Part shown: one piece after another, positions 1 to 64,000 of the stretch
How positions within the stretch are numbered: the stretch's first letter is position 1
Layout of the letters: the number at the start of each line of letters is the position of its first letter
Assembly: GCA_938014335.1 (NCBI GenBank)
Contig: CALLRP010000006.1
Span: forward strand, 14,226 to 78,225
Length of the DNA stretch: 64,000 nt
Direction: 5' to 3'
Source of the DNA: an uncultured bacterium
GTDB taxonomy: Bacteria; Hydrogenedentota; Hydrogenedentia; Hydrogenedentales; Hydrogenedentaceae
Notes under the pieces: model-generated
Told to the model about the DNA's origin: nothing
What the model saw: only the letters and a program-made list of their open reading frames with translations
Database searches by the model: none
Translations under genes and position numbers: made by a program

Positions 1-309
1 CAATCTCTCCGAGATTCTATTGAAAGAGGGGGAGGGTTAGAAGTTCCATTGCGAGCATCTGCCGATGTGATTCCTCCGGTTGTTGCAGATATGTTAATAA
101 CAGGGGAAGAGTCAGGAAGTATAGATAAAATAGCTGAACAAATCGCTGAAATATATGATAATGAGGTTCAAGTGGCTGTTAATACCTTAGGTGAAGCACT
201 ACAACCTATTTTTACAGTTATTGTAGGTATTATTGTTGTAACCTTATTTGTTTCTTTGTTCTATCCGATGATTAGCATGATAGAACAGATAACAAATGCC
301 AGCGTCTAA
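1..309 (+). CDS. Type II secretion / type IV pilus platform protein (GspF/PilC family), C-terminal fragment; 5' end lies outside the window
   Basis: The frame is open from base 1. The translation QSLRDSIERGGGLEVPLRASADVIPPVVADMLITGEESGSIDKIAEQIAEIYDNEVQ is followed by a terminal TM helix (IFTVIVGIIVVTLFVSLFYPMI). This matches the conserved C-terminal repeat of GspF/PilC proteins (GE.SG motif). Confidence 0.75.
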   Translation, partial: QSLRDSIERGGGLEVPLRASADVIPPVVADMLITGEESGSIDKIAEQIAEIYDNEVQVAVNTLGEALQPIFTVIVGIIVVTLFVSLFYPMISMIEQITNASV

Positions 310-331
310 CAAATTCATACATTACATGAAC

Positions 332-369
332 GAAACGGGGCAAACATAATAAAATGTTTGCCCCGTTTC
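332..369. terminator. Putative bidirectional intrinsic terminator hairpin between convergent genes
   Basis: Perfect 16-bp inverted repeat gaaacggggcaaacat (332-347) / atgtttgccccgtttc (354-369) with a 6-nt loop. It lies between the stop codons at 309 (+) and 390 (-). The U-tracts are short on both strands. Confidence 0.55.
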
Positions 370-389
370 TATTGGAAAGTTCACATAAT

Positions 390-1619
390 TTATTTGGTTT
401 CAAAAATATTCTGAATCGTTTGCAAATCCACTCCCAATACTTTTTCTGCGAGATAATTTAATTCTTTTTCACTTCCTACAAAGTGGAAAGTCCGATGCGT
501 ATGTTCAACATATTCTCCTTTCTTTAATTCCTCCGCAGGAGAAGAAGTTTCTAATTCATAGAAAGGACCCAGAGGTTTTTTCCCGGGACCTAACGGGCCA
601 TCGTTATAAGAATTAATTACATCACCGCCATACGGGTCTTTTTGCATTTCCCACATCGAATTAACATAGGGTTTAAGCATGGTAGGCTTACTGTATTCCA
701 CAATGGTCAATACTTTATTCTTTGCATCATAGCTTCCACATACAGATAATGCTCGTTTTGGGGAAACTCCTATTTTGCTGCGATATTGCCCATCTCCACG
801 GAAGAATACCGCATTTTCTTTTACAACCAGACGGTCTGGAGGAACCTTGCCGAAATAAGCATCATTTACTTTGGGACCTAAAACCTCTTCCGGACCGGGT
901 AGGAACGGAATGACAATAGTGGTTTCTGAAGAAGGGTTAAACATTCCTAATATCCAGATAGACAATAGCCCTTTTTCTTTACTCCAATCTTCTGCCCCAG
1001 TATTTGTTATTTTATTTTTTGATTCAGCTCCTATGTATTTAATATTGGAAGGAATGGTCACTCCTAAAGCACCTGCTATTTGTTCTTTGGATAAAATGCT
1101 GACCGTTCGTTCTATTAATATTTGGAAATCGGTTCCTGACCAGTTTTTTAATTTTGCCTCCTTTTTGAAAGATACTTGCCTTTCGTTTTGTGAAATAACT
1201 TCATACGGTTCTGTATCTATAACCGCGGGGGTTTGCCAGTGTTCCAAATCGAAAGGAGCATTGATGGGGAAGAAAATACCATACTGTCCCCCTTCAGGAC
1301 CAATCCAGAAACGATCTTCACCTCCGAACACATTAATATGGGGTTCAAATTTTTTTGAGGAAATTAATTCACGATTAATCCATCCAAAACTTAATCCTTC
1401 TGCTCCTTCTGCGGTACTTGTCATGATACGTCCCTGATACTCGGGGACAATTGCAATTTCGCCATCAGATTCTGCATCTTTCAATACAATAACAGTTACA
1501 TACTGTTTTAAAAATTCCACATCATCTTTGAAACGAGAATCTGAGTATGCGGTATTGTAAGAAGAACAGAGGACAAACATTAGTAAAGATAATCCAATAA
1601 TAAACATAACCTTTGTCAT
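390..1619 (-). CDS. Secreted hypothetical protein (family not recognised)
   Basis: 409-aa ORF with a signal-like N-terminus (MFIIGLSLLMFVLCSS). No catalytic motif that I can name. The 188-aa and 63-aa ORFs on the opposite strand look like shadow ORFs. Confidence 0.6.
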   Translation of the reverse strand: MTKVMFIIGLSLLMFVLCSSYNTAYSDSRFKDDVEFLKQYVTVIVLKDAESDGEIAIVPEYQGRIMTSTAEGAEGLSFGWINRELISSKKFEPHINVFGGEDRFWIGPEGGQYGIFFPINAPFDLEHWQTPAVIDTEPYEVISQNERQVSFKKEAKLKNWSGTDFQILIERTVSILSKEQIAGALGVTIPSNIKYIGAESKNKITNTGAEDWSKEKGLLSIWILGMFNPSSETTIVIPFLPGPEEVLGPKVNDAYFGKVPPDRLVVKENAVFFRGDGQYRSKIGVSPKRALSVCGSYDAKNKVLTIVEYSKPTMLKPYVNSMWEMQKDPYGGDVINSYNDGPLGPGKKPLGPFYELETSSPAEELKKGEYVEHTHRTFHFVGSEKELNYLAEKVLGVDLQTIQNIFETK

Positions 1620-1759
1620 ACATTATCTCCTTTTAATTAATTATTTTTAAAGTAAATGTTAACTTATTTTTGTTTCGGAAAGTTAAACCAAAAGTATTAT
1701 AATATAACATCTAATAAGAAACTTATTAATTTTAATATATTTTAGGAAAAATTTTCGCT

Positions 1760-3892
1760 ATGAAGTTGCTTGCTTACAAAAAAACACGTGAGAAAAGAGT
1801 AAAAATCCTTTATATTCTTCCCTCTCATTATGATGATGACGGTTATCCGTATCGTTTCTGGAAAGGATTACTGCCATCAAACACACTCGTGTGTATGAGA
1901 GCATTAACAGAAAAGTTAATTAGAGATAATAAAATAGACCCTGCATTCGAGGTTCGAGTAGAGATAATAGATGAGTTTGTTCATGGAATCAATGTTGAAA
2001 AAATAGTTAAAGAGAGCAGGAAACAAAAAGAAAAATTAATTGTGGGGTTGGTGGGGGTGCAAACGAATATGTTTGCTCGGGCAACTGACATAGCCAGGAT
2101 GTTTCGTAAGCATGATATACCAGTAATGATGGGTGGATTCCATGTGAGTGGTGTTATAAAGTTATTCGGTCCACATACTTCGCACTTAAAATTCCTTATG
2201 GATAATGGTGTGAGTCTGGTTTGTGGAGAGGTGGAGGGGGAGGAAGTACTTGCTCGGATATTAAATGATGCTATTCATAATAATTTACAACCCTGTTACA
2301 TTATTCAAGAATCTCCTAATATTGATGAGGCTCCTATTCCTGAAGCAGATCCTGAATACTTAAAACATTTCATGCAACCCATGTGTACCATAGATACAAG
2401 TCGTGGATGTCCATTTAATTGCTCTTTTTGCACCATAATCAATGTCCAAGGGCGTAAAATAAGATGTCGTTCTGCGGAAAGAATTTTAGAGGTTATCGAG
2501 AGGAACTACGATAATGGGTTTTATAGTTATTTCTTTACTGATGATAATATGTCTCGTTCCCCTATTTGGAAAGAATTATTTACAGGGCTTATTGATTTGA
2601 AGCACCAAGGGAAGAAGATTCGATTCATGATGCAGATTGATACACAAGCATGGAAAATCCCTGATTTTGTTCGGATGGCTTCAGAAGCAGGATGTTATCT
2701 TGTATTTATTGGAATGGAAAGTATCAATCCGCAAAATCTAATTATGATGAAAAAGACACAAAATAAAACTTCTGAGTATGCTGAAATGGTGGAAGCATGG
2801 CATAAAGCGGGGGTTCTTGTTCATGTAGGGTATATTGTGGGGATGCCCTGTGATACCCCCAAAAGTATTATCTATGATGTTAAATTATTAAAAAGTGAAG
2901 TAAAAGTTGATGAGGCTTCCTTTTTTATCATGACCCCACTTCCGGGTTCAAGAGACCATAAAGAGCGTCTTGAAAAAGGAGAAAAAATATCAGAGGATTA
3001 TAATTATTATGATAGTTGCCACGAAACTTTCCTTCATCCTAATTTTAAATCTGGAGAATTAAAGAAATCCTGGCTAAAAGCATGGTCGCTGTTTTATTCT
3101 AAAGACAACATTATTGATATATTACTTCGTTGTCCACCCGAACAATATTGGAATGCTTTCTGGCTAACTTTATGGAACCGATATTCAACTTTATTGAGTA
3201 ATCATCCCATGAGTATGGGATTTTTGAGAAGAAAAAAACGCAAAGAACGTTGTCCAATGATGAGTGTTGAAAGTCGAGGAGAATTCCTAAGGAGAAGAAT
3301 TAAGGATTTTGCCAATCAAATCAGGGTAATTATACAGGTATTTTATGAATATCAAGAAATCTGGTTACTAACACGGAAACAATTAAAAGAAAAGAGAGAA
3401 TCCTTATCTTTTGCTTATTCATATCTTCAAGAAGTTCGTGTTCGATTGATACAAATGGTTCAATCTAACCAATACACTCAGTTTGTTTCCCAGGAGTATG
3501 ATCAACTTCTTCAAAAAGCAAACGAGTTAATCCTTCAACTGTCTCAAACTTCAGGACAGATAAATAAAAAAATCCAAAGGAAATTAGAACAACAATTAAG
3601 TGGATTTCGGGAACAGTTAAACAATTTAATACAAAAATCTTGTGCCCCTAATTTTGATAATTTAATTTGGCTGGATGCACTTGTGAAAAATAGAATCATC
3701 TCCAGCTATGAAGAGATAATGATAAAATCAGTTGCACATCGAAGAAAAATCAATCGCTGGTGGTTAGGAATAAAACATGATTTGTCTCATGGAACATTTC
3801 GACTACGAAACATGTTTTATATACCAGAAGTGTTATTATATGAAATTTCCACTGGATTAAGATTTGCTATTTCAGCAGTTCGGATGAAGTAA
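1760..3892 (+). CDS. Class-B (cobalamin-binding-domain) radical SAM enzyme with long C-terminal helical extension
   Basis: 710 aa. B12-binding-type segment (LIVGLVGVQTNMFARATDIARMFRKHDIPVMMGGFHVSG), then the rSAM cluster motif SRGCPFNCSFC (C217-x3-C221-x2-C224). The last ~230 aa are Q/K/E/L-rich and look helical or coiled-coil. Confidence 0.8.
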   Translation: MKLLAYKKTREKRVKILYILPSHYDDDGYPYRFWKGLLPSNTLVCMRALTEKLIRDNKIDPAFEVRVEIIDEFVHGINVEKIVKESRKQKEKLIVGLVGVQTNMFARATDIARMFRKHDIPVMMGGFHVSGVIKLFGPHTSHLKFLMDNGVSLVCGEVEGEEVLARILNDAIHNNLQPCYIIQESPNIDEAPIPEADPEYLKHFMQPMCTIDTSRGCPFNCSFCTIINVQGRKIRCRSAERILEVIERNYDNGFYSYFFTDDNMSRSPIWKELFTGLIDLKHQGKKIRFMMQIDTQAWKIPDFVRMASEAGCYLVFIGMESINPQNLIMMKKTQNKTSEYAEMVEAWHKAGVLVHVGYIVGMPCDTPKSIIYDVKLLKSEVKVDEASFFIMTPLPGSRDHKERLEKGEKISEDYNYYDSCHETFLHPNFKSGELKKSWLKAWSLFYSKDNIIDILLRCPPEQYWNAFWLTLWNRYSTLLSNHPMSMGFLRRKKRKERCPMMSVESRGEFLRRRIKDFANQIRVIIQVFYEYQEIWLLTRKQLKEKRESLSFAYSYLQEVRVRLIQMVQSNQYTQFVSQEYDQLLQKANELILQLSQTSGQINKKIQRKLEQQLSGFREQLNNLIQKSCAPNFDNLIWLDALVKNRIISSYEEIMIKSVAHRRKINRWWLGIKHDLSHGTFRLRNMFYIPEVLLYEISTGLRFAISAVRMK

Positions 3893-3895
3893 AAA

Positions 3896-4684
3896 ATGCC
3901 AGATATAGACATACAACATCGCAGGGTAGGGGTTATTATGCTTCATGGTTCCTGTTCCATGAGTTGTCTATTTTGTATTACAGAGAATAGCATTACAGAA
4001 ATGTCTCCAGAACAGGTAAAAACCATTTTAAAGCTTATGAAAGAGCAAGAAATGGAAAGTGTTGTTTTTGGAGGAGGCGAGCCACTACAATGGAATCATT
4101 CCTTATCGGATTCCATAAAATTAGCGAAATCTATGAGACTTCACACACAGGTAGGCACAAACGGTGTGGGATTAAATCCAGATGTAATTCAGAATTTAAA
4201 TGCAGACCGATATGTGCTTCCTATGGATTCTATCAATCCGCAAATTCATAATTATCTCAGAGGAGGATTCCGAAAACATTACGATATAATAAAAAAAAGA
4301 TTGAGATATTTAACAGAAATAGGGGTGCCTTTTACTATTTCCACAGTTGTTTGTAGGATTAATTTAGATATGTTAAATGAAATAACAGCTTTTCTATTAC
4401 ATTTGTGGGAAAAAGGAGCTCGAATCCATGCCTGGCATTTATATCGTTTTCTACCCATGGGTAGGGGTGGATTGAAAAACGCCAGCATGCTTCATATTAC
4501 CAAAGATGAATATTTTGAGAAAACGGAAGAGATAAAGCAACGTGGAATGCCTTTCCTCGTGTATCGTCGACCTAATATGCAGTTGTCAAAAGAAGTAGAT
4601 TTTTTTTGGGCGGAAGCAGGAGAAGTCAAAGTCGGCAGTCAGGTATGGGAAAAGAAGAATTCTACTTATTGTCTGTGTGAATAA
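3896..4684 (+). CDS. Small radical SAM enzyme (activase-sized)
   Basis: 262 aa. CX3CX2C sits very near the N-terminus (HGSCSMSCLFC; C20/C24/C27), with a GGGEP SAM-binding motif (VVFGGGEPLQW). Its ATG is 4 nt after the stop of the preceding rSAM gene. Confidence 0.75.
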   Translation: MPDIDIQHRRVGVIMLHGSCSMSCLFCITENSITEMSPEQVKTILKLMKEQEMESVVFGGGEPLQWNHSLSDSIKLAKSMRLHTQVGTNGVGLNPDVIQNLNADRYVLPMDSINPQIHNYLRGGFRKHYDIIKKRLRYLTEIGVPFTISTVVCRINLDMLNEITAFLLHLWEKGARIHAWHLYRFLPMGRGGLKNASMLHITKDEYFEKTEEIKQRGMPFLVYRRPNMQLSKEVDFFWAEAGEVKVGSQVWEKKNSTYCLCE

Positions 4685-4692
4685 TGTATTCA

Positions 4693-6465
4693 CTATTTTT
4701 TAGGGGGAACAATGGAGATATGGAGTTCTTGAAGTTGTTTCGGTGTAACTTCACTGGGAGCGCCCATAAGTAGGTCACGTGCTTTCTGGTTTAGTGGAAA
4801 TGCGATGACTTCGCGGATATTAGGAGAATCCGTGAGCAACATTAGTATTCGGTCGAAGCCGGGAGCAATTCCTCCGTGAGGTGGGGCTCCGTAATGAAAG
4901 GCTTTCCACAAAGCAGGAAATTTATTTTTAACAACTTCAGGGGGATAGCCAACAATTTCAAAGGCTTTAAGCATGATTTCAGGCTTATGATTACGAATCG
5001 CTCCGGAGGAAAGTTCTACACCATTACATACAATATCATACTGATACGCCAGGATATCCAACGGGTCTTTGTTTAATAATGCATCCATTCCCCCCTGAGG
5101 CATCGAAAAAGGATTGTGTGAAAAATCGTAGTGTTTTTCTTCTTCATTCCACTCAAACATGGGGAAGTCAACAATCCAGCAAAAGGCGACCTGGTTGGGG
5201 TCTATCATGTTTAACTGACGGGCAAGGTAAGTCCGAACCTTGCCCATAAGAGTGTTGGTTTCATTCCTTGCACCGGCTCCGAAGAAAATTGCATCGCCTT
5301 CTTTCATCTGAAGTTTCTGAATGAGTGCTTGTTTTTCTTCCTCTTTCATAAATTTTGCTATAGGACCTTTAAAATCCCCTTCTTTCAATATGAGCCACGC
5401 TAATCCCTTAGCTCCTTCACTTTTTGCATATTCTTCTGCATCATCAAAAAATTTGCGGGGTTGCTGGTCTGCACCAGGGAGATGAATAACTTTAATAACT
5501 CCACCTGTTTTTATCTGTGCACTGAAAACTTTCAGTTCGGAGTTAGCAAATATATCAGTACAATCATGCATTTCAAGTCCATAGCGGAGGTCAGGCTTAT
5601 CGGTTCCGTATTTTTCCATAGCTTCCCGATAGGGGATGCGGGGAAATTTTTCCCAGATGATATTTTTAGTGGACAGTTCTTTGAATATACGAACCATCAA
5701 TAATTCGAGTTCATAAAATATATCTTCTTGTGTTACAAAGGACATTTCTATATCAATTTGATAAAATTCTCCGGGACTACGGTCTGCGCGTGAATCTTCA
5801 TCACGAAAACAGGGTGCTATCTGGAAGTACTTATCGAAGCCAGAAATCATCAGTAATTGTTTAAACTGTTGGGGAGCCTGGGGAAGAGCATAAAATTGCC
5901 CGGGATAGATTCGACTGGGAACCAGAAAATCACGAGCCCCTTCCGGCGAAGAACTTGTGAGTATGGGAGTATGAAATTCATTAAATCCACGAGAGATTAA
6001 ATGTTCTCGGACAAGTTTCGCTAATTTTGCTCGTAACATAATGTTTTTATGAAGCGTATTTCGCCTAAGGTCTAAAAATCGATATTCCAGTCTCAGTTCT
6101 TCGGGTGCTTCTATTTCTTTATTAACAGGAAAAGGTAATTGTTCACAGGCGGATTCGAGAAGAAAACTATTGGCGATCACTTCTATTTCACCCGTTTCAA
6201 TATTGGGATTAATCGTTTCGGGTGTTCGCGCAACAACTTCTCCCTCAATAGTTATTACACTTTCGTTTCGTACACTTTCTACTTCGGAGAAAAAAGGACG
6301 GTCAGGATTGACTACAATTTGTGTCATTCCGTAATGGTCGCGCAAATCTATGAAAATCACTCCACCGTGGTCTCGTTTTGTATGTACCCAGCCGGAAAGT
6401 TTGACAGTTTTACCTACATCAGGTTTTCTTAACTGATTGCAGTGATAGGTTCGGAAAGGGTGCAT
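4693..6465 (-). CDS. aspS: Aspartyl-tRNA synthetase (bacterial type)
   Basis: 590 aa. Class II motifs are present: FRDEDSRADRSPGEFYQID (motif 2) and GGIAPGFDRILML (motif 3). There is an N-terminal OB-fold anticodon-binding region, and the length fits the bacterial insertion domain. Confidence 0.95.
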   Translation of the reverse strand: MHPFRTYHCNQLRKPDVGKTVKLSGWVHTKRDHGGVIFIDLRDHYGMTQIVVNPDRPFFSEVESVRNESVITIEGEVVARTPETINPNIETGEIEVIANSFLLESACEQLPFPVNKEIEAPEELRLEYRFLDLRRNTLHKNIMLRAKLAKLVREHLISRGFNEFHTPILTSSSPEGARDFLVPSRIYPGQFYALPQAPQQFKQLLMISGFDKYFQIAPCFRDEDSRADRSPGEFYQIDIEMSFVTQEDIFYELELLMVRIFKELSTKNIIWEKFPRIPYREAMEKYGTDKPDLRYGLEMHDCTDIFANSELKVFSAQIKTGGVIKVIHLPGADQQPRKFFDDAEEYAKSEGAKGLAWLILKEGDFKGPIAKFMKEEEKQALIQKLQMKEGDAIFFGAGARNETNTLMGKVRTYLARQLNMIDPNQVAFCWIVDFPMFEWNEEEKHYDFSHNPFSMPQGGMDALLNKDPLDILAYQYDIVCNGVELSSGAIRNHKPEIMLKAFEIVGYPPEVVKNKFPALWKAFHYGAPPHGGIAPGFDRILMLLTDSPNIREVIAFPLNQKARDLLMGAPSEVTPKQLQELHISIVPPKK

Positions 6466-6682
6466 TTACTTTTCTCCTATTATGGTATTTAGTAAGGCTA
6501 TATATTTTTGAATTAACAAATATTCGTGTATAAAGACAATATTTTAAAAAAAAAGGTAATTAAGAGTATAATATCCACTTAATCCCCCAAATAAGTATAT
6601 ATTAGCGTAATAGTTTAAATGAATTGAGGGAACTTTTTCAATGTAGAAACTCATATAATTATTAACTTTTTAGGAGTAAAAA

Positions 6683-7693
6683 ATGATAAGAGTAGGAATA
6701 GTTGGTGCCATAGGTTATGCGGGACGAGAGTTTATTCGTCTGATAATAGGACATCCACAGGCGCAGTTGGTTTGTGCTATAGAAATGGAGGCAGGTAAAA
6801 AACTACAGGATGTTCTTCCTAATCTCCGTAAGTTAGTTGATATTGAATTAGAAACATTTAACCCAGATGTAGTAGCCCAAAAATGTGATGTGGTGTTTTT
6901 TGCATTGCCTGCGGGCAAATCGATGCCATTAATAGCGGAGTTAGATAAGAAAGGTGTTGTAGTGATGGATTTGGGCTCTGATTTGCGAATTAAAGATGCA
7001 AATGCTTATGAAAAATTTTATAAAATACAATATACTCATCCCGAATTCGTGGCCCGTTCGGTTTATGGATTAGTGCCGTGGTATCGTGAACAAATTAAGA
7101 AGGCTGATTTTGTGGCCGTTCCGGGTTGTTTCCCTATCAGTGCTATTTTACCATTGCGTCCTTTGGTTGAGCATGCAAAACCGGATATACCCATAGTTAT
7201 TGATTCTGTTTCAGGGGTTTCTGGAGCAGGGCGTAGTTTGAACGAATTATTCCATTTCCCAAATATGAATGAAAACATGCGTGCATATCGTATTGGAAAT
7301 CATCAACATGTTCCCGAAATAGAACAAGAAATAGGTGGAAAATATCAGGTCCAGTTTACACCTCATGTGGCACCACTTACGCGTGGAATTCTTTCTACAA
7401 TTACACTAAGACCTACAAAAGGTGTAAATCCCGCAGATATATATAAATGCTATGAAAAGGAACCTTTTGTACGCGTTCTACCTGAAGGACAATTCCCAGA
7501 AATAAATTTTGTTCGTAATTCCAATTTCTGCGATATAGGTTGGACTTATGATAGACGGACAGGAAATATTGTAATTATTAGTGCTATTGATAATCTCGTT
7601 GGAGGTACCGCGGGCATGGGTGTTCAGTGTTTAAATGTCCGATTTGGATTTCCAGAAGACACAGGGCTTCGTTTCCCGGGAATGATGCCATAA
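6683..7693 (+). CDS. argC: N-acetyl-gamma-glutamyl-phosphate reductase
   Basis: 336 aa. Rossmann motif GIVGAIGYAGRE, catalytic Cys context VPGCFPIS, and the SGVSGAGR motif. The gene is followed by argJ and argB. Confidence 0.93.
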   Translation: MIRVGIVGAIGYAGREFIRLIIGHPQAQLVCAIEMEAGKKLQDVLPNLRKLVDIELETFNPDVVAQKCDVVFFALPAGKSMPLIAELDKKGVVVMDLGSDLRIKDANAYEKFYKIQYTHPEFVARSVYGLVPWYREQIKKADFVAVPGCFPISAILPLRPLVEHAKPDIPIVIDSVSGVSGAGRSLNELFHFPNMNENMRAYRIGNHQHVPEIEQEIGGKYQVQFTPHVAPLTRGILSTITLRPTKGVNPADIYKCYEKEPFVRVLPEGQFPEINFVRNSNFCDIGWTYDRRTGNIVIISAIDNLVGGTAGMGVQCLNVRFGFPEDTGLRFPGMMP

Positions 7694-7726
7694 TAAATAA
7701 ATTAATAATAGATAAAGGAAATAAAA

Positions 7727-8938
7727 ATGAGTATAGTTCCTATTGATGGTGGAGTTTGTGCAAGTTTAGGTTTTGAATCCGCTTCTGCTTCCGCAGGGAT
7801 AAAGAATCCTGAAAATAAAAGATTGGATTGTGCTTTAGTGGTATCAAGAAATAAAGCAAATGTAGCAGGGACTTTTACCACAAATCGGGTGAAAGCAGCT
7901 CCTGTATGGTGGTGCCAGCAAATTTGTGAGAGAGGGGAAGCTCAGGCTGTATTTATAAATAGTGGTAATGCGAATGCATGCACGGGGGAGCAAGGGAAAA
8001 AGGATGTAGAACAGACTGCGGAAGAATTAGCATCATTATTGAAGATAGGAAAAGAATGTGTGTTGGTTATGAGTACCGGTGTAATTGGGGTTCCTTTACC
8101 AATGGATAGAATAAAAAAAGGAATACAGGAATGCTTAAAATCTTTGTCTTCTGAGAATCATTTAAACTCGGCGAGAGCCATTATGACCACAGATACAGTC
8201 CCGAAGGAATATGCTGTAGCAGTGCAATTATCCAACGGGATTGTTCGCATTGGTGGAATGGCAAAAGGAGCCGGTATGATTTGCCCTAATATGGCAACCA
8301 TGTTATGTGTTTTGACAACAGATGCTTGGATTGATAAAGGGCAACTTAAAAGACTGCTTTTAAATGCGGTTCAAAAATCATTTAATTGTATTGCCGTTGA
8401 TAATGATATGAGCACAAATGATTCGGTAATTTTAATGGCAAATGGAGCCTCAGAAATAACAATTCAACCTGGTTCTGAAGATGAAAAATTATTTTTTGAA
8501 GGATTACAACAGGTATGTATTCGATTGGCACGAAATATCGTTTCAGATGGCGAAGGTGCGACCAAATTAGTAGAAATTAGAATCACTGGGGCAGATACAG
8601 AAGATAATGCGAAGAAAATAGCAAAATCTATTGCAGTGTCCCAGTTATGCAAAACAGCATTTTTTGGGGGGGACCCAAATTGGGGTAGAATTTTGTGTGC
8701 TATAGGATACAGTGGAGTTCCTGTAGAGTCCGAAAGAATAAAACTTTGGATAGGGGATATACTCGTTTTTGAGGAAGGACTGCCTGCTCGATATGATGAA
8801 AAAGAAGTAGCAGAGGTAATGAGAAATAAAGAATTTACAATTCAAGCCTTTTTAGGTATGGGTTCAGAAGAAATATATTATTGGACTTCTGATTTAAGTT
8901 ATGATTATGTGAAAATAAATGCAGATTATAGAACGTAA
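7727..8938 (+). CDS. argJ: Bifunctional ornithine acetyltransferase / N-acetylglutamate synthase
   Basis: 403 aa. Autoproteolytic ATML site (PNMATMLCVLTTDA) and overall ArgJ-like sequence, flanked by argC and argB. Confidence 0.93.
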   Translation: MSIVPIDGGVCASLGFESASASAGIKNPENKRLDCALVVSRNKANVAGTFTTNRVKAAPVWWCQQICERGEAQAVFINSGNANACTGEQGKKDVEQTAEELASLLKIGKECVLVMSTGVIGVPLPMDRIKKGIQECLKSLSSENHLNSARAIMTTDTVPKEYAVAVQLSNGIVRIGGMAKGAGMICPNMATMLCVLTTDAWIDKGQLKRLLLNAVQKSFNCIAVDNDMSTNDSVILMANGASEITIQPGSEDEKLFFEGLQQVCIRLARNIVSDGEGATKLVEIRITGADTEDNAKKIAKSIAVSQLCKTAFFGGDPNWGRILCAIGYSGVPVESERIKLWIGDILVFEEGLPARYDEKEVAEVMRNKEFTIQAFLGMGSEEIYYWTSDLSYDYVKINADYRT

Positions 8939-8955
8939 TTTTGCAAGGAAGATTT

Positions 8956-9825
8956 ATGAATAAATTGATAGAAAAAGCCAATGTTCTGATTGAAGCATTG
9001 CCGTATATCCGTGAGTTCTGGGGTAAAACAGTGGTTATAAAATACGGGGGTGCGGCAATGATAGAGGAACGATTAAGACAAAGCACAGCAGAAGATATTG
9101 TATTGATGAAATATGTTGGAATGAATCCCATTGTTGTTCATGGAGGAGGGCCCTCCATAAATGAGATGTTAAAAAAATTAGGGATTACACCTCAGTTTAG
9201 CCCACAGGGACTTCGGATTACAGACGAAAAAACGATTTCTGTTGTAGAGATGGTTCTATCGGGTGTAGTAAACAAAGATATTGTCGCCTTAATAAATCGT
9301 GCTGGAGGCTCTGCGGTTGGTATTAGCGGTAAAGATGGTCGCTTACTTTATGCCGTCAAAAAATACGCAGAGGATGGGACAGATATTGGCCAGGTAGGAA
9401 GAATTACAAAGGTGGAAACAAAAGTGATTCAGGTTCTTTGTGAAGCGGGTTTTATACCTGTCGTTGCTCCGTTAGCAACGGACGAATTCGGTGGGGTATG
9501 GAATATAAATGCAGACACAGTAGCAGGAGATATTGCCTCTGCGATGAAAGCAGAAAAATTAGTATTTCTAACTGACACCCCCGGTTTATTGCGTGACCCT
9601 TCCAATCCTGAAACATTAATTCATCAACTGCCCTCGAATGAGATTCAGTATCTGAAAGATGAAAAAATAATAAGTGGAGGTATGATTCCTAAGATTGAAT
9701 CATGCTTAAAAGCATTGGACCATGGAGTCCGCAAAACCCACATTATTGATGGTCGTATTCCTCATAGTTTATTACTTGAAATCTTTACTCGTGAGGGACT
9801 GGGAACGCTTGTATATCTTTCTTAA
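8956..9825 (+). CDS. argB: Acetylglutamate kinase
   Basis: ATG at 8956 is preceded by AAGGAAG; the track's TTG at 8941 is less likely. Amino-acid-kinase motifs VIKYGGAAM and VVHGGGP are present. Confidence 0.93.
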   Translation: MNKLIEKANVLIEALPYIREFWGKTVVIKYGGAAMIEERLRQSTAEDIVLMKYVGMNPIVVHGGGPSINEMLKKLGITPQFSPQGLRITDEKTISVVEMVLSGVVNKDIVALINRAGGSAVGISGKDGRLLYAVKKYAEDGTDIGQVGRITKVETKVIQVLCEAGFIPVVAPLATDEFGGVWNINADTVAGDIASAMKAEKLVFLTDTPGLLRDPSNPETLIHQLPSNEIQYLKDEKIISGGMIPKIESCLKALDHGVRKTHIIDGRIPHSLLLEIFTREGLGTLVYLS

Positions 9826-9886
9826 TGAATTATCGTAATAAATAAAGATTATATAAATTTAATTCGTTTGAAAAGGAGATTATCTG

Positions 9887-10522
9887 ATGCCGATGGACCC
9901 CCTCGAGATTATGTTTAAAGGTGGAATTTTAATGTGGCCTATTATGCTCTGCTCTGTGATAGGCGTATGTATTATTATAGAGCGTTTTTGGTTTTTACGG
10001 AGGGCTGGGATTGATACAAGCGAGTTTATGGATACAATTCGCCAGGTCCTTCGACAAAATCGTATACAAGATGCAGTTGATATTTGTAATCGTGTGGATG
10101 CTCCCGTAGCACGGATATTAAAAGCAGGAATTCTAAAGTATAAAAAATCGAAGGAAGAAATTCGTGAATCTATAGAAGATGCCGGACAGATGGAAATCCC
10201 TCGTTTGGAGAGGTATTTGTCTGCATTAGCCACATGTGCTAGTATTGCCCCTTTATTAGGGCTTCTTGGGACTGTTCAGGGTATGATAAAATGTTTTGCG
10301 GCGATTCAAAATAAGAGAGGACAAGTTAATCCATCGGATCTCGCGGAAGGTATTTCCAACGCATTAATTACTACTGCTGCTGGACTAACTGTAGCTATAC
10401 CTCTTCTGGTGTTCTATAACTATTTTGTATCCAGAGTGGATAATATGATTGTAGAGATGGAAATAAGTTCTTCAGAATTAGTGGATTTACTTACACGACA
10501 TCAGGGAGACAAGGAGATTTAA
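9887..10522 (+). CDS. MotA/TolQ/ExbB-family proton channel
   Basis: 211 aa with three TM helices. Conserved C-terminal channel region (APLLGLLGTVQGMI ... ALITTAAGLTVAIP). AAGGAG lies upstream of the ATG. Confidence 0.85.
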   Translation: MPMDPLEIMFKGGILMWPIMLCSVIGVCIIIERFWFLRRAGIDTSEFMDTIRQVLRQNRIQDAVDICNRVDAPVARILKAGILKYKKSKEEIRESIEDAGQMEIPRLERYLSALATCASIAPLLGLLGTVQGMIKCFAAIQNKRGQVNPSDLAEGISNALITTAAGLTVAIPLLVFYNYFVSRVDNMIVEMEISSSELVDLLTRHQGDKEI

Positions 10523-10523
10523 C

Positions 10524-10988
10524 ATGAAATTTAATCGGAAAAAGAATCATAGTAAGTTGGTTAAGGCAACCATAGATTTGACCCCTCTCATTGATGTTGT
10601 ATTCCAATTACTTCTCTTTTTCATGTTAACATCCACTTTTGTGGTTCAGGCATCAATTCCTGTTGAATTATCAAAAAGCGATTCTTCGGAGCAGTTAGAA
10701 CAAAAAGATGCAACCGTAACATTAGCCTATGGTGAAGGTGGACCCGATAATCAGGGTGAGATTTATTATACAGAAGATAATGAAGTCCCTATTAAAAGCT
10801 GGTACGAATTAACGAGGGCAATGGAAAGTTTTTATGAGAGAAGACCCGAAGGACTTTTACTAATTCGTCCTGATCGTCGGGTTCCTACAGAAAGATTAGT
10901 TAAAGTACTTGGAATTGCCAATTCTGTCGGAATTAAGCATTACGGAATTGCAGCAATTCCTTCAACTACTGAAGAAACAACTCAATAA
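10524..10988 (+). CDS. ExbD/TolR-family biopolymer transport protein
   Basis: 154 aa. N-terminal TM with the family signature IDLTPLIDVVFQLLLFFM. The start is 1 nt after the stop of the preceding gene. Confidence 0.85.
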   Translation: MKFNRKKNHSKLVKATIDLTPLIDVVFQLLLFFMLTSTFVVQASIPVELSKSDSSEQLEQKDATVTLAYGEGGPDNQGEIYYTEDNEVPIKSWYELTRAMESFYERRPEGLLLIRPDRRVPTERLVKVLGIANSVGIKHYGIAAIPSTTEETTQ

Positions 10989-11004
10989 CAAACGGATTAA
11001 GAAA

Positions 11005-11988
11005 ATGAAAAGGCGCACGCGGAAATCCGTGCGCAAGCACGCCAAAAATTATGAGATGGAAAAAGATATTCAGGAGCCCCCTGATTTTTCTAAAATCTCG
11101 GAAGCTTTATCTTTGCCCCAAATGGGAGAAGAATCCTTTCAATATGCTATTTCTACAAGTCCCCAAGGGGATTTGCTAGTCCAATTAAAGAAGGACCGCA
11201 ATCGTTTTTTTAAAACAATCATTTTTGCTCTTCTTCTTCACCTTTCTGCAGTTACTCTTTTCAAAATTGTAGTTTATATTCCTCGTTCTGACCTCCAATA
11301 TCTCGATATTCGCGTTGTTCAAGCAGATATAGATGAAAGTTATAGGCCTACTTTAATCTCGCGATTAAGATTATCAGAAAATTTAGGAAGTGATGATGTC
11401 CTTAATATAAATGAATTAAAACAATCAAGCAGTTTTGAGCTCCCTAAAATCGAGTTTGAAGAATTAGAAAAGTTGAGACTTCGTAGAACATTGGTTGAAG
11501 AAGAAACGATTCCTACTCCTTTATCGGAAGAATACAAGGATAGTTGGGCACAGTTCGGTGCAGGTATTAATCGAATTAGAGAATCTATAAGCGCATTAAG
11601 TCCTTTTGCACCAGCAACAGGAATAAAAGAGAAACAGTCAAACGATAATTCGGGTGCTCCACTGATAAAACAAAACATTGGAAATGGTATAGAAATTATT
11701 TTCCGTTGGATAAATCCTCCGTATGACAGGACCGTTTTGTTTTTCCCAGGTCTATTAGAAATGTCAAGGAAGTCTATGGTAGATGAAGATAAAGATTATG
11801 ATTTTATGTTAACAGTATTATCTGATGGGACTGTTACAAGAGTAATAGACTTGAATATAATTGAGGATGAAATATCAAAGTATATAGAAGAAGAAATGAG
11901 TAAAATTCGATTTGAACCCTTGATCAATCCTGATATTGGGGAACAACAAGTAACAATTCGCTATCGCATATCAAAGGCTTTGTTATGA
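11005..11988 (+). CDS. TonB/TolA-like energy-transducer candidate
   Basis: ATG at 11005; the track start at 10909 would overlap the ExbD gene by 80 nt. It has a basic N-terminus, one TM (IIFALLLHLSAVTLFKIVVYI), a long polar linker and a beta-rich C-terminal ~80 aa. Its position after ExbB-ExbD fits a TonB/TolA role, but the sequence-level match to TonB_C is weak. Confidence 0.5.
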   Translation: MKRRTRKSVRKHAKNYEMEKDIQEPPDFSKISEALSLPQMGEESFQYAISTSPQGDLLVQLKKDRNRFFKTIIFALLLHLSAVTLFKIVVYIPRSDLQYLDIRVVQADIDESYRPTLISRLRLSENLGSDDVLNINELKQSSSFELPKIEFEELEKLRLRRTLVEEETIPTPLSEEYKDSWAQFGAGINRIRESISALSPFAPATGIKEKQSNDNSGAPLIKQNIGNGIEIIFRWINPPYDRTVLFFPGLLEMSRKSMVDEDKDYDFMLTVLSDGTVTRVIDLNIIEDEISKYIEEEMSKIRFEPLINPDIGEQQVTIRYRISKALL

Positions 11989-12326
11989 TCGAAATATCCA
12001 TAACAGAAGCATTCGTTATTTATTCGTTTATAATTGCGCTTTCTGGTATTATTCTGTGGGGATTATCTGAAGTGGGGACACGACGAATCTATACCGCATT
12101 TAAAAACCAAAATGTTTGGGAGTGTAAATATTGTGCTTTTGTATATCTTGACACAGAAGCAGAAGAAATATCTCAATGTCCTCGTTGTTATAGTTTTAAT
12201 ATTATTTCGACTGCTAATAATATTATGCAAGATGAAAGCAAAGAGGAAAATATAGAACCTCGTCGAAATCCCTCCCACAAAAAACACCCACATGCACGCC
12301 ATCGGGGTCCCCGGAAAAGAAGGTAA
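11985..12326 (+). CDS. Membrane-anchored zinc-ribbon protein with basic tail
   Basis: 113 aa. ATGA overlap with the preceding gene. N-terminal TM, a CKYC-x14-CPRC zinc ribbon and a highly basic C-terminus (HKKHPHARHRGPRKRR). Confidence 0.55.
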   Translation: MIEISITEAFVIYSFIIALSGIILWGLSEVGTRRIYTAFKNQNVWECKYCAFVYLDTEAEEISQCPRCYSFNIISTANNIMQDESKEENIEPRRNPSHKKHPHARHRGPRKRR

Positions 12327-12337
12327 AGGTTTTATTT

Positions 12338-13303
12338 TTATTTAGATGAGAAAAAATTAATTAGTTTTTGCAACAGTGAAAATTTCTTTTCGGGAGATAC
12401 AATTATCATTCTTTCGTGATGAAGCATGTCTTTATGCTCTAATTCCCCAATGATTCGAATGGCAACAGCAGTAATATTGTCAGGGGCTCCCTCTTCAATG
12501 GCCTTATCGACAAGGAAATTTAATCCCTCAGTCAGTTTTTGAGATGATAGTCCTTGTTGGATTTGTTCATCTGTTATCATATTACTCAAGCCATCTGAGC
12601 AGAGAAGAAGGGTATCACCTGTTTTTATTGAAAAAGCATATAAATCGGTCTCAACGATTTCTTTAATTCCTAAAGCTCTTGTTATAAGATTTTTTAACAT
12701 GTGGTTTCGAGCTTCTTCCTCATTAATTAAACCTTCTTTTAACTGCTCTGCCACAATTGAGTGGTCCTCGGTTACTTGTTTTACAGGATAATCATTTCTG
12801 TAAAGGTAAATGCGACTGTCTCCAACCTGAGCGACATATCCAACATCTCCATGAATAACTAATGCAGACAAAGTTGTCCCCATTCCAAAATAAGAGGGAT
12901 CATTTTCACTCAAATTAAAAATATCACTATTAATTTTTTGGATAGCATTTAGTAATATATCTGGAATATGGTTCCCTTCCGATTGAAAATAATAATCAGT
13001 TAGATATGATACAGCCATTTTACTAGCATGTTCTCCAGCTACAGCACCACCCATCCCATCCGCAACAGCAGTTAATATCCCTAATCGTTCCTGATAATTA
13101 TTATCTCTCGCCTTTGAGAAAAGACAATGATCCTCATTATTTGTTCTACGATTCCCAATATCGGAAATCATGCAGACTTCGATAATTTCATTTGTATAAT
13201 CATAGATATATCTTTTTTCACTTTGGGGACCAATTTCTTTCAGAATATTTGTCTGGGGTTCACACACAGGTTTTTCCTTGTTTCTTCTTCTTTTCATATC
13301 CAT
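12338..13303 (-). CDS. PP2C-family (PPM) serine/threonine protein phosphatase
   Basis: 321 aa. PPM motifs RTNNEDH, ADGMGGAVAGEHAS, GDSRIYL, LLLCSDGL and DNITAV. Confidence 0.88.
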   Translation of the reverse strand: MDMKRRRNKEKPVCEPQTNILKEIGPQSEKRYIYDYTNEIIEVCMISDIGNRRTNNEDHCLFSKARDNNYQERLGILTAVADGMGGAVAGEHASKMAVSYLTDYYFQSEGNHIPDILLNAIQKINSDIFNLSENDPSYFGMGTTLSALVIHGDVGYVAQVGDSRIYLYRNDYPVKQVTEDHSIVAEQLKEGLINEEEARNHMLKNLITRALGIKEIVETDLYAFSIKTGDTLLLCSDGLSNMITDEQIQQGLSSQKLTEGLNFLVDKAIEEGAPDNITAVAIRIIGELEHKDMLHHERMIIVSPEKKFSLLQKLINFFSSK

Positions 13304-13317
13304 ATTTTATCATGATT

Positions 13318-14307
13318 TTAACTATTCCGACTATTAAATTTTGTCCTATTTTCATCAGGGAAACCCGAAGTCCGTGCACAAATATATAAAGGTCGCTGCT
13401 TCACTTCATCATAAATTCGGGCAATATATTCACCTAAAAGAGCTATCCCTACTAAATTTATCCCCCCAAAAAAAGAAATGGAAATAAGTTGAGATGCCCA
13501 TGCTGTTACTGCAAGTCCCGTTATCCATTTATGATAAAGGGCAAATATAATTAATCCGAAACAGAGTAATAAACTCCCTATGCCGGCAAATCGGAAGAAA
13601 AATAAGGGTACATAGGAAAAGGAAAAAAACGCATTCATGGCAAGTGTCCATAAACCGCGGAATCCCACGCGAGGTTTTGAATCATAACGAGCTCTTCTTT
13701 CAACCACAACGCCTGTTTGTTTAAAACCGACCCATCCTCGAAGTCCTGGAATGTAACGGTTTCGTTCCGGGCATGATTTAATGGCTTCAATTACCTTTCG
13801 GTCAATCAAAGCAAAATTCCCAGCATCGAGTGGGAGTGATATTTGAGCACTAAATGATAATAGACGATAAAAAAACCATGAACAAAAACGAAAAAGAAAA
13901 CCTTCTTTTCGTTGAGCTCTGGTTGCGAAAATTACATCATATCCATTTTCCCATAGTTCCATAAATTTAGAAAAACATCGAGGGTCATCTTGACCATCGG
14001 AATCCATAATTATTGCACAATTTCCAGAAGCAAAATGTAAACCGGCAGTTATGGCAGATGCTTGGCCAAAATTTCTGGCTAAATGAACAGCGAAAATAAG
14101 ACCGGGGTATGTCTCTGTTAAATAATCCAAATGCTTTTCGGTCTCATCTGTACTCCCATCATTTACAAGGATTATTTCACTCCTTTTTGTTATGCCTAAT
14201 TCACTTAAAACTTCGATAATCTCCGATACAAAATCTTTAATATACGAACCTTCATTAAATACAGGGGCTATAATGGATAATTTGAAATTTAAAGGTCTGG
14301 TTTCCAT
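13318..14307 (-). CDS. Family 2 glycosyltransferase, polyprenyl-phosphate sugar synthase type (DPM1/ArnC/GtrB-like)
   Basis: 329 aa. GT-A motifs SIIAPVFNE, LVNDGSTDET and DSDGQDDP (DxD), plus two C-terminal TM helices. Confidence 0.85.
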   Translation of the reverse strand: METRPLNFKLSIIAPVFNEGSYIKDFVSEIIEVLSELGITKRSEIILVNDGSTDETEKHLDYLTETYPGLIFAVHLARNFGQASAITAGLHFASGNCAIIMDSDGQDDPRCFSKFMELWENGYDVIFATRAQRKEGFLFRFCSWFFYRLLSFSAQISLPLDAGNFALIDRKVIEAIKSCPERNRYIPGLRGWVGFKQTGVVVERRARYDSKPRVGFRGLWTLAMNAFFSFSYVPLFFFRFAGIGSLLLCFGLIIFALYHKWITGLAVTAWASQLISISFFGGINLVGIALLGEYIARIYDEVKQRPLYICARTSGFPDENRTKFNSRNS

Positions 14308-14309
14308 TT

Positions 14310-15161
14310 TTATGTAATAGATGGTGTATTCACAAATATTTTTATTATCATTTCGACAGGATTTATTCCTATTAGCAGCTGAATACCTATTATAATGGTT
14401 AATATCATGATAACAAAATTAAAGGTATGTTCTGAAATTTTATTATGAAGCCAAACCCCCAAAAAAGAGCCTATAGGAATAAAAGGAATTAAAAAAACAT
14501 CCAACTTAAGCACAGACCAATCTACTAATCCGACACCAATATAAAAAGGCAACTTTGTAATATTAATGAGTGTAAAAGTCCAAGCTACAGTTCCAACAAA
14601 CATGGTTTTGCCTAAATTTTTAGAAAAAAGGAACAAACTTACAATGGGACCTGCAGCATGAGCAAGGGTTGAGGTAATCCCTGCTAAAATACCTGCAACA
14701 ATTCCAACTCGCATACCAAAACTTTTGTTTTCCACCCATTTCATAGAAAACTCTTTGAGCCAGATATATAATGCAAAGATGATAGCAAAGACTCCAACAA
14801 ATTGCTTCAATGGTTTTTCGTATTCTTTGACTCCATTTTCTCCCATGTACCACCACATGAGTGAACCTATAAGAATTCCAATAATTGCAGGAATATAAAT
14901 TTCCATTATAGGTTTCCATATTTTATTTTTTCTATGAATATATACAGCATTCAAATCACATAAAATTAATATAGGAAGTAGCGTTGCTGCGACCTTATCC
15001 GGTGGCATAACTAACATCATGAGAGGTACAGAAATAATTCCCGCCCCCCCTGCAAAACCTGATTTGCTAATTCCTTGAATCAAAACACCGATTGCAACAA
15101 AAATCCAGAACAAAACCACAGGAATATCAGGAAGAGCATAAGAAGCCCCAATATTTGTCAT
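14310..15161 (-). CDS. TauE/SafE (DUF81) family anion exporter-like membrane protein
   Basis: 283 aa, about 8 TM helices in a two-repeat arrangement, with a Gly-rich helix (GFAGGAGIISVPLMM). The stop is 2 nt upstream of the downstream GT2 start on the same strand. Confidence 0.8.
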   Translation of the reverse strand: MTNIGASYALPDIPVVLFWIFVAIGVLIQGISKSGFAGGAGIISVPLMMLVMPPDKVAATLLPILILCDLNAVYIHRKNKIWKPIMEIYIPAIIGILIGSLMWWYMGENGVKEYEKPLKQFVGVFAIIFALYIWLKEFSMKWVENKSFGMRVGIVAGILAGITSTLAHAAGPIVSLFLFSKNLGKTMFVGTVAWTFTLINITKLPFYIGVGLVDWSVLKLDVFLIPFIPIGSFLGVWLHNKISEHTFNFVIMILTIIIGIQLLIGINPVEMIIKIFVNTPSIT

Positions 15162-15366
15162 AGTTAGATATAAGTCCTATTAAAATTCAAGTTTTTAGTC
15201 TCAAATATGGTGACAAATAATTAATAATAAAGCATGATTATATAACATTCATGAAAATAAATTAACAAAATATGGTGAGTCGGATTCGAACATCAATTTG
15301 CTTATAGCATTATTTTTCAGTATTATGTTTTTAACATAATTATAGAATTTAATAAGGAGATGTTCT

Positions 15367-16899
15367 ATGCTTAACTTGGGTTATGTCTTGGAAGAAACCG
15401 CAAAAACATATCCAAATATTACAGCTATTATTTTAGATGCGATAAAAATGAGTTATGAACAATTGAATAAATACTCCAATAGAATAGCAAATATTTTGAA
15501 GAAAAAAGGGCTGAAAAAAGGAGATAAAGTTGCAGTAATGATTCCAAATGTTCCCTATTTTCCTATGGTATATTATGGAATTTTGAAAGCAGGAGGGGTA
15601 GTGGTTCCTGTAAATGTGTTATATCAAAAGATGGAAATCGAACATTATATCCGAGATTCCGAAGCCGTTGTTTTTTTTGTTTATCATGGTTGTTCTGAAG
15701 AGGCAGTTAAGGCTTTTCAATCCGTAGATTCATGCAAGCATCTTATCATAATACCTCCTATGGATAATCTGGGAGACTTAGAAGTGGGTGAGAATTTTAA
15801 TAAATTAGTTATGGAATCCAGCGATGAATTTGATGTGGTGCAAACCATGCCCGATGATACAGCCGTTATTTTATACACATCAGGCACAACAGGAGCACCT
15901 AAAGGGGCAGAATTAACACACTTCAATATGTTTTTCAATGCTTATTATGCATCTCATGAAATTGTCCGTGTAAAGCCGGGCATGGTCGCATTAGTAGTTT
16001 TACCTTTATTCCATTCTTTTGGGCAAACTTGTGTAATGAATGCTTGCATTATGCGAGGGGGAACAATGTCAATGTTACCCCGTTTTGAAACCCAAAAAGC
16101 AATGGAAGTTATATCACGAGATCGTGTTAATGTCCTTGCAATGGTTCCGACTATGTATGCATTTATTTTAAATGCTCCTAACTGGCCAGATTACGATTTT
16201 TCCTGTGTAACTCTGGCGGTATCTGGGGGCGCCGCTTTGCCCGCGGATATACATCAAAGATTTCAAGAGAGATATGGTATTACAATTCTTGAAGGCTACG
16301 GTCTATCCGAAACAAGTCCTGTTGCATCTTTTACGGTGTTAGGAGAAGAAGTTCGCATAGGTTCTATTGGTAAACCTATCTGGGGAGTAGATATGCGTAT
16401 TATGAGAGATGATGGAACATTTGCTGAACCAGATGAAATAGGAGAAATTGTAATCCGTGGACATAATGTTATGAAAGGATATTATAAACGTCCTGAAGCC
16501 ACTGCGGAAGTAATGCTTAATGATTGGTTCCATACAGGAGATATGGGACGAATAGATAAAGATGGATATTTCTATATAGTTGACCGCAAAAAAGAACTGA
16601 TTATTCGTGGAGGTATGAATATATATCCAAGAGAGATTGAAGAAGTTTTGTATACACATCCCAAAGTTTTGGAGGCGGCTGTAGTTGGCATACCGGATAA
16701 ATTGCGGGGAGAAGAAGTTCGTGTTTATGTAGCACCCAAAGAAGGCGAAGAAATTCATCCTGAAGAAATTATGCAGTTTTTACAAGAAAAAATCGCCAAG
16801 TTCAAATGGCCTAAAGATGTAGTTGTATTACCTCAATTACCTAAAGGTCCCACCGGTAAAATCTTAAAACGACAATTGAGAAGTATGCCCATCGTTTAA
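15367..16899 (+). CDS. AMP-dependent acyl-CoA ligase (long/medium-chain fatty acid-CoA ligase type)
   Basis: 510 aa. Motifs YTSGTTGAPKGA, GYGLSET, TGDMGRIDKDGYFYIVDRKKELI and a C-terminal PKGPTGKILKR. AAGGAG lies upstream. Confidence 0.9.
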   Translation: MLNLGYVLEETAKTYPNITAIILDAIKMSYEQLNKYSNRIANILKKKGLKKGDKVAVMIPNVPYFPMVYYGILKAGGVVVPVNVLYQKMEIEHYIRDSEAVVFFVYHGCSEEAVKAFQSVDSCKHLIIIPPMDNLGDLEVGENFNKLVMESSDEFDVVQTMPDDTAVILYTSGTTGAPKGAELTHFNMFFNAYYASHEIVRVKPGMVALVVLPLFHSFGQTCVMNACIMRGGTMSMLPRFETQKAMEVISRDRVNVLAMVPTMYAFILNAPNWPDYDFSCVTLAVSGGAALPADIHQRFQERYGITILEGYGLSETSPVASFTVLGEEVRIGSIGKPIWGVDMRIMRDDGTFAEPDEIGEIVIRGHNVMKGYYKRPEATAEVMLNDWFHTGDMGRIDKDGYFYIVDRKKELIIRGGMNIYPREIEEVLYTHPKVLEAAVVGIPDKLRGEEVRVYVAPKEGEEIHPEEIMQFLQEKIAKFKWPKDVVVLPQLPKGPTGKILKRQLRSMPIV

Positions 16900-17191
16900 G
16901 AATTTAAAAAAAATTCTACAGAAATATTAATCGTATTATTTTTTGTTTCTATATGTTTATATATATAATTTTATCTTATATCTTCCATAAGTTTTTCTTA
17001 TATTTACTTTTATACAAATTTGCGAAAATTAATGATTATTTGTAATAAAAGCGTATTTTTCATAACTCATTAAATTTCAAACACATAAAAAGAATGAGTT
17101 ATCTTTTGTTGAATTAATGAAAAAAATGAATATAAATAAAATAATAATTTTATATGTAAATAAAAATATTCAATGAAAAGTATAAATTATG

Positions 17192-17221
17192 TTGACAAAT
17201 AGTATCTATATGTAGTATAAA
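17192..17221 (+). promoter_or_regulatory. Sigma-70-like promoter for the 31-codon Lys/Ala-rich gene
   Basis: TTGACA (17192-17197), an 18-nt spacer, then TATAAA (17216-21). It lies about 85 nt upstream of the ATG at 17306, in a very AT-rich region. Confidence 0.45.
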
Positions 17222-17305
17222 TATTATTGGTATACCACAATATAAAAGTTGTGTATGCCCTGTGTATCTTACAACTTATGTAAACTAATAAAAAGGAGAA
17301 TGGAA

Positions 17306-17401
17306 ATGGCTACAGCAAAAAAGGCCGCTGCAAAGAAGGCTCCTGCGAAGAAAGCCGCCGCAAAGAAGGCTCCTGCAAAGAAAACAGCAGGCAAAAAGTA
17401 A
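17306..17401 (+). CDS. 31-aa Lys/Ala/Pro-rich basic peptide (histone H1-like repeat type), not in the ORF track
   Basis: The ATG is preceded by AAAAGGAGA. Translation: MATAKKAAAKKAPAKKAAAKKAPAKKTAGKK. It contains two tandem 30-nt units (17324-17353 and 17354-17383, 28/30 identical). It has its own promoter-like element and a strong terminator. Confidence 0.6.
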   Translation: MATAKKAAAKKAPAKKAAAKKAPAKKTAGKK

Positions 17402-17430
17402 AGTAGGACAATAATTGCCACTCTTTTCAA

Positions 17431-17467
17431 GTACAGGTCACATTTTTATGTGACCTGTACTTTTTTT
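17431..17467 (+). terminator. Rho-independent terminator
   Basis: 12-bp stem gtacaggtcaca (17431-17442) / tgtgacctgtac (17449-17460), a 6-nt loop, then a T7 run (17461-17467). Confidence 0.75.
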
Positions 17468-17564
17468 GTATGTAGTCATTTTTTGATTGAAATTTGAGTC
17501 AATAAAAAGTCTTTTCGTAAGATTAAGAGTATTTTCGATAATATTTAATAAAAAGGAAAATTTT

Positions 17565-18428
17565 ATGAAACATTCCCTTTGTCTTTTTATGTGTTTAATA
17601 ATTGCTTCTAATATTATTTTAATCTCTAAGCCAGGTTATGCCGAAGACACTATTAAAGTAATGACTTTTAATCTCCGATATGGAACTGCTATGGATGGTC
17701 CTAATCATTGGAATAAGAGAAAAGATATTCTTGTAGAAGTTATAAAGATGTATGACCCTGATTTATTAGGGACTCAAGAATGTCTTGATTTCCAAGCCCG
17801 ATATATAGCAGAACAAATCCCGTCTTATTCTTATGTGGGAAGAGGGAGAGAAAAAGATGGTTCCAGTGAACAGACCGCCGTATTTTATAAGAAAGATTTA
17901 TGGGAAGTTTTAGATACAAAATATTTCTGGATTTCAGAAACCCCCGAAGAACCGGGCTCCAAATCATGGGATACTGTTTGCACGAGAATTGTCACATGGT
18001 TGAAATTAAAATATAAACCATCAGGTAAAGAGGTTCTTTATATTAACACGCATTTAGACCATAAAGGTGAAATTGCCCGTCAAAAAGGGGCGGAGATGAT
18101 ATGTGAAAGAATTAAAAAAGATGGAGACAACGTACCTGTTATCATCACAGGCGATTTTAATGCTGTAGGTGAGAAATCAGAAGCATGGAAAATTTTTATA
18201 AATAATGGTTTTAATGATTCATGGTTAAAAGCAAATGAAAAAGTAGGTCCACTAACGACATGGTGTGGATTTAAAGACCCCGATATGAGTTCAGATACTC
18301 GTATAGATTGGATTTTATATCAAGGACCTTTACATCCGTTAAAATCGGAGACTATTATTTACAATAAAGAAGGAAAATATCCTTCTGACCATTTCCCCGT
18401 AATAACTGTTTTCAAATGGGGCTTATAG
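17565..18428 (+). CDS. Secreted endonuclease/exonuclease/phosphatase (EEP) family protein
   Basis: ATG at 17565 yields a signal peptide (MKHSLCLFMCLIIASNIILISKPGYA). EEP motifs VMTFNLRYG, GTQE, NTHLDH, GDFN and SDHFPV. Confidence 0.85.
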   Translation: MKHSLCLFMCLIIASNIILISKPGYAEDTIKVMTFNLRYGTAMDGPNHWNKRKDILVEVIKMYDPDLLGTQECLDFQARYIAEQIPSYSYVGRGREKDGSSEQTAVFYKKDLWEVLDTKYFWISETPEEPGSKSWDTVCTRIVTWLKLKYKPSGKEVLYINTHLDHKGEIARQKGAEMICERIKKDGDNVPVIITGDFNAVGEKSEAWKIFINNGFNDSWLKANEKVGPLTTWCGFKDPDMSSDTRIDWILYQGPLHPLKSETIIYNKEGKYPSDHFPVITVFKWGL

Positions 18429-18499
18429 TTGTTATATAATTACACATCTTTTCTACCCTTCTATATTTATACACTAAATTAAACTTTTAAAAATATTTT

Positions 18500-19297
18500 T
18501 TGGGAGAAAAAGTTGTGCCAATAGTTAAAGTAGTTACATTTGATTTATGGGATTGTCTTTTTATTGATGACAGCGATGAACCCAAACGAGCAAAGGCAGG
18601 ATTACCCAGTAAAAAAGTTGCACGACGAGAAATTCTTCATAAAGCATTATCAAAAATATCACCTATTGACCGTGCAATTGTTGATATTGCTTTTGATGTA
18701 GTTGATGCTGCCTTTCGGAAGGTATGGCATGACCAACTCATGACCTGGATAGTGGCAGAAAGGCTCTCTGTTTTATTAGAAGGGTTGGGTCGTTCCCTTC
18801 CAAAAGAAGTTTTTGATGAGATAGTCAAATCATACGAGGATATGGAAATTCAATATATGCCTGACCCTGTTCCTGGTGCGGTAGATGCATTAAAAGAATT
18901 GAGTAAACAATATAAGTTAGCCATTATTTCCGATGCTATTTTTACACCGGGAAGGAATTTGAGAATCCTATTAAAAGAAGCAGGAATGTATCCTTACTTT
19001 GATTACTTTGTTTTTTCAGATGAAATAGGAGTGTCCAAACCCCATCCTGCAGTTTTTGAATCAGTTGCCCGATATTTCAATATTGAACTCCAAAATATCG
19101 TCCATGTAGGAGATCGTCCACATAATGATATATTAGGTCCACAGGCTGTAGGGGCAAGAGCTGTACTTTTAACCACAGCAAAAGAAAGGCCGTTAGATGG
19201 GACCTGTCCAGATGCAATTTGCAAAAAATATGAAGATTTACCACGAATTATTCAAGAATTAGATACAGAAAATGAATCTGTGTTTTATAGTAAATAA
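18500..19297 (+). CDS. HAD-superfamily hydrolase
   Basis: 265 aa. Motif I VVTFDLWDCLF and motif IV HVGDRPHNDILG. The start is uncertain (TTG 18500 or GTG 18515). Confidence 0.82.
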   Translation: MGEKVVPIVKVVTFDLWDCLFIDDSDEPKRAKAGLPSKKVARREILHKALSKISPIDRAIVDIAFDVVDAAFRKVWHDQLMTWIVAERLSVLLEGLGRSLPKEVFDEIVKSYEDMEIQYMPDPVPGAVDALKELSKQYKLAIISDAIFTPGRNLRILLKEAGMYPYFDYFVFSDEIGVSKPHPAVFESVARYFNIELQNIVHVGDRPHNDILGPQAVGARAVLLTTAKERPLDGTCPDAICKKYEDLPRIIQELDTENESVFYSK

Positions 19298-19331
19298 TTA
19301 CAAATAATCAAGTAGTAAAGGAGTATCATAT

Positions 19332-20192
19332 ATGAGTAAAGCCCCACGATTTCTCATAGTGGATGGTTATCCCCTCAAAAGTCGCGAACAGTTTAACCAA
19401 GTAGGGATGAAACTTGCGGGTGTTCTATATGCTGACTTACTGGTAAAATATTTGCCCGAAGCAGAGTATGATATTTGGTATAGCAGTGATGAGGGGGCTG
19501 TCCCTCCGACAGATGAACAACTAAGTCAATATACGGGCGTAATCTGGCCTGGGTGTAACTTAACAATATATCATGACGACCCACGTGTCCACGCTCATAT
19601 TCGTTTGTGCCAGCGCTGTTATGAAGCAGGTATTCCTCAGATTGGAAGTTGCTGGGGCATTCAATTAGCTAATTATTCTGCAGGGGGGAAAGTTGAACCT
19701 CATCCCAAAGGACGCGAGATGGGAATTGCTACAAAAATTAGATTGACAGAAGAAGGTAAAAAGCACCCCATGTTTAAGGAAAAACCTGAAGTATACTCCC
19801 ACTTTGTCAGTCATGATGACCAAGTAACAAAATTGGCAGATGGTGCTATTCTTTTAGCAGGAAATGATTGGAGTCCCGTTCAGGCATGTGAAGTTCACTA
19901 CAAAAAAGGAATTTTCTGGGCAACTCAATATCATCCTGAATATAATCTACACGAAGTCGCAAGGTTAATTATTGCACGCGAACCTAAACTTATCCAACAG
20001 GGAATGTTTCGCGACCACGAAGACCTGATGATATATGTAACACGACTCGAAATGGTTTACGAAAATCCTTCATTAAAATATATCCGCTGGCAGTATAAAA
20101 TTGACGATGATTTAATTGATGATAAAATCCGTGAATGCGAATTTATCAACTGGATAGAACATATCATCAAACCCCGCATTGCAGGAAAATAA
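19332..20192 (+). CDS. Class I glutamine amidotransferase-like protein
   Basis: 286 aa. Nucleophile elbow GSCWGIQL and the His-Glu pair in QYHPE. AAGGAG lies upstream. Confidence 0.8.
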   Translation: MSKAPRFLIVDGYPLKSREQFNQVGMKLAGVLYADLLVKYLPEAEYDIWYSSDEGAVPPTDEQLSQYTGVIWPGCNLTIYHDDPRVHAHIRLCQRCYEAGIPQIGSCWGIQLANYSAGGKVEPHPKGREMGIATKIRLTEEGKKHPMFKEKPEVYSHFVSHDDQVTKLADGAILLAGNDWSPVQACEVHYKKGIFWATQYHPEYNLHEVARLIIAREPKLIQQGMFRDHEDLMIYVTRLEMVYENPSLKYIRWQYKIDDDLIDDKIRECEFINWIEHIIKPRIAGK

Positions 20193-20278
20193 TTTTTTAT
20201 ATCAGAACACAGGCCTTGATTGAAAAACACAAAGTAGAACCCCTTTCGGAAAGAACGAACAATAAATGACTTTATTAT

Positions 20279-22450
20279 CTAATAACCACGGGGAATATTA
20301 TTTAAATACTCGCTGTACCGGCAAAGGTGGACTATAGCTTTTGCCATCTGAGTAGGATTCTGGAAAACGTAAATATTTAATTCCTCAAGTTTTTCTAAAA
20401 CAGGATTGGTATTTTTCCCATGCGAAATGATTGTTGTATCCGAGGCGACAACAATAGGTTTCTGATAAGTATTCATTAATTTTGCAATTGTTTCCGCATC
20501 TTTTAGCTCAAATTGTGTTCCAATTTCTGATAATTTATCCAGACCTAAATTCTTTGCCCGTTCGGAATTTTGAAATCGCACATACGCACTTGCGATATAA
20601 CCTATTCCTAAAATGACGAGAATATCAATCTCATCATCCTGTATTAGGATCTCCATAGATTTTTTGAATAATTCCACATCTGTTCCTGCCACCATATCTA
20701 CGGGATTAGTTCGATTCCACCATTTAGGCATGATTTGGTCTAATTTCTGAAGTATGTTTTCAGATAAGGGAATCACATTCAATCCCGCCTTGCTACAGAC
20801 ATCAGCGGTAATAACCCCCCACCCTCCTCCTTGTGAAAGAATCCCCACATTTCGCCCCCTGGGAAGTGGGACATTAAAAAGTAAATGGGCTGTTTCTACC
20901 GCTTCATAAACATCCTCAGTCAAAATAGCACCCTGTTGAACACATACTCCTTGAAATAGGCGATAATCGGTTGCTAATGCCCCTGTATGTGAAGATGCAG
21001 CACGAGACCCTGCCTGAGTTTTGCCTCCTTTTAATAGGATAACAGGTTTTTTCTTCGTTACTTTTTTTAATTCATTGAAAAATAGACGTATATTTTTGGC
21101 ACTTTCAATATATGAAAAAACTACTTTTGTTTTGAGGTCGTTACCTAAAAAGTTTAGATAATGATAATTTTTTATCACTGCTTCATTTCCGGTGCTTATA
21201 AATCGTGATACTCCTAATTTATGTTGCATTGCCCAACTCATTACAGTGTTCCCAATATTCCCACTTTGAGAAAGTATTCCTAATCCACCGGCTTGAGGGT
21301 ATCTTCCTATCATAGAGCAATATAGTTTCATTGGGTCAGGACTTACTACACCGGCACAATTAGGACCAATTAAGTATAAATTATTTTCTTTTGCCATCTT
21401 TTCCAGTTCTTCCTGTGCAGATTGAGCTTCTTTATCTGCTAACTCTCCGAAACCTGCTGTAATGACTAAGACAACTTGAATTCCCTTTTCAATACACTCT
21501 CGAACGCAGGGCTGAACAGATTGTGGAGGGACAATAATAACCGCTAAGTCCACTTTTTCGGGTAAAGATGAAATAGAAGGATAGCAAGGAATATTTAGGA
21601 CTTCACTTCGTTTTGGGTTAACACCATATATTTTCCCTGTATATCCACCTTCTAAAGTATTGAATAGAACACGAAATCCCCATTTTAGTGACTTGTCTGT
21701 TATTCCCACAATGGCAATACTTTGGGGTTCAAATAATTTTAATAATTTATTGAAATCAATAGATGTATCTTCTGCTTCCAAGTTGTTTGTTGAATCGCTC
21801 CCTGTTATTGCAAGAGCATCTACTGCGATAGCTGTATTGTGATGTATTAAGATGGGATTTAATTCAAATTGTGTAATTTCTGTTTCATTCGATAAAAGAT
21901 TTTCAATAGATTTTATTACTTGAAAAAGTTTTTGTATATCAACAGGAGGGTCACCTCGAAAAGAATAAAAGATTTTATTGCAGCGTAGTTCGTTAATCAT
22001 TTCCTGCAAGTCAATTTCATTTATGGGTGCACAACGAAAGGATACATCTTCAAGAACTTCTACGAGAATACCTCCTATTCCAATATAGACACATATACCA
22101 TATTCGTTATGTTTCATTCCCCCCATGATGAGTTCTCGTTTCCCGTAAATATGTTTTTGTAATAAAAATCCCGATAATTTAAAGTTTTTTGAATTGTCCT
22201 GGATTTCATCAATTGCTTTTAATAAGTGTTCTTTCGATTTAATATCTGTCTTTACTAACCCAAAATCACTTTTGTGACCTATTCCTTCTACAATCCCTTT
22301 TAAGGTTATGGGGTAACCTAATGTTTTTGCAGAGGAAATAATTTCGTTAGTATCACTACACACATGAAAATCAGCCATTGGTATCTTATATTTTTCTAAC
22401 AAAGATAATGTCTGCACTTCAGATAATATTTGAGACAAATTCTCACTCAT
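20279..22450 (-). CDS. ADP-forming acyl-CoA synthetase (ACD family) with ATP-grasp domain placed N-terminally
   Basis: 723 aa. N-terminal ATP-grasp-like region (LEKYKIPMADFHV...GYPITLKG...HKSDFGLV). Then a CoA-binding Rossmann region (PQSIAIVGITDKSLKWG...GKIYGVNPK) and a ligase domain with the phospho-His loop (AASSHTGALA). Confidence 0.85.
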   Translation of the reverse strand: MSENLSQILSEVQTLSLLEKYKIPMADFHVCSDTNEIISSAKTLGYPITLKGIVEGIGHKSDFGLVKTDIKSKEHLLKAIDEIQDNSKNFKLSGFLLQKHIYGKRELIMGGMKHNEYGICVYIGIGGILVEVLEDVSFRCAPINEIDLQEMINELRCNKIFYSFRGDPPVDIQKLFQVIKSIENLLSNETEITQFELNPILIHHNTAIAVDALAITGSDSTNNLEAEDTSIDFNKLLKLFEPQSIAIVGITDKSLKWGFRVLFNTLEGGYTGKIYGVNPKRSEVLNIPCYPSISSLPEKVDLAVIIVPPQSVQPCVRECIEKGIQVVLVITAGFGELADKEAQSAQEELEKMAKENNLYLIGPNCAGVVSPDPMKLYCSMIGRYPQAGGLGILSQSGNIGNTVMSWAMQHKLGVSRFISTGNEAVIKNYHYLNFLGNDLKTKVVFSYIESAKNIRLFFNELKKVTKKKPVILLKGGKTQAGSRAASSHTGALATDYRLFQGVCVQQGAILTEDVYEAVETAHLLFNVPLPRGRNVGILSQGGGWGVITADVCSKAGLNVIPLSENILQKLDQIMPKWWNRTNPVDMVAGTDVELFKKSMEILIQDDEIDILVILGIGYIASAYVRFQNSERAKNLGLDKLSEIGTQFELKDAETIAKLMNTYQKPIVVASDTTIISHGKNTNPVLEKLEELNIYVFQNPTQMAKAIVHLCRYSEYLNNIPRGY

Positions 22451-22701
22451 TACAAAACTCCCACTACAATTTTTTCTAATTTGGTCTTTATGTTAACAAA
22501 TTTTTGTTAAGAAATTATATTTATTAAACATAAAAAGCACAGAAAACCTATAAAAACGCAAAAAATTTTTAATCACGAATGACACGAATGAGAATGAATA
22601 AAAAAACTTTTTTCTCATTCAAAAATGGGTATCGAAGAGCAGAAAAGTTCAGTATAGCAGAGCCATATTGTCTGTAGATATCTTGCAGAAAAACACTCAA
22701 A

Positions 22702-23007
22702 CTAATGTCTACTTCGTCGTTGACGCCTACGAATTTGCTGTTGTTTATTTTGATTTTGTCCTTTGTTTTCTTCTCCATCTCCTATCTTTTGATAAAATAA
22801 GGCTTCTTTATCGGAAAGTTTTTTGTTTTGTATCATGTTTTTAATCTTTTCAATGTCAGTTACTGTTCCCGTCGTTTTTATGTCTGTAGAAACTGAAGAT
22901 ATTTCTGTTTCTGGTTTTCCCGGTAAAGTCTGATAAATGAAAATAGCCACAAATATAATAGTGTAAAGTATTGAGACTGTTAAGAATATAGCATCATTTT
23001 TTTTCAT
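22702..23007 (-). CDS. Small single-pass membrane protein, last gene of the AmmeMemoRadiSam-linked operon
   Basis: 101 aa. N-terminal TM (IFLTVSILYTIIFVAIFIY) and a basic Q/R-rich tail. The start overlaps the stop of the upstream 1187-aa gene by 14 nt (ATGaaaaaaaaTGA). No clear SD. Confidence 0.5.
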   Translation of the reverse strand: MKKNDAIFLTVSILYTIIFVAIFIYQTLPGKPETEISSVSTDIKTTGTVTDIEKIKNMIQNKKLSDKEALFYQKIGDGEENKGQNQNKQQQIRRRQRRSRH

Positions 23008-26000
23008 GTTTATAGCACCGATTACATTGAATACAATCTATTTCTTCTATTTTTGAAATTCCGAGGTCACAGTGGTTTGGAAAAGTTCTCTGCCAGAAGA
23101 AAGAAAATATTCGTAGTGATTGAATTAAACTTAAAAATGCCCCTGTGGGACACAGCACCCGGCACCAGAAGCGGTTATATAAAAGGCTTCCGAACAAAAC
23201 AAAAATTCCAAAAATAGTTACGGTATTCGACATATCCAGCGTGAAAAAAGTAAGTAGTGGGTCAATACTTGCCATATTTGTCTCACGCAAAAAGAAATAA
23301 ACTAAAAAGAAAATAAATGCAAATATATACTTAAACTGCCTTGTCGTGTACCACATCTGCTTCGAAGGGGTAATTTTATTATTTATCCAGTTAAACTTAC
23401 TCATTAATTCTGACATGGCACCAAAGGGGCATAAATAACCGCAATATATATTCCCATTTATAAGAACCAGCAGAGGAATCCCTATGGTAAGTATGCAAGA
23501 AATAGATAAAGTAAACCGGAATTTATCAATAGATATTAGTTGAATAATGGAATAAATCCCGTATTGGATATTTAACCAAAAACCCAATACCAACATAACA
23601 GCAATTAACCAGATGATTCGAAGTACATCGTTGTGAAAGAAACGAAACACAATAGATAGGAGAATAAATATGATGAAGATGTAAACAGAATAAGTGGTTT
23701 GTGTGTGGTTTGCATGTGCAAGTTGTTGTATCTCAGAATAGCCCGTGCTTTTATCTTGAATTAATTTAGCAAACTCTTTCCCAGCAAATTGCACAGCCCT
23801 TTTTACTGCATCCGCTGTTGTTGTGGCACCGCTAACGGTATCTATTTCTGCAATCGTTTCGGGTTGAAATATATTTTTCCCTTTATAAAGAAAAAAATAG
23901 TCTTCTACCCGTGACAAATAGTCGGGTGTTTCATTAGATTGAATAACCCTGATATTTTCTATTCTACCTTCTTTGGAAACTTTAACGGCTATATCTATTT
24001 CACCACCGTATCCGATAACCTTAAATAACGAGGCAGTGGAAAAAATATAAAAAGTGTTCTCATTTTGATTTTCATCTTTTTTTGTAAACGAATAAAATCG
24101 TATTTTACGATTATCGGGAAGAGTCAATATCTCAGGTTTAATTTCCTCCCTTTCTGCGAGTTGTTGAGCAATTTGTGTGAAAACATCTTCGGGGAGAGGT
24201 ATTGTAGAACGATAATATATTTCTGTAGAGATAAAGGTTAGTATAAGAATAGGAACCAATGTATATCCAAGTGTTCTACCCCAAAGTGATGAAACACAAA
24301 ACAAAGTTTTTTGGAGTAATGGAATAAATAAAAGGACAAGAATTAGATAGAAAAAAACAATTCCTGCTGAATATTGAAGTCCCCACAGAGGGAGCAATAA
24401 CAATGGAAATACAAAGGCACCTATACCGGCTCCCAAATGATCGCATCCCTCTAAATATACTGCTAAACGAGAGGTGGTTAATTCTTTATCAGAGATTTCG
24501 AGGAATACAGAAAGCAAGAAACCTAACACAAAACCCCATAGAAAGAAAATAGCAAGATATGTGTAAAAATGAATAGATGGTATTTGAAATATGATGATTG
24601 TAAAAAATGCACATGTACAAGACAGGCAAAAGGCAATGAAAAAAGGCAATCGGCTTTTTTTGTTTACATAAAAAAGATTAAAAAAAATGGGACTTATTGA
24701 AAGTCCCAGCATAAAAAGTGAGGATAAAAGCCCCAAATAAGTGGATAATGAGCCATAAGTATATTGAAATTGAATAAAGAGCAGAAGAGAAACTCCCATG
24801 CCCACAAGTCCAATGATAAAAATGGCAAAGCAAGTTTCAGCAATCGAATAAGTGTATTTTTGTATTCTTTTTCGGAGCGACCTCTTTTTATATATCCATC
24901 GAAATAGGATAAAACTCAATGGGAAGCATATAAAAAGAAAAAGAATTATTCTTTTAATGATTATAATTTTTTCTAATAATCCTGAATACCCATGTTTCCA
25001 GAGATAAAAGAGATTACTGTATAAAAATCCAAGATATTTATTTTCAGAATTGATGAGGTAATTGCTGTCGGTAACTTTTTTAATTTCTTCATACCGATTT
25101 TTTTGAAAAATGATTCTATCCGGTGGATACAAGTCTCTCACAAGATTGGGTCTAATTTCGGGCAATTGTTGTGCAATCGTAGTTAGTCGCTGTTCCAGAG
25201 TGGGGACATGCTCACTCAAAGGATGTGTTAAAGAACCCAATAACCATGTTTCCTCCCCGGGTTTCAGCACAGTAACTTTAAATACTTGATGAAAAGTGAA
25301 AAATATAGAGGCTCCAAGGGTTGCAATTTCCCCCCCTAAAAAATTTTCACCTCCTGACATACGAATACCCACTATTCCTCTATCCGCGAGGCAATTCTTC
25401 AACAAGTTAAAAAAACTATCGGTGAGATATTGATTTGAATTTATCGTTTGAGGGTCACCTGTATACACCAAAATAATATCGAATTTTTCATTTGTAGTTG
25501 TTAAAAATAATCGAGGTTCCGTTTGTGGAAATATCAATTTGTTTGAAGTATTTAAAGATTTTTCTTGTAGTAGCGGGATAATTTTTTGGGATAATTCAAA
25601 ATCAAAAGGTATCCACAAAATTTTCTCTATTTCCTTAATTTTTATGAGGTAGGGTAATATATAAATAAAAGGTTCACCAATTAATAGAAAATTTTTTGCA
25701 TCATTTTTTTGAGCAAGGAAGGTGGACAAGAAACGCAAACCATATTCCTGATTTGGGAAATTTAAGGCAGGTTTAAGATTTCTCAACAAAATAAACTGGG
25801 TATTATCAAATCCATATAAATATTCCCCCTTCTGGGTGATAATTTTACCACCTAAATTTTCACTTTTAGTAAGATTTTCCCAGTGTGTTTTATTTTCCCA
25901 TGATTCTAATGTAAATGCTAAAAACAGAAACAATGGCAAAAGAAAAACAACAATAACTTTTTTAAATAAAACATAGTGAGATAGGGAAAAAGAGGAAGTA

Positions 26001-26557
26001 ATTAAAAAAAAGGAAACGAGACAGAAAGGAATCCAGTGAGAAAGACCGAAATATATGCACAATGAGGTAATAAGTCCACCTAACACAGCCCCGAAAGCCT
26101 CATAAGCGTATATAGAGCGAACAATTGTAGAAGGGGTAGGAATATTTTGTGAGTTCGATGTTAAATTTTGCTCCCACCAAAGTGTGCAGTGGGTAAATAA
26201 GAAACCTGTAAGAAAACTTAATCCTGCAGTTGTCAAAGAAGAATACAATACGAGGGTAGGAATATCAAATATTTCATAAGAAGGAATACCAGAAATATAT
26301 CGAGCACTGCGGATAAAAAAATGTGCACATAACCAGGCAGGAATATAAATAAGAGATGTTATTGTTAAGTATTTAAACTGTTTATAAAAAAGACGCCCTA
26401 CAAGGGTTCCGGGGATAATCCAGATAAACCAGAAAAAATAAAGAATACCCAGGGCAAATTCATTTTCTTCAATACAATGAAGGAAATCACGCACAAGGAG
26501 GGCTTGTGCGGTAATCGAAAACGCTCCTAATGCAATGGGTAATAGAAACTTTTTCAC
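22994..26557 (-). CDS. 1187-aa polytopic chimera: spermidine-synthase-like module + FMN-binding domain + NapH/NosR-like CX3CP iron-sulfur membrane module
   Basis: The GTG start shares GTGA with the upstream stop.
- Residues 1-215: TM bundle.
- About 285-445: SpeE-like fold (FDIILVYTGDPQTINSNQYLTDSFFNLLKNCLADRGIV) with a degenerate Gly motif (LLIGEPFIY).
- About 530-780: second TM bundle.
- About 830-925: FMN_bind domain with the flavinylation-type motif DTVSGAT (nt 23822-23842).
- About 955-1150: TM helices carrying CGYLCP (nt 23426-23443) and CRVLCP.
- C-terminus: C-x11-CIQCNRC. Confidence 0.8.
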   Translation of the reverse strand: MKKFLLPIALGAFSITAQALLVRDFLHCIEENEFALGILYFFWFIWIIPGTLVGRLFYKQFKYLTITSLIYIPAWLCAHFFIRSARYISGIPSYEIFDIPTLVLYSSLTTAGLSFLTGFLFTHCTLWWEQNLTSNSQNIPTPSTIVRSIYAYEAFGAVLGGLITSLCIYFGLSHWIPFCLVSFFLITSSFSLSHYVLFKKVIVVFLLPLFLFLAFTLESWENKTHWENLTKSENLGGKIITQKGEYLYGFDNTQFILLRNLKPALNFPNQEYGLRFLSTFLAQKNDAKNFLLIGEPFIYILPYLIKIKEIEKILWIPFDFELSQKIIPLLQEKSLNTSNKLIFPQTEPRLFLTTTNEKFDIILVYTGDPQTINSNQYLTDSFFNLLKNCLADRGIVGIRMSGGENFLGGEIATLGASIFFTFHQVFKVTVLKPGEETWLLGSLTHPLSEHVPTLEQRLTTIAQQLPEIRPNLVRDLYPPDRIIFQKNRYEEIKKVTDSNYLINSENKYLGFLYSNLFYLWKHGYSGLLEKIIIIKRIILFLFICFPLSFILFRWIYKKRSLRKRIQKYTYSIAETCFAIFIIGLVGMGVSLLLFIQFQYTYGSLSTYLGLLSSLFMLGLSISPIFFNLFYVNKKSRLPFFIAFCLSCTCAFFTIIIFQIPSIHFYTYLAIFFLWGFVLGFLLSVFLEISDKELTTSRLAVYLEGCDHLGAGIGAFVFPLLLLPLWGLQYSAGIVFFYLILVLLFIPLLQKTLFCVSSLWGRTLGYTLVPILILTFISTEIYYRSTIPLPEDVFTQIAQQLAEREEIKPEILTLPDNRKIRFYSFTKKDENQNENTFYIFSTASLFKVIGYGGEIDIAVKVSKEGRIENIRVIQSNETPDYLSRVEDYFFLYKGKNIFQPETIAEIDTVSGATTTADAVKRAVQFAGKEFAKLIQDKSTGYSEIQQLAHANHTQTTYSVYIFIIFILLSIVFRFFHNDVLRIIWLIAVMLVLGFWLNIQYGIYSIIQLISIDKFRFTLSISCILTIGIPLLVLINGNIYCGYLCPFGAMSELMSKFNWINNKITPSKQMWYTTRQFKYIFAFIFFLVYFFLRETNMASIDPLLTFFTLDMSNTVTIFGIFVLFGSLLYNRFWCRVLCPTGAFLSLIQSLRIFSFFWQRTFPNHCDLGISKIEEIDCIQCNRCYKHEKK

Positions 26558-28119
26558 AATTGCTCTTCGTGGAACACTTCTGCTTCAAAAACTTCAAATT
26601 CTGCACCTTCTTTATAGCCATCCGGAGATAATCCTGCTTTCATTGAAAGGTGTTCTAATGTCTGTTGTAAATTCCAATTTTGTTCTGGGGCTACCTGTGG
26701 TAAAAACAAAGCTTGATAATATCCTTTTTTCATAATTATCCCGTGTTTACCCAATTCAATTTCATTATAATGGTTTATCTTTCGTGGATGTGTAAGGAGG
26801 GATATGTCAATCTTAATCTTAGGCAACTCATCTTTTGTGATAGGGTAGAATCGTGGGTCCTTAAATCCAGCATTATACGCATTTTGTAAAACGGATTTAT
26901 ACATTGGCTTTGTTGCGAAAATTTCACCAATACATCCCCGCAAATCGTCATTTATTTTTAAGGTAACAAATGCGGCGCGAGGTGTTTTCATCGTCTCTGT
27001 TATTGTAATAGGTATTTCATTATCCAAAGGTAATTTGTTATGTTCCAGCACATATTCAAGTGTCCATCGTGCTAATTTTAATAAATCCTTTTTCTCTTCA
27101 GGTGTTAATGTCGTTGAAATATTCATAGATTTCTTTTCTCCTTTCTGCCATATTCCCGTAAAGGCAATACTAAAATAACTTACCGAATTCCGATAATCAT
27201 TTACAATCTCGCCGGATTGTTTATATTCAATAAGTTTGGTTTGTGTATTTTCGGGTAATAAATACATTAAAACTCCAATACCATAAGGACCACAAATAGT
27301 AATCCCTGTTTTTTCAATATAATCATAAAATCCCTTTACATCTCGTTTTTCAATATATTGATAAGCGACCATATCCAATTTTTTAAGATTTTCGGGTATA
27401 TTTTCATTAAAAGGTGTGTAATTGTAATTCGGTCCATAATGAGTAAAATCACTACTGGCAATTACCAATGTCTTCTCATCAATGTAGTTTTTTAATATTC
27501 GAGCTACCCTTTCTGTGGTTTCGATATCCAATCTGCCACAAATTAGAGGAATTAATTTAAATTCTCCTTTAAAATATTGTAACAGTGGTAATTCTATTTC
27601 AACGCTATGTTCTCCTTGTTGTGCTAAAGGAACTTCCTTGAAATATGGATATTTTTTTAATTCTTGTATTGTTTCTGTATCAAGAGGTATCTCGCCCATA
27701 GGTGTTTCATAACAATCAACGGAAGGGAGACTTATGAGATTTTCCAAAGATGCTCTATGGCTTGTCCCTAAAATGATTATCCGAGAATATGTCCCTTTCT
27801 CTGTTGTTTTAATTCCTCTGCATGCAGTTAAACCTGAATACATATAACCCGCATGAGGTAAAATAAGTCCGATTACATGTTCAATAAGCTCCCCATCTGC
27901 TTTATTAAACATTTCTGAGATTTGTTGTTTTAATTTTTCTGGATTTGCATCATACCATTGACCTGCAATTAAAGATTGATAAACTTTTTTAGACTCCCTA
28001 TGATTTTCTTGACTTAAAGATAAATTATCCCCACATGCAAATGGAAGAGTGACGATAAACAATAGAAAAAGAGTAATATTTGAATAATTTCTCATCCAAT
28101 AACCCCTTCTTTTTTTCAT
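26554..28119 (-). CDS. Fused AmmeMemoRadiSam system protein B (Memo) :: protein A (AMMECR1) with N-terminal signal/anchor-like segment
   Basis: 521 aa.
- Memo part, about 48-322: AGQWYDANPEKL, LPHAGYMYSG, SSDFTHYGPNY.
- AMMECR1 part, about 338-521: DLRGCIGE.
- N-terminus: MKKRRGYWMRNYSNITLFLLFIVTLPFAC(29)G, i.e. basic, then hydrophobic, then Cys.
- An alternative start at M9 is preceded by GAAGGGG. Confidence 0.88.
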   Translation of the reverse strand: MKKRRGYWMRNYSNITLFLLFIVTLPFACGDNLSLSQENHRESKKVYQSLIAGQWYDANPEKLKQQISEMFNKADGELIEHVIGLILPHAGYMYSGLTACRGIKTTEKGTYSRIIILGTSHRASLENLISLPSVDCYETPMGEIPLDTETIQELKKYPYFKEVPLAQQGEHSVEIELPLLQYFKGEFKLIPLICGRLDIETTERVARILKNYIDEKTLVIASSDFTHYGPNYNYTPFNENIPENLKKLDMVAYQYIEKRDVKGFYDYIEKTGITICGPYGIGVLMYLLPENTQTKLIEYKQSGEIVNDYRNSVSYFSIAFTGIWQKGEKKSMNISTTLTPEEKKDLLKLARWTLEYVLEHNKLPLDNEIPITITETMKTPRAAFVTLKINDDLRGCIGEIFATKPMYKSVLQNAYNAGFKDPRFYPITKDELPKIKIDISLLTHPRKINHYNEIELGKHGIIMKKGYYQALFLPQVAPEQNWNLQQTLEHLSMKAGLSPDGYKEGAEFEVFEAEVFHEEQL

Positions 28120-28314
28120 AACATCATTATATTAAATTTTAACCTGCCCATGGAGAGGATTTCGTTTGAGAAAGGCCGAAATTGTTTTTGTTTTTTGGCA
28201 ATTTTTTTTTGTGTAATAACGGTATTGCATAAGTCTGCCGAACCAAGGATGGTTTTTTTATGCCATATTTGGCAACTACCACGGCCAGAATAGATGATAA
28301 AAATTTTCTCCGAT

Positions 28315-29292
28315 TTATTGCCATATCCCGTATATCTCCTTGTTACATTTGGGACATTTTCCATTTGAAATATTGTTTTGGAGAATGTTATATCCATATC
28401 TTTCAATCAATAAAATTTTACAGAATGGACAGTAAGTATTTGAACTTTCACGGTGTATAATATTGCCAATATATACGAATTGCAATCCCTCATTTTGTGC
28501 AATTTGGCGAGCTTTCAGAAGCGTCTCTAAAGGAGTAGGGAAGAGGTGGGTCATTTTATAACGGGGATAAAACTGGGAAAAATGGAGTGGAGTATCCTTC
28601 CCCAAATTTTTCGCTATCCATGCAGATAATTGTTGTAAGTCTTCATCTTTATCATTCAAGGTGGGAATGACTAAATTCGTGACTTCAAGTTCAACGCCTG
28701 CATTTTTAGTCAGTTCTAAAGTTTTTAAAACAGGTTTTAACGAGCCATCACATACGGTTCTGTAAAATTCCTCTGAAAAACCTTTTAGGTCTATATTAGC
28801 GGAGTGAACAAAAGGTAGCAACCTTTTGTAGGGTTCTTCATTAATATATCCTGCGGTAACAAGAACATTTTTTAGTCCTTTTCCCGCGGATATTTTACAA
28901 CACTCATAAGTATACTCATAATAAGCCAATGGTTCGGTGTAGGTATAAGCGATAGAATGGCTCTTGTACTGAATTGCTAATGCTGTAATCTTTTCAGGGG
29001 CTATAAATTCAGTTTCATATTGATAAGGCTCCGCCTGTGATATTTCCCAATTCTGGCAATTTTTGCAGTGGAGATTACAGCCCACAGTAGCGAGGGATAA
29101 AATAGGTGTTCCAGGCAAAAAATGATAAAGCGGTTTTTTTTCAACGGGGTCAATATGAATAGAACAAGGATAACCATAAGTTACTGCATATAATTTTCCA
29201 TCTATATTAACCCGAATACGACACTCCCCTTTTTGTCCGTTCTCCAGCACACAATAACGGGGACAAAGTTCACATTTGACTAATGTAGTCAT
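28315..29292 (-). CDS. AmmeMemoRadiSam system radical SAM enzyme (PflA-like activase family)
   Basis: 325 aa. N-terminal Cys knuckle (CELCPRYC), rSAM motif GCNLHCKNCQNWEIS and a C-terminal zinc-knuckle (CPFC...CPKC). It lies adjacent to Memo::AMMECR1 on the same strand. Confidence 0.9.
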   Translation of the reverse strand: MTTLVKCELCPRYCVLENGQKGECRIRVNIDGKLYAVTYGYPCSIHIDPVEKKPLYHFLPGTPILSLATVGCNLHCKNCQNWEISQAEPYQYETEFIAPEKITALAIQYKSHSIAYTYTEPLAYYEYTYECCKISAGKGLKNVLVTAGYINEEPYKRLLPFVHSANIDLKGFSEEFYRTVCDGSLKPVLKTLELTKNAGVELEVTNLVIPTLNDKDEDLQQLSAWIAKNLGKDTPLHFSQFYPRYKMTHLFPTPLETLLKARQIAQNEGLQFVYIGNIIHRESSNTYCPFCKILLIERYGYNILQNNISNGKCPKCNKEIYGIWQ

Positions 29293-29509
29293 TGGTATTC
29301 TACCATTGGTGTTTGTCTTTCAATAGTATTATAACGAGAAAAATACAAACAAAGGGAACTTTTTAATTAATTTTGGTGTTAATTAATGAAAATATAAAAA
29401 AATTAAAATATAAAACATTAAATATTAAAAATAATTTGATATATAAATAATTTTATGATAAAATTGTTTATAATTATTAAATAACGATACATTTATAAAG
29501 GGTTTATTG

Positions 29510-29980
29510 ATGAAAGATTACTCATCTGAAGCAAATGAAATTTTTAATACGATTCAGGTGATTCAACGCTGGATGCATGACCGTTTTCACTGCAATTTTG
29601 ATGAAGAGAGAAGGATGAAGATAGGACATGACCTCACAATGCCTCAATTTCATATGTTAGTCACAATTAAACAATTTGAGCCACTGAAATTGAAAGAATT
29701 AGCAGAATATCTTCATGTCTCTCCGCCTGCTGCAAGTTTAATGTTAGACCGCTTGGTTGAATTAGGTTTGGTAATTCGAGAACAATCTGCAGAAGACCGT
29801 CGAGAAATTCAGATACGACTAACTCCAGAGGCGAGTGAAACTTTAAAGTGGCATGAGAGGCAGATTTTATCGGGAATAAAAAAATTATTGCAAGGATTAG
29901 GAGATGAAACCGCCTCTCAATGGGTTGATGTGTACAAAAAGATAAGACAATATATAATTTCTGTTCAGAATAATAAATGA
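29510..29980 (+). CDS. MarR-family transcriptional regulator
   Basis: ATG at 29510. Winged-helix region LTMPQFHMLVTIKQFEPLKLKELAEYLHVSPPAASLMLDRLVELGLVIRE. It sits first in the efflux operon. Confidence 0.85.
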   Translation: MKDYSSEANEIFNTIQVIQRWMHDRFHCNFDEERRMKIGHDLTMPQFHMLVTIKQFEPLKLKELAEYLHVSPPAASLMLDRLVELGLVIREQSAEDRREIQIRLTPEASETLKWHERQILSGIKKLLQGLGDETASQWVDVYKKIRQYIISVQNNK

Positions 29981-29998
29981 ATTCAACGAGGAGGTTTT

Positions 29999-31348
29999 AT
30001 GAGTGATAATGAGATAAAGAGATATATAACAATTACAAAATTAGCATCTTTTTTTGTTGCTATTCTGGTTTTACTATCGGGAGTGATTCTTTTTATTTTC
30101 TTTTCATCGTTTCGAAAACCTCCAGCTCAAGCGGAACAAGAAGAAAGGCCTATACCTGTTGAAGTGATACAAGTCCAGCCCGAAGATATCCCGATTGTTT
30201 TAACTGGTTTTGGTGAAGTCCGAACATTGGCGACAGTCCCTATATCCTCAGAAATTTCAGGTCGTATAATTCGCATCCATCCAAGACTTGAGGCAGGGGA
30301 AGTGATTTCTGCGGGAGAAGTCCTTTTTGAAATTGACCCCAGCGATTATCAGGTGAAACTTCAATCTGCACAAGCAGGGTTAGAACAGGCAAAACATGTA
30401 TTAAAAAGGCTACAAGAACAATTTGCCTCTGACCAGGGAAGGCTTAAGACTTTAGAAAGGACAAAAGACCTTGCCTATTCAGAATTTCAACGAGTGAAAC
30501 AATTGTTTGAAAAAGAGAAGGTGGGAACACAATCTAATGTTGAACAAACAGAGCGAACATACAATCAAACATTAGATGCTTTTAATCAATTAGCCCAGTC
30601 AGTAGAATTATATCCGCTACGAATTAAAGAAGCAGAAGAATCTGTGAAGACAGCAGAAGCACAATTAGCACAAGCAGAAATTAATTTAACACGGACACAG
30701 GTAAAAGCACTTTTTCATGCGAGAATAAAATCGGTTAATTTGGAAGTAGGACAATATGTAAATCCCGGGATGGTCGTGATGACACTTTCCGATGATTCTA
30801 TTTTAGAAATATCCATTCCACTCGATGCTAAACAGGCAATACAATGGCTCCCATTTCAGAAAGATGATATGAATATTGATTCTGCATGGTTCCCTCCCTT
30901 AGAACCTAAAGAATGTGAAATTCTGTGGACTGAAGATAAAGAAAATCATAAGTGGAAGGGAGTACTTCATCGTATTGAAAGATATGACGAAAAAACAAGA
31001 ACAATCTATGCAGTTGTTCGAGTAGAAAAGGGAAATATTTATTCCCAGTCAGAAGACAAGATACCATTAGTTCAAGGTATGTTTTGTCAGGTAAAAATTC
31101 CAGGAAAAACACTAATAGGTATCTATCGTTTACCTGATACTGCAGTAAGTTTTGAAGGGACTGTTTATGTTGCAGAAGATAATCGTCTACGTTCCATTCA
31201 AGTAGAAAGGTTATATATTCAAGGTGATGAGGTTTTTGTTAGTGGGTTAAATCCAGGAACTATAGTTATTACGACACGGTTGATTAATCCAATGGGAAAT
31301 TCATTGTTGGAAATTAAAAAAAGGGGCGATAAGGAAACTGTTTTATGA
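29999..31348 (+). CDS. RND efflux periplasmic adaptor (HlyD/AcrA family)
   Basis: 449 aa. N-terminal TM anchor, an A/Q/E-rich coiled-coil hairpin (about 115-235) and beta-barrel segments. GAGGAGG lies upstream. ATGA overlap with the RND pump gene. Confidence 0.88.
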   Translation: MSDNEIKRYITITKLASFFVAILVLLSGVILFIFFSSFRKPPAQAEQEERPIPVEVIQVQPEDIPIVLTGFGEVRTLATVPISSEISGRIIRIHPRLEAGEVISAGEVLFEIDPSDYQVKLQSAQAGLEQAKHVLKRLQEQFASDQGRLKTLERTKDLAYSEFQRVKQLFEKEKVGTQSNVEQTERTYNQTLDAFNQLAQSVELYPLRIKEAEESVKTAEAQLAQAEINLTRTQVKALFHARIKSVNLEVGQYVNPGMVVMTLSDDSILEISIPLDAKQAIQWLPFQKDDMNIDSAWFPPLEPKECEILWTEDKENHKWKGVLHRIERYDEKTRTIYAVVRVEKGNIYSQSEDKIPLVQGMFCQVKIPGKTLIGIYRLPDTAVSFEGTVYVAEDNRLRSIQVERLYIQGDEVFVSGLNPGTIVITTRLINPMGNSLLEIKKRGDKETVL

Positions 31349-34300
31349 ATCAGTTTTTAGGATATTTCGTGGGAAACCGTGTTTTTGCGAATATATTAAC
31401 GGCTGTCATACTTATTGCGGGACTCATTTCGCTAATGTTAATGCGAAGAGAACTCTTCCCTGAGTTTTCGTTAGATATGATAACTGTCCAAGTATTCTAT
31501 CCTGGTACTGACCCTGAAGAAGTAGAAGAAGGGATATGCCGAAAGATTGAAGAGGCTTTAGATACTGTTGAAGGGATAAAACGCTATACGACAGTCGCTT
31601 CTGAAAACATGGGAATGGCAAGTATTGAGGTAATGGATGGTTATGATTTGAATAAAGTCTATGACAAAGTTCGCAACGCTATAGATTCCATTTCTACATT
31701 TCCTAAAGATGCAGAAAAACCGATAACAAATGAGGTAACTATCCGTCGAGAAGTTATTCAAGTGGCATTATCCGGAAATTTGCCTGATAGAACTTTGAAA
31801 GAATGGGCAGAACAGGTAAAAGATGAATTACAAGCATTACCTGAGATATCACAAGTGTTTATTTTTGGTGCAAAACAATATGAGATAGGTATAGAAATTT
31901 CTGAAGAAAGACTCCAGAAATTAGGGTTAACTTTTTCTCAAGTAGCATCAGCAGTTCGTTCCGGAAATTTAAACATTTCGGGTGGACTTATTCGTTCCAA
32001 AGGAGCTGAAATACGAGTTAGAACTATAGGTAGGAAATACTATGCAGATGAATTAGCAAAGATAGTAGTCCTTGCAAAACCCACAGGTGAAGTAATTACA
32101 TTAGATCAGGTAGCAGAAATACGCGATGATTTTAATGAAGACCCATTAGAAGCAGATTACAATGGTGAAAAATCAGTTCTAATTGCATGTTTTAAGACTC
32201 AGGAAGAAGACGATATTGCAATATCTGATGCAGTTCATAAGTATGTAAAAGCGAAACAAAAGCAGTTGCCACCGGGAGTGAAAATTTCTTTGTGGAACGA
32301 TAGAGCTCGACTAATCCGTGCACGATTAAATCTGCTTGAAGTTAATGGGATTCAAGGATTGATCATCGTTATTACACTCTTATTATTGTTGATGAATGCT
32401 CGTTTATCATTTTTCGTTACTTTAGGTATTCCTATATCTTTTGCAGGTGCCCTATGTATTTTATATCTTAACGGAAACACATTAAATATGATGTCGTTAT
32501 TTGGGTTGATTATGGTGTTGGGAATGTTGGTTGATGACGCTATTGTAGTGGGCGAAGCCATATATTACCATCGCCAACGCGGTTTACCCCCTATGAAGGC
32601 AGCTTTAGCAGGAGTTGAAGAAGTGGGTCTCCCTGTAATTGGTGCTGTTACTACAACTATTGCCGCATTTCTACCTTTAATGTTTGTCAGTGGGATAATG
32701 GGAAAATTTATTCGTATTCTACCTATTGTTGTTATTTCTGCTTTATCTGTTTCTTTATATGAATCTCTCTTCCTTCTACCCGCACATCTTAATGACCTCC
32801 CCGATTTATCTCATACTATTTCAAATTCAGATAATCGAAGACATCCTCTGAAAAAATTAAGATGGTTTTTTAGTGATTTCCTTGATTCCTTCATAAACAA
32901 AGTATACCTTCCGTTCTTAAATAATATGTTGAAACATAGATATATTTCGTTAAGTGCATTTATTGCTGTATTATTAACAGTCTTTGGACTTGTCCGTGGA
33001 CAGATTATTAAATTTGAGGTCTTCTCTGAAGTAGATGGGGATTATCTAATGGCACAGGTAGAATTCCCAGCGGGGACACCCTTTCATGTCACAAAAGAGG
33101 CAGTAAAGAAAATGGAAGAGGCACTTACAAGATTGACAGAAAAAACGACTACTATGAGTGGTGAACCTATGGTTCAAAATGTGTATAGCGTTGTTGGACA
33201 GAGTAGCAGTGGTTTTTCTGCTCAAGGAGGTAGTAATGTTGGTGAAATAAGAGTAGAATTATTACCCACAGAGCGGAGGGGAATTCATGCCAAAAAGATA
33301 AGTTCCATGTGGGCAAAAGAAACAGGCGAAATTCCAGGAGCATTAAGACAGAAATATGATATCAGTGGAGGAGGTCCCCGAGGAACAGGCATTGAACTTT
33401 GGTTGAGGAGTGAAAACCTCAACGATGTGGTTCAGGCAAGTCAAGAAATAAAGGAAAAACTTCGGACCTATGACGGCGTATACCAGATTGAAGATGATTA
33501 TAGACCTGCAAAGATTGAAGCACGGTTTTACTTAAAGCCCGAAGCTCAAACATTGGGGATTACTCTTGATTCTTTAGGTAGACAATTAGCAAGTGGTTTT
33601 TTCGGCGAAGAGGCAGTCCGAATTCAAAGAGGTAGAGATGATATTCGTATCCGAGTTCGTTATCCGCGTGAAGAACGTAGTTATCTTTCTATACTAAATC
33701 AAGTTCGTATTCGAACAAATCAGGGGTATGAAGTTCCTTTATTTGCAGTAGCAGATGTAGATTATTCCCCGGGTTTCGCATCTATAACCCGCGTAGATGG
33801 TATGAGAAGAGTAGTTGTAACCGCAGATATTGATTCCTCAAAAGCCAATTCACAGGAGATTATTGGAGATTTAACAAATACATTCTTGCCTTCTCTTCAA
33901 AAGAAATATCCGGGATTAATCTGGTCATTTGAAGGACCTCAACAGAGTAGTAGAGATGCTCTTAATTCATTAAAAGTGGGTTTCCCAATTGCACTATTAG
34001 TGATATTTTTAATCATATCATCCATTTTTCATTCCTATTCCCAACCTATATTGATTATGCTTACAATACCTTTTGGTGTAGTAGGAGCCTTAATAGGACA
34101 TTTAATCTTTGGTCAAATTGTAACGCTTATGAGTTTATTTGGTATTGTAGCACTTGCTGGGGTTGTTGTTAATGATGCCATTGTGTTTATAGATTGTTTC
34201 AATGCTAACCTCGGAGCGGGTAGTGATTTTATTTCTGCTATTATTCAAGCAGGGAAGAGAAGATTCCGTGCTATATTTTTAACTTCAACTACCACTTTTG

Positions 34301-34557
34301 GCGGTTTGATTGGGTTACTTTTTACACGTGATATGCAAGCACAGTTTTTAAAACCGATGGCTATTTCTTTAGCAATAGGCTTGATATTTTCCACAACAGT
34401 AACTCTATTATTTATACCCACCATTATTGGAGTATTAAATGATATTCGTAGAGTATTGTATATAATACGGAAACGAAGAATTCCCAAACCTGAAGAGGTA
34501 GAGCCTGTATTTGCAATGTTAGAACAAAAACGACAATTAGAAAACGGTTCTTTATAA
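31345..34557 (+). CDS. RND efflux transporter permease (AcrB/HAE family)
   Basis: 1070 aa. 12-TM architecture with two large periplasmic loops. Conserved proton-relay helices GLIMVLGMLVDDAIVVGEAI and GIVALAGVVVNDAIVFID. Confidence 0.93.
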   Translation: MNQFLGYFVGNRVFANILTAVILIAGLISLMLMRRELFPEFSLDMITVQVFYPGTDPEEVEEGICRKIEEALDTVEGIKRYTTVASENMGMASIEVMDGYDLNKVYDKVRNAIDSISTFPKDAEKPITNEVTIRREVIQVALSGNLPDRTLKEWAEQVKDELQALPEISQVFIFGAKQYEIGIEISEERLQKLGLTFSQVASAVRSGNLNISGGLIRSKGAEIRVRTIGRKYYADELAKIVVLAKPTGEVITLDQVAEIRDDFNEDPLEADYNGEKSVLIACFKTQEEDDIAISDAVHKYVKAKQKQLPPGVKISLWNDRARLIRARLNLLEVNGIQGLIIVITLLLLLMNARLSFFVTLGIPISFAGALCILYLNGNTLNMMSLFGLIMVLGMLVDDAIVVGEAIYYHRQRGLPPMKAALAGVEEVGLPVIGAVTTTIAAFLPLMFVSGIMGKFIRILPIVVISALSVSLYESLFLLPAHLNDLPDLSHTISNSDNRRHPLKKLRWFFSDFLDSFINKVYLPFLNNMLKHRYISLSAFIAVLLTVFGLVRGQIIKFEVFSEVDGDYLMAQVEFPAGTPFHVTKEAVKKMEEALTRLTEKTTTMSGEPMVQNVYSVVGQSSSGFSAQGGSNVGEIRVELLPTERRGIHAKKISSMWAKETGEIPGALRQKYDISGGGPRGTGIELWLRSENLNDVVQASQEIKEKLRTYDGVYQIEDDYRPAKIEARFYLKPEAQTLGITLDSLGRQLASGFFGEEAVRIQRGRDDIRIRVRYPREERSYLSILNQVRIRTNQGYEVPLFAVADVDYSPGFASITRVDGMRRVVVTADIDSSKANSQEIIGDLTNTFLPSLQKKYPGLIWSFEGPQQSSRDALNSLKVGFPIALLVIFLIISSIFHSYSQPILIMLTIPFGVVGALIGHLIFGQIVTLMSLFGIVALAGVVVNDAIVFIDCFNANLGAGSDFISAIIQAGKRRFRAIFLTSTTTFGGLIGLLFTRDMQAQFLKPMAISLAIGLIFSTTVTLLFIPTIIGVLNDIRRVLYIIRKRRIPKPEEVEPVFAMLEQKRQLENGSL

Positions 34558-34585
34558 CATATAGATTTTGGAGGAAAAGTGAAAA

Positions 34586-35185
34586 ATGTTTGAACCTTTT
34601 TTAATTCGATGGCGAAGTTTCTATCATGGATTGAAATTTGCTCAAAAAGGCAAAAAATGTCGTATCCAAGGTAAGCATTTTACAATCGAGGGACATGTAG
34701 AATGCGGGGATTATTGTAGATTCCGTGATTATATAATACTCCGTACACATAAAAATGGAAAAATTATAATGGGGACGCACTCTGTTTTAAGTTATTATAC
34801 AATTTTAGAATCTACTACATTAATCCAGATTGGAAGTAACACTGCTGTGGCAGAGTTTACGGTAATTCGTGACACACATCATGTGTTTTGGGGAACCAAA
34901 GAACATTTTGCCCTAACTCCACATATTGCGAAACCGATCATAATAGGAGATAATGTCCTTATTGGTAGTCGCTGTTATATCCATCCGGGTGTAGAAATTG
35001 GAGATGGTGCGATAATCGGTGTAGGAAGTGTTCTTACTGAAGATACAAAAGTAGGACCTTTGGAGATCTGGGCAGGAGTCCCTGCAAGAAAAGTAGGACA
35101 TCGATTAGAAAATGTCCCACCTAAAAAATTACAACAAACAGAGGAGTTAATAAAACAATATGGAATACGCAAATTCCGATATTAA
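34586..35185 (+). CDS. Hexapeptide-repeat (LbH) acetyl/acyltransferase embedded in the efflux operon
   Basis: 199 aa. Left-handed beta-helix repeats (IIIGDNVLIGSRCYIHPGVEIGDGAIIGVGSVLTEDTKVGPLEIWAGVPARKV). GGAGGA lies upstream. Confidence 0.8.
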   Translation: MFEPFLIRWRSFYHGLKFAQKGKKCRIQGKHFTIEGHVECGDYCRFRDYIILRTHKNGKIIMGTHSVLSYYTILESTTLIQIGSNTAVAEFTVIRDTHHVFWGTKEHFALTPHIAKPIIIGDNVLIGSRCYIHPGVEIGDGAIIGVGSVLTEDTKVGPLEIWAGVPARKVGHRLENVPPKKLQQTEELIKQYGIRKFRY

Positions 35186-36707
35186 ATATAATATTTGTAT
35201 TATGTGGGCTTTTGTAATATGCGGTTTGATAGTTTTCTCTGCTCATCCACAAGATAATGATTCAGATTCGTTTCCTTTAAAATTAGAAAATACAGAGTTT
35301 ACCCATCAACTCCCTGAATATTTAGATTTACAAACTGCGCAAAAAATAGCATTGGAACAAAATCCATCATTAAAGGCGGTAACAGAACGAATAGAACAAG
35401 CCCGACAGAGAGTAAAACAAGCATTAGCACAATACTATCCGCAAATTATTGCTAATTATACTGCTTCACATACAGAGCTATCCGATTCGGCTATTCGTCG
35501 TTCACAAAATGCGGTATGGCAGCAAAGTTCCAATGCGATTTCTCAGTCTGTATTTAGGGGAACGGGAGGAACAAGTACAGACATATTATCTTCTATTCCA
35601 TGGGAAAATGTTTTAAGTTCCTGGATTTCTGCCTACCAGGCAAGCAATAGTATTCCAGAATCTCAAAACAATTATGCTCTTAATTTTATCATTCGTTATA
35701 CCTTATTTGATGGTTTTGCCCGTAAATATTCTATTGCCCTCGTTAAATTGGGCGAACAAGCAACACAAGAATCCCGACAGGAAGCCATTCGGATGTTATT
35801 ATCTGCTGTTGCGAATAGTTTTTATGCAGTTCAGTTGGCGGAAGAGAATTTACGCATAGCAGAAGCGGATAAATCTTTCAACGAAAGATTGCTGTATGAG
35901 GCACGAGTAAAACAAGAATTAGGGGCAGGCTCATTAAGTGATGTATTAAACTTTGAAGTGCGGTTAAGAACTGCTGAATCGCTGATAATTAATGCTCGAC
36001 AAAATCGTGAAATTGCCCGTATCTCGTTAGCCGGAGTAATGGGATTAAATGCAGGAGTACTCCCTGATTATGTTAAATTAACACCCCTTCAAACAGAAGA
36101 AGAAGGTGATTTGCATGGTCCGGATGTTGATAATTTGTTAGCTTATGCTCTTCAGAATAGACCTGATTTGAGAATTTTAACTTTAGTTGTTCAGCAGTCC
36201 AAAGCACAGGTGGGACAAAGTCGTTCAACTCTATACCCAGAGGTAGGGGTATCTTTATCTCGTTCTGCAACAAGGACAATAGATAGTGAATTCAATGCAG
36301 ATGATTTTGCAACTACTGTGAGTGTAGATATCTCTTACCACCTTTTTTCAGGAGGTAGAAATCGAGCATTGCGAGCGGAGGCGAGAGCTAAACTTAGAGA
36401 AGCAGAACAAAACTATTATGAAGGAAGAATTAATGTAATAACAAATGTGCAAAGTGCTATTCAGGATTTGAAATCTGCTCAAGAACAATTAAGACTTCAA
36501 AGGGAAACCGCTGAATATGTAAAGAAAAACAGAGATTTGGTTGAGCAGGAATATAAAGCCGGTCAAACTTCTTTAGTTCGGTTGAATGAAGCTCAAAGGG
36601 ATTTGATTGAAGCGGAGGGAAGACTGGCTTCTGCACGCGTTGCTTTACTTCGTGCCTGGTATCAATTAAAGACCGTTACTGCACAGTCTCTTGAAGAAAT
36701 AAAATAA
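35160..36707 (+). CDS. TolC-family outer membrane efflux protein
   Basis: 515 aa. Signal-like N-terminus. Two tandem OEP repeats with long coiled-coil segments. The start may be the internal Met (IMWAF...). Confidence 0.88.
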   Translation: MEYANSDIKYNICIMWAFVICGLIVFSAHPQDNDSDSFPLKLENTEFTHQLPEYLDLQTAQKIALEQNPSLKAVTERIEQARQRVKQALAQYYPQIIANYTASHTELSDSAIRRSQNAVWQQSSNAISQSVFRGTGGTSTDILSSIPWENVLSSWISAYQASNSIPESQNNYALNFIIRYTLFDGFARKYSIALVKLGEQATQESRQEAIRMLLSAVANSFYAVQLAEENLRIAEADKSFNERLLYEARVKQELGAGSLSDVLNFEVRLRTAESLIINARQNREIARISLAGVMGLNAGVLPDYVKLTPLQTEEEGDLHGPDVDNLLAYALQNRPDLRILTLVVQQSKAQVGQSRSTLYPEVGVSLSRSATRTIDSEFNADDFATTVSVDISYHLFSGGRNRALRAEARAKLREAEQNYYEGRINVITNVQSAIQDLKSAQEQLRLQRETAEYVKKNRDLVEQEYKAGQTSLVRLNEAQRDLIEAEGRLASARVALLRAWYQLKTVTAQSLEEIK

Positions 36708-36893
36708 AAAATTATTTATTTCAGCTGTTTATTTCAGCTTTTTGAGGAGAGGATTTTAATACTTTTTATTTATTAACAGAGACAAAATTTTCTATTTTAT
36801 TTACACATCTTGTTTGAATTAAAATTCTGTATATGTCTAAGTGATAAATATTATATTTATAAATTACTTTTTAGTAAATAACATCTAATTGGA

Positions 36894-38231
36894 GTGTATA
36901 TTATGAATAAACCGAATTCTTATTCTCGAAGGGCATTTGTAAAAAATGTTCTTATGGGAACTGCAGGAATGGCTATTGCCCCTACAATTATTCCTTCTTA
37001 TGTCTGGGGTGCGGAACCTTCTACTTTGCCAAATGAAAGAATTACAGTTGCTTGTATTGGTGTAGGAGGTCAGGGCAAGTATGATATGAAAGCTTTTTTG
37101 AGCCTGCCTGAGGTTCAAGTTGTCGCTGTTTGCGATGTAGATGATACCCATGCACGGGAAGCCCAAAAAATTGTAAATGATTTCTATGCTCAAAAAAAAG
37201 ATATACCTTCCTATAAGGGTTGTGATACATATCATGATTTTCGAGATGTAATTGCCCGTAAGGATGTTGATGCAGTGATGATAGCGACACCTGACCATTG
37301 GCACCCGATCATATCTGTTATGTCTGCAAAAGAGGGAAAAGATATTTATTGTGAAAAACCATTGTCGAACTCTATTCCAGAGGGTAAAGCCGTAGTAGAG
37401 GCTATTCGTAAATATCGTAGAGTGTTCCAGACGGGGAGTCATGAGCGTTCTCGTGATAATGCAAGATATGCGTGTGAGTTAGTGCGGAATGGAAGAATAG
37501 GAAAATTACATACTATACGGGTAAATATGCCTGTGGACAACCATACTCCTATTCCTCCTCAACCCGAAATGCCTGTTCCCCCCGGGTTTGACTATGATTT
37601 CTGGTTGGGTCCTGCTCCCAAAGAACCCTATACAGAAAAAAGATGTCATTTCTGGTTCCGTTATATACTGGATTACAGTGGTGGGGAAATGACTGACCGT
37701 GGAGCTCACATTATTGATTTAGGACAATTAGGTAATGGAACGGATAATACTTTCCCCATCTCCGTAGAGGGAAAAGGTTTTTTCCCGAAGGAAGGTTTAT
37801 TTAATACTGCAATGAGTTATGAATTCCGCTTTGAATACGCAAATGGGGTGGAATTATTAGGGAAAAGTATAGGACCACGCGGGATTAAATTTGAAGGAGA
37901 TAAAGGATGGATTTTTATTTACATCCATGGAGGAGACCTACGAGCGAGTCCTTCTTCTTTACTTCAGGAAACCATAGGACCAAATGAAATTCATTTGGGA
38001 CGGAGTAAAGGACATCACAAAAACTTTATTGAGTGTGTGAAATCCCGCAAAGACCCAATGGCTCCTGTTGAGGTAGGTTATCACACTGCAACAATGTGCC
38101 ACATGGCTAATATTTCTATGAGACTTGGAAGAAAACTAAATTGGGACCCCGAAAAAGAAATGTTTATCAATGATGATGAAGCCAACCGTATGATGCAACC
38201 TTCAATGAGAGCCCCCTGGACATTAGGCTAA
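36894..38231 (+). CDS. Tat-signal Gfo/Idh/MocA-family oxidoreductase
   Basis: 445 aa. Twin-arginine signal SRRAFVKNVLMGTAGMAIAP, Rossmann motif VACIGVGGQGKYD and the EKP motif (IYCEKPL). Confidence 0.9.
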   Translation: MYIMNKPNSYSRRAFVKNVLMGTAGMAIAPTIIPSYVWGAEPSTLPNERITVACIGVGGQGKYDMKAFLSLPEVQVVAVCDVDDTHAREAQKIVNDFYAQKKDIPSYKGCDTYHDFRDVIARKDVDAVMIATPDHWHPIISVMSAKEGKDIYCEKPLSNSIPEGKAVVEAIRKYRRVFQTGSHERSRDNARYACELVRNGRIGKLHTIRVNMPVDNHTPIPPQPEMPVPPGFDYDFWLGPAPKEPYTEKRCHFWFRYILDYSGGEMTDRGAHIIDLGQLGNGTDNTFPISVEGKGFFPKEGLFNTAMSYEFRFEYANGVELLGKSIGPRGIKFEGDKGWIFIYIHGGDLRASPSSLLQETIGPNEIHLGRSKGHHKNFIECVKSRKDPMAPVEVGYHTATMCHMANISMRLGRKLNWDPEKEMFINDDEANRMMQPSMRAPWTLG

Positions 38232-38249
38232 ACAAAAAGGAGATGAAAC

Positions 38250-40790
38250 ATGAAAAATTATTTTTTTACAAATATATTCCTTCCATTAATTGTTTTGACA
38301 ACAGTAGTCTTTGCTCAAGAAGTTACAGATATAGAAAGGGCTCTGGATTACCTAAAAACTTACAAGTTTGGAATGAACCGTGAACCTTTGGAACCTATTT
38401 TAGAAGCAATAACAACAACGCAAAACAATCCCGCCAAACAGGAAAAATTGTCAAAACAACTTATTGGAATTTTGCCTCAATGTTCAATAGATGGTAAAAG
38501 GTTTATTGCTCGCCAATTAGTTGTAATTGCAACTCCCTCTGTTATTTCAGGAATTGAGCCTTTATTAAAGGATAAGGAAACAATAGATTTGGGTTGTCGT
38601 ATTTTGGAACAAATTCCTGAAAAAGAGGCGACGCAAGCACTTCTGAATGCTTTGAAACGAGACGGAATAACAGAAGATGATAAAATTAGTTTTATTAATT
38701 CATTAGGAAGAAGAAAAGATAACTTAGCGATAGGTGAATTATCAAAATATCTTGATGATTCCTCATCGAAAGTTCAGAATTCGGCAATAATTGCTTTGGG
38801 TTCTATTGGGGGAAAAGAAGCGGGCAATATTCTGTGGAACTGGGCAAAAAATAAATCCATGACTGACAATTCTGAAGTCCAATCGGCATTGCTAAAAATA
38901 GCAAGCCGATTAGTTGAAGACTCACAGGGGAAAGATACTGCATTGGAGATTTACTCTTCTTTATTCAGTGATGATAAAACAACATCTATAAATAAAGGAT
39001 ATGCTCTAAGAGGATTGGTTCAGTTAAAAGGGAAAGATGCTCTCAATGAAGTCTGGCAGAGCGTTTATAGTGAAGATACAATACTTTCTTCCACAGGGAT
39101 AGACCTATTAAAGGACCCAACCTTTTCAGAGGATTTAATTTTGGAGAAATGTGTAAATTCCTTGAAAATAGCCAGTCCGAGAATTCAATTAGGGTTATTA
39201 GAAGTAATTGCTTCCCGTAAAATGAAAGAGGCTGTTTTGCAGGTATTAGCACTTGTAGAAAAATCAGAAGGTGAAGTAAAAACATCTGCTATTCAGTGTT
39301 TAGGGCAGATGGGAGATAATAGGGCTATAGAACCATTGATAAACATCGTATTAAATAACTCTCGTGAAATTAGGGAAATAGCAAAAGATGCATTAATTAA
39401 ATTAGATAGTCCAGACGGGAATAAGTACTTAATGGAGAAAATTCAAAAAGGAAGTCCCGAGGTAAAGAAATTGGCAGTTGAATTAATTACAGAACGCAGA
39501 GCTATTGAAGCAAAAGGAATTATGAAAGATGCTATAGCAAAGAATGACAAAGATATAATAGAGGGTGCACTCAATTATCTTGCTGTTTTGGGAAATGAAG
39601 AGGATTTACCTTTCCTATTTGATAAACTTATGTCTAATGCTGAAAATGGTTCTATATACATTCCGGCTATCTCTTTGATTATGGATAGGACAGGTGATGA
39701 AGGTCGTAAAGTAATGTTAATAACAGAACAGTGGCAATTATGTAAAAATGATGTACAGAAGAAATTGATAATTACATTACTGGGAAATGTTAAAAGTCCA
39801 GAAGCATGTGCAATGCTTGAAATTCTGTTGGCAAGCGAGCCGAACTTGAAAACCAGTATTTTGCAAGTTATGGGGCAATGTGATGATGCAAACACTTTGC
39901 AAAAGATAGTAAATGGAATTGCGCAGGAAACAGATGAAGAAGTTAAGAATGTGGGTATTTTAAGTTCCTTAAATATACTGAGAACGCTTAATTTAACGGA
40001 TAAACAAAAATATGATTATTATGTAAGCCTTTGGAAGATGGCAGGCAACAAACCTAATCTCCAAAAAAATATATTGGGGGGTCTTGCGAAATTAAGTCTG
40101 TTAGAAGTATTAGATTTCATAAATGGAGTGAATATCAATGACGCAATAAAAGCGGATTGGGCAAATGCTAGATTTAGTATTGCTCGAAATATTAGTTTTT
40201 CATATCCTTCAAAAACTATACCTATTTTGGAAGAAACACTTCCCAATTTGAAGGATAATCAGGCGAAAGAGGTAGGGAACTTACTAAATGGTCTTAAAAA
40301 TAAAGGTGATTTTCTATGTTCCTGGAGTGTAAGTGGACCCTACCGTATTGAAGATTATAGTGCAAGAAGGTTGTTTGACGAGGTATCTTTACCACCAGAG
40401 ACAGATGTGAATTCTGTCCAGGACTGGCGCATTTTACCTATGAAAGTGCGCGAAGATGGCTTGATTTATGCCGATTTAGCCGATTTTTTGGGAGGAGAGG
40501 TAGAATGTGTAGCCTATGTGCTATGTAAACTGAAACTTCCTGAACCTTCTAATGCAAAACTTTTATTGGGAAGTAATGATGGAGTTAAAGTGTGGCTGAA
40601 TGGCAAATTGATACACTCATATCCCGAAGGAAGGACGATGACACCTGATCAAGATCAAATTCCTGTTACATTACAAAATGAAAATGTATTACTTATGGCT
40701 GTATATAATCAAGGTGCAGCATGGGAATTTACTGTTAAACTTCAAGGAGTTCCAGTAGATAAAATATCCGTAGAACCCTATTTACCATGA
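38250..40790 (+). CDS. Secreted HEAT/PBS-lyase-repeat protein with C-terminal beta-sandwich-like domain
   Basis: 846 aa. Signal peptide (IFLPLIVLTTVVFAQE). Many ~30-aa HEAT-like units (VQNSAIIALGSIGGKEA, VKTSAIQCLGQMGDNRAIEPL, IREIAKDALIKLDSP). C-terminal ~150 aa contain LLLGSNDGVKVWLNGKLI. AAGGAG lies upstream. Confidence 0.75.
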   Translation: MKNYFFTNIFLPLIVLTTVVFAQEVTDIERALDYLKTYKFGMNREPLEPILEAITTTQNNPAKQEKLSKQLIGILPQCSIDGKRFIARQLVVIATPSVISGIEPLLKDKETIDLGCRILEQIPEKEATQALLNALKRDGITEDDKISFINSLGRRKDNLAIGELSKYLDDSSSKVQNSAIIALGSIGGKEAGNILWNWAKNKSMTDNSEVQSALLKIASRLVEDSQGKDTALEIYSSLFSDDKTTSINKGYALRGLVQLKGKDALNEVWQSVYSEDTILSSTGIDLLKDPTFSEDLILEKCVNSLKIASPRIQLGLLEVIASRKMKEAVLQVLALVEKSEGEVKTSAIQCLGQMGDNRAIEPLINIVLNNSREIREIAKDALIKLDSPDGNKYLMEKIQKGSPEVKKLAVELITERRAIEAKGIMKDAIAKNDKDIIEGALNYLAVLGNEEDLPFLFDKLMSNAENGSIYIPAISLIMDRTGDEGRKVMLITEQWQLCKNDVQKKLIITLLGNVKSPEACAMLEILLASEPNLKTSILQVMGQCDDANTLQKIVNGIAQETDEEVKNVGILSSLNILRTLNLTDKQKYDYYVSLWKMAGNKPNLQKNILGGLAKLSLLEVLDFINGVNINDAIKADWANARFSIARNISFSYPSKTIPILEETLPNLKDNQAKEVGNLLNGLKNKGDFLCSWSVSGPYRIEDYSARRLFDEVSLPPETDVNSVQDWRILPMKVREDGLIYADLADFLGGEVECVAYVLCKLKLPEPSNAKLLLGSNDGVKVWLNGKLIHSYPEGRTMTPDQDQIPVTLQNENVLLMAVYNQGAAWEFTVKLQGVPVDKISVEPYLP

Positions 40791-40869
40791 GTTAAAAGGC
40801 AAGACTTTTATAGTAAAATAAGTATCAAGGAGTGTTGTATATATACAGTTCAAAAGGAGTTGATGCGTT

Positions 40870-42510
40870 GTGCCTTTATTGATTGTTGAACAACAAGGAG
40901 TTTCTACTCAGACTATTCCTATTGGAGACAAAGAAATAATATTAGGACGTTCTACGGATTGTGATGTGATGTTGACCGCAGATGAAATTTCTCGTCATCA
41001 TGCGAAGATTTTTATTAAAGATGGGACCTATATGATTGCAGACTTAAAAAGTTTGAATGGTACCTATGTTAACCGCCAAAGGATTGTAGAACATAAACTT
41101 AAACATTTAGATGAGATATGGTTGGGGAGTAAATGTAGGATTATATTCAGAGAGGATGTCTCTCAAAAGGAACCGGGCACAATACGTGAAAAGGATAAGC
41201 ATGAGAGTAAATATCATAGTCATATGGAGCAAATTCGTGAAGAAATAGAGGAGGTCAGAAACACCTTATTTAAAATATCGAAAGAACAAGTGGGTATATC
41301 TCAACAGAAGACGATAGAAGAATCCGCTCCCTCACTTGATATTAGAAAATTAAGTCGTGCTTATCGTCGTTTAGATGCTTTGTATAAAGCAACACAAATT
41401 ATGGGTTCTACTAATAATTTGGATTCAAAACTTCTACAATTATTAGACTTGGTTATTGAAATTCTTGGAGCAGAACGAGGCTTTATTCTTCTTAAAGATG
41501 AAGATAGAAATACTTTGATTACAAAAGTTGCACGGGCGATGAGTTCCGAGTTAGAAGCATCCTCCCCAAGCATGGGAATTGCCAGTCGGTCAGCTATTGA
41601 TGGTGAACCTGTACTTATGATGGACCGTTCTGCGAATGCGGAGTTTGGTAATAGAGAAAGTGTTATCGCCCGAAAAATAACAAGTGCCATGTGTGTTCCA
41701 CTGCGAATTGAAGATAGAATATTAGGTTCGATTTATATTGACACGATCAAGAAAAAAGCCTTTTTTGATGAAGAAGATTTAGAACTATTTTGCTCTATGG
41801 GCAATCAGATTGCACTTGCAATAGAAAATGCCCGCCTAAACCAAAAAATGATAGAGGAAGAGCGCAAAAAGGATAACTTCAGAAGATTTCTTGCTGATGT
41901 TGTGGTAGAAAGGATTATGAGTGAAGGTTCTGCTTTAAAGTTAGGGGGAGAAAAGAAAAGAGTAACCACAATGTTTTGTGACATTCGAGGGTCGTCTCAA
42001 TTAGCCGAAAAACTTTCTCCTCAAGAATTGTTACATCTATTAAACGAACATTTTACTGCAATGACAGAAATTATCTTTACATGGAATGGGACATTGGATA
42101 AATATATAGGTGATGAAATTATGGCGGTATTCGGTGCCCCTATTCCTACGGGTGATGATGCGTATGCAGCGGTATGTTCTGCATTAGATATATTAAAAAA
42201 GAATGAAGAATTAAATGTGTTAAGAATTTCTGAAGGAAAACCTGCCTTCCAGTTGGGGATTGGAATTGAAACAGGTGATGTAATAGCAGGTTTTATCGGC
42301 TCACCAAAAAGAATGGAATATACCGTCGTAGGGGATAGAGTAAATTCGGCAAAGAGATTATGTGACATGGCGAATCCGGGGACAATTGTTGTTGGCAGTG
42401 AAACCTGGGGAGAGTTAAAAGGAAGAGTTAGAGGATCACCTATAGGAACATTCAAAGTGAAGAATAAAGAGCAATTTATTGTCGCTTATGAAGTGAAAGG
42501 GCTGATATGA
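40870..42510 (+). CDS. FHA-GAF-class III adenylate/guanylate cyclase
   Basis: GTG start.
- FHA: IILGRSTDCDVMLTADEISRHHAKI...LNGTYVNRQRI.
- GAF: about residues 175-320.
- Cyclase: VTTMFCDIRGSSQL, YIGDEIMAVFGAP, GIETGDVIAGFIGS, YTVVGDRVNSAKRL. Confidence 0.88.
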   Translation: MPLLIVEQQGVSTQTIPIGDKEIILGRSTDCDVMLTADEISRHHAKIFIKDGTYMIADLKSLNGTYVNRQRIVEHKLKHLDEIWLGSKCRIIFREDVSQKEPGTIREKDKHESKYHSHMEQIREEIEEVRNTLFKISKEQVGISQQKTIEESAPSLDIRKLSRAYRRLDALYKATQIMGSTNNLDSKLLQLLDLVIEILGAERGFILLKDEDRNTLITKVARAMSSELEASSPSMGIASRSAIDGEPVLMMDRSANAEFGNRESVIARKITSAMCVPLRIEDRILGSIYIDTIKKKAFFDEEDLELFCSMGNQIALAIENARLNQKMIEEERKKDNFRRFLADVVVERIMSEGSALKLGGEKKRVTTMFCDIRGSSQLAEKLSPQELLHLLNEHFTAMTEIIFTWNGTLDKYIGDEIMAVFGAPIPTGDDAYAAVCSALDILKKNEELNVLRISEGKPAFQLGIGIETGDVIAGFIGSPKRMEYTVVGDRVNSAKRLCDMANPGTIVVGSETWGELKGRVRGSPIGTFKVKNKEQFIVAYEVKGLI

Positions 42511-42528
42511 GTTTGGTCTAATAATACT

Positions 42529-43131
42529 TTACGGTGAATGCTGTGTCAAAAGGAACTTCCAAATAACAAATGATAAACATAAAACCCCTGTAAACACTAT
42601 GATGATATGAAAAATCCATTGTTTTATAAAAGTATTTTTATTTGTGTCGGGATTTAATTCAACTCCAATTGGACTATACAATAATTCGGGAGGGCGATTT
42701 TGACTATATACAGATTGAGCCATTTCTATCGCCTTTAATGCCTGTTTATAAATAGTTTCTTTAATTACCTTTTTCCCTTGAGGACTATCCCAAAAAATAT
42801 ACCCTGCTTTTTTCCAGCCTTCTTCAAGTCTTTTTTTGCGTAATACGGGAGCTTCGTATGAAAGTTCTAAACGATGTCCAAGTTCCCTGCGATGAATTTG
42901 GGGTGTTTCCCATGGAGTGTCTATAACAATTTCAACAGACTTACTTTTTAATTCTGGGAGAGAAGCATTATCCACCCACTGCCCTTGTAGAATAAGTCCA
43001 CCATAAAACTCATTTTGTTCTCTTTGAATTTTAATTAAGAATGTTGGGATATTTTCTGGAATTTCACCATAAAAGGATTGTGCTCCATAAGATAAACAAC
43101 AGAGTATAATGTAAATAGATGTCTGTAACAT
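42529..43131 (-). CDS. Hypothetical protein with signal peptide and C-terminal TM anchor
   Basis: 200-aa ORF. N-terminal hydrophobic segment (IYIILCCLSYGAQS) and a C-terminal TM (IFHIIIVFTGVLCLSFVIW). No recognisable family. Confidence 0.5.
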   Translation of the reverse strand: MLQTSIYIILCCLSYGAQSFYGEIPENIPTFLIKIQREQNEFYGGLILQGQWVDNASLPELKSKSVEIVIDTPWETPQIHRRELGHRLELSYEAPVLRKKRLEEGWKKAGYIFWDSPQGKKVIKETIYKQALKAIEMAQSVYSQNRPPELLYSPIGVELNPDTNKNTFIKQWIFHIIIVFTGVLCLSFVIWKFLLTQHSP

Positions 43132-43243
43132 AATCTTTTATAAACAATTTTTAATTTTTTTCGTTATATGATATAACGATTGTAAGATATTTAACCTTCA
43201 ATTACATAATTATAAACAATTGTTACTATTTTGGGGTGAATTT

Positions 43244-44260
43244 ATGAAAAGGAAAAAATTGAGTTTTATTGCTATCTGGCTTCTTGTTTTAGTTGCTGGT
43301 TTTTCTTGTAAATCTACAAACAAAGAAGAAAAAAATAATATTCAGACCGAAATCACAAAAGAAGAAAGTATTTTCGACCTTGTCAGAGAGTCAGCTTTAT
43401 TAAATGTGATCGTGAGAAAGTTAGGTCATGAGTTCCCTGTATCTATTTCAGTAGTCAACGGTGCTGAAATACGATGGGTTCAAATTGATAAACCCGAAAA
43501 AGATGTCTCCGATTTAATTCGGCAAATATCTGAAAATACCAATATGGCTTTACAAGAAATAAACGATTATTATTTTTTATATCCGTTAGAACAATCTATA
43601 TATGAAAATCTAACGAAACTTTCACTAACAGAACTACCACAAAAATATTCTAATATAAAAATAACTGCAGGATTTGGTGCAGGGACAAAACTATTTAATG
43701 TCTTTAATAGCCTTAATTTTACTTATGGTTGTAATATTGTTGCAGATAACAGCCTTGCAGAATTACCTATTGGTGAACTGGTAGTTTTTCAAAAGCCTTT
43801 AAGTGTGGCATTAGAAATGATATTAAAAAGTGCCCGTATAGTTCCTCAAAGTATTCGTTGGTGCGCAAAAGATGATTTTATATTTTTTTATACTCCATTA
43901 AATATGAGAGTAGATCAACTTACTGGATGTAAGGTTTTTGATAACGAAGGGAAACAATCTATATTGGACAAAGAAGTAATCATTTCTCTACCAAAATCTG
44001 TTCCATTAAATAAAAAAGGTTCTCTTCCTTTTTATGATGGGGCAATGCCATTATCTAAAATTGCTCCTGTTCTTGCAAATCAAACAGGTCTTACAATAGA
44101 AATGATGGTCGGGACTGAAAACCTACCTATAAATCCATGTTATTTGAATAAAATAAAACTTAAATTAGCCCTTGATTTGTTAACTTTTCAGTGGTTAGAT
44201 ACATCGTATACATATTCTATTGAGAATGAAAAAATCGTTTTTATTAAATTGGGTAACTAA
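43244..44260 (+). CDS. Putative lipoprotein of unknown function, first gene of second Ton-like cluster
   Basis: ATG at 43244 gives MKRKKLSFIAIWLLVLVAGFSC (lipobox-like AGFSC). No family recognised. It is followed on the same strand by a TonB-like gene and an ExbB-like gene. Confidence 0.55.
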   Translation: MKRKKLSFIAIWLLVLVAGFSCKSTNKEEKNNIQTEITKEESIFDLVRESALLNVIVRKLGHEFPVSISVVNGAEIRWVQIDKPEKDVSDLIRQISENTNMALQEINDYYFLYPLEQSIYENLTKLSLTELPQKYSNIKITAGFGAGTKLFNVFNSLNFTYGCNIVADNSLAELPIGELVVFQKPLSVALEMILKSARIVPQSIRWCAKDDFIFFYTPLNMRVDQLTGCKVFDNEGKQSILDKEVIISLPKSVPLNKKGSLPFYDGAMPLSKIAPVLANQTGLTIEMMVGTENLPINPCYLNKIKLKLALDLLTFQWLDTSYTYSIENEKIVFIKLGN

Positions 44261-45254
44261 CTGGCAAAACAAATCATTGATGAATCTACACTATTTTATA
44301 ACTCAAAATAAAAGACAGATGTCCTATACTCAAAAAATATCTTTTTTTATATGGGTATCATTTATTGCTCATTTATGTGTATTGAGTATTTTTACAAAAA
44401 TCCCAACTTATAAAGGAATAATCTCCTCCATTCCGAAAGCAAAAACGATAAATATAGAATTTGTAAAACAAGAACCACAAAAATCTACAAAAAAGTTAGT
44501 AGAGGTAGTGGAACCTACAGATGAAATCCCTTCAAAAACAGAAAATATTGGAGAATTTAATTCTATATCTTCTGGTCCTATTAAAAAAGATGGAGATACT
44601 CACGGACCTCCTTTGATAGAAAATGAAAAAATTGAGACATTAGGTTCAGAGCATCAAAAAATACAGATTGCTAATGTTATACCGACTCCTGAAAAACAAT
44701 CGAAAACAAAATCTGTAGATTCTATTAGGAAGAGGAAAGAATCCTCCCATATAGATGTAATCCAAAAAGGACAGTTAAAAACAACACCCCCAAAACAAGA
44801 AGAGCCTCCAAAAGAGAGAGATACACTTATAAATAAAGAAAGCCCAGAAAAAATTGTAGCGCCCGAATATTTACCAAATACATTTACTAAACCGCAGGGG
44901 AAAATATATAATCAGGTTAAAAAGGAAGGAATACTTGGATTTGAGGCACTTCAAGACCAGTTAGCACCTTATTTGAAAGAAATCCAACGAAAAGTAGAAA
45001 AATACTGGATACATTATTTGTTAACACGATATTCTGGGACAAAACCTACAGAGGTTCTCATTGATTGTGAGATAAGTTCTGAAGGTAATATTGTTAAATT
45101 AGATATAATAGGGAACCCTGAAGACCCCCTGTTTGCAGGTATTTGTAAACAAGCCTTACAAAAATCTGCACCTTTTTCACCTTTTCCATTTCAGGTTCCC
45201 GATATATATCAAAATAAAAATCTACAAATACGGTGGACATTTAGTTTCATGTAA
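44220..45254 (+). CDS. TonB-like protein (start uncertain)
   Basis: One TM (ISFFIWVSFIAHLCVLSIF) and a long K/E/P-rich linker (PPKQEEPPKE). The C-terminal domain resembles TonB_C (EVLIDCEISSEGNIVKLDIIGNPEDPLFAGICKQALQKSAPFSPFP). Candidate starts are 44220 (TTG), 44226, 44280 and 44319. Confidence 0.6.
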   Translation: MRMKKSFLLNWVTNWQNKSLMNLHYFITQNKRQMSYTQKISFFIWVSFIAHLCVLSIFTKIPTYKGIISSIPKAKTINIEFVKQEPQKSTKKLVEVVEPTDEIPSKTENIGEFNSISSGPIKKDGDTHGPPLIENEKIETLGSEHQKIQIANVIPTPEKQSKTKSVDSIRKRKESSHIDVIQKGQLKTTPPKQEEPPKERDTLINKESPEKIVAPEYLPNTFTKPQGKIYNQVKKEGILGFEALQDQLAPYLKEIQRKVEKYWIHYLLTRYSGTKPTEVLIDCEISSEGNIVKLDIIGNPEDPLFAGICKQALQKSAPFSPFPFQVPDIYQNKNLQIRWTFSFM

Positions 45255-45274
45255 AGATAAAAGGAGTTTTTAAT

Positions 45275-45889
45275 ATGAACTGGATAAATATGCTTTATCA
45301 AGGGGGATGGGTTATGTTCCCTTTAGGTATATGTTCTGTGATTGCATTGGCAATTATATTAGAGCGTTTGTTTGCACTGAGGATAACGAGAAATGTTCCA
45401 GAAAATCTTGTTCAATTACTTTCTCATCCTAATATGTTAAAAGAACTGGAAACTATTCGTTCTATCGCACACCGTAATAATTCCCTCCTTGGGACACTTG
45501 TTCTTGAAATTATCAATCTTCGTAATGAACCCAAAGAGGTTTTAGTAGAACATATAAATACATTAGGGAGAACACAGTTATCTTATTTGGAACGAGGACT
45601 CACAGTATTGCAAATTATAGCAGTTATAAGTCCATTATTAGGGTTACTGGGAACTGTTTTAGGAATGGTAGATATATTTAATGTAATTACTATAGGAGGT
45701 ATAGGTAATGCGCAAATGCTGGCACAAGGTATTTCAAAAGCATTAATAACCACAGTAGTCGGCTTAATTGTTGCTATCCCTTCATTAGTCGCTTATCATT
45801 TATATTGGAGAAGAGTGGAAGAAATAGGAATAAAAATTCAAGAACTTATTATGCCCTTTTTAATGAAGGTTAAAAGTATCGAAAAATAA
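45275..45889 (+). CDS. MotA/TolQ/ExbB-family proton channel (second copy, no adjacent ExbD)
   Basis: 204 aa. Channel motif SPLLGLLGTVLGMV ... ALITTVVGLIVAIP. AAGGAG lies upstream. Confidence 0.85.
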   Translation: MNWINMLYQGGWVMFPLGICSVIALAIILERLFALRITRNVPENLVQLLSHPNMLKELETIRSIAHRNNSLLGTLVLEIINLRNEPKEVLVEHINTLGRTQLSYLERGLTVLQIIAVISPLLGLLGTVLGMVDIFNVITIGGIGNAQMLAQGISKALITTVVGLIVAIPSLVAYHLYWRRVEEIGIKIQELIMPFLMKVKSIEK

Positions 45890-45976
45890 TTTTCTTTTGT
45901 TTCATTTTACTTCTTTCCTATTAAACCATAAATTTTTGTATAATAATTATGAAAATAAGATATGGAGGCATTTTTC

Positions 45977-46129
45977 ATGAAAGAATTATTAAAGGAGTTT
46001 TGGGATTTCCTGAAAGTGAGAAAAAAGTATTGGCTGGCTCCTATTATTATTACGCTTTTATTATTGGCTGCTTTATTTATCTTTGCAGGAAATGCTGGCG
46101 TAATTTCCCCCTTTATCTATGCTTTATAA
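45977..46129 (+). CDS. 50-aa DUF5989-like small membrane protein (absent from the ORF track)
   Basis: The ATG at 45977 is preceded by GGAGG (45963-45967) and a TATAAT at 45939-45944. Translation: MKELLKEFWDFLKVRKKYWLAPIIITLLLLAALFIFAGNAGVISPFIYAL. From memory this closely matches the DUF5989 consensus (..EFW.FL..RKK.WL.PII..LLLL..L......S...PFIY). The 78-aa track ORF 45949-46185 is in another frame. Confidence 0.65.
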   Translation: MKELLKEFWDFLKVRKKYWLAPIIITLLLLAALFIFAGNAGVISPFIYAL

Positions 46130-46141
46130 GACAACCCTTAT

Positions 46142-49100
46142 GTGGGTTGCGCACTCTTTTTAGATTATTCATCATTTCTCCATAAAATACATAAGGAAAA
46201 ATGTGTGAAGGGAAGACAAGTTAGGTGTGCTTTATTCTTTATTCTTCTCATTGCTATTATTTTAAGAGTATGGTATCTTTATGAAGTATATAAATATGCC
46301 CCTGATTATTCAGCACTCCAGCAGGACCCGGAAGTTCAAGATTATTTTGCTCGTGCCATTGTAACAGGTGATTGGAGTGTCCCTGAAGGGGTTACCGACC
46401 CCGAGATGCGAACAACCCCTTTTTTCCGTCCACCAGGGCATGGTTATTTTTTAAGTTTTCTGTATCGATTCATTTCGGACAGTTATCTAACACCACGAAT
46501 TGTTAATTCTATCGCTGGCATTTTAACCGTTCTATTAGCATTTTATCTGGGTCGGGCGATTTTCAATGAATATGTGGGATTAATATTCAGTTTTTTAGTG
46601 GCTACCTACAGTGTATTTATATATTGGGAGGGGGAAGTAAATGATCCATCTCTATTTGTCTTTTTTGTTGTTCTCATGTTTTATATTTTGTATCGTTGGA
46701 GTATATACAAAAAATGGTATGAGTGTATTCTTTTGGGCTTGGTAATAGGTGCTTATGCAACTATGAGACCAAACATACTTTCATTTGGTCCTTTTATAGC
46801 CTTATGGATGGCATGGATTGTATTTAAAGAAAAGAAATATTTTGCGTTTATTCCTTCCTGGATTGTTCTCCTTGTTTTTACCTTTGTTCCCATTATACCA
46901 ATCACAGTGAGAAATTATATTGCTTCAGGGGAATGGGTATTCATCTCGACTTATTTTGGTGAAAATTTATTTATAGGGAACAATCCGGAAGCCGATGGAA
47001 CAACCCCATGGAACCAATACTTACAGAAATTAGAAGGAACAGGCAACTGGACTGCTCGCGATTATGTGAATGTGGTAAAAGGGTTGGGTAAAGAATTAGG
47101 AATAAAAGACCTGAAACATGCAGATGCATCAAAAATATTTGCAGAAAAAGCACTGGAATATATCAAAACACATCCTAAAGAAACACTTATACAAGTTTTG
47201 AAAAAAGCAGTTCTTCTTTGGTGTCCTATTGAAATTACATGCAACAAAGTGGTGTATTATGAATTAAAACATTACTCTCCGTTAAAATATCTTCCTACTT
47301 TTCCATGGGCGGGTGGCCTTTTCATTACAGGGACAATTTTGCTTGTTTCTAATATAAAATCTATCTGGAAAAAGAAAAAAATTGTTCCGTTTCTTTTCTC
47401 CTCAAATGGGACATATTCTACAGAGTTATTATTATTAATATACTTGTTTATTGCTACCTATTTAGGTAGTTTTCTCATTTTCTTTGTGAATGGAAGGGCA
47501 CGAGTCCCTGTTATTCCTTTATTTTTTTTAATAGGAGCCAATTTCCTTTATTTTTTGTGGCTATGTATTAAAAACAAAAATCATGTATCTTTAGTAAACT
47601 GGTTATCAGTTCTTTTTATTAGTTTTATTGTAATATCTGTGAAATGGATTCCTTTTGAGCCTGATTTAGCTCGATGGCATTATCAACGAGCAGATTCTTA
47701 TTTAAGAAGAGGAGAAATCCAAAAGGCATTAGAAGAAGCACAAACATTGGTTTATATGCCACAAAGTTTACCTTATATGCATCATCGTTTGGGAAAAGAC
47801 CTATTTAAAGCAGGTTACTTTGTAGAAGCTAAAGAGCAGTTTGAAAAAGGTATTCGATTAGACCCTACTTATCAAGATATGTTTTATTATCTCGGTAAAA
47901 CCTATCTTGTAATGAAAGATGAGACAAAGGCAGAAGAATATTTTAGAAAAGCACTTGAATTAAATCCAAATGATGCCCGTTCTCACAATGAAATTGGGGA
48001 AATTCTTGAGCATCAGGGAAATTGGAAAGAGGCTCTTACTCATTACGAAAAAGCTTTACAAATAGTCCCAGATTTTACTTATGTTTTAGATAAATACGGT
48101 AGAATATTATCTTCACAAGGACGCTCTGAAGATGCGTTGGCTTTTTATAGAAAGGCTTTAGAGACAGACCCTTCCTATCAGGATGTATATTACCTTATTG
48201 GAAGAGAGTTAAGAAGTTTAGGGCGAATTGAAGAGGCGCAAGATACACTCCAAAAAGCGGTAGAATTAAATCCAAAGGATGCAAGGGCACTGTGTGAATT
48301 AGGAAATATTTGTGCAGATGAGGGGGATTGGGATAGTGCAGAGGCGTATTATCGCAAAGCTGTCTCTGCGGTACCTGATTTTGCTTATGCTTATGAACGA
48401 TTAGGAAGAATCTTATTTGCAAAAGATAATTTGAAAGAATCTGAAAAGAATTTAAAAAAAGCGATTGAGTTGAATCCTGAATATCAGGATGGTATTTATC
48501 TTTTAGGTTGTGTTCTGAAAAAGGAAGGACGATTGGAAGAGGCAGAAACATATTTTCGGAGGGCATTAGAATTAAATGTTCGCGATGCACGAGCTTGGAA
48601 TGAATTAGGCGAGATTATGGAAACGAAAAAAGATTATGAGCAAGCACTTAACTGTTATGAAAAAGCATTGGAGGCATATCCTCAATTTGCTTATGTTATT
48701 GCAAAAATGGGTGCAATTTATGCTAACAGGGGAGAATATGAAAAATCGTTGGAAAAACTCAAATTAGCTTTGAACATTGACCCCAATTTCCAGAATGTCT
48801 GTTATATGACAGGGCAGGTACTATCCCGAATGGGACAAAAAGAGGAAGCGAAAGTATACTTTAATAAAGCCATAGAGATGAACCCCGAAGATGCAAGAGC
48901 TCATAGGGAATTAGCCTTGTTAATACAAGAAGATAATCCTGAAAAGGCAATAGAGCATTTCAAAAAGGCATTGGAAATCGTGCCCGATTTCACATTGATA
49001 TTGAATAATTGGGGTAGTCTTCTGGTTAAACAAAATCGTTGGGATGAAGCAGAAAATAAATTTTATGAGGCGTTGAAAATAAGACCCCATGATGAATTAG

Positions 49101-49975
49101 CGTACTACAATCTGGCACAGTTAGCAGAGAAAAAAGGGAATACAGAACAGGCGATTGAACTGTATAAAAAGGCAATGGTGAACAGTCCTGATAATTCGTA
49201 TATTCCGTATGATTTAGGTGTTTTATACGACCGTATGGGTAAAACACAAGAAGCAGAAGCAATGTATTACAAAGCACTAGAAGTAGATGATAAAAATCCA
49301 TTGGCATATAACAATTTAGGTTATCATGCCTTTCTATCAGGAGAAATAGATAAAGCGATAGAACTCTACCAAAAATCCTTATCTATCAAACCTGATTTAA
49401 TAAATGCTCTTTACAATCTTGCAGATGCATTTTTTTCAAAAGAGGAGTTAGAAAAAGTTATTCCTTATTTTGAGAAAGCATTAGAGATTCAACCTAAAGA
49501 CCATAATCTCCATAACGCCTTAGGTTTTTATGCCCTTCAAGTAGGCAAATTCGATTTAGCAGAGAAACACTTAAAGGAAGCAGTAAATTTACAACATGAA
49601 TTCCCACTTGCATGGAAAAATTTAGGGGATTTATATAAAGTTCAAAAAAGATATAGTGAAGCAGAACAAGCGTACAAAAAGGCAATAGAAATTTATCCCA
49701 GTGACGGAGAAGGTTGGGCAAGATATGCTATATTAAAGAAGGAAAAGGGTGATTATCAGGAATCTTTAGAATTATTTCAAGAAGCTTTAAAAAGATTGAA
49801 AGAAAGAGAAAGTCCACCAGAGCTAATTACAGAAGTTTTATTTGAAATAGGAGAAATATACCTTAAATGGGGTGATCAGGAAAATGTGAAGAAAATAATT
49901 ACAGAAATTACAAGATTGAACCCTGAAAATGATGAGATAAAACAAAGAATGAAACAAAAGGGATTCCCTGAATAA
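46142..49975 (+). CDS. GT-C glycosyltransferase (family 39 / ArnT / PMT_2-like membrane domain) fused to a long TPR array
   Basis: 1277 aa. The N-terminal ~500 aa are polytopic (FFRPPGHGYFLSFLYRF..., AGILTVLLAFYLGRAIF). From about residue 520 there are more than 20 tandem 34-aa TPR units (A..Y..AL.L.P....A...LG). The start is uncertain (GTG 46142 or GTG 46204). Confidence 0.85.
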   Translation: MGCALFLDYSSFLHKIHKEKCVKGRQVRCALFFILLIAIILRVWYLYEVYKYAPDYSALQQDPEVQDYFARAIVTGDWSVPEGVTDPEMRTTPFFRPPGHGYFLSFLYRFISDSYLTPRIVNSIAGILTVLLAFYLGRAIFNEYVGLIFSFLVATYSVFIYWEGEVNDPSLFVFFVVLMFYILYRWSIYKKWYECILLGLVIGAYATMRPNILSFGPFIALWMAWIVFKEKKYFAFIPSWIVLLVFTFVPIIPITVRNYIASGEWVFISTYFGENLFIGNNPEADGTTPWNQYLQKLEGTGNWTARDYVNVVKGLGKELGIKDLKHADASKIFAEKALEYIKTHPKETLIQVLKKAVLLWCPIEITCNKVVYYELKHYSPLKYLPTFPWAGGLFITGTILLVSNIKSIWKKKKIVPFLFSSNGTYSTELLLLIYLFIATYLGSFLIFFVNGRARVPVIPLFFLIGANFLYFLWLCIKNKNHVSLVNWLSVLFISFIVISVKWIPFEPDLARWHYQRADSYLRRGEIQKALEEAQTLVYMPQSLPYMHHRLGKDLFKAGYFVEAKEQFEKGIRLDPTYQDMFYYLGKTYLVMKDETKAEEYFRKALELNPNDARSHNEIGEILEHQGNWKEALTHYEKALQIVPDFTYVLDKYGRILSSQGRSEDALAFYRKALETDPSYQDVYYLIGRELRSLGRIEEAQDTLQKAVELNPKDARALCELGNICADEGDWDSAEAYYRKAVSAVPDFAYAYERLGRILFAKDNLKESEKNLKKAIELNPEYQDGIYLLGCVLKKEGRLEEAETYFRRALELNVRDARAWNELGEIMETKKDYEQALNCYEKALEAYPQFAYVIAKMGAIYANRGEYEKSLEKLKLALNIDPNFQNVCYMTGQVLSRMGQKEEAKVYFNKAIEMNPEDARAHRELALLIQEDNPEKAIEHFKKALEIVPDFTLILNNWGSLLVKQNRWDEAENKFYEALKIRPHDELAYYNLAQLAEKKGNTEQAIELYKKAMVNSPDNSYIPYDLGVLYDRMGKTQEAEAMYYKALEVDDKNPLAYNNLGYHAFLSGEIDKAIELYQKSLSIKPDLINALYNLADAFFSKEELEKVIPYFEKALEIQPKDHNLHNALGFYALQVGKFDLAEKHLKEAVNLQHEFPLAWKNLGDLYKVQKRYSEAEQAYKKAIEIYPSDGEGWARYAILKKEKGDYQESLELFQEALKRLKERESPPELITEVLFEIGEIYLKWGDQENVKKIITEITRLNPENDEIKQRMKQKGFPE

Positions 49976-49985
49976 CCTAAATTTA

Positions 49986-51182
49986 CTATTCAACGAGCTT
50001 ATTTAGATGATTACATACATATTTAACAGTATCTTCGGAAATTCCATCATAGAAAGGTAGGGCAAGCAATCGTGGATAAACATTATTTGCATTGGGACAG
50101 TTTGAATTTTCTATAAATACGGATACATTATCAATTACTTCTTCCCTCAATGCCGTATCAATTCCTCTAAAAAGAAGAGAACGACACATGTTTCGAGAAT
50201 CCATAGGGAGAATAACTACAAACATGTAATAAGATGGAGTACAATCGGGATGTACATAGGGAATATCAATTCTATCTGATAGAAATTTTCGATATAAACC
50301 GGCTATTTCATTCCGGTGCTCTACTCGTGAAGTAAGAAAGGGTAACTTTTCGATACCAATACTTGCTTGAAGAGGAGTAAACCGAATATTTTCAGGTGGA
50401 ACACTCTGAATCTTACGATATATAAACTCAAGTGATTTAAAAAAGAAAGGGAACAATCTAAAGAAAAGTATAGGATACATTAATCGTGAATTATAAAGAG
50501 TTTGTTCTAATTTTATCGATTTCGCTTTTTTAGTTATCTCCTTTGTGGTTAAAATTAATTTTTGGTTGTATTCCCCTACAAAATCAATAAGGGATGAATC
50601 CTTACTTACCAACATCCCCCCGCCATAAGTATTAATGGGTTTGGATATATCAAAACTAAAGAACCCCGCATATCCGAATGTCCCAGCATGCTGATTATTA
50701 ATTTTAGCCCCACATGCATGAGCGGTGTCTTCTATTACGGGAATATTATGTTCTTGTCCTATTTTACATAATTCTTCGATGTAGCAAGGATTTCCAAAAG
50801 TATGTAACGCGATAATGGCTTTGGTCTTTGAAGTTATAGAGTCTTGAACCAATTCAGGGTCAATATTTAATGTTTTGGGATTTATATCCACACAGATAGG
50901 TTTTAATCCCAATGACTGGATGATATTTACAAGTGCCTTTAATGTGAACGAAGGAATGATTACCTCATCATTCTTATGAAGCTTTAAATGTTGCAAAATG
51001 AGTTTGAGAGCCATCCGCCCCGATGGGAGAGCCACTGTGTATGGAGAGCCCAAAAAATCGCCAAACTCCCTTTCCCATCGAGAAACAATCCTATCATTGG
51101 ATAGTAAATCCAGAGAGGGATTTAGAACTTCTTTATATTCAGCAGGTAAAATATGTATCCATCTTCGTGGTATCATATACAC
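49986..51182 (-). CDS. DegT/DnrJ/EryC1/StrS-family (ArnB-like) PLP-dependent sugar aminotransferase
   Basis: 398 aa. PLP-lysine region FFSFDISKPINTYGGGMLV with the upstream motif IEDTAHACGA. Confidence 0.88.
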   Translation of the reverse strand: MYMIPRRWIHILPAEYKEVLNPSLDLLSNDRIVSRWEREFGDFLGSPYTVALPSGRMALKLILQHLKLHKNDEVIIPSFTLKALVNIIQSLGLKPICVDINPKTLNIDPELVQDSITSKTKAIIALHTFGNPCYIEELCKIGQEHNIPVIEDTAHACGAKINNQHAGTFGYAGFFSFDISKPINTYGGGMLVSKDSSLIDFVGEYNQKLILTTKEITKKAKSIKLEQTLYNSRLMYPILFFRLFPFFFKSLEFIYRKIQSVPPENIRFTPLQASIGIEKLPFLTSRVEHRNEIAGLYRKFLSDRIDIPYVHPDCTPSYYMFVVILPMDSRNMCRSLLFRGIDTALREEVIDNVSVFIENSNCPNANNVYPRLLALPFYDGISEDTVKYVCNHLNKLVE

Positions 51183-51205
51183 TCCAACTCTTAAAAGATA
51201 TAGTA

Positions 51206-52138
51206 ATGATTAATTTTATAAAAAGCAAAGACAAAATATTAAATGTTCTTCATATATCTGGTTTTGTCATTTTGATATTATTAACCTGTTTTGGAGTATA
51301 TCAGATACGAGAAGAAAATTTTGAAAATATAAAACATGTAATTGTAAATAGATGGGAACTATTCTTTTTAGCGTGTGTATTACGATTATTTGACTGGATT
51401 TTAGACTACTATTTGTGGCGATGTATGTTTAAAAATTTTTCTATCTCTTTCCCTTTTATAAAATCTATTTGGGTCTATCTCACTCAGGGTGCTGGAATTG
51501 TATTGCCGGCACAATTAGGCAGAGCATTAAGAGGATATATAATCACAAAAACAGTGAGCACACCCATCTCAAAAGCCATGACTGCGGAATTTTTGTTTTT
51601 ATTATGTGTTTTGGAAGGAGCATTTTTAGTTTTAATACTCTCATTAGCTATTTATACCAACACATTTGTATTGCCAATAATCCTTTCATTACTTTCATTA
51701 TTACTCTTCCCCTTTTTATTAAAATTCTTTAAACCTTTTCTGGCAAAGTTAAAAATAGGATTAACGGACAATGTAATTCGTCCTCCTTTTTTGATTTTAT
51801 TCTGCATAGGCTGTTCTATTGGGTGGGCAGTTAATGGCTTAATATTTTATCTTTTATTGGGAGGGAAAGAATCGGGACTATATTTAAGTCAAGTTGAAAT
51901 GATTGTTTTAGGAAACTTATTTTTAGCAATATGTAGTGGGATTCCTGGCGGAGTGGGAATTGTAGAAGCAACTATGAGTGTTTCATTACATTGGCTTCAG
52001 GTTCAATTACCCGAAATAATCCTTGTTATAGGGTTGTTCCGTATAATAACATTCTGGATTTGGATACCTTTAGGTTGGCTGGGTTTATTCCGTTTAAAAT
52101 TATATAAAAGTGTGGATTTAAAAGTAGATGTAGAATGA
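51206..52138 (+). CDS. Polytopic flippase-like membrane protein (UPF0104 / LPG-synthase-TM-like)
   Basis: ATG at 51206; the track start at 51023 would run antisense through the DegT 5' end. About 8 TM helices. The assignment rests on overall pattern only. ATGA overlap with the next gene. Confidence 0.6.
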   Translation: MINFIKSKDKILNVLHISGFVILILLTCFGVYQIREENFENIKHVIVNRWELFFLACVLRLFDWILDYYLWRCMFKNFSISFPFIKSIWVYLTQGAGIVLPAQLGRALRGYIITKTVSTPISKAMTAEFLFLLCVLEGAFLVLILSLAIYTNTFVLPIILSLLSLLLFPFLLKFFKPFLAKLKIGLTDNVIRPPFLILFCIGCSIGWAVNGLIFYLLLGGKESGLYLSQVEMIVLGNLFLAICSGIPGGVGIVEATMSVSLHWLQVQLPEIILVIGLFRIITFWIWIPLGWLGLFRLKLYKSVDLKVDVE

Positions 52139-53130
52139 AACAGAAAATAAAAAGTATTCCAATACTGTTGAAATCATGGGTAAAAACAAAAATTTTAGGA
52201 ATAAATGCGCCTTTATTTGTTGAGTGGAACCTAACTTTCCGATGCCCATATCAGTGCCTTTATTGTGGCTCTCGGGAAGTGACTGTTAATGAGTTAGATA
52301 CAAATGAAATATTGGAGCGGTTGAATATTTTACAAAAAATAGGTGTTAGATGGATTACCTTTGGTGGGGGAGAACCTTTAATTAAAAAAGACATAATAAA
52401 AATTCTTGAACATGCGAAATCGTTAGGGCTGAATGTTTTTTTAAGTTCCACAGGTGTCAATATAGAAAAGTACAATGGAATTGAAAAGTATGTTGACCAT
52501 ATAAATCTGAGTTTTGATGGGCCACAAGAAATACATGATAAAATTAGGGGTGAGAGGACTTATAATCGGTTATTTCAAGTAGTTGATTTTTGCAAGTCGA
52601 AGAATATTTCGGTGTCCTTTTTATGTGTTATATCCAAGTTAAATATTAATAAATTAGACTATGTTTTAGATAAGGCTAAAGAAGAAAATATAAAGGTAAT
52701 GTTTCAGCCAGCAACTTTACATTTAGATTCCTCTTTAACTCCAAATCCAATTGCTCCTGATAAAGACACATATGATAATGCGCTACAATATATTATGAAC
52801 AAGAAAAAACAAGGCTACCCTGTTCGTAATTCATTTGCAGGGTTAGAATATCTTAGGAACTGGCCGAACCCGTCAAGAATATGGTGTTCTGCTGGAAGAT
52901 TAACATGTACTATTGAACCGGATGGTACAATACTTTCCTGTCATTTATTTGAAACTCGTGAACTATATAAAAAGAAAGAAAACAAAGGAGATAATGAAGA
53001 ATTTGAAAAGATAATAAATCAGTTAAAAGTACCAAAAGGTTGCTCTACTTGCTGGTGTGCCCCTGTTGTTGAACTTGCTTTAATATGGAATTTAAATCCT
53101 TCTGCTATATGGAATGCACTCGGGATATAA
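52135..53130 (+). CDS. Radical SAM enzyme with Cys-rich (SPASM/twitch-like) C-terminus
   Basis: 331 aa. LTFRCPYQCLYC (CX3CX2C) and FGGGEPL. C-terminal cysteines CSAGRLTC...SCH...GCSTCWC. Confidence 0.8.
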   Translation: MKQKIKSIPILLKSWVKTKILGINAPLFVEWNLTFRCPYQCLYCGSREVTVNELDTNEILERLNILQKIGVRWITFGGGEPLIKKDIIKILEHAKSLGLNVFLSSTGVNIEKYNGIEKYVDHINLSFDGPQEIHDKIRGERTYNRLFQVVDFCKSKNISVSFLCVISKLNINKLDYVLDKAKEENIKVMFQPATLHLDSSLTPNPIAPDKDTYDNALQYIMNKKKQGYPVRNSFAGLEYLRNWPNPSRIWCSAGRLTCTIEPDGTILSCHLFETRELYKKKENKGDNEEFEKIINQLKVPKGCSTCWCAPVVELALIWNLNPSAIWNALGI

Positions 53131-53158
53131 AATGGTTTCTTTTTAGGATTAATTATTA

Positions 53159-54910
53159 ATGATAATATTAGGAATTAGTGAAGACTTTTTTGATGCAGGG
53201 GTTACCCTTTGTGATGATGAGTGGATATTATTCATGTCGAACGAGGAGCGATATACCCGCCAAAAAAATGAAGGTGGATTTCCACATTTATCATTAGAAA
53301 ATGCATTAAAACAAACAGGAATAACATGGAAAGATATACAGGCAGTATGTGTTTCTGGTTTTGTAACACCCTTCCCTTTTTTCCGATTATTTCCTAATTT
53401 ACAGAAAAAAGCATTTTGTTCAAAGAGAAAGAAAAATCAGAGTGACAAAAAATCGAACTACTGGGATAACATTACAGAATGGGCAGTCTCATATAATCCC
53501 ATAAGTTATATGAATCCTTCAGAGACGATGAAAAAAAGTTTATCTGTTATTTTAAGAAAAATAATACGAAAAAGATTACCCTTTCTTAATTCTGATGTTC
53601 CTATTCATTTCATCGAACACCATGAAGCCCATGCATGGGGAAGTTATTTCTGTTCTGGTTTTGATGAGGCACTTATTGTTACTGCAGATGGAATGGGGGA
53701 TGGCTTATCGTTGACTATTTCGAAAGGAGAAGGGAACTCGATAACCCGATTATGGAAATCCTCTGCTAAGAGTTCTTTTGGATTATTTTTTGAGAATCTG
53801 GCGGAAGTGTTAGGATTTGTCCCTTGTAGAGATGAAGGGAAACTTACAGGTTTATCAGCTCATGGAGATGCAAATAGAATTCAGTATGAAAATCCATTTT
53901 CATGGAATAATGATGTCCTCTTATACAAAGGACCCTACGGCAAAAAATTAAGAGAATGGCTTCTACAGTTATTACATGAATATTCGCGAGAAGACCTTTG
54001 TGCCTGGTCACAAAATATTTTAGAACAAATGCTATGTTCTTTAATTGAATATTGGTTAGATAGAACAGGGCTTAAAAAAATTGCTGTGGCTGGGGGAGTT
54101 TTTGCGAATGTGCTGTTAAACCAGAAAATACACGAATTGGAAAAGGTCGAAGAACTCTTTGTGTATCCGAATATGGGTGATGGAGGGTTGAGTTTAGGGG
54201 CTATCAGTGCACAACTCCGTTTTTATCCAAAACCTCTTCCGCATGCTTTCTGGGGGGATGGTTTTAGTAAAAAAGAAATAACGGGTGCAATTTCTAAATA
54301 TAAACTTCCATTTAAAGAATTCGATGAACAGGAAATACCCCAACTTGTTGCAAAGTGTTTGTATAACAAGAGAATTATTGCAAGATTTCATGGTAAAATG
54401 GAATGGGGACCTCGTGCTTTGGGAAATCGTTCTATTTTGTGTGATTCTACCATGAAAGATGTAACAGAAAAATTGAATAATATGTTAAAACGAAGTGATT
54501 TCATGCCGTTTGCACCTGCTTTATTAGATGAGGATGCAGGGCAATTTTTGATAGGATATGAAAAGGCAAGGCATGCAGGTGAATTTATGACATGCTGTTT
54601 TCAGAGTACTCCTAAAATGAAAGACCAACACGGTGCAGTTGTTCATATTGATGGAACAACACGAGCCCAACTTGTAAAAAAAGAGAATAACCCAACCTTT
54701 TATGAAATTTTAAAGGAATATAAAAAACTTTCAGGAACAAGTGTGGTTTTAAATACAAGTTTTAATATGCATGAATCGCCAATAATACGAACTCCTGAAG
54801 AAGCCTTACAAACATTTAAAGAGACTGATGTAGATTTTCTATTTTTAGAAAACTTTGTTATAGCAAAAACTCCGGATTTATGGAATGACTTTAGACAAAA
54901 TAGCAAATAA
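53159..54910 (+). CDS. NodU/CmcH-family carbamoyltransferase
   Basis: 583 aa. N-terminal ILGISEDFFDAGVTL, the metal-binding EHHEAHAWGS and a C-terminal catalytic region GPRALGNRSIL...VLNTSFNMHESPII. Confidence 0.9.
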   Translation: MIILGISEDFFDAGVTLCDDEWILFMSNEERYTRQKNEGGFPHLSLENALKQTGITWKDIQAVCVSGFVTPFPFFRLFPNLQKKAFCSKRKKNQSDKKSNYWDNITEWAVSYNPISYMNPSETMKKSLSVILRKIIRKRLPFLNSDVPIHFIEHHEAHAWGSYFCSGFDEALIVTADGMGDGLSLTISKGEGNSITRLWKSSAKSSFGLFFENLAEVLGFVPCRDEGKLTGLSAHGDANRIQYENPFSWNNDVLLYKGPYGKKLREWLLQLLHEYSREDLCAWSQNILEQMLCSLIEYWLDRTGLKKIAVAGGVFANVLLNQKIHELEKVEELFVYPNMGDGGLSLGAISAQLRFYPKPLPHAFWGDGFSKKEITGAISKYKLPFKEFDEQEIPQLVAKCLYNKRIIARFHGKMEWGPRALGNRSILCDSTMKDVTEKLNNMLKRSDFMPFAPALLDEDAGQFLIGYEKARHAGEFMTCCFQSTPKMKDQHGAVVHIDGTTRAQLVKKENNPTFYEILKEYKKLSGTSVVLNTSFNMHESPIIRTPEEALQTFKETDVDFLFLENFVIAKTPDLWNDFRQNSK

Positions 54911-55559
54911 TAAAAATGAAAGATTAAAAATTGCCATTATTGATTATTCCGCAGGGAATATCCATTCTGTATATCGTGCTTTTTCGAAGACAGGTGTCAT
55001 GATTGAGGTTATAAATAAGGAAACGGAGTTAGACCTATTTGATGCGGTTGTTTTGCCAGGGGTAGGTGCCTGTGCCAGTGCTATGGACTTTTTATCAAAG
55101 GTAGGACTTATAAAGAGATTAAACCACTATGTTTTAGAATTGAAAAAGCCTATTTTAGGGATTTGTTTAGGTTTTCAAATAATGGCAGAATTTAGTGAGG
55201 AAGGCGAAGCAAAAGGATTAGGTTGGATACCGGGACATGTCCGTTATATACGGAATGTTGTTCAAAATTTCATTCGCGTTCCACATATTGGCTGGAATGA
55301 TGTGAAAACTTACAAAGGAAGTTTATCTCTTCTGTCAGGGATGATAGATAATCCTAATTTTTATTTTGCTCATTCATACTTTATCCCAGCCAATAAAATC
55401 GAAGGAAACATTGGAATAACCGAATATGGAACGCCCTTTATTTCTTTATATCAAAATAAAAATATTTACGGCACTCAATTTCATCCCGAAAAAAGTTATA
55501 TTGGTGGTGCTATCTTAATCCAAAATTTTTTAAATGAGGTATGTAATGCTAAAAGTTAG
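54885..55559 (+). CDS. HisH-like glutamine amidotransferase subunit (glycan-cluster paralog, WbuY/HisH2 type)
   Basis: 224 aa. Motifs IAIIDYSAGN, the nucleophile GICLGFQ and QFHPEKS. It is paired with a HisF-like gene and an amidotransferase rather than with his genes. Confidence 0.88.
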   Translation: MTLDKIANNKNERLKIAIIDYSAGNIHSVYRAFSKTGVMIEVINKETELDLFDAVVLPGVGACASAMDFLSKVGLIKRLNHYVLELKKPILGICLGFQIMAEFSEEGEAKGLGWIPGHVRYIRNVVQNFIRVPHIGWNDVKTYKGSLSLLSGMIDNPNFYFAHSYFIPANKIEGNIGITEYGTPFISLYQNKNIYGTQFHPEKSYIGGAILIQNFLNEVCNAKS

Positions 55560-56364
55560 AGTAATACCGGTATTATTACTAAGACATTGGGGTCTGGAGA
55601 AGACCATCCAATTTACAAATCCTAAATATGTGGGGTGTCCAATTAATGCGGCTCGAGTTTTTAACCAGCATAATGTGGATGAACTTATATTGCTTGACAT
55701 AGTCGCGACACTTGAAAATCGTCCTCCGGAAATTGATGTTGTGAGGCAAATATCCGCAGAGACTTCAATGCCCTTCACAGTAGGAGGAGGAATTCGGGAT
55801 GTAGGCATTATACGAGAGTTATTAAAAGCGGGGGCAGATAAAGTAGTTTTAAATACCTCCGTTGTTGAAGTCCCCGGTTTGTTGGAAAAATCCGCAGAAC
55901 AATTTGGGCGACAATGTATTGTAGTATCCATAGATGTGAAAAAAGTTAATGGGACTTATGAGGTATTTACGCATGGAGGGAGGAAACCCGCAGGATTAAA
56001 CCCTGTAGAGTTGGCAATGAAGGCAGAGAAAGAAGGAGCCGGGGAAATATTAATTACAAGTATAGATAGAGATGGAACGCTCGAAGGTTATGACTTAGAT
56101 TTAATAAAAATGATTACAGAATCAGTTCAGATTCCTGTTATTGCTTGTGGTGGGGCTGGTTCTGTAAAAAATTTAGCAGATGCATACTATAAATCAGGGG
56201 CTTCTGCTGTAGCGTGTGGTGCATTTTTTCTCTTTTATGGTACTCGAAGGACAGTACTAATAACTTACCCATCCGAAGAACAATTGTTAGAGTATTTTGA
56301 GCCTCAACATGTTCGAAAAAGAGATCCCAAGAAACCTATTGATTTAGAATTAGCACGGTTATAA
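55546..56364 (+). CDS. HisF-like cyclase/ammonia-channel subunit (WbuZ/HisF2 type)
   Basis: ATG at 55546 is preceded by GAGG (55537-55540). Motifs RVIPVLLL, DELILLDI, TVGGGI and ACGGAGS fit a (beta/alpha)8 HisF family protein. Confidence 0.88.
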   Translation: MLKVRVIPVLLLRHWGLEKTIQFTNPKYVGCPINAARVFNQHNVDELILLDIVATLENRPPEIDVVRQISAETSMPFTVGGGIRDVGIIRELLKAGADKVVLNTSVVEVPGLLEKSAEQFGRQCIVVSIDVKKVNGTYEVFTHGGRKPAGLNPVELAMKAEKEGAGEILITSIDRDGTLEGYDLDLIKMITESVQIPVIACGGAGSVKNLADAYYKSGASAVACGAFFLFYGTRRTVLITYPSEEQLLEYFEPQHVRKRDPKKPIDLELARL

Positions 56365-56381
56365 CGGATATAGGTGGTGTT

Positions 56382-57533
56382 ATGATTCAGCAAAATGAAG
56401 AAAAAGTTTTATGTAAACGGTGTGTGATGGATACTTCTATTCCAGGCGTTCGTTTAGACAAACAGGGAATATGTAACTTTTGCCACATGCATAATAATTT
56501 AGATAAACGATTCCCTGTGGGAGAAGAAGGAGCAAAAATATTACAAAAGATTGCTAATAAAATAAGAAAAGATGGCAAAGGGAAAAGATACGATTGTGTC
56601 GTTGGAGTAAGTGGGGGAAGAGATACATCTTATTGTTTATATTATGTGAAAGAAGTTATGAATCTACGTCCTCTGGCTGTTCATTTTGACAACGGTTGGG
56701 ATTCCGAAATTGCAAAGAGTAATCTTGCTAAATTATGTGATAAATTAGATGTAGAATTGCACACGATAATTATGGACTGGCCTGAATCCCGCGAACTAAC
56801 AAATGCAACTATTAGAGCATGTGTACCTTATATAGACTTAACGGACGATATCGGAATTGCGAGTAGTTTATACCGAACCGCTGTCGAAGAAAATGTCCGC
56901 TATATCATTCTAAGTCATTCTTTTCGTGAAGAAGGGATAACCCCACTGAAATGGAATTACATAGATGGAAAATATACCCGTGCTATTGTAGACCAGTTTT
57001 GTACAATTCCATTAATACATTTTGAGAATGTAGAACTCTGGGATATGATTTACTGGATATTGTGGAGGGGAATTCGTGTAATTAATATAACAAATTATTA
57101 TGACGATACAGGGGAAAAAATAGAGACATTTCTTAAAGAAAAGTTTGATTGGCAGGATACAGGACAACACCATTTGGATAATGAATTATTTACATTAGTT
57201 TATTATTATGCAAGAAGAAAATTTGGTTTCGATTGGCGCGTAGTTGAATTATCCGCAAAAGTTAGAACCGGTGTAATTTCTCGAGAGTCTGCTTTGAAAG
57301 CGTTACAAGAAATTCCTTTTTTTGAGGATGAAGAAAGGATAGAACATTGTTTAAGAAAACAAGGTATAAGTCGAGAAGAATTTGAGATGATAGTTAAATC
57401 ACCCAATAAATATTTTACAGATTATCCGTCTTACTATCCCTTGCTACGAAAGTTTAAATGGTTTATATGGATTTTATGTAAACTTCATGCTATACCAGCA
57501 CATACTTATGAAAAATATTTTCATGCTATCTGA
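56382..57533 (+). CDS. N-acetyl sugar amidotransferase (PP-loop ATPase, WbuX/WbpG/PseA-like)
   Basis: 383 aa. N-terminal zinc ribbon CKRC...CNFC and the PP-loop VGVSGGRDTSY. It lies immediately downstream of the HisH/HisF-like pair. Confidence 0.8.
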   Translation: MIQQNEEKVLCKRCVMDTSIPGVRLDKQGICNFCHMHNNLDKRFPVGEEGAKILQKIANKIRKDGKGKRYDCVVGVSGGRDTSYCLYYVKEVMNLRPLAVHFDNGWDSEIAKSNLAKLCDKLDVELHTIIMDWPESRELTNATIRACVPYIDLTDDIGIASSLYRTAVEENVRYIILSHSFREEGITPLKWNYIDGKYTRAIVDQFCTIPLIHFENVELWDMIYWILWRGIRVINITNYYDDTGEKIETFLKEKFDWQDTGQHHLDNELFTLVYYYARRKFGFDWRVVELSAKVRTGVISRESALKALQEIPFFEDEERIEHCLRKQGISREEFEMIVKSPNKYFTDYPSYYPLLRKFKWFIWILCKLHAIPAHTYEKYFHAI

Positions 57534-57583
57534 AATTAAACTTAAATCGGTATATAATTTTATTTTAATTAGGTATACGGTAA

Positions 57584-59023
57584 ATGAAGAAAAAAAGATT
57601 ATTTTTAGTTAATCTGGGTTTGAGAAGACCACTATATCCATTAGCCACTCCTCCGATGGGGCTTTTGTATCTTTCGGCGTATCTACGCCGTGAATTGAAA
57701 GACATTGAAATAGGTATAATAAACCAGAGGTTGGAAAATTGTAATATTGAAGAATTATGTGAAAGAATCAAGACTTTTGAACCCGACATTATTGGTATAT
57801 CTACTTTTACCACTTTTGCTTATTTACTTCCTTTGTTAGTCCCAATGCTTCGAAGTGCTTGTCCCAAAGCATGGATTATTGTTGGAGGACCCCATGCTTC
57901 AGCTGTGCGTAAAGGTGTATTTGATGATGTAGATATAGATATTTTAGTGCCAGGTGAGGGCGAAATTGCTTTAAAACAAATAATAGAAAGTTTTCCAGAA
58001 AGGGAATCGTTACAAAATATAAACGGGATTTACTGGAAAGATAAATCAGGAGAGGTAATTCAGAACCCAGGATTATTGCCTATGATTGAGAATTTAGATG
58101 AATTGCCTTTTCCCGCTTATGATTTAATTGATTTGCCCCGTTATTGGAAACATCAGTCTATTGCCCCTATAGTAAGAAGGAAATATGCCTCACTTGTAAG
58201 TAGTCGGGGGTGTCCTTATCAATGTATGTGGTGTCATTCTATTTTTGGAAGACGAATCCGAATGCATTCTGCTGAACGAGTTGTAGATGAAATCGAATAT
58301 TTGGGAAAAGAATACAATATCACCGATTTTGAGTTTTTAGATGATAACTTTAATTTTAACTCGAAGCGAGTAATAGAGATTGCAGAACTTATTCATAAAC
58401 GAGGCTTAAAAACAGAAATTGCTTTTCCCACCGCAATTCGAGGAGATTTAGCAACTCAGGAAGTTATAGATGCGATGCATTCTATAGGTACATATCTTTG
58501 TGGCTACTCATTAGAGACAGGGTCTCCTCGGCTACAAAAATTTACCTGTAAAAGACTGGATATTCCCAAATTTTTAAATGCGGTAGAAATGACAGCCAAA
58601 AAGAACATCTACATTACAGGTTTCTGTATGATGGGATTTCCTACTGAGACCGAAGAAGAACTACAACAAACTATAGATGTAGCATGTAAATCTCGTTTTC
58701 ATACCGCTAGTTTCTTTACAGTAACCCCATTCCCCGGAACCCCTCTCTTTGAATGGGTAAAAGAAAATCGTCCTGAAAAATTATCACAATTGAATTATAA
58801 CAACATGGATTTCTCAGCAATGAATGTAAATTTAACAGACTTGCCTGACGAAGTCCTTTTTGCCTATCAGCGTAAAGCTATGAAAAAGTTTTATACCGAC
58901 CCCATTCGTATTTATCGACTATTGAGAAGTTATCCCAAACCCCTGCTATTGCCCTATTATCTCCCCATCTTTATCCATCGAGCCACCAAAGGACTATGGA
59001 AATCTCAAACAATTAATTGTTAA
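57584..59023 (+). CDS. Class-B (cobalamin-binding-domain) radical SAM enzyme
   Basis: 479 aa. B12-binding-like region (DIIGISTFTTFAYLL...AWIIVGGPHAS) and the rSAM motif SSRGCPYQCMWC. Confidence 0.85.
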   Translation: MKKKRLFLVNLGLRRPLYPLATPPMGLLYLSAYLRRELKDIEIGIINQRLENCNIEELCERIKTFEPDIIGISTFTTFAYLLPLLVPMLRSACPKAWIIVGGPHASAVRKGVFDDVDIDILVPGEGEIALKQIIESFPERESLQNINGIYWKDKSGEVIQNPGLLPMIENLDELPFPAYDLIDLPRYWKHQSIAPIVRRKYASLVSSRGCPYQCMWCHSIFGRRIRMHSAERVVDEIEYLGKEYNITDFEFLDDNFNFNSKRVIEIAELIHKRGLKTEIAFPTAIRGDLATQEVIDAMHSIGTYLCGYSLETGSPRLQKFTCKRLDIPKFLNAVEMTAKKNIYITGFCMMGFPTETEEELQQTIDVACKSRFHTASFFTVTPFPGTPLFEWVKENRPEKLSQLNYNNMDFSAMNVNLTDLPDEVLFAYQRKAMKKFYTDPIRIYRLLRSYPKPLLLPYYLPIFIHRATKGLWKSQTINC

Positions 59024-61272
59024 ACTGTGAATGGTATCCTTATAAGATTATAATTCTTAAACAGGGCTTTTTGGTGGGAAACAATAAAGAAAAAAAATAT
59101 AATATTCAAGTCTTATTGAGTTGTTTCCTTATCATTTTATTAGCTTTCATCATCCGAATTTACAAAATTTCCGATGAATCGATATGGTGGGATGAGTATT
59201 CCAGTCTGGCTCACATAAATGCAGACTCTTTATCAGAGTTCCTTTTTTTAAATCCTCTTTATGACCCCGCCACCATGCCAGCCTATTATATTATAGAATA
59301 CCTTTTCTGGCACTATATATCTCCTTCTGTTTTAGGTTTGCGGTTCTTTTCTGTCTTATTGAGTATAATGACCATCCCTATTTTATTTCTCATCGGTAGA
59401 AAATTAGGTTCCTATAAAATAGGATTAATAGCGGGTCTATTTTTCGCTCTCTCACCGATACATCGTTTTTTTGGACAGGGGATACGAATGTATGTTTTAT
59501 TAACTTTACTTTTTACTTTGTCAGTATATTATTTACTTTCATATCTCGAAGAGAACAAAAAGAAAAACGGGATTATTCTGACTATAGTAAACTTTATCCT
59601 TTTGTGGACTCATCCCTTTGCAATTCTGATTATTGGTATAGAAATGTTTTGTTTTCTCATTGCTCATAAAGTAAGAGGATATAAAAAATATATCTTGTTT
59701 TTTTCTCAAACAATTATAAGTATCCCTCCTTTATTTTATATGTTGAATATAAAATATTATTCAACAGAGAAATCTTTCTGGTTCAAAATACCAAGTCTAT
59801 ATGAGTTTATTGGGGATTTATTTGCTGATGATGCGGTAGGTTTGACATATCAGGTACGAATTATTAATGAAATTATCCCTGATTATTTGAGAACAATACA
59901 TCCTTTTATGGACTTATCTTTATTAGTCATAAATGTTGGAATAATTCTATTTAGTTTAGGGTATGTTTTGAAAAACCTAAAAGATGAAAACGAATTAAAG
60001 GGCAAAATCACTTTTCTTATTTTGATGTTTTTAATCCCACCTATGTTTTTATATGTCATTTCAATTCTATGGAGGCCTTGTATATTCCCAAGATACACAC
60101 TTTATAGTAGTCTCGCTATATATTTGCTTTATGGATGTTTTATACATATAATAAATAATAAATATCTAAAAAAATCAATATTATTTTTGTTAATAGCTAT
60201 TTTTGGTTATCAGTTATTTATTACAATTCCGTTACCTCAACGTACAAATTGGCAAGAAACTTCTCGTTTTATTGAACAATCCTTTCCACCAGAGGGAGAG
60301 AAATCCCCCGTGTTTGTATATCAAGCCATTAATAAAGATGTTTTTTCTTTTAATTTAAAAGATAAAACAATCCCTGTTTCCTTTGTAGAAAAAGTTGATA
60401 CTCTTATCCCTATTTTTCAAGAACTGTTTCAAAAGGATACCAATTGTTTTTGTTCTGAAGTATGGTTTGTGCATGTTTCTTTCTATTTTGCTGAATACGG
60501 CTCTCCGGAGTTAGAACGATTGTTGGACGAGAATAAAATGGCTTATAAATATTACGACTTCTACGGAATAGAACCTATTCGATTATACAGAATTACACCT
60601 ATGGAAGGTGTTGCATATCCTAATTTGAATCTGAAAGCCTTATCTGATGAGATGTTGAAATTTACAATTTCGGATTTAGCCCTTTCTTATGTTGAGACTG
60701 GGTATAAAGAATGTGCGATATATTTACTTGAAAAATTAATGAATGACCCTCTCCAAAGATTACAGTATAAAAATTTATATAATGCACAAAAAAATGATAA
60801 GAATGTCTACAATCTTGCAAATGCCTTACGGTATTACCAGATAAGCCAGAGAAGTATAGACCCAAAGTATAAGGAATACTTCTTAAATAAGGCTATTGAA
60901 CGGGATGCAGATTTGAAACTGGCTTATTTATGTTTTGACGCGATTATGACTTCAATAGAAGGAGATATCAATACCACTCATGAAAAACTTTACCGTATTA
61001 TTGACATGGCTCCTGACCTTGCTCTTCCAAGAATTGCTCTGGGAGTGATTGCCTTATCGCAGAACAGGGAAGAAGATGCCAAAAAATGGCTTTATTCCGC
61101 TATAGAGTGTGAAAAGGGACATTACAAAAGTTGGGAAAATCTATTAAATTTCATTTTTATAGAGAAAAATTACTCCAAGGCATTGGAAGAATATCATGCC
61201 CTTCAAGATAAAGGTATATTTGTAGAAACTTATTTTGAAGAATACTTAACCGAAAAGATACAAAATAAATAA
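59017..61272 (+). CDS. GT-C glycosyltransferase-like polytopic protein (family 39/PMT_2-like) with C-terminal TPR-like helical domain
   Basis: 751 aa. Early periplasmic-loop acidic motif (DESIWWDEYSS) and about 11 TM helices. The C-terminal ~200 aa are helical repeats. The start is uncertain (TTG/GTG around 59071-59076 is possible). Confidence 0.72.
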   Translation: MLNCEWYPYKIIILKQGFLVGNNKEKKYNIQVLLSCFLIILLAFIIRIYKISDESIWWDEYSSLAHINADSLSEFLFLNPLYDPATMPAYYIIEYLFWHYISPSVLGLRFFSVLLSIMTIPILFLIGRKLGSYKIGLIAGLFFALSPIHRFFGQGIRMYVLLTLLFTLSVYYLLSYLEENKKKNGIILTIVNFILLWTHPFAILIIGIEMFCFLIAHKVRGYKKYILFFSQTIISIPPLFYMLNIKYYSTEKSFWFKIPSLYEFIGDLFADDAVGLTYQVRIINEIIPDYLRTIHPFMDLSLLVINVGIILFSLGYVLKNLKDENELKGKITFLILMFLIPPMFLYVISILWRPCIFPRYTLYSSLAIYLLYGCFIHIINNKYLKKSILFLLIAIFGYQLFITIPLPQRTNWQETSRFIEQSFPPEGEKSPVFVYQAINKDVFSFNLKDKTIPVSFVEKVDTLIPIFQELFQKDTNCFCSEVWFVHVSFYFAEYGSPELERLLDENKMAYKYYDFYGIEPIRLYRITPMEGVAYPNLNLKALSDEMLKFTISDLALSYVETGYKECAIYLLEKLMNDPLQRLQYKNLYNAQKNDKNVYNLANALRYYQISQRSIDPKYKEYFLNKAIERDADLKLAYLCFDAIMTSIEGDINTTHEKLYRIIDMAPDLALPRIALGVIALSQNREEDAKKWLYSAIECEKGHYKSWENLLNFIFIEKNYSKALEEYHALQDKGIFVETYFEEYLTEKIQNK

Positions 61273-61277
61273 TTCAA

Positions 61278-62384
61278 TCATTTAGTTTGCCAACCTAAAT
61301 ATTTATCCAAAAAACGATAGGCTTCTTCTCGTATTTCAGGAGGGAAATCGTGCCCGCAGTCAGGATGGACTACTTTTAAATTTTCTTCAGTTTTATAAAG
61401 TGCATAGACCTTCTTTGCGGATTGCACACAATCATCCACACCTGTTACCTCAAAATTATCATCATGTAGGGGAGCATTAATAAAAACCGGACGAGGTGCG
61501 AGAGTTCCCAGAATTTCAGTAAAATCAAAAGGGAGTAAATCGGGATTGCATTTATATATTTCTTTTATCCTCGGCATGTATCCCTTATGAGACCAGCCGT
61601 TTAGGTCACCGTTATAGTACTTTTTCATACTCGTGAATCCACAACTGGTTACCATAACTTTAATTCGTTCATCGAAAGCCCCTAAAAAGAGTGCGTTATG
61701 TCCCCCCAAGGAATGACCAATTGCTCCAATTTTTGTTGAGTCGACTTCATCCAGGGTTTCAAGGAGGTCAATACAACGTCGGTGATTTCCAATACCCTTG
61801 GCTGTGGCACTTGCATATCCCATAGCATAAACATCAATTTTATAATCACCAAACCCTGGGTAATCCGGAACAATAACAATATATCCCCTTTCCGCCAGTT
61901 CCTTAGCAATATGTCGGTTTTTTGCATCGCCGATGCCCACAGGGCTGGCTTTGCCTATGTCGATAGTTTGGTGTAAGCAAACAATTGCAGGCCTTTTCTC
62001 TTTAATATCTTTGGGTATCAAAAGGTAGGCAGGTAATCGGTCGTTTTGCTCTGCAACAAACGATAATTTTTTCCGCCAGTAGGTGCCCATATCTTCTATG
62101 GATTCCACTTTTGTGTCCAGTGCAGGTAATTGAGAGCGGTTAGGTAAAGGTCCCATAACGAGAAGCATGTTTTGCAATATGTGATTTTTTCGAATACTCC
62201 ATTCGCTTATATTTGTTATTTCACGAATCTCCTCATTGCTACCCAGATAGTAGAGTAAATTAAATTTATCCTTATAAAAAGGTGGTTCCCCTGATACAAC
62301 TATCGGACATAAACCCCAGAAAAGCGTTAGTACAGAAAGCATTCGCAACATACAATTACCCTTTTTAGTTAAACTGTATTGCAT
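61278..62384 (-). CDS. Secreted alpha/beta hydrolase (dienelactone hydrolase / esterase-like)
   Basis: Nucleophile elbow GHSLGG and a C-terminal His context (HPDCGHDFP). The likely real start is Met-12 (62351), which gives the signal peptide MLRMLSVLTLFWGLCPIVVSG and removes the overlap with the upstream gene. Confidence 0.8.
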   Translation of the reverse strand: MQYSLTKKGNCMLRMLSVLTLFWGLCPIVVSGEPPFYKDKFNLLYYLGSNEEIREITNISEWSIRKNHILQNMLLVMGPLPNRSQLPALDTKVESIEDMGTYWRKKLSFVAEQNDRLPAYLLIPKDIKEKRPAIVCLHQTIDIGKASPVGIGDAKNRHIAKELAERGYIVIVPDYPGFGDYKIDVYAMGYASATAKGIGNHRRCIDLLETLDEVDSTKIGAIGHSLGGHNALFLGAFDERIKVMVTSCGFTSMKKYYNGDLNGWSHKGYMPRIKEIYKCNPDLLPFDFTEILGTLAPRPVFINAPLHDDNFEVTGVDDCVQSAKKVYALYKTEENLKVVHPDCGHDFPPEIREEAYRFLDKYLGWQTK

Positions 62385-63840
62385 AAAGGTCAGCGTCTTT
62401 CATTTGAATGGATAGGCGTATTGGAATCCCTTGAAGTTGTGATAAATTATCGATACCTTTCCATGATGCTTTGAAATGAATTCGATTTCCTTTTAATAAA
62501 GTAAAATTCTTAAATTCATATCCCGGCAAAGGATTTCCGTCTTTATCTTGAATTTCGATGAGAATGTATCCGGTAGCCGATGTGGCAAAATTCAGGAACA
62601 GGTTATTACCGGTAAAAGTAATAGGAATCGTTGTCAATGAACCTTCATCATATCCAGCCGAAATACAGGAAAATCCGTCAATTCGAAGCAGGTACCGCTG
62701 AATATGAGCTGTATCTTGTGCGTAGTTTTTATGAACATAAAAAGCCATTTGATATTCATTAATAGGAACAATTCCACGGGCGGGATAATTTGTACGAGAG
62801 ACCCAGTTTTCGGGAGGATATTCCGGTTTAAGAAAAGCGTTCAAGAAAAATCGATTATATATGTTATTCGCTCGACTGCTCATAAATATGATATCTGAAC
62901 AATCATGACTATAATTTAGCTCGACCCCGATGGATTTGATTTCCTCATCCGATAAAACCTTGCATCCGGGCACAAAACGAGCACATATAGAGATATAAAT
63001 ATGAGGAGCATTGAAATAAGGAATGGTTTGATTTGTATAAATGTGTTCCCAGGGGGCGTTTCCTTTATCCATAACAACAGGTTTTTCCCAGTTAAAGAAA
63101 TCATTGCTCGTGGTTCGGCTTACCCAACGATATTCTCTATTAGGACCATTCCATGTTCGAAAGTACAGGACATATTTTTGCTCATAAGTAGACCAGAAAG
63201 CAGCATTGAGAGAGTCAAAAGCAAAATCCTCCCAGGACTCCCCTTTAAGAATAGGTTTATCTGAAAGTCTGCGCCAGTGAATACCATCGGGCGAAGCAAA
63301 TGGAAACAAACCACTATCAAATGTGCCTGCCACCGCTTTGTATCGTTCCTCGGGGGACACATCCGGTTTCTCATCTAAAAAAGGGGCAAAATTATGCGAA
63401 AATGGGGGGGCATTTGCAAGGATGATATTATTATCACGAGCCCCATTAACTTCAAAAAGCCCCAAGGAAGGTTTTACGAAATGAATGCCATCCTTACTCT
63501 CGGCGTAGCAGGTGGATTCTGAGGTTGAACCATCCGCTTTTGAAACGGGTAACCCCCTATAATAAAGTCGGTACATGTCCTTATCATGAATCAAAGTTAT
63601 ATACCCACTAAATTTTCCTTCCCAGGGTTTGTCAAAATATAAAACTTTTTCTGCAGGAATGGGTTCACATAGCCTGAATGTCAGGTTTTCCATATGACTT
63701 ATTAATTTATTATCAACAAAAATTTCCTTTCGATTTGCTAAGTGATAGAATTCCTCGCCCTCGATAGATTGAGAAATAAAAAGAGAAAAGAGGATACATA
63801 TTAGGATTAAGATACGGCTATTATGTTGGTTCATAGACAC
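62365..63840 (-). CDS. Secreted hypothetical protein, possibly beta-propeller glycoside-hydrolase-like plus C-terminal beta-sandwich
   Basis: 491 aa. Signal peptide (ILILICILFSLFISQSIEG). AAGGAG lies upstream. The Gly/Trp/Tyr/Asp-rich repeat pattern (YRLYYRG, AESKDGIHF, ASPDGIHW) is reminiscent of GH43/32/130-like propellers. No motif-level proof. Confidence 0.5.
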   Translation of the reverse strand: MSMNQHNSRILILICILFSLFISQSIEGEEFYHLANRKEIFVDNKLISHMENLTFRLCEPIPAEKVLYFDKPWEGKFSGYITLIHDKDMYRLYYRGLPVSKADGSTSESTCYAESKDGIHFVKPSLGLFEVNGARDNNIILANAPPFSHNFAPFLDEKPDVSPEERYKAVAGTFDSGLFPFASPDGIHWRRLSDKPILKGESWEDFAFDSLNAAFWSTYEQKYVLYFRTWNGPNREYRWVSRTTSNDFFNWEKPVVMDKGNAPWEHIYTNQTIPYFNAPHIYISICARFVPGCKVLSDEEIKSIGVELNYSHDCSDIIFMSSRANNIYNRFFLNAFLKPEYPPENWVSRTNYPARGIVPINEYQMAFYVHKNYAQDTAHIQRYLLRIDGFSCISAGYDEGSLTTIPITFTGNNLFLNFATSATGYILIEIQDKDGNPLPGYEFKNFTLLKGNRIHFKASWKGIDNLSQLQGIPIRLSIQMKDADLYAIQFN

Positions 63841-63846
63841 ATCTCC

Positions 63847-64000
63847 TTAATTTGTAGCATTTAGATTTTTATAATTTGTCCATTTTCTTAAGCTTAGTTT
63901 AAACCAATAATTAAATGCCCTTATTTGATTTTTCAAATGATGAGGACGGCGTATCGTTCTCACGATCGTTCTTGCAAAATAACGAGGTCTAAGATAATAT
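63847..64000 (-). CDS. Possible 3' end of an unidentified gene continuing beyond the window
   Basis: The minus-strand frame is open from the window edge and translates as ...RPRYFARTIVRTIRRPHHLKNQIRAFNYWFKLSLRKWTNYKNLNATN*. The stop at 63847-63849 abuts the SD of the next gene. Only 50 codons are visible. Confidence 0.3.
   Translation of the reverse strand, partial: YYLRPRYFARTIVRTIRRPHHLKNQIRAFNYWFKLSLRKWTNYKNLNATN

What the first reader, a model, noticed from the sequence alone, without database searches (positions are those of the whole stretch)
1760..4684. Orphan pair of radical SAM enzymes: 710-aa cobalamin-type enzyme with coiled-coil tail plus activase-sized partner
Seen: two rSAM genes lie 4 nt apart. 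The first has a B12-binding-type domain, the CPFNCSFC cluster motif and an atypical ~230-aa Q/K/E/L-rich helical C-terminus (residues about 480-710). The second is 262 aa with its cluster motif at residues 20-27, as in activases and QueE-like enzymes. I see no precursor-peptide ORF, transporter, protease or sugar/lipid gene beside them. The flanks are an unrelated secreted protein and aspS.

Inference: the substrate is not deducible from context. The coiled-coil tail could mediate oligomerisation or docking to a macromolecular substrate. Such a substrate could be a lipid, RNA or protein rather than a RiPP.
Basis: partly seen in the sequence, partly recalled or inferred. Interest (0 to 1): 0.5.

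Follow-up and report, generated by a model that had tools for sequence, protein, structure and literature searches.

The report
Lineage-specific pair of uncharacterised radical SAM enzymes
Two adjacent radical-SAM enzyme genes are real and co-transcribed in one bacterial lineage (Hydrogenedens), but each belongs to its own uncharacterised family that usually occurs without the other, so this is a modestly interesting pair of unknown function rather than a new system.

Summary
ORF A (1760-3892, 710 aa) and ORF B (3896-4684, 262 aa) are radical SAM (rSAM) genes 3 nt apart, flanked by a DUF6786 gene and aspS.

A has the architecture of cobalamin-type (class B) rSAMs. It has a Rossmann domain with invariant GG/GE cobalamin motifs and a CX3CX2C core. 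Its closest folds are AprD4, CysS, TsrM and MgmA. The 230-aa C-terminal tail is not a low-complexity coiled coil. It is a conserved seven-helix bundle specific to this family and strongly basic in every member (pI 9.9-11.5).

The A-then-B arrangement is kept in about 12 distinct loci, namely the Hydrogenedens clade plus one divergent lineage in a different neighbourhood. It is absent from about 73 of 80 other B loci and 76 of 80 other A loci. Elsewhere A pairs with archease-RtcB (11 of 65 loci) or is fused to a fatty-acid desaturase (one lineage). B usually faces a class-I methyltransferase (29 loci). No precursor peptide ORF is conserved.

Best guess, at low confidence: A is a cobalamin-type rSAM docking on a polyanionic macromolecule, RNA being favoured over membrane lipid. 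B carries out a separate radical step in the same pathway in this lineage.

The parts
1620..1759 (+). AT-rich divergent intergenic spacer between the DUF6786 gene and gene A. It is the presumed promoter region of the A-B operon.
   Evidence: Sequence read. No Rfam family or riboswitch matched. Promoter-like hits are at chance level. No small ORF is conserved across orthologous loci.
1760..3892 (+). Gene A: a 710-aa radical SAM enzyme with class-B (cobalamin-type) architecture, from an uncharacterised family.
1793..2302 (+). N-terminal Rossmann-type (cobalamin-binding-like) domain of A, residues about 12-181. It includes invariant G125-G126 (nt 2132-2137) and G156-E157 (nt 2225-2230).
   Evidence: Alternating beta/alpha secondary structure in the model. 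Invariant columns in a 34-sequence alignment. Translation reads GGFHVSG...VCGEV. GG and GE are the Cbl-contacting motifs of OxsB, TsrM and TokK (PMC9204698). Pfam PF02310 was not detected.
2408..2431 (+). Radical SAM [4Fe-4S] cluster motif C217-x3-C221-x2-C224 (CPFNCSFC) of A.
   Evidence: Translation. C217, C221 and C224 are invariant. The only other invariant Cys is C312, so there is no auxiliary N-terminal cluster.
3200..3889 (+). C-terminal tail of A, residues 481-710. It has a conserved HPMxxG plus basic RxKxRxxRR segment, followed by a seven-helix bundle. It is strongly basic and specific to this family.
3896..4684 (+). Gene B: a 262-aa radical SAM enzyme with a viperin-like fold, from a compact uncharacterised family of about 120 clusters.
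3953..3976 (+). Radical SAM cluster motif C20-x3-C24-x2-C27 (CSMSCLFC) of B.
   Evidence: Translation. These are the only invariant cysteines in the B family, so there is no SPASM or twitch auxiliary cluster.

Best explanation
The locus is a two-gene operon, A then B with a 3-nt spacer. It is fixed in the Hydrogenedens lineage of the phylum Hydrogenedentota and joins two otherwise independent, uncharacterised radical SAM (rSAM) families.

Shown:
- A is built like cobalamin-dependent (class B) rSAM enzymes. It has a Rossmann domain carrying the GG and GE cobalamin-contact motifs, a canonical CX3CX2C barrel, and a C-terminal helical cap.
- The cap is a 230-residue, strongly basic seven-helix bundle unique to this family.
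- B is a single-cluster rSAM with a viperin-like fold.
- Neither protein is an ortholog of a characterised enzyme.

Inferred:
- In class B enzymes the C-terminal helical domain binds substrate. I therefore propose that A's basic cap docks the enzyme on a polyanionic macromolecule.
- The most likely target is RNA (tRNA, rRNA or an RNA-repair substrate). There A would carry out a radical, probably cobalamin-mediated C-methylation or related alkylation.
- B would carry out a separate 5'-deoxyadenosyl-radical step on a nucleotide-like moiety of the same target or pathway in this lineage.

The link between the two genes is real but lineage-specific. It is not an obligate two-component system.
For: Operon:
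- The spacer is 3 nt in the window and 3-45 nt in orthologous loci.
- The A-then-B order is kept in about 12 distinct loci with A identity down to 48%.
- It is kept in two different neighbourhoods. One is DUF6786/aspS/argCJB. The other, L006, has kdsA, lpxC-fabZ, lpxD, skp and bamA.
- It occurs in two separated branches of the B tree.

A architecture:
- Invariant GG (125-126) and GE (156-157), and a long His-less beta1-alpha1 loop. These match the motif set described for OxsB, TsrM and TokK (PMC9204698).
- That review also shows the C-terminal helical domains are substrate-binding caps.

Basic cap:
- pI 9.9-11.5 in 34 of 34 members, while the N-terminal domain is acidic, and there is no transmembrane segment.
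- A conserved basic cluster at K492, R494, R497, R498, R512 and R513.

RNA hint:
- Archease (PF01951, 5.6e-26) lies directly downstream on the same strand in 11 of 65 non-syntenic A loci with room. RtcB (PF01139, 8e-176) follows in 7.
- The A proteins in those loci are only 50-67% identical to one another, so this is not one narrow lineage.

B:
- Viperin is the best fold match.
- Many invariant basic residues (R105, H118, R122, H128, H178, H181, R190, R225) suggest a phosphorylated or nucleotide-like substrate.
Against: - Pairing is not general. About 73 of 80 B loci lack A within 10 kb, and 76 of 80 A loci lack B. B occurs in Planctomycetota, Holophagaceae and Deltaproteobacteria, where its usual neighbour is a class-I methyltransferase.
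- No archease or RtcB is present in the 64-kb window.
- The only domain fusion in the A family is to a membrane fatty-acid desaturase. This points to lipid rather than RNA.
- A's best sequence and fold relative, AprD4, does not bind cobalamin (PMC12931638). The Rossmann domain has no Pfam B12-binding hit.
- No structure coordinates were available, so I could not check whether the basic surface faces the active site.
- No experiment exists for either family.
Confidence: 0.33

Rival explanations
1. A is a peripheral-membrane lipid-modifying rSAM, for example a methylase or cross-linker of acyl chains or lipid A. The basic helical tail binds the anionic membrane surface. B is an accessory step in envelope-lipid modification.
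For: - One lineage encodes a fusion of a canonical three-His-box fatty-acid desaturase (PF00487, 117 bits) to a full-length A including the tail. It was seen on 5 contigs from several samples.
- In L006 the A-B pair sits among kdsA, kpsF, CMP-Kdo-type, lpxC-fabZ, lpxD, skp and bamA genes.
- kdsA recurs near A in L127 and L128.
- Weak NCBIfam similarity to HpnJ, HpnR and ladderane-lipid B12-rSAMs.
Against: - The fusion is a single lineage and still keeps the tail, although the desaturase already provides a membrane anchor.
- No lipid genes flank the pair in the window.
- There is no hydrophobic segment (maximum KD19 of 1.16).
- Scores to lipid rSAM families are 45-64 bits against cutoffs of 360-650.
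- The archease-RtcB association is more frequent.
Confidence: 0.22
2. The adjacency has no functional meaning. A and B are independent enzymes with unrelated substrates that share a transcript in this lineage by genomic accident.
For: - Each family mostly occurs alone or with other partners.
- B is found in phyla where the A family was not seen.
- There is no fusion of A with B among about 240 listed homologs.
Against: - Tight spacing and gene order are retained over A divergence to 48% and B divergence to 40%, after complete turnover of the surrounding genes (L006 against the window clade).
- In the NJ tree, L006's B is not sister to the window clade's B. This suggests retention under selection or independent juxtaposition.
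Confidence: 0.2
3. A cobalamin-independent sugar or nucleotide-sugar deoxygenation pair. A would be an AprD4-like diol dehydratase and B a viperin-like dehydratase. Together they would make a deoxy or didehydro sugar for an envelope glycan.
For: - L006 has UDP-glucose dehydrogenase immediately upstream on the same strand, plus NeuB, KdsA and glycosyltransferase genes.
Against: - The NCBIfam AprD4 model scores 41 bits against a cutoff of 500.
- Invariant GG/GE motifs argue for a cofactor-binding Rossmann domain.
- A 230-aa polybasic cap is unexpected for a small-molecule enzyme.
- There are no sugar genes around the pair in the window.
Confidence: 0.1
4. B is a prokaryotic viperin (pVip) making chain-terminating ddh-nucleotides, and the pair is an antiviral defence module.
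For: - The PADLOC pVip profile PDLC02904 scores 73 bits at 4.8e-21.
Against: - The curated NCBIfam viperin model NF038283 scores 51 bits against a cutoff of 180.
- The viperin 'RWK' strand aligns to 'AWH' in B. From memory, that Lys contacts the triphosphate.
- There is no kinase neighbour.
- The locus is a syntenic housekeeping region (aspS, argCJB, exbBD), not a defence island.
- Comparable scores to NirJ2 (64 bits) show the hit is largely the generic rSAM core.
Confidence: 0.05
5. The pair is a RiPP maturase pair, or B is a glycyl-radical-enzyme activase or a QueE.
For:
- Weak NCBIfam similarity to PFL-AE and NrdG.
Against: - No precursor ORF is conserved in the window or in 10 orthologous loci.
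- Neither protein has SPASM or twitch cysteines.
- PFL-AE scores 36.6 bits against a cutoff of 231.75, and NrdG2 scores 41 against 131.
- No glycyl radical enzyme or queCDF genes lie nearby.
Confidence: 0.03

Closest known systems
Class B (cobalamin-dependent) radical SAM enzymes: TsrM, CysS, TokK, MgmA/QCMT, OxsB
   Same: - The three-module layout is the same: N-terminal Rossmann domain, CX3CX2C (beta/alpha)6 core, and C-terminal helical cap.
- The GG and GE motifs are invariant.
   Different: - There is no Pfam B12-binding hit, and no sequence similarity outside the rSAM core.
- The cap is about 230 aa, polybasic, and matches no known cap.
- All curated family scores are at most 73 bits against cutoffs of 250-775.
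AprD4 (radical SAM 1,2-diol dehydratase, apramycin pathway)
   Different: - AprD4 is 457 aa with no long tail.
- It does not bind cobalamin (PMC12931638).
- The NCBIfam AprD4 model scores 41 bits against a cutoff of 500.
- It sits in an aminoglycoside cluster, which is absent here.
Viperin / prokaryotic viperins (pVips)
   Different: - Identity is 20%.
- The curated viperin model is not met (51 bits against 180).
- The RWK strand is AWH in B.
- The C-terminal extension is shorter.
- The genomic context is housekeeping or methyltransferase-linked, not kinase or defence.
Methylthiotransferases MiaB/RimO
   Different: A has no N-terminal cysteine triad for an auxiliary cluster and no TRAM domain. 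TIGR00089 scores 31 bits against a cutoff of 251.
Pnkp-Hen1 type RNA repair-and-modify operons (analogy from my own knowledge, not tested here)
   Same: An RNA ligase system (archease-RtcB) is co-encoded with a putative methylating enzyme in 7-11 loci of the A family.
   Different: Hen1 is a class-I 2'-O-methyltransferase, not an rSAM. No RtcB or archease is present at the window locus. No biochemical link has been shown.

Membership tests
Radical SAM superfamily (PF04055) | CX3CX2C cluster motif, and a Pfam score above the gathering threshold. | tested here: met
   A scores 57 bits and B scores 59.8 bits against a cutoff of 29.5. The motifs were verified by translation.
Class B cobalamin-dependent rSAM | N-terminal Rossmann-type cobalamin-binding domain preceding the rSAM core. 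| tested here: inconclusive
Class B cobalamin-dependent rSAM | Gly-Gly motif, Gly-Glu motif on alpha5, and a long His-less 'His loop' (PMC9204698). | tested here: met
   G125-G126 and G156-E157 are invariant in 34 sequences and sit after beta4 and beta5 of the model. The beta1-alpha1 loop is about 20 residues with no conserved His.
Class B cobalamin-dependent rSAM | Actual cobalamin binding and dependence. | not testable with these tools
   This needs purified protein. The caveat is that the nearest relative, AprD4, lacks cobalamin.
AprD4 family diol dehydratase (NF033070) | Curated NCBIfam equivalog score. | tested here: not met
   41 bits against a cutoff of 500.
Lipid B12-rSAMs (HpnJ TIGR03471, HpnR TIGR04367, ladderane TIGR04072) | Curated NCBIfam score. 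| tested here: not met
   64.2 against 577.6, 44.6 against 650, and 56.1 against 360.
MiaB/RimO methylthiotransferases | N-terminal three-Cys auxiliary cluster, plus the TIGR00089 score. | tested here: not met
   The only invariant cysteines are C217, C221, C224 and C312. The score is 31 bits against a cutoff of 251.
Viperin / pVip (NF038283) | Curated NCBIfam score. | tested here: not met
   B scores 51.3 bits against a cutoff of 180. The PADLOC pVip profile gives 73 bits but has no curated threshold.
Viperin / pVip | Viperin fold (partial barrel plus C-terminal extension). | tested here: met
Viperin / pVip | Conserved nucleotide-triphosphate-binding Lys in the RWK strand (residue role recalled from memory). 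| tested here: not met
   The HMM alignment places B's A179-W180-H181 opposite viperin's R-W-K.
Glycyl-radical-enzyme activases (PFL-AE TIGR02493, NrdG TIGR02495) | Curated score, and a cognate glycyl radical enzyme nearby. | tested here: not met
QueE (7-carboxy-7-deazaguanine synthase) | Family-level similarity and queC/queD context. | tested here: not met
RiPP rSAM maturase systems | Adjacent precursor peptide gene, and SPASM/twitch auxiliary-cluster cysteines. | tested here: not met
   No small ORF is conserved in 11 loci. There are no extra invariant cysteines in A or B.

The most novel reading that the evidence does not exclude
The A family would be the first cobalamin-type radical SAM enzyme family that acts on RNA. 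Its polybasic helical cap would dock on tRNA or rRNA. In many Hydrogenedentota it would work in an operon with archease and RtcB as a 'repair-and-mark' system, in which a radical C-methylation protects or marks religated RNA, as Hen1 does in Pnkp-Hen1 systems. In the Hydrogenedens lineage the viperin-fold enzyme B would add a second radical modification to the same nucleotide.
Probability: 0.1. Interest if true: 0.75.

Novelty: new variant of a known kind. Interest (0 to 1): 0.38.

Why it matters
Class B radical SAM enzymes are a large and mostly uncharacterised group. In the enzymes studied so far, the C-terminal cap domain helps bind the substrate.

A phylum-wide family with a conserved 230-residue polybasic helical cap would extend the known substrate range of this scaffold if its target is RNA or a membrane lipid. 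The family has two independent context clues: archease-RtcB operons and a desaturase fusion. That gives experimenters concrete hypotheses to test with RNA nucleoside analysis and lipidomics.

B defines a small, sharply bounded viperin-fold family outside the antiviral viperins. This is useful for mapping how the viperin scaffold diversified.

For genome annotation, the practical lesson is that the two genes should not be annotated as a cognate enzyme/activase pair or as a RiPP system.

Tried and rejected
- **Curated libraries.** I scanned A and B against Pfam, NCBIfam and PADLOC. Nothing reached a family cutoff.
- **PDB sequence searches.** Single-sequence and profile searches found similarity only in the rSAM core.
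- **Tail-only search.** An exhaustive search of 1.8 billion representatives with the tail found no independent domain family.
- **Neighbour clustering around 80 B loci and 80 A loci.** Apart from archease/RtcB, B, and the class-I methyltransferase, the neighbours are heterogeneous. By my own reading of the sequences they include GroEL-, flotillin-, TPR-glycosyltransferase-, acyl-CoA-dehydrogenase-, RidA- and epimerase-like proteins. A ThiH/HydG-like rSAM with a BATS domain was confirmed by Pfam. I rejected all of these as partners.
- **Apparent long N-terminal extensions of A homologs.** These are ORF over-calls in high-GC contigs, not extra domains.
- **Regulatory signals.** The riboswitch, promoter and terminator scans gave nothing above chance.
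- **Small-ORF or precursor search.** Negative.
- **Literature.** Searches on Hydrogenedentes rSAMs, membrane-spanning lipid synthases, archease/RtcB plus rSAM, B12-rSAM lipid methylases, B12-rSAMs on tRNA, and desaturase fusions found no paper on either family.
- **AFDB50 fold search.** The library was unavailable.
- **Defence-system reading.** I rejected it on the curated threshold and the genomic context.
Full report
**1. What is in the sequence**

The window carries two same-strand ORFs. A runs 1760..3892 (710 aa) and B runs 3896..4684 (262 aa). They are separated by TAA-AAA-ATG, a 3-nt spacer.

Upstream and divergent lies a DUF6786 protein (PF20583, 549 bits) with a signal-peptide-like N-terminus. 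Downstream and convergent, 8 nt away, lies aspS.

Both proteins pass Pfam Radical_SAM.

GC content of the pair is like its surroundings. Homologs name the organism as Candidatus Hydrogenedens, phylum Hydrogenedentota.

**2. Protein A**

No curated NCBIfam model comes near its cutoff. The best is the PhpK family at 73 bits against 600. HpnJ scores 64 against 578, BchE 56 against 481, and AprD4 41 against 500.

A has very many full-length relatives of about 700 aa at 41-87% identity, mostly from Hydrogenedentota metagenome-assembled genomes. A 34-sequence alignment has 60% mean column identity.

The AlphaFold2 model is confident, with pLDDT 85 and pTM 0.86. It shows three parts:
- an alternating beta/alpha Rossmann domain (about residues 12-181);
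- the rSAM barrel (about residues 205-430);
- a long all-helical C-terminus.

At sequence level only the core, positions about 196-430, aligns to these structures. Pfam's B12-binding model is not hit.

Against the motif set defined from the OxsB, TsrM and TokK structures (PMC9204698), A has:
- a long beta1-alpha1 loop without a conserved His;
- an alternating G99-x-Q101-x-N103-x-F105 pattern on the beta3-alpha3 loop;
- invariant G125-G126 after beta4;
- invariant G156-E157 ahead of alpha5.

This supports cobalamin binding at motif level. However, AprD4 is the closest relative and does not bind cobalamin (PMC12931638). Cofactor use therefore stays open.

The only invariant cysteines are the cluster triad plus C312. 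A is therefore not a methylthiotransferase.

**3. The tail**

The tail is not a low-complexity coiled coil.
- It carries invariant residues H482, P483, M484, G487, R497, E530, E533, W535, Y650 and R701.
- It is modelled as seven helices of 21-33 residues between positions 506 and 708.
- It has no transmembrane segment.
- It is strongly basic in all 34 aligned members, with pI 9.9-11.5 and net charge +11 to +24. The N-terminal domain is acidic in most members.

In class B enzymes the C-terminal helical domain is the substrate-binding cap. A conserved polybasic cap therefore most simply implies a polyanionic substrate or docking surface.

**4. Protein B**

B's family is compact. About 120 clusters score at least 234 bits, followed by a sharp drop. 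All are 230-290 aa, with no fusions and only generic names.

Its signature motifs are GGGEP, QVGTNG and HAWHLYRFxPxGRGG. The cluster triad supplies the only invariant cysteines.

B fails the curated viperin model, scoring 51 bits against 180. It also replaces viperin's RWK strand with AWH. The 73-bit PADLOC pVip hit is comparable to its 64-bit NirJ2 hit, so it largely reflects the generic rSAM core.

B is therefore a viperin-fold enzyme of unknown substrate. It is not an activase, not QueE, and not a bona fide viperin.

**5. Is the pair conserved?**

*Among 80 genome loci with B homologs:*
- A lies immediately upstream only in the seven Hydrogenedens-like loci L007-L013.
- The remaining 73 loci show no A within 10 kb. 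They include other Hydrogenedentota, Planctomycetota, Holophagaceae and other Acidobacteriota, Deltaproteobacteria, Schekmanbacteria and Omnitrophica.

*Among 80 metagenome loci with A homologs:*
- Only four carry B, and all four are close Hydrogenedens relatives.

*Two more paired loci came from direct look-ups:*
- L005 has A at 60% identity and the same synteny as the window.
- L006 has A at 48% and B at 40% identity, in a completely different neighbourhood. That neighbourhood holds UDP-glucose dehydrogenase, kdsA, kpsF, neuB, lpxC-fabZ, lpxD, skp and bamA.

Across about 12 distinct paired loci, the gene order is always A then B, with 3-45 nt between them.

In a neighbour-joining tree, L006's B groups with unpaired Hydrogenedentota B's rather than with the window clade.

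The conclusion is that these are two independent families whose adjacency is lineage-specific. The adjacency has still persisted, or arisen twice, under conditions that suggest co-expression is selected.

**6. What each family sits next to elsewhere**

*B:* the commonest neighbour is a convergent class-I SAM methyltransferase (PF08241). It starts within -7 to +125 nt of B's end in 29 of about 67 loci outside the A-B clade, across at least four phyla.

*A:* most loci show no recurrent neighbour. There are two exceptions.
- In 11 of 65 loci with room, an archease gene (PF01951) follows directly on the same strand. RtcB (PF01139) follows that in seven. The A proteins in these loci are only 50-67% identical to one another, so this is not one narrow lineage.
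- One lineage encodes a fusion of a canonical three-His-box membrane fatty-acid desaturase to a full-length A, tail included.

Neither archease/RtcB nor the methyltransferase occurs in the 64-kb window.

**7. Negative checks**

- No small ORF is conserved upstream of A in the window or in ten orthologous loci.
- No Rfam family, including cobalamin or SAM riboswitches, matches anywhere in the window.
- Promoter and terminator matches are at chance level.
- Nine literature searches found no paper on either family.

**8. Interpretation**

*Shown:*
- a two-gene operon of two uncharacterised rSAM families;
- A with class-B architecture, cobalamin-type motifs and a unique polybasic helical cap;
- B with a viperin fold;
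- lineage-restricted pairing;
- no RiPP, activase, QueE or defence-island features.

*Inferred:* A docks on a polyanionic macromolecule. I favour RNA, because the archease-RtcB association is the most frequent and phylogenetically broadest context signal. The same scaffold with a C-terminal docking domain also serves RNA or ribosome modification in MiaB and RimO.

The desaturase fusion is a serious counter-indication. It points to membrane lipid, and I rank that reading second. A third reading takes the nearest structural analogues literally. AprD4 and viperin both perform radical dehydration on sugars or nucleotides without cobalamin, so this reading proposes nucleotide-sugar chemistry.

The data cannot exclude that the adjacency has no functional meaning.

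**9. Verdict**

The finding is real and correctly described at sequence level. Its interpretation is partly right. The pair is not a new kind of system. It is a lineage-specific coupling of two uncharacterised variants of known enzyme classes. The polybasic cap of A and the archease-RtcB link are the most interesting leads. Interest is moderate (0.38), and novelty is 'new variant of a known kind'.

Noticed in passing
window 26554-29292 (-): A complete AmmeMemoRadiSam system. It consists of a Memo-AMMECR1 fusion protein (26554-28119; TIGR04336 at 229 bits and TIGR04335 at 166 bits) and its radical SAM partner (28315-29292; TIGR04337 at 378 bits against a cutoff of 220). This is the third rSAM gene in the window.
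   Followed up: partly
window 22994-26557 (-): An 1187-aa protein with an FMN_bind domain and a Fer4_5 domain near its C-terminus. It lies immediately downstream of the AmmeMemoRadiSam genes, with overlapping stop and start. Most of its length has no Pfam match.
   Followed up: no
L093, L094, L095, L096, L103, L105, L109, L112, L114, L122, L136 (e.g. L109 2558-6609): Homologs of A are followed on the same strand by archease (PF01951), and in seven loci by RtcB RNA ligase (PF01139). I found no published association of an rSAM with archease-RtcB.
   Followed up: partly
L001 8001-11132 (protein P0080; also L002, L003): A 1043-aa natural fusion of a membrane fatty-acid desaturase (His boxes HDCGH, HALHH, HHIHH) to a full-length A-type rSAM including the basic tail. 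It was seen on 5 contigs from several samples.
   Followed up: partly
29 B-family loci, e.g. L029 3713-4423, L059 10707-11600, L014 1909-2712: A class-I SAM methyltransferase (PF08241) lies tail-to-tail immediately downstream of B homologs in Holophagaceae, Planctomycetota, Deltaproteobacteria, other Acidobacteriota and some Hydrogenedentota. The Hydrogenedentota version is only weakly similar to the others.
   Followed up: partly
L139, L140, L144, L145, L151-L153, L163-L165: A subgroup of A homologs aligns to the window protein only as far as residues about 600-645, and these proteins are 750-790 aa long. They therefore carry a different or longer C-terminal tail.
   Followed up: no
window 390-1619 (-) and syntenic loci L005, L007-L013, L087-L090: The DUF6786 gene with a signal-peptide-like N-terminus is divergently transcribed from A in every locus of the syntenic clade, but it is absent from L006. 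Its function is unknown, and a shared divergent promoter region is possible.
   Followed up: no
L014, L015, L023, L027, L045 (e.g. L027 10904-12298): In five loci, at least four of them labelled Hydrogenedentota, a ThiH/HydG-like rSAM (BATS domain, C-terminal CxxC) lies one or two genes downstream of B on the same strand. I did not establish whether it belongs to a hydrogenase-maturation set.
   Followed up: no
L001 2261-3829 (-): A second, different B12-type rSAM (PF02310 weak, PF04055, DUF4070; 522 aa) lies about 4 kb from the desaturase-A fusion gene.
   Followed up: no
window 46142-49975 (+): A 1277-aa protein made almost entirely of TPR repeats.
   Followed up: no

Follow-up and report, generated by a model that had tools for sequence, protein, structure and literature searches.

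The locus studied here raises two questions: whether a 31-codon ORF of Lys/Ala/Pro repeats, lying between genes for an AMP-binding enzyme and an EEP-family protein, is a gene at all, and what its peptide would do in the cell. The ORF is located in a 64,000-nt stretch of DNA, all of which was analysed (the window). The AMP-binding gene upstream of the ORF shares 95% identity with its counterpart in Candidatus Hydrogenedens terephthalaticus and all of its close matches are from Hydrogenedentota MAGs; by this similarity, the source of the window is Candidatus Hydrogenedens (Hydrogenedentota). The window has a GC content of 35.5% and encodes chromosomal genes of ordinary type (aspS, argCJB, exbBD and an RND efflux system). 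As judged from comparative sequence analysis, the ORF is a genuine stand-alone, separately transcribed and conserved small gene (the mini-gene), and we consider it very probable that it is a real, translated one. Our preferred reading, to which we give a probability of about 0.55, is that this monocistronic small gene of Candidatus Hydrogenedens produces an abundant polycationic peptide that binds nucleic acids or the nucleoid.

The proposed expression unit begins with a -35 box (TTGACA, 17192-17197, + strand; conserved as TGTTGAC) and, 18 nt past it, a -10 box (TATAAA, 17216-17221, +). Together these would form a near-consensus sigma-70-type promoter, with transcription predicted to start at ~17229. 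Mean pairwise identity among the seven orthologues is 0.94 at the -35 box (17190-17197), 0.93 at the -10 box (17216-17222) and 0.83 in the ORF, and these islands stand out from the post-stop spacer (0.39) and the region downstream of the terminator (0.43); the 18-nt promoter spacer has a mean identity of 0.68. The A/T-rich stretch adjoining the -35 box upstream (17150-17189, +) is possibly an UP-element-like region, with a mean pairwise identity of 0.74 in the seven orthologues compared to ~0.4 in unconstrained flanks. It is part of a ~290-nt, extremely AT-rich spacer between the AMP-binding gene and the promoter (16900-17190), which also contains a 16-nt tandem repeat at 17058-17090. By itself, the promoter pattern is not significant (one match in the window, with 0.36 expected from shuffles), and a consensus promoter scanner omitted this promoter because its rule demands a T at the last -10 position.

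The leader is ~77 nt long and contains a Shine-Dalgarno (SD) sequence (AAAGGAG, 17292-17298, +) located 7 nt before the ATG; AAAGGAGAA is kept in 7/7 orthologues. The strong SD at optimal spacing would direct translation of the 31-residue peptide MATAKKAAAKKAPAKKAAAKKAPAKKTAGKK (17306-17401, +, with TAA at 17399-17401), which is composed of six AxAKK pentads and contains 12 Lys. Transcription is predicted to end ~65 nt past the stop codon at a strong intrinsic terminator (17429-17467, +). The promoter, SD, ORF, 30-nt repeat units and terminator had all been listed in the original prediction, and we recovered each of them in its place, with the ORF sequence exact.

The mini-ORF occurs at the same position in six relatives (L002, L003, L005, L006, L007 and L008), in which the anchor protein is 84-95% identical and the gene order is kept (PP2C-GT2-TauE, AMP-binding, mini-ORF, EEP, HAD, GATase). 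It was also found on a 248-kb metagenome contig (L140), and a further orthologue was called as a 52-aa protein (P0025). The latter was the one true orthologue recovered by a protein homologue search in which the 51-aa stop-to-stop frame served as the query; the remaining matches were unrelated repeat proteins. Conservation of the ORF in relatives, as anticipated, is thus seen in the six syntenic loci, L140 and P0025. It is this conservation of the whole unit that speaks for more than a chance arrangement; the promoter pattern alone would be insufficient. The ORF had also been thought to fall far below the thresholds of ORF callers; this does not hold, given the 52-aa call and the presence of the window's exact peptide as a called gene on an ENA contig.

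In more distant Hydrogenedentota loci (anchor at most 71% identical), the mini-ORF was not found within 6 kb of the anchor and no neighbouring genes are common; because synteny is wholly lost at anchor identities of ~71% or less, this absence is uninformative on presence elsewhere in those genomes. As far as synteny reaches, the mini-gene is traced in one genus-level group only. A link to the upstream AMP-binding enzyme, through acylation of the peptide, was considered and dropped, since that gene is widely conserved without the mini-gene, which has its own promoter and terminator.

The substitution pattern among orthologues points to the peptide as the object of selection. Within codons 1-26, variable columns number 6, 3 and 15 at codon positions 1, 2 and 3, respectively. 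All ten Lys codons in this range encode Lys in every orthologue, with only AAA/AAG swaps and invariant positions 1-2, and replacements are limited to A, T, P or V at x in the AxAKK repeat. All 21 pairs have a pN/pS of 0-0.38. By these measures the peptide sequence is under purifying selection along its whole length. Together with synteny across Ca. Hydrogenedens, this upholds the proposal of a stand-alone gene selected for its peptide, although the argument originally offered for it was a different one. The coding sequence is built from a 30-nt tandem unit in 2.5 copies, and codons 7-16 and 17-26 differ only by GCT/GCC and GCG/GCA, both synonymous. Two such differences are weak evidence alone and are explained equally well by recent duplication or conversion; it is the orthologue comparison that carries the argument.

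Codon choice in the mini-ORF is likewise unusual. AAG accounts for 8/12 Lys codons (67%) compared with 19% in the window's 38 long ORFs (p = 4.5e-4; per-ORF maximum 37%), and AAA-AAA occurs in none of the six Lys-Lys pairs, as opposed to 53% genome-wide. This outlier is consistent with selection on translation. Poly(A) tracts are slippery, and messages that are translated efficiently and faithfully are expected to avoid long runs of A. By analogy, the avoidance of AAA-AAA fits a translated, probably well-expressed message.

We assign the start codon to the ATG at 17306 because the other in-frame ATG (17300) is only 1 nt past the SD and is missing in four orthologues. In L006 and L007 an in-frame stop five codons upstream of the ATG closes the frame, which limits the protein to 31 aa at most. 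Its length is fixed (30-31 aa in the seven aligned loci), and the period of five is kept in the orthologues, with KK at residues 5-6, 10-11, 15-16, 20-21, 25-26 and 30-31 of the window peptide. The peptide has a net charge of ~+12 and is free of acidic residues and of bulky hydrophobic ones. Pro was part of the original description of the peptide; however, it is not a conserved feature, as the L007 orthologue is devoid of it. A secreted antimicrobial peptide was also considered and is unlikely, since the product has neither a signal peptide nor a hydrophobic face, and the adjacent genes include none for a transporter or for modification.

The C-terminus reads ...AGCKK, ...AGCK or ...KGCAKK, with a conserved Gly-Cys, in 6/7 orthologues, L140 and P0025 (e.g., L002 8031-8046, L005 8008-8020 and L006 7841-7859; the window counterpart is 17381-17401). 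The window copy and L001 end in ...KKTAGKK, the Cys having been removed by an in-frame rearrangement. A polycation with one Cys could dimerise through a disulphide bond.

The leader RNA is predicted to fold at its very start. A conserved hairpin, GGUAUACCACAA-loop-UUGUGUAUGCC (17229-17259, +; -12.2 kcal/mol, z = -3.8), begins ~7 nt past the -10 box, where the transcript is predicted to start, and would occupy the initial 31 nt of the RNA. All seven orthologous loci fold a hairpin equivalent to it (-10.8 to -17.9 kcal/mol), including L006 and L007, where the stem is altered (GGUAUGCUAC/GUAGCAUGCC) and one A-U pair is cleanly exchanged for G-C. Neither the window (0.04 expected) nor any of the Hydrogenedens loci has the motif outside the mini-gene leader. 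By analogy, the hairpin is likely an mRNA-stabilising 5' stem-loop that would protect the 5' end; as DNA, it could equally be an inverted-repeat operator at +1.

A different leader hairpin had been reported initially, with arms AAGTTGT (17246-17252) and ACAACTT (17271-17277). It does fold in the window as AAGUUGU...ACAACUU (17246-17277, +; -7.6 kcal/mol, z = -3.4), but it is window-specific and overlaps the 3' arm of the stronger hairpin at 17229-17259, which is the conserved element; L005 and L006 have no structure at the homologous positions. We relied on individual leader folds, because consensus folding of the MAFFT-aligned leader mis-registers L006 and L007 and its pair counts there are unreliable. 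Right after the 5' hairpin, the motif CCCTG[TG]G (17259-17265) is kept in 7/7 loci and resembles the 3' arm of the terminator (17452-17460; CCTGTAC/CCTGTGC). It could in principle pair with the terminator 5' arm, to which it has only 4-5 nt of complementarity, maybe by chance.

The terminator has a 15-bp stem and a 4-nt loop (stem-loop at 17429-17462, followed by a T run to 17467; -23.2 kcal/mol, z = -8). Covariation analysis recovered 14 pairs, with 93.9% of cells paired and six compensatory pairs, compared to 20-44% of cells paired in slid controls. In L006 and L007 (7880-7925 in both) the hairpin is followed by TAAAAATTTT or TAAAGTTTT and not by a clean T run, and termination in these two most distant orthologues may be less efficient or occur by other means.

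These features bear on two readings in which the peptide itself would have no role as a cellular protein or would not be made. One is that the sense ORF is untranslated, and that the locus produces either a small non-coding RNA or, from the other strand, a hydrophobic FFA-repeat peptide resembling a type I toxin. Two antisense frames are indeed open in all orthologues, and because the wobble positions of one of them coincide with those of the sense frame, third-position variation alone cannot identify the coding strand. However, the antisense ORF has neither a conserved start codon nor an SD and varies in length from 20 to 68 aa, whereas the promoter, SD with ATG, stop codon and T run are all on the + strand, and the avoidance of AAA-AAA is meaningful only in the sense frame. 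Rfam 15 gave no matches at gathering thresholds in the whole window, a permissive scan of 17100-17600 gave only sub-threshold chance matches (best 23.4 bits compared to a threshold of 58.7), and no tRNA or tmRNA was found. We regard an untranslated sense ORF as very improbable.

Just as improbable, in our estimation, is a regulatory leader peptide, in which the ORF would act as a Lys/Ala-sensing transcription attenuator of the EEP-family gene that follows (17565-18428). The layout is the classical one for such systems, with a short ORF enriched in two amino acids, a terminator behind it and a gene on the same strand, and the EEP gene is next in all orthologues; given that the whole block is syntenic, though, this adjacency carries no information. 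An attenuator is unlikely because no antiterminator forms: the fold of 17360-17444 is no better than shuffled sequence (z = 0.08), as opposed to a terminator of -23.2 kcal/mol. Moreover, the product of the following gene is a secreted EEP hydrolase and not an enzyme of a Lys/Ala pathway, and the purifying selection on the peptide extends over its whole length.

If the peptide is made for its own sake, its nearest counterparts by composition are the bacterial H1-like proteins. The best Pfam match is to Hc2 (PF07382), at 16.7 bits compared to a cut-off of 40, and the NCBIfam model of the same family (NF038052) gives 15.5 bits (cut-off 135). The Burkholderiales H1-like model (NF038053) gives 18.1 bits (cut-off 80), and the top NCBIfam match is Rv3852 (NF050153) at 19.3 bits (cut-off 100), confined to the repeat region (profile positions 33-62). 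The H1-like composition noted at the outset is reflected in sub-threshold matches to Hc2, Burkholderiales H1-like and Rv3852 models. These matches are only compositional and far below the cut-offs, and the peptide is a member of no curated family; the low-complexity resemblance to H1-like repeats could be convergent. The Hc1/HctA domain was not found, HC2 being the sole Pfam match at E <= 0.01, and there was no Pfam match to the linker-histone (winged-helix) domain, which the peptide is too short to hold. A sequence search of the PDB, ribosome structures included, found no chain resembling the peptide. A phmmer search of 1.84 billion representatives gave 24 matches, all to long repeat proteins (90 aa or more); with a low-complexity query of 31 aa, short relatives cannot reach significance. 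Exact look-up of six variants of the peptide in the protein collection found none present.

Hc2/HctB proteins share with the peptide lysine-rich, highly basic pentamers with Ala (period 5, as in AxAKK). They are 165-237 aa long with a variable number of repeats (PMC2848022), unlike the fixed 30-31 aa of the peptide, and belong to another phylum; the peptide has no link to a developmental cycle. In the BpH-like, Bordetella-type proteins of NF038053 the N-terminal sequence is identical (MATAKKAAAKKAPAKK...), but these proteins are about five times longer and come from GC-rich Betaproteobacteria rather than from an AT-rich Hydrogenedentota genome. Pseudomonas AlgP and PhaF also have disordered Lys/Ala/Pro repeats that bind polyanions (DNA; polyphosphate granules, PMC9239181; mRNA, PMC12818456). 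Their KPAA motif, however, is repeated 9-22 or more times on a structured N-terminal domain, and the peptide has neither KPAA nor a second domain. Actinobacterial HupB/Hlp, Rv3852 and Ku tails contain PAKKA/AKKA repeats that mediate binding to nucleic acids or glycosaminoglycans (PMC2409343, PMC10739243). In these proteins, unlike the peptide, the repeats are appended to folded domains.

A nucleoid protein of the size of the peptide has a precedent in ScvA of Coxiella burnetii, which has ~30 residues and is Arg/Gln-rich, not Lys/Ala-rich. ScvA and Hq1 are small basic DNA-binding proteins enriched in the condensed-nucleoid cell form (PMC4766238); the organism and its lifestyle are unrelated, and the likeness is one of description. 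Set beside these systems, the peptide resembles a free-standing H1-like Lys/Ala tail in its shortest form; tails of this sort serve many bacteria in binding DNA, RNA or polyphosphate.

To place the peptide among similar ORFs, we scanned metagenomes for ORFs starting M-A-[AT]-[AT]-K-K-A-A-A-K-K-A, and the pattern matched at no fewer than 120 loci. Among the matches listed, GC ranges from 0.35 to 0.70 and the ORFs form a length continuum of 20-249 aa, which includes Burkholderiales-type H1-like proteins (140-200 aa) and pure-repeat ORFs of, for example, 20, 31, 51, 55, 63, 68, 72, 78 and 90 aa. H1-like proteins had been described as much longer than the mini-ORF product; this is correct only in part, as ORFs with the same N-terminus extend down to 20 aa among these matches. 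As a positive control, the 167-aa ORF of L099, which has the same N-terminus, scores 89.4 bits with NF038053 (cut-off 80), whereas none of the short pure-repeat ORFs (20-97 aa; e.g., L104, L115, L105, L197, L095 and L090) reaches a curated cut-off. The short ORFs resemble the peptide in their N-terminus and in consisting of repeats only; they differ in coming from other organisms (GC 0.35-0.67) and in their repeat variants (AAPKK, AAAPKK).

One of them is an independent 20-codon gene, MAATKKAAAKKATKKTAKKK, on contig Ga0233425_10000685 (L104, 2766-2828, -; GC 0.44), with GGGGGTGA as an SD-like element and a terminator of hairpin+T type, and it demonstrates that peptide-sized Lys/Ala genes exist outside Hydrogenedens. 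On L134 (1440-1570, +; GC 0.36), TTGCAT-N17-TAGAAT and an AAGAGG SD precede an ORF, MAAAKKAAAKKAPAKKAA..., that runs off the contig end. Six AT-rich contigs (L105, L095, L090, L127, L199 and L174) encode proteins of 55-97 aa that consist purely of Lys/Ala/Pro repeats, with a Bacteroidota-style upstream ACCATTAAATT... and no SD; none reaches an NCBIfam cut-off, and this group appears to be uncurated. A third type of scan match, on L083, L152, L121 and many GC-rich contigs, joins the MATAKKAAAKKAPAKK... tail to a SWIB/MDM2-like domain (RTPNAAFMK...PRTEVTKKVWEYIKK). On these sequence comparisons, the window peptide lies at the lower length limit of a known kind that is widespread and in part uncurated, and is a modest extension of it. 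Metagenomes widely contain Lys/Ala repeat ORFs of 20-100 aa; because these have no curated family model and are absent from large protein catalogues, they are systematically under-annotated.

What would such a peptide do? It would be made in quantity and, presumably, bind polyanions through charge neutralisation. AT-rich nucleoid DNA is the leading candidate target, and RNA could also be bound; binding would lead to compaction or shielding. By analogy with the systems above, we give a specific nucleoid or nucleic-acid role of the peptide about an even chance. Binding by six pentads may be too weak for the peptide to act by itself. RNA and polyphosphate (polyP) are live alternative targets, by analogy with PhaF (PMC12818456) and AlgP (PMC9239181), respectively.

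Under the RNA alternative, the peptide would not be a nucleoid protein but an RNA- or ribosome-associated polycation, acting as a translation modulator, an RNA chaperone or an accessory ribosome-bound peptide. We consider this rather unlikely. The signals of the mini-gene do resemble those of highly expressed translation-related genes, and ribosomal accessory proteins are typically tiny, very basic and strongly expressed peptides. The disordered KPAA region of PhaF offers a parallel, as it both binds specific mRNAs and activates translation (PMC12818456). Yet the composition of the peptide confers no RNA specificity, the mini-gene lies outside any ribosomal or translation gene cluster, and the ribosome structures in the PDB contain no similar chain. 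More doubtful still, and drawn purely by analogy, is that the peptide serves as counter-ion or organiser of another polyanion, which might be polyphosphate granules, as for AlgP, or acidic envelope polymers. AlgP, an H1-like protein, localises to polyphosphate granules and spaces them (PMC9239181), and mycobacterial Lys/Ala tails bind heparan sulphate (PMC2409343); against such a role, no polyphosphate kinase or granule gene is nearby, and an extracellular function is unlikely with no signal peptide or export gene.

The preferred reading of an abundant peptide that binds nucleic acids or the nucleoid can be taken further, to a new class of minimal free-standing bacterial "protamine" that would be the smallest dedicated nucleoid or condensate organiser. 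Such a peptide would be very abundant, produced from a purpose-built cassette (near-consensus promoter, gene-specific 5' stem-loop and anti-slippage Lys codons), limited to exactly six pentads, redox-switchable through Gly-Cys disulphide dimers in most Hydrogenedens species, and able to autoregulate its synthesis by acting on the 5' hairpin. We mention this elaborate version as an improbable speculation.

If the peptide is abundant and binds nucleic acids, the H1-like Lys/Ala tail would work as an independent module of only six pentads. The peptide would then be a minimal natural model of charge-driven nucleoid or RNA compaction, and one more small protein for the uncultured phylum Hydrogenedentota, about whose cell biology next to nothing is known. 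The cassette (promoter, 5' stem-loop, SD and terminator) is also a compact expression unit from an AT-rich uncultured lineage.

Other genes in the window have features of their own. A 1187-aa protein encoded at 22994-26557 (-) has an unusual architecture, in which FMN_bind and 4Fe-4S (Fer4_5) domains accompany a weak spermine-synthase-like region. At 26554-29292 (-), a Memo+AMMECR1 fusion protein (521 aa) adjoins a radical SAM protein; judged by its domains, this pair matches the known AmmeMemoRadiSam association, with two of its parts fused here.

Follow-up and report, generated by a model that had tools for sequence, protein, structure and literature searches.

A conserved gene cassette links an AmmeMemoRadiSam trio to a NosR/PceC-like membrane protein and a small twin-arginine-type protein

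Gene content of the Hydrogenedentaceae locus

The window analyzed here, 64,000 nucleotides of contig CALLRP010000006.1 from an uncultured Hydrogenedentaceae bacterium, carries five adjoining genes on the minus strand. They encode the AmmeMemoRadiSam radical SAM (rSAM) enzyme AmrS (325 aa, 28315..29292), a small 61-aa protein (28139..28324), a Memo::AMMECR1 fusion (AmrB::AmrA, a predicted lipoprotein of 521 aa, 26554..28119), a giant membrane protein with a GTG start (1187 aa, 22994..26557), and a 101-aa single-TM tail protein (22702..23007). A sequence-only reading had described this block as four genes; all four are real and their coordinates exact, but the small ORF was overlooked, as were the lipoprotein-type signal of Memo::AMMECR1 and the origin of the 101-aa ORF as a C-terminal extension of the giant. 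From its ATG, the small ORF overlaps the last 10 nt of the AmrS gene, and it fills an apparent 195-nt gap, resulting in a five-gene spacing of -10, +19, -4, and -14 nt. Coordinates and sequence bear out the 4-nt GTGA overlap between Memo::AMMECR1 and giant (26554-26557) and the 14-nt overlap between giant and 101-aa ORF (22994-23007), and the divergent neighbor is a MarR plus RND efflux set, as described before.

AmmeMemoRadiSam (TIGR04335 AmrA, TIGR04336 AmrB, TIGR04337 AmrS) was defined by comparative genomics and its function is unknown. AmrS matches TIGR04337 at 377.6 bits (cutoff 220) and Radical_SAM at 1.1e-17, and contains an N-terminal CX2CX3C..C motif, the radical SAM motif CX3CX2C, which reads CNLHCKNC in translation, and a C-terminal CxxC..CxxC motif. 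It shares 53-64% identity with orthologues of related cassettes, and its translation holds no signal peptide. Among functionally characterized enzymes, AmrS comes closest to glycyl-radical activases such as pyruvate formate-lyase activase (TIGR02493), but its match of 51 bits is far under the cutoff of 231.75; a glycyl-radical enzyme was found in none of the loci.

The Memo::AMMECR1 polypeptide passes both TIGR04336 (228.9 bits, cutoff 26) and TIGR04335 (166.5 bits, cutoff 99). Its Memo domain spans residues 51-318 (27166..27969; PF01875, 206 bits, 6.4e-61) and its AMMECR1 domain, with an intact LRGCIG motif, residues 347-516 (26572..27081; PF01871, 171 bits, 2e-50). The translation opens with a signal peptide (residues 1-28, 28036..28119) with a lipobox-like end, LPFA followed by C29. 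An N-terminal signal or anchor is present on 114 of the 120 closest homologues, and orthologues carry either lipoboxes (VGSC, ISGC, VKGC, AASC, LSAC) or signal anchors. Comparative evidence thus shows a Sec or lipoprotein signal on Memo::AMMECR1, which we predict to be a lipoprotein or signal-anchored protein.

The giant is built of seven TM helices, a SpeE-fold (spermidine-synthase-fold) domain, eight TM helices, an FMN_bind domain, five TM helices with two CX3CP motifs, and a C-terminal four-cysteine motif. The FMN_bind domain (residues 849-925, 23783..24013; PF04205, 55.5 bits, cutoff 22, 9e-15) contains the ApbE flavinylation motif D906-x-x-S-G-A-T912 (Thr codon 23822-23824), in which D906, G910, A911, and T912 are invariant in 18 sequences. 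It is thus a candidate for flavinylation by ApbE at T912; none of the 20 window ORFs scanned is an ApbE. The NapH/NosR/PceC-like membrane module (residues 950-1137, 23147..23710) yields two Fer4_5 matches (PF12801, 47.2 bits, cutoff 22, 2.2e-12) in addition to weak NosR/NapH matches, and both CX3CP motifs (C1039/C1043/P1044 and C1132/C1136/P1137) are invariant. Likewise invariant are all four cysteines of the C-terminal CX11CX2CX2C motif (C1163, C1175, C1178, C1181; 23015..23071), a candidate [4Fe-4S] site predicted to be cytoplasmic. Curated models, with matches above cutoffs, back the earlier rSAM, Memo, AMMECR1, FMN_bind, and NapH-type Fer4 calls.

The predicted topology of this region, TM15 followed by FMN_bind and five TM helices with the two invariant CX3CP motifs, is of the PceC/RdhC type, in which the FMN domain lies outside between the first and second of six TM helices. 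NosR, NirI, PceC (RdhC), and NapH-like systems likewise combine an outward FMN_bind domain bearing the Thr of an [S/T]GA[T/S] motif with six TM helices and two CX3CP motifs, and serve an extracytoplasmic metalloenzyme, as we propose for the giant; for PceC, the outward orientation of the FMN domain was shown experimentally (PMC5928378). The giant also fits the "NapH-like" definition of PMC8238504, a multi-TM PF12801 protein with an extracytosolic FMN_bind domain on the same polypeptide, and neither of the two publications mentions an rSAM, Memo, or AMMECR1 partner for flavinylated conduits. It differs from these families in its scores against the NosR equivalog NF046105 (47.6 bits, cutoff 1000) and the NapH/MauN family TIGR02163 (38.5 bits, cutoff 213), in having a single C-terminal four-cysteine motif where NosR has two ferredoxin-type sites, and in the fusion of the module behind a 790-aa SpeE-fold polytopic module. 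No nos genes occur in the window or related loci.

The SpeE-fold domain (residues 230-530, 24968..25870) was identified via Foldseek: each of the best 50 PDB matches is a SpeE-type enzyme (target TM-scores 0.54-0.72). Sequence models stay below their cutoffs (PF01564 17.9 bits, cutoff 22.9; TIGR00417 24.4 bits, cutoff 249.55), but the fold behind the original Spermine_synth call is structurally confirmed. Nucleotide-binding motifs are degenerate in the window copy (LLIGEPFIY, LVYTGDP), with G294 alone conserved in the glycine-rich dcSAM loop; stand-alone homologues largely keep motifs near GGGxG, ELDP, DGR, and PDP. Membrane-bound spermidine synthases or fused MFS-spermidine synthases (presumably the PRK03612-type "fused MFS/spermidine synthase" protein of NCBI annotation) likewise have polytopic TM blocks around a SpeE-fold domain, but in the giant this domain is predicted to face outward, and the window copy no longer has the glycine-rich loop or a counterpart of the dcSAM-amine-binding Asp. 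No polyamine genes are linked to the giant.

Topologies were derived from simple hydropathy and positive-inside counts, with a mean K+R of 1.0-7.9 on inside loops compared with 0-0.4 on outside loops. The SpeE-fold domain is predicted outward-facing in 19 of 20 proteins, and the positive-inside rule places the window copy outside. AlphaFold models residues 695-743 as one long helix, where parity needs two membrane crossings. By these predictions, both the SpeE-fold and the FMN domain would face outward. The 101-aa protein clusters with the C-termini of giants of 1284-1399 aa from other phyla; in Hydrogenedentota this tail is a separate overlapping gene, and the split with its 14-nt overlap is kept in loci L012 and L082.

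Recurrence of the cassette across phyla

Comparative evidence shows that the five genes make up one operon-like cassette, conserved as a unit across phyla. The order rSAM, small protein, Memo::AMMECR1, giant, and with it the co-conservation of giant and trio, is found in 18 of the 19 related loci having upstream sequence. Cassette loci belong to at least five named phyla (Hydrogenedentota, Planctomycetota, Kiritimatiellota, Nitrospirota, and Desulfobacterota) and their flanking genes are unrelated; this recurrence excludes chance as the cause of the arrangement. As in the window, rSAM, Memo, and AMMECR1 components adjoin on the same strand in 18 related loci. Reverse look-ups starting from the fused Memo::AMMECR1 or the small protein regained the same cassette in five out of five cases. 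Elsewhere, moreover, either half of the giant is linked to trio genes in its own right: L026 and L027 have just the C-half next to the trio, L030 encodes the two halves in separate genes, and L090 shows translational coupling of an N-half with AMMECR1. A trio is missing within 10 kb of one giant homologue (L004). The conserved genes of the cassette include neither a peptidase nor a peptide exporter. The earlier suggestion of a trio wired into electron transfer in the membrane or periplasm gains support from this forward co-conservation, from the reverse look-ups and the independent linkage of the giant's halves, as well as from natural fusions of an FMN_bind/NapH-like module with AmrS-family rSAM domains (see below).

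Compared with canonical AmmeMemoRadiSam, all three components score above curated cutoffs, and canonical loci also include Memo::AMMECR1 fusions. Yet in canonical loci (Ideonella, Segatella, Trichlorobacter plasmids) amrBA is followed by amrS, and neither the giant nor a small RRxF ORF is present in those examined, whereas the cassette has the order S, small protein, B::A, giant and hence two extra conserved genes. The canonical Ideonella proteins lack signals, unlike the B::A protein of the cassette, predicted to be exported, which is only 27-32% identical to canonical B::A proteins. Extended Memo contexts are reportedly the subject of Burroughs et al. 2019 (JBC 294:10211). The trio itself is known; for its cassette with giant and small protein, a partial check covering the literature searched and the survey PMC8238504 yielded no earlier description.

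The small protein and the compartment of the rSAM enzyme

The small protein starts with MAINRRKFLSS, a twin-arginine-type signal, and terminates in SSPWAG with a C-terminal W-x-G. It occupies the corresponding position in all 25 cassette loci and belongs to a family of 270 clusters, nearly all of 60 aa and every one labeled hypothetical, for which no Pfam or NCBIfam model exists. A Tat signal pairs the consensus [ST]RRxF[LIVM]xK with a weakly hydrophobic h-region. Of 120 family members, 101 show this consensus and 119 a W[SAG]G end; the twin-arginine stretch of the window copy reads NRRKFLSS. Hydropathy of the h-region is Tat-like (1.65, compared with 2.69 for the Sec-type anchors of Memo). 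With the curated TAT model TIGR01409, one member reaches 15.0 bits (cutoff 16.7) and the others do not match. The tail of ~35 aa, with a conserved YPG and terminal KW[SA]G, carries a net charge of about +8; so basic a tail could equally favor a cytoplasmic location. Neither YPG nor W-x-G is found in the short variants of Thermodesulfovibrionales.

The distribution of the small ORF is strictly complementary to that of Tat signals in cis: it occurs in 27 of 27 loci that combine a signal-less rSAM with an exported Memo, and in none of the 38 where rSAM carries its own signal. Such in-cis signals of the RR type were detected in 34 of 80 metagenomic amrS loci (KR/RK variants in 7 more) and in 18 of the best 150 rSAM library representatives. 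All seven in-cis-Tat rSAMs scored pass TIGR04337, and two pass TIGR01409 as well (19.2 and 16.9 bits); in five relatives the N-terminus resembles a Sec signal, not a Tat signal. In hhalign comparisons, the small protein matches the in-cis signals of rSAM relatives, while its tail has no homology to any part of rSAM. Collectively, these patterns suggest that the small protein probably escorts rSAM through Tat, and we infer that the AmrS of the window is exported by this route. Export via Tat of signal-less Fe-S or cofactor subunits by hitchhiking has precedent: in hydrogenase (HybO/HybC) and formate dehydrogenase, a signal-less, folded cofactor enzyme is likewise encoded beside a twin-arginine-bearing partner (PMC10924467). 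The carrier here differs in being only ~60 aa long and devoid of a cofactor domain, with a radical SAM enzyme as its presumed cargo.

Domain fusions point to the same side of the membrane. P0289 and P0293 join an anchor, FMN_bind, and rSAM with no TM helix in between, and in P0264 and P0265 rSAM follows a seventh TM helix and thereby lies on the side of FMN. The fusions are thus predicted to put an AmrS-family rSAM in the compartment of FMN_bind. In the polytopic NapH-like::rSAM fusions, no RR precedes the last TM helix, and the route by which a folded Fe-S domain would cross is problematic. None of 14 in-cis Tat systems has an FMN/NapH module, which is therefore not a universal requirement.

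Proposed extracytoplasmic system and alternative readings

These sequence-based arguments reach further than the earlier suggestion: the whole system, rSAM probably included, appears to work outside the cytoplasm. With modest confidence, we lean toward reading the cassette as an extracytoplasmic, membrane-attached AmmeMemoRadiSam system with a NosR/PceC-like conduit and a Tat-escorted rSAM. Reducing equivalents from the cytoplasm or quinol pool would traverse the membrane via the NapH-like module to covalently bound FMN, which, acting as a tethered flavodoxin, would reduce the rSAM [4Fe-4S] cluster on the outer face of the membrane and possibly the Memo metal center. The signal-less rSAM would most likely leave the cytoplasm folded via Tat, using the twin-arginine signal of the 61-aa protein in trans. 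Jointly, rSAM, Memo, and AMMECR1 would modify some cell-envelope or exported substrate, and the SpeE-fold membrane module, a conserved partner found with every exported version, may provide a docking site for the enzymes or take part in handling the adenosyl cofactor, but its binding motifs are degenerate in the window copy. Both SAM and the assembly of Fe-S clusters belong to the cytoplasm, and we know of no extracytoplasmic SAM source. A more specific version remains tentative and is, taken as a whole, rather doubtful: an exported, FMN-reduced AmrS would receive or recycle its adenosyl cofactor via the 14-15-TM protein, whose SpeE-fold domain would bind a SAM-like ligand, with Memo and AMMECR1 modifying the envelope. 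The cassette suggests radical SAM chemistry beyond the cytoplasm, for which the literature searched yielded no report of an exported enzyme, and is a concrete handle for testing Memo and AMMECR1 function.

The strongest competitor, unlikely but to be taken seriously, splits the system between compartments. A cytoplasmic rSAM would dock where the NapH-like module exposes its Fe-S face to the cytoplasm, and its target would be a small molecule, embedded in the membrane or in transport, which the polytopic part of the giant would move outward; there, lipoprotein Memo::AMMECR1 would complete the chemistry with electrons from the FMN domain, and the 61-aa protein would be a small membrane subunit. 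The missing signal peptide of rSAM, the established cytoplasmic location of SAM and Fe-S assembly, and the 15-TM transporter-like module of the giant are in line with this view; the conserved cytoplasmic four-cysteine motif could serve a cytoplasmic partner, the tail of the small protein is strongly basic, and this protein goes unrecognized by the curated TAT model. It is at odds, however, with the strict complementarity of small ORF and in-cis Tat signal (27/27 versus 0/38), with the Tat consensus in 101 of 120 small proteins and their weakly hydrophobic h-region, and with the fusions that put AmrS-family rSAM in one compartment with FMN_bind.

We regard it as improbable that the 61-aa protein is instead a RiPP or cofactor precursor, whose conserved tail (invariant Trp at -3, C-terminal Gly) would be modified by a cytoplasmic rSAM before export of the peptide via Tat and its maturation on the outside by Memo, AMMECR1, and the flavin module. 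The gene clusters of peptide-derived quinone cofactors do include the NapH-like MauN, and TIGR02163 spans NapH and MauN; the conserved YPG and KW[SA]G of the tail, its lack of homology to rSAM, and translational coupling to rSAM fit a substrate too. Yet rSAM is orthologue-level in TIGR04337, as are enzymes of systems devoid of such a peptide, which is missing from canonical loci and from every locus with an in-cis rSAM signal; the Thermodesulfovibrionales variants dispense with both motifs, and the cassette conserves no peptidase or peptide exporter. An incidental adjacency, in which the giant is an unrelated respiratory or polyamine protein beside the trio, could draw on the single instance behind the initial observation and on the L004 homologue, but is hardly credible: order and start/stop overlaps are conserved across phyla, reverse look-ups agree, and it is effectively refuted by cross-phylum gene order between unrelated flanks and by domain fusions joining the modules.

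A five-gene cassette around the AmmeMemoRadiSam trio

On the minus strand of the window, an AmrS-type radical SAM enzyme (rSAM; 28315-29292, 325 aa) scores 378 bits on TIGR04337 (cutoff 220) and is followed by a Memo::AMMECR1 fusion (26554-28119, 521 aa) above the cutoffs of both TIGR04336 and TIGR04335. The next gene (22994-26557, GTG start) encodes a giant membrane protein of 1187 aa with an FMN_bind domain (E 9e-15) and two Fer4_5 repeats (2.2e-12), followed by a 101-aa ORF (22702-23007). The sequence-only reading had placed these four minus-strand ORFs exactly and had correctly described their 4-nt and 14-nt overlaps, and curated profiles confirm the identities it had proposed for rSAM, Memo::AMMECR1, FMN_bind and Fer4_5. 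The divergent neighbor is, as claimed, an efflux block led by MarR, with efflux genes of the RND type. That reading had, however, taken the block for a four-gene one: the 195 nt that seem to separate the rSAM gene from the Memo gene hold an overlooked 61-aa ORF (28139-28324, minus; MAINRRKFLSSILAVVVAKYG...SSPWAG), whose ATG falls within the rSAM gene, 10 nt before its end. Likewise overlooked was the lipoprotein-type signal at the N-terminus of Memo::AMMECR1 (..TLPFA|C29). The annotated ATG of this fusion (window 28095-28119) has no obvious ribosome-binding site; GAAGGGG precedes the second methionine, M9 (MRNYSNITLF...), and with a start at M9 the lipoprotein signal would look more typical, so the gene may in fact begin 24 nt downstream of the annotated ATG.

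A scan for related loci that covered a single genome of each species, queried with an alignment of 18 giant homologues of full length, found them in many lineages, including Hydrogenedentota, Pirellulales, Sedimentisphaerales, Phycisphaerae, Kiritimatiellae, Nitrospirales and Thermodesulfobacteriota. The proposed co-conservation of the giant with AmmeMemoRadiSam genes is borne out: the order rSAM, Memo::AMMECR1, giant is kept in 18 of the 19 loci with upstream sequence, the sole exception being a Lentisphaerae locus (L004). Reverse look-ups concur, as three fused Memo::AMMECR1 and two small proteins, found independently in the protein database, all belong to the same cassette, 4-nt overlaps included. 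Clustering of all ORFs in the loci yielded no other conserved genes around the cassette. The fused Memo::AMMECR1 family comprises more than 2,900 clusters, and 114 of 120 close homologues carry an N-terminal signal, lipobox or anchor. The system itself is known, though unexplained; the cassette represents a genuine variant of it that is widespread and had no name so far.

The giant divides into two modules that can occur apart, and each half is independently linked to the system. In two Thermodesulfovibrio-type loci (L026, L027) the FMN_bind/NapH-like half adjoins the trio without the other half, in L030 both halves are adjacent, separate genes, and in L090 an AMMECR1 lipoprotein shows translational coupling to a stand-alone N-half. 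A decayed cassette is seen at L083:6560-7010, where only the last rSAM residues are left beside a VapBC toxin-antitoxin pair and the small ORF is frameshifted, with Memo::AMMECR1 and a 1399-aa giant intact. A short giant in L081 was rejected as a variant, as it reflects an assembly gap (run of N). L084 has a gene for ApbE (FAD:protein FMN transferase) some 6 kb away from its cassette (L084:1-466), and a Trichlorobacter plasmid has one some 2 kb downstream of an isolated amrS (L086:8082-9098); this nearness may be coincidence. Directly downstream of the window cassette lies an ADP-forming acetyl-CoA synthetase-like (acyl-CoA synthetase) gene (20279-22450, minus), syntenic in the Hydrogenedentota loci L012 and L082 and not in other phyla, probably mere lineage synteny.

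Predicted export signals in trans and in cis

All 25 cassette loci whose junction is readable have the small protein in this place. It has no Pfam or NCBIfam match, and its profile retrieved 270 clusters, almost all exactly 60 aa long and all annotated as hypothetical, with the consensus MTRRKFIQKLIKAGSAI.VG..WLAKKA.PRKFVRA.R.KKYPGSLKPL.DISKQSKWSG. The Tat consensus [ST]RRxF[LIVM]x[KR] fits 101 of 120 members and a C-terminal W[SAG]G is present in 119 of them; the h-region is weakly hydrophobic (1.65 versus 2.69 for Memo anchors).

Other rSAMs carry such a signal themselves. The L090 enzyme, 46% identical to that of the window and scoring 381 bits on TIGR04337, begins with LSRRGFLRAAGLAGAALAAPPAAA|SEHE, a signal that the curated TAT model recognizes as well. 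With the L090 sequence as lead, a metagenome scan returned 80 amrS loci, with an RR-type Tat signal at the rSAM N-terminus in 34, a KR/RK variant in seven, a Sec-like hydrophobic stretch in five, a signal in trans on a small ORF in two and no signal in 30; the rSAM lay at a contig edge in two. Among loci with at least 3 kb of flank on each side, RR-type Tat loci contain Memo and AMMECR1 in 9/14 and an N-half-like protein in 8/14 (signal-less forms, 2/11). Memo in exported-rSAM loci has a signal in 15 of 21 by automatic call; five of the remaining six are visibly signal-bearing and one is cut by a contig edge. An exhaustive search of 1.84 billion representatives gave 1,458 relatives at E<=1e-30, with in-cis Tat signals in 18 of the best 150.

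These in-cis twin-arginine TIGR04337 enzymes form a large class (L090:8248-9408, minus; L091, L095, L096, L102, L108, L112, L121, L130, L142, L168 and others), and in several the signal ends in a lipobox-like 'PCLAAC'. Their usual companions are a signal-bearing Memo::AMMECR1 and a stand-alone TM-SpeE-TM protein, usually with no FMN/NapH module. Strongly hydrophobic, Sec-like amrS N-termini occur in L103, L118, L124 and L155, and L117 is also classed as Sec-like. Sec export would be incompatible with a pre-folded Fe-S enzyme; these N-termini may be either membrane tethers or export signals. A Segatella hominis plasmid locus (L088:3408-4883) has the canonical order amrBA-amrS and a Memo::AMMECR1 with a short Sec-type signal (MRKIVLVVLLTMCMMMEA), with no giant, no small ORF and no rSAM signal, and is by its predicted signals a split-compartment arrangement.

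The small ORF occurs only beside signal-less rSAMs (25 cassette and two metagenomic loci). It was found beside none of the in-cis-signal rSAMs in 38 loci with downstream sequence, where a lenient RRxF ORF search produced spurious matches only, with neither h-region nor W-x-G, and in none of three canonical plasmid loci. One reading was that the small protein arose from the N-terminus of a Tat-rSAM by gene splitting, and profile-profile comparison with the in-cis rSAM signals (hhalign) indeed gave 89.5% probability. This reading was rejected for the tail, because the alignment covers the 18-column signal region only, which leaves the tail as an element of its own that presumably serves in partner binding. 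Since the small ORF and the in-cis signals are distributed in complementary fashion, and Tat hitchhiker export has a precedent (PMC10924467), we infer that the 61-aa protein may escort the folded rSAM through Tat.

The giant membrane protein as a candidate electron conduit

An AlphaFold model of the giant, from 18 homologues, reached a mean pLDDT of 77 and a pTM of 0.74. The earlier Spermine_synth call held in part: the profile match stays below threshold, whereas the fold of residues 230-530 is supported structurally, as all 50 PDB matches listed are spermidine-synthase-type enzymes (target TM-scores 0.54-0.72). The sidedness of domains was derived from TM parity and K+R counts, not from the AlphaFold model. 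A single topology is supported alike by hydropathy, by the secondary structure in the model and by K+R counts averaged over the family (1.0-7.9 per inside loop, 0-0.4 per outside loop); in it, the predicted path runs from an inside N-terminus through seven TM helices to an outside SpeE-fold domain, then through eight TM helices to an outside FMN_bind domain and on through five more. Both CX3CP motifs and, after the last five TM helices, the C-terminal 4-Cys motif are predicted inside. The flavinylation motif (D906, G910, A911, T912), both CX3CP motifs and the four C-terminal cysteines are invariant in the giant alignment. The last six TM helices and the FMN domain reproduce the architecture of PceC, whose FMN domain has been established experimentally to face outward (PMC5928378).

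The 101-aa ORF matches no curated family and is homologous to the C-terminal extension of giants in other phyla, there 1284-1399 aa long. The junction of giant and tail lies in an A8 run, as a homopolymer sequencing error would; the same overlapping split recurs in two other Hydrogenedentota contigs, L012 (junction read, 14-nt overlap) and L082 (overlapping gene calls), and is therefore a real, lineage-specific one.

Natural fusions connect the FMN domain with the rSAM. In the library proteins P0289 and P0293, a single N-terminal anchor precedes FMN_bind, which has an SGAT motif, and the rSAM follows with no TM helix in between. In P0264 and P0265, anchor and FMN_bind lead into five TM helices that contain both CX3CP motifs; an additional TM helix comes next and the rSAM last, which TM parity returns to the FMN side. 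By predicted topology, both pairs fix rSAM and FMN_bind in the same compartment, and such fusions argue for the FMN domain as a direct redox partner of the rSAM. A further fusion, P0285, adds a DsbD_2 module (DsbD_2, FMN_bind, NapH-like, rSAM). Signal-less triple fusions of rSAM, AMMECR1 and Memo (918-1152 aa; P0301, P0302, P0330, P0340, P0348, P0365 and others) and reverse-order fusions of Memo, AMMECR1 and rSAM (P0266, P0278) also exist; triple fusions are independent evidence that the three proteins act together.

The SpeE-like domain shares the fold of spermidine synthase but fails its family score and motif test. It lies outside in 19 of 20 proteins by positive-inside analysis. Near-canonical motifs (LLIGGG.(G/N)G, V(E/D)LDP, DGR.F, FDVIIV(N/D).PDP) are retained in 19 stand-alone N-half proteins encoded in exported-rSAM loci, one of which scores 69 bits on PF01564. 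For the module in general, handling of SAM-like ligands is plausible. For the window locus the case is weak and docking the more likely role, because these motifs are lost there (LLIGEPFIY, IPFD, TEPRLF, LVYTGDP). A stand-alone N-half-like protein of 750 aa (L089:6001-8253) closes a polysaccharide or O-antigen-type cluster with Wzy_C, Glycos_transf_4, GT4 glycosyltransferase and epimerase genes, a context that hints at an envelope or lipid-linked substrate for the N-half module.

Comparative analysis shows, for the predicted proteins, a functional linkage of all five genes, export signals and conserved redox motifs. Electrons from a cytoplasmic donor or quinol would pass via the 4-Cys and CX3CP module to covalently bound FMN outside, and onward to the cluster of the exported rSAM, perhaps also to the Memo metal site; rSAM, Memo and AMMECR1 would together act on an envelope-located substrate.

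Relation to known systems and other window genes

Conservation of Memo and AMMECR1 extends from bacteria to humans, in whom both are linked to disease. To our knowledge, their biochemical function is unknown, and we know of no substrate, redox partner or cellular location hitherto assigned to the bacterial three-gene system, of which the three core proteins of the cassette are bona fide members. The cassette offers handles on location, predicted at the outer face of the cytoplasmic membrane, and on a dedicated electron supply, the predicted flavinylated NapH-like conduit. It also adds two conserved partners that had no name before: a Tat-signal protein of 60 aa and a polytopic protein with a SpeE fold. 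The C-half of the giant fails the equivalog cutoffs of both NosR and NapH and belongs to the broad 'NapH-like' flavinylated class, a large set of systems with partners unknown (PMC8238504). In the searchable literature outside Burroughs et al. 2019, including this flavinylation survey, we found no link between AmmeMemoRadiSam and NapH-like flavinylated systems, an earlier mention of parts being possible; the available portion of its supplements lists no PF01875, PF01871 or PF01564. Burroughs et al. 2019 are cited in PMC7159879 as describing Memo-AMMECR1 systems. Within the same literature scope, no description of an exported radical SAM enzyme was found. Export of the rSAM, if real, would make it the first radical SAM enzyme outside the cytoplasm that we could find, would raise new questions on SAM and low-potential electrons reaching the periplasm, and would assign a partner to part of the 'NapH-like' systems (PMC8238504); these implications are unusual and directly testable.

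No ApbE or Tat genes were found among 20 ORFs of the window, itself a mere 64-kb slice, and a promoter and terminator scan gave counts equal to chance. At E<=1e-5, Pfam gives no match for four window ORFs of 344-383 aa (43220-44260, 44220-45254, 56382-57533 and 10909-11988). Other, unrelated ORFs of the radical SAM type are located at 3896-4684 (+) and 52135-53130 (+), the latter preceded by a DegT-family aminotransferase (49986-51182, minus) and a membrane protein that is LPG_synthase_TM-like (51023-52138).
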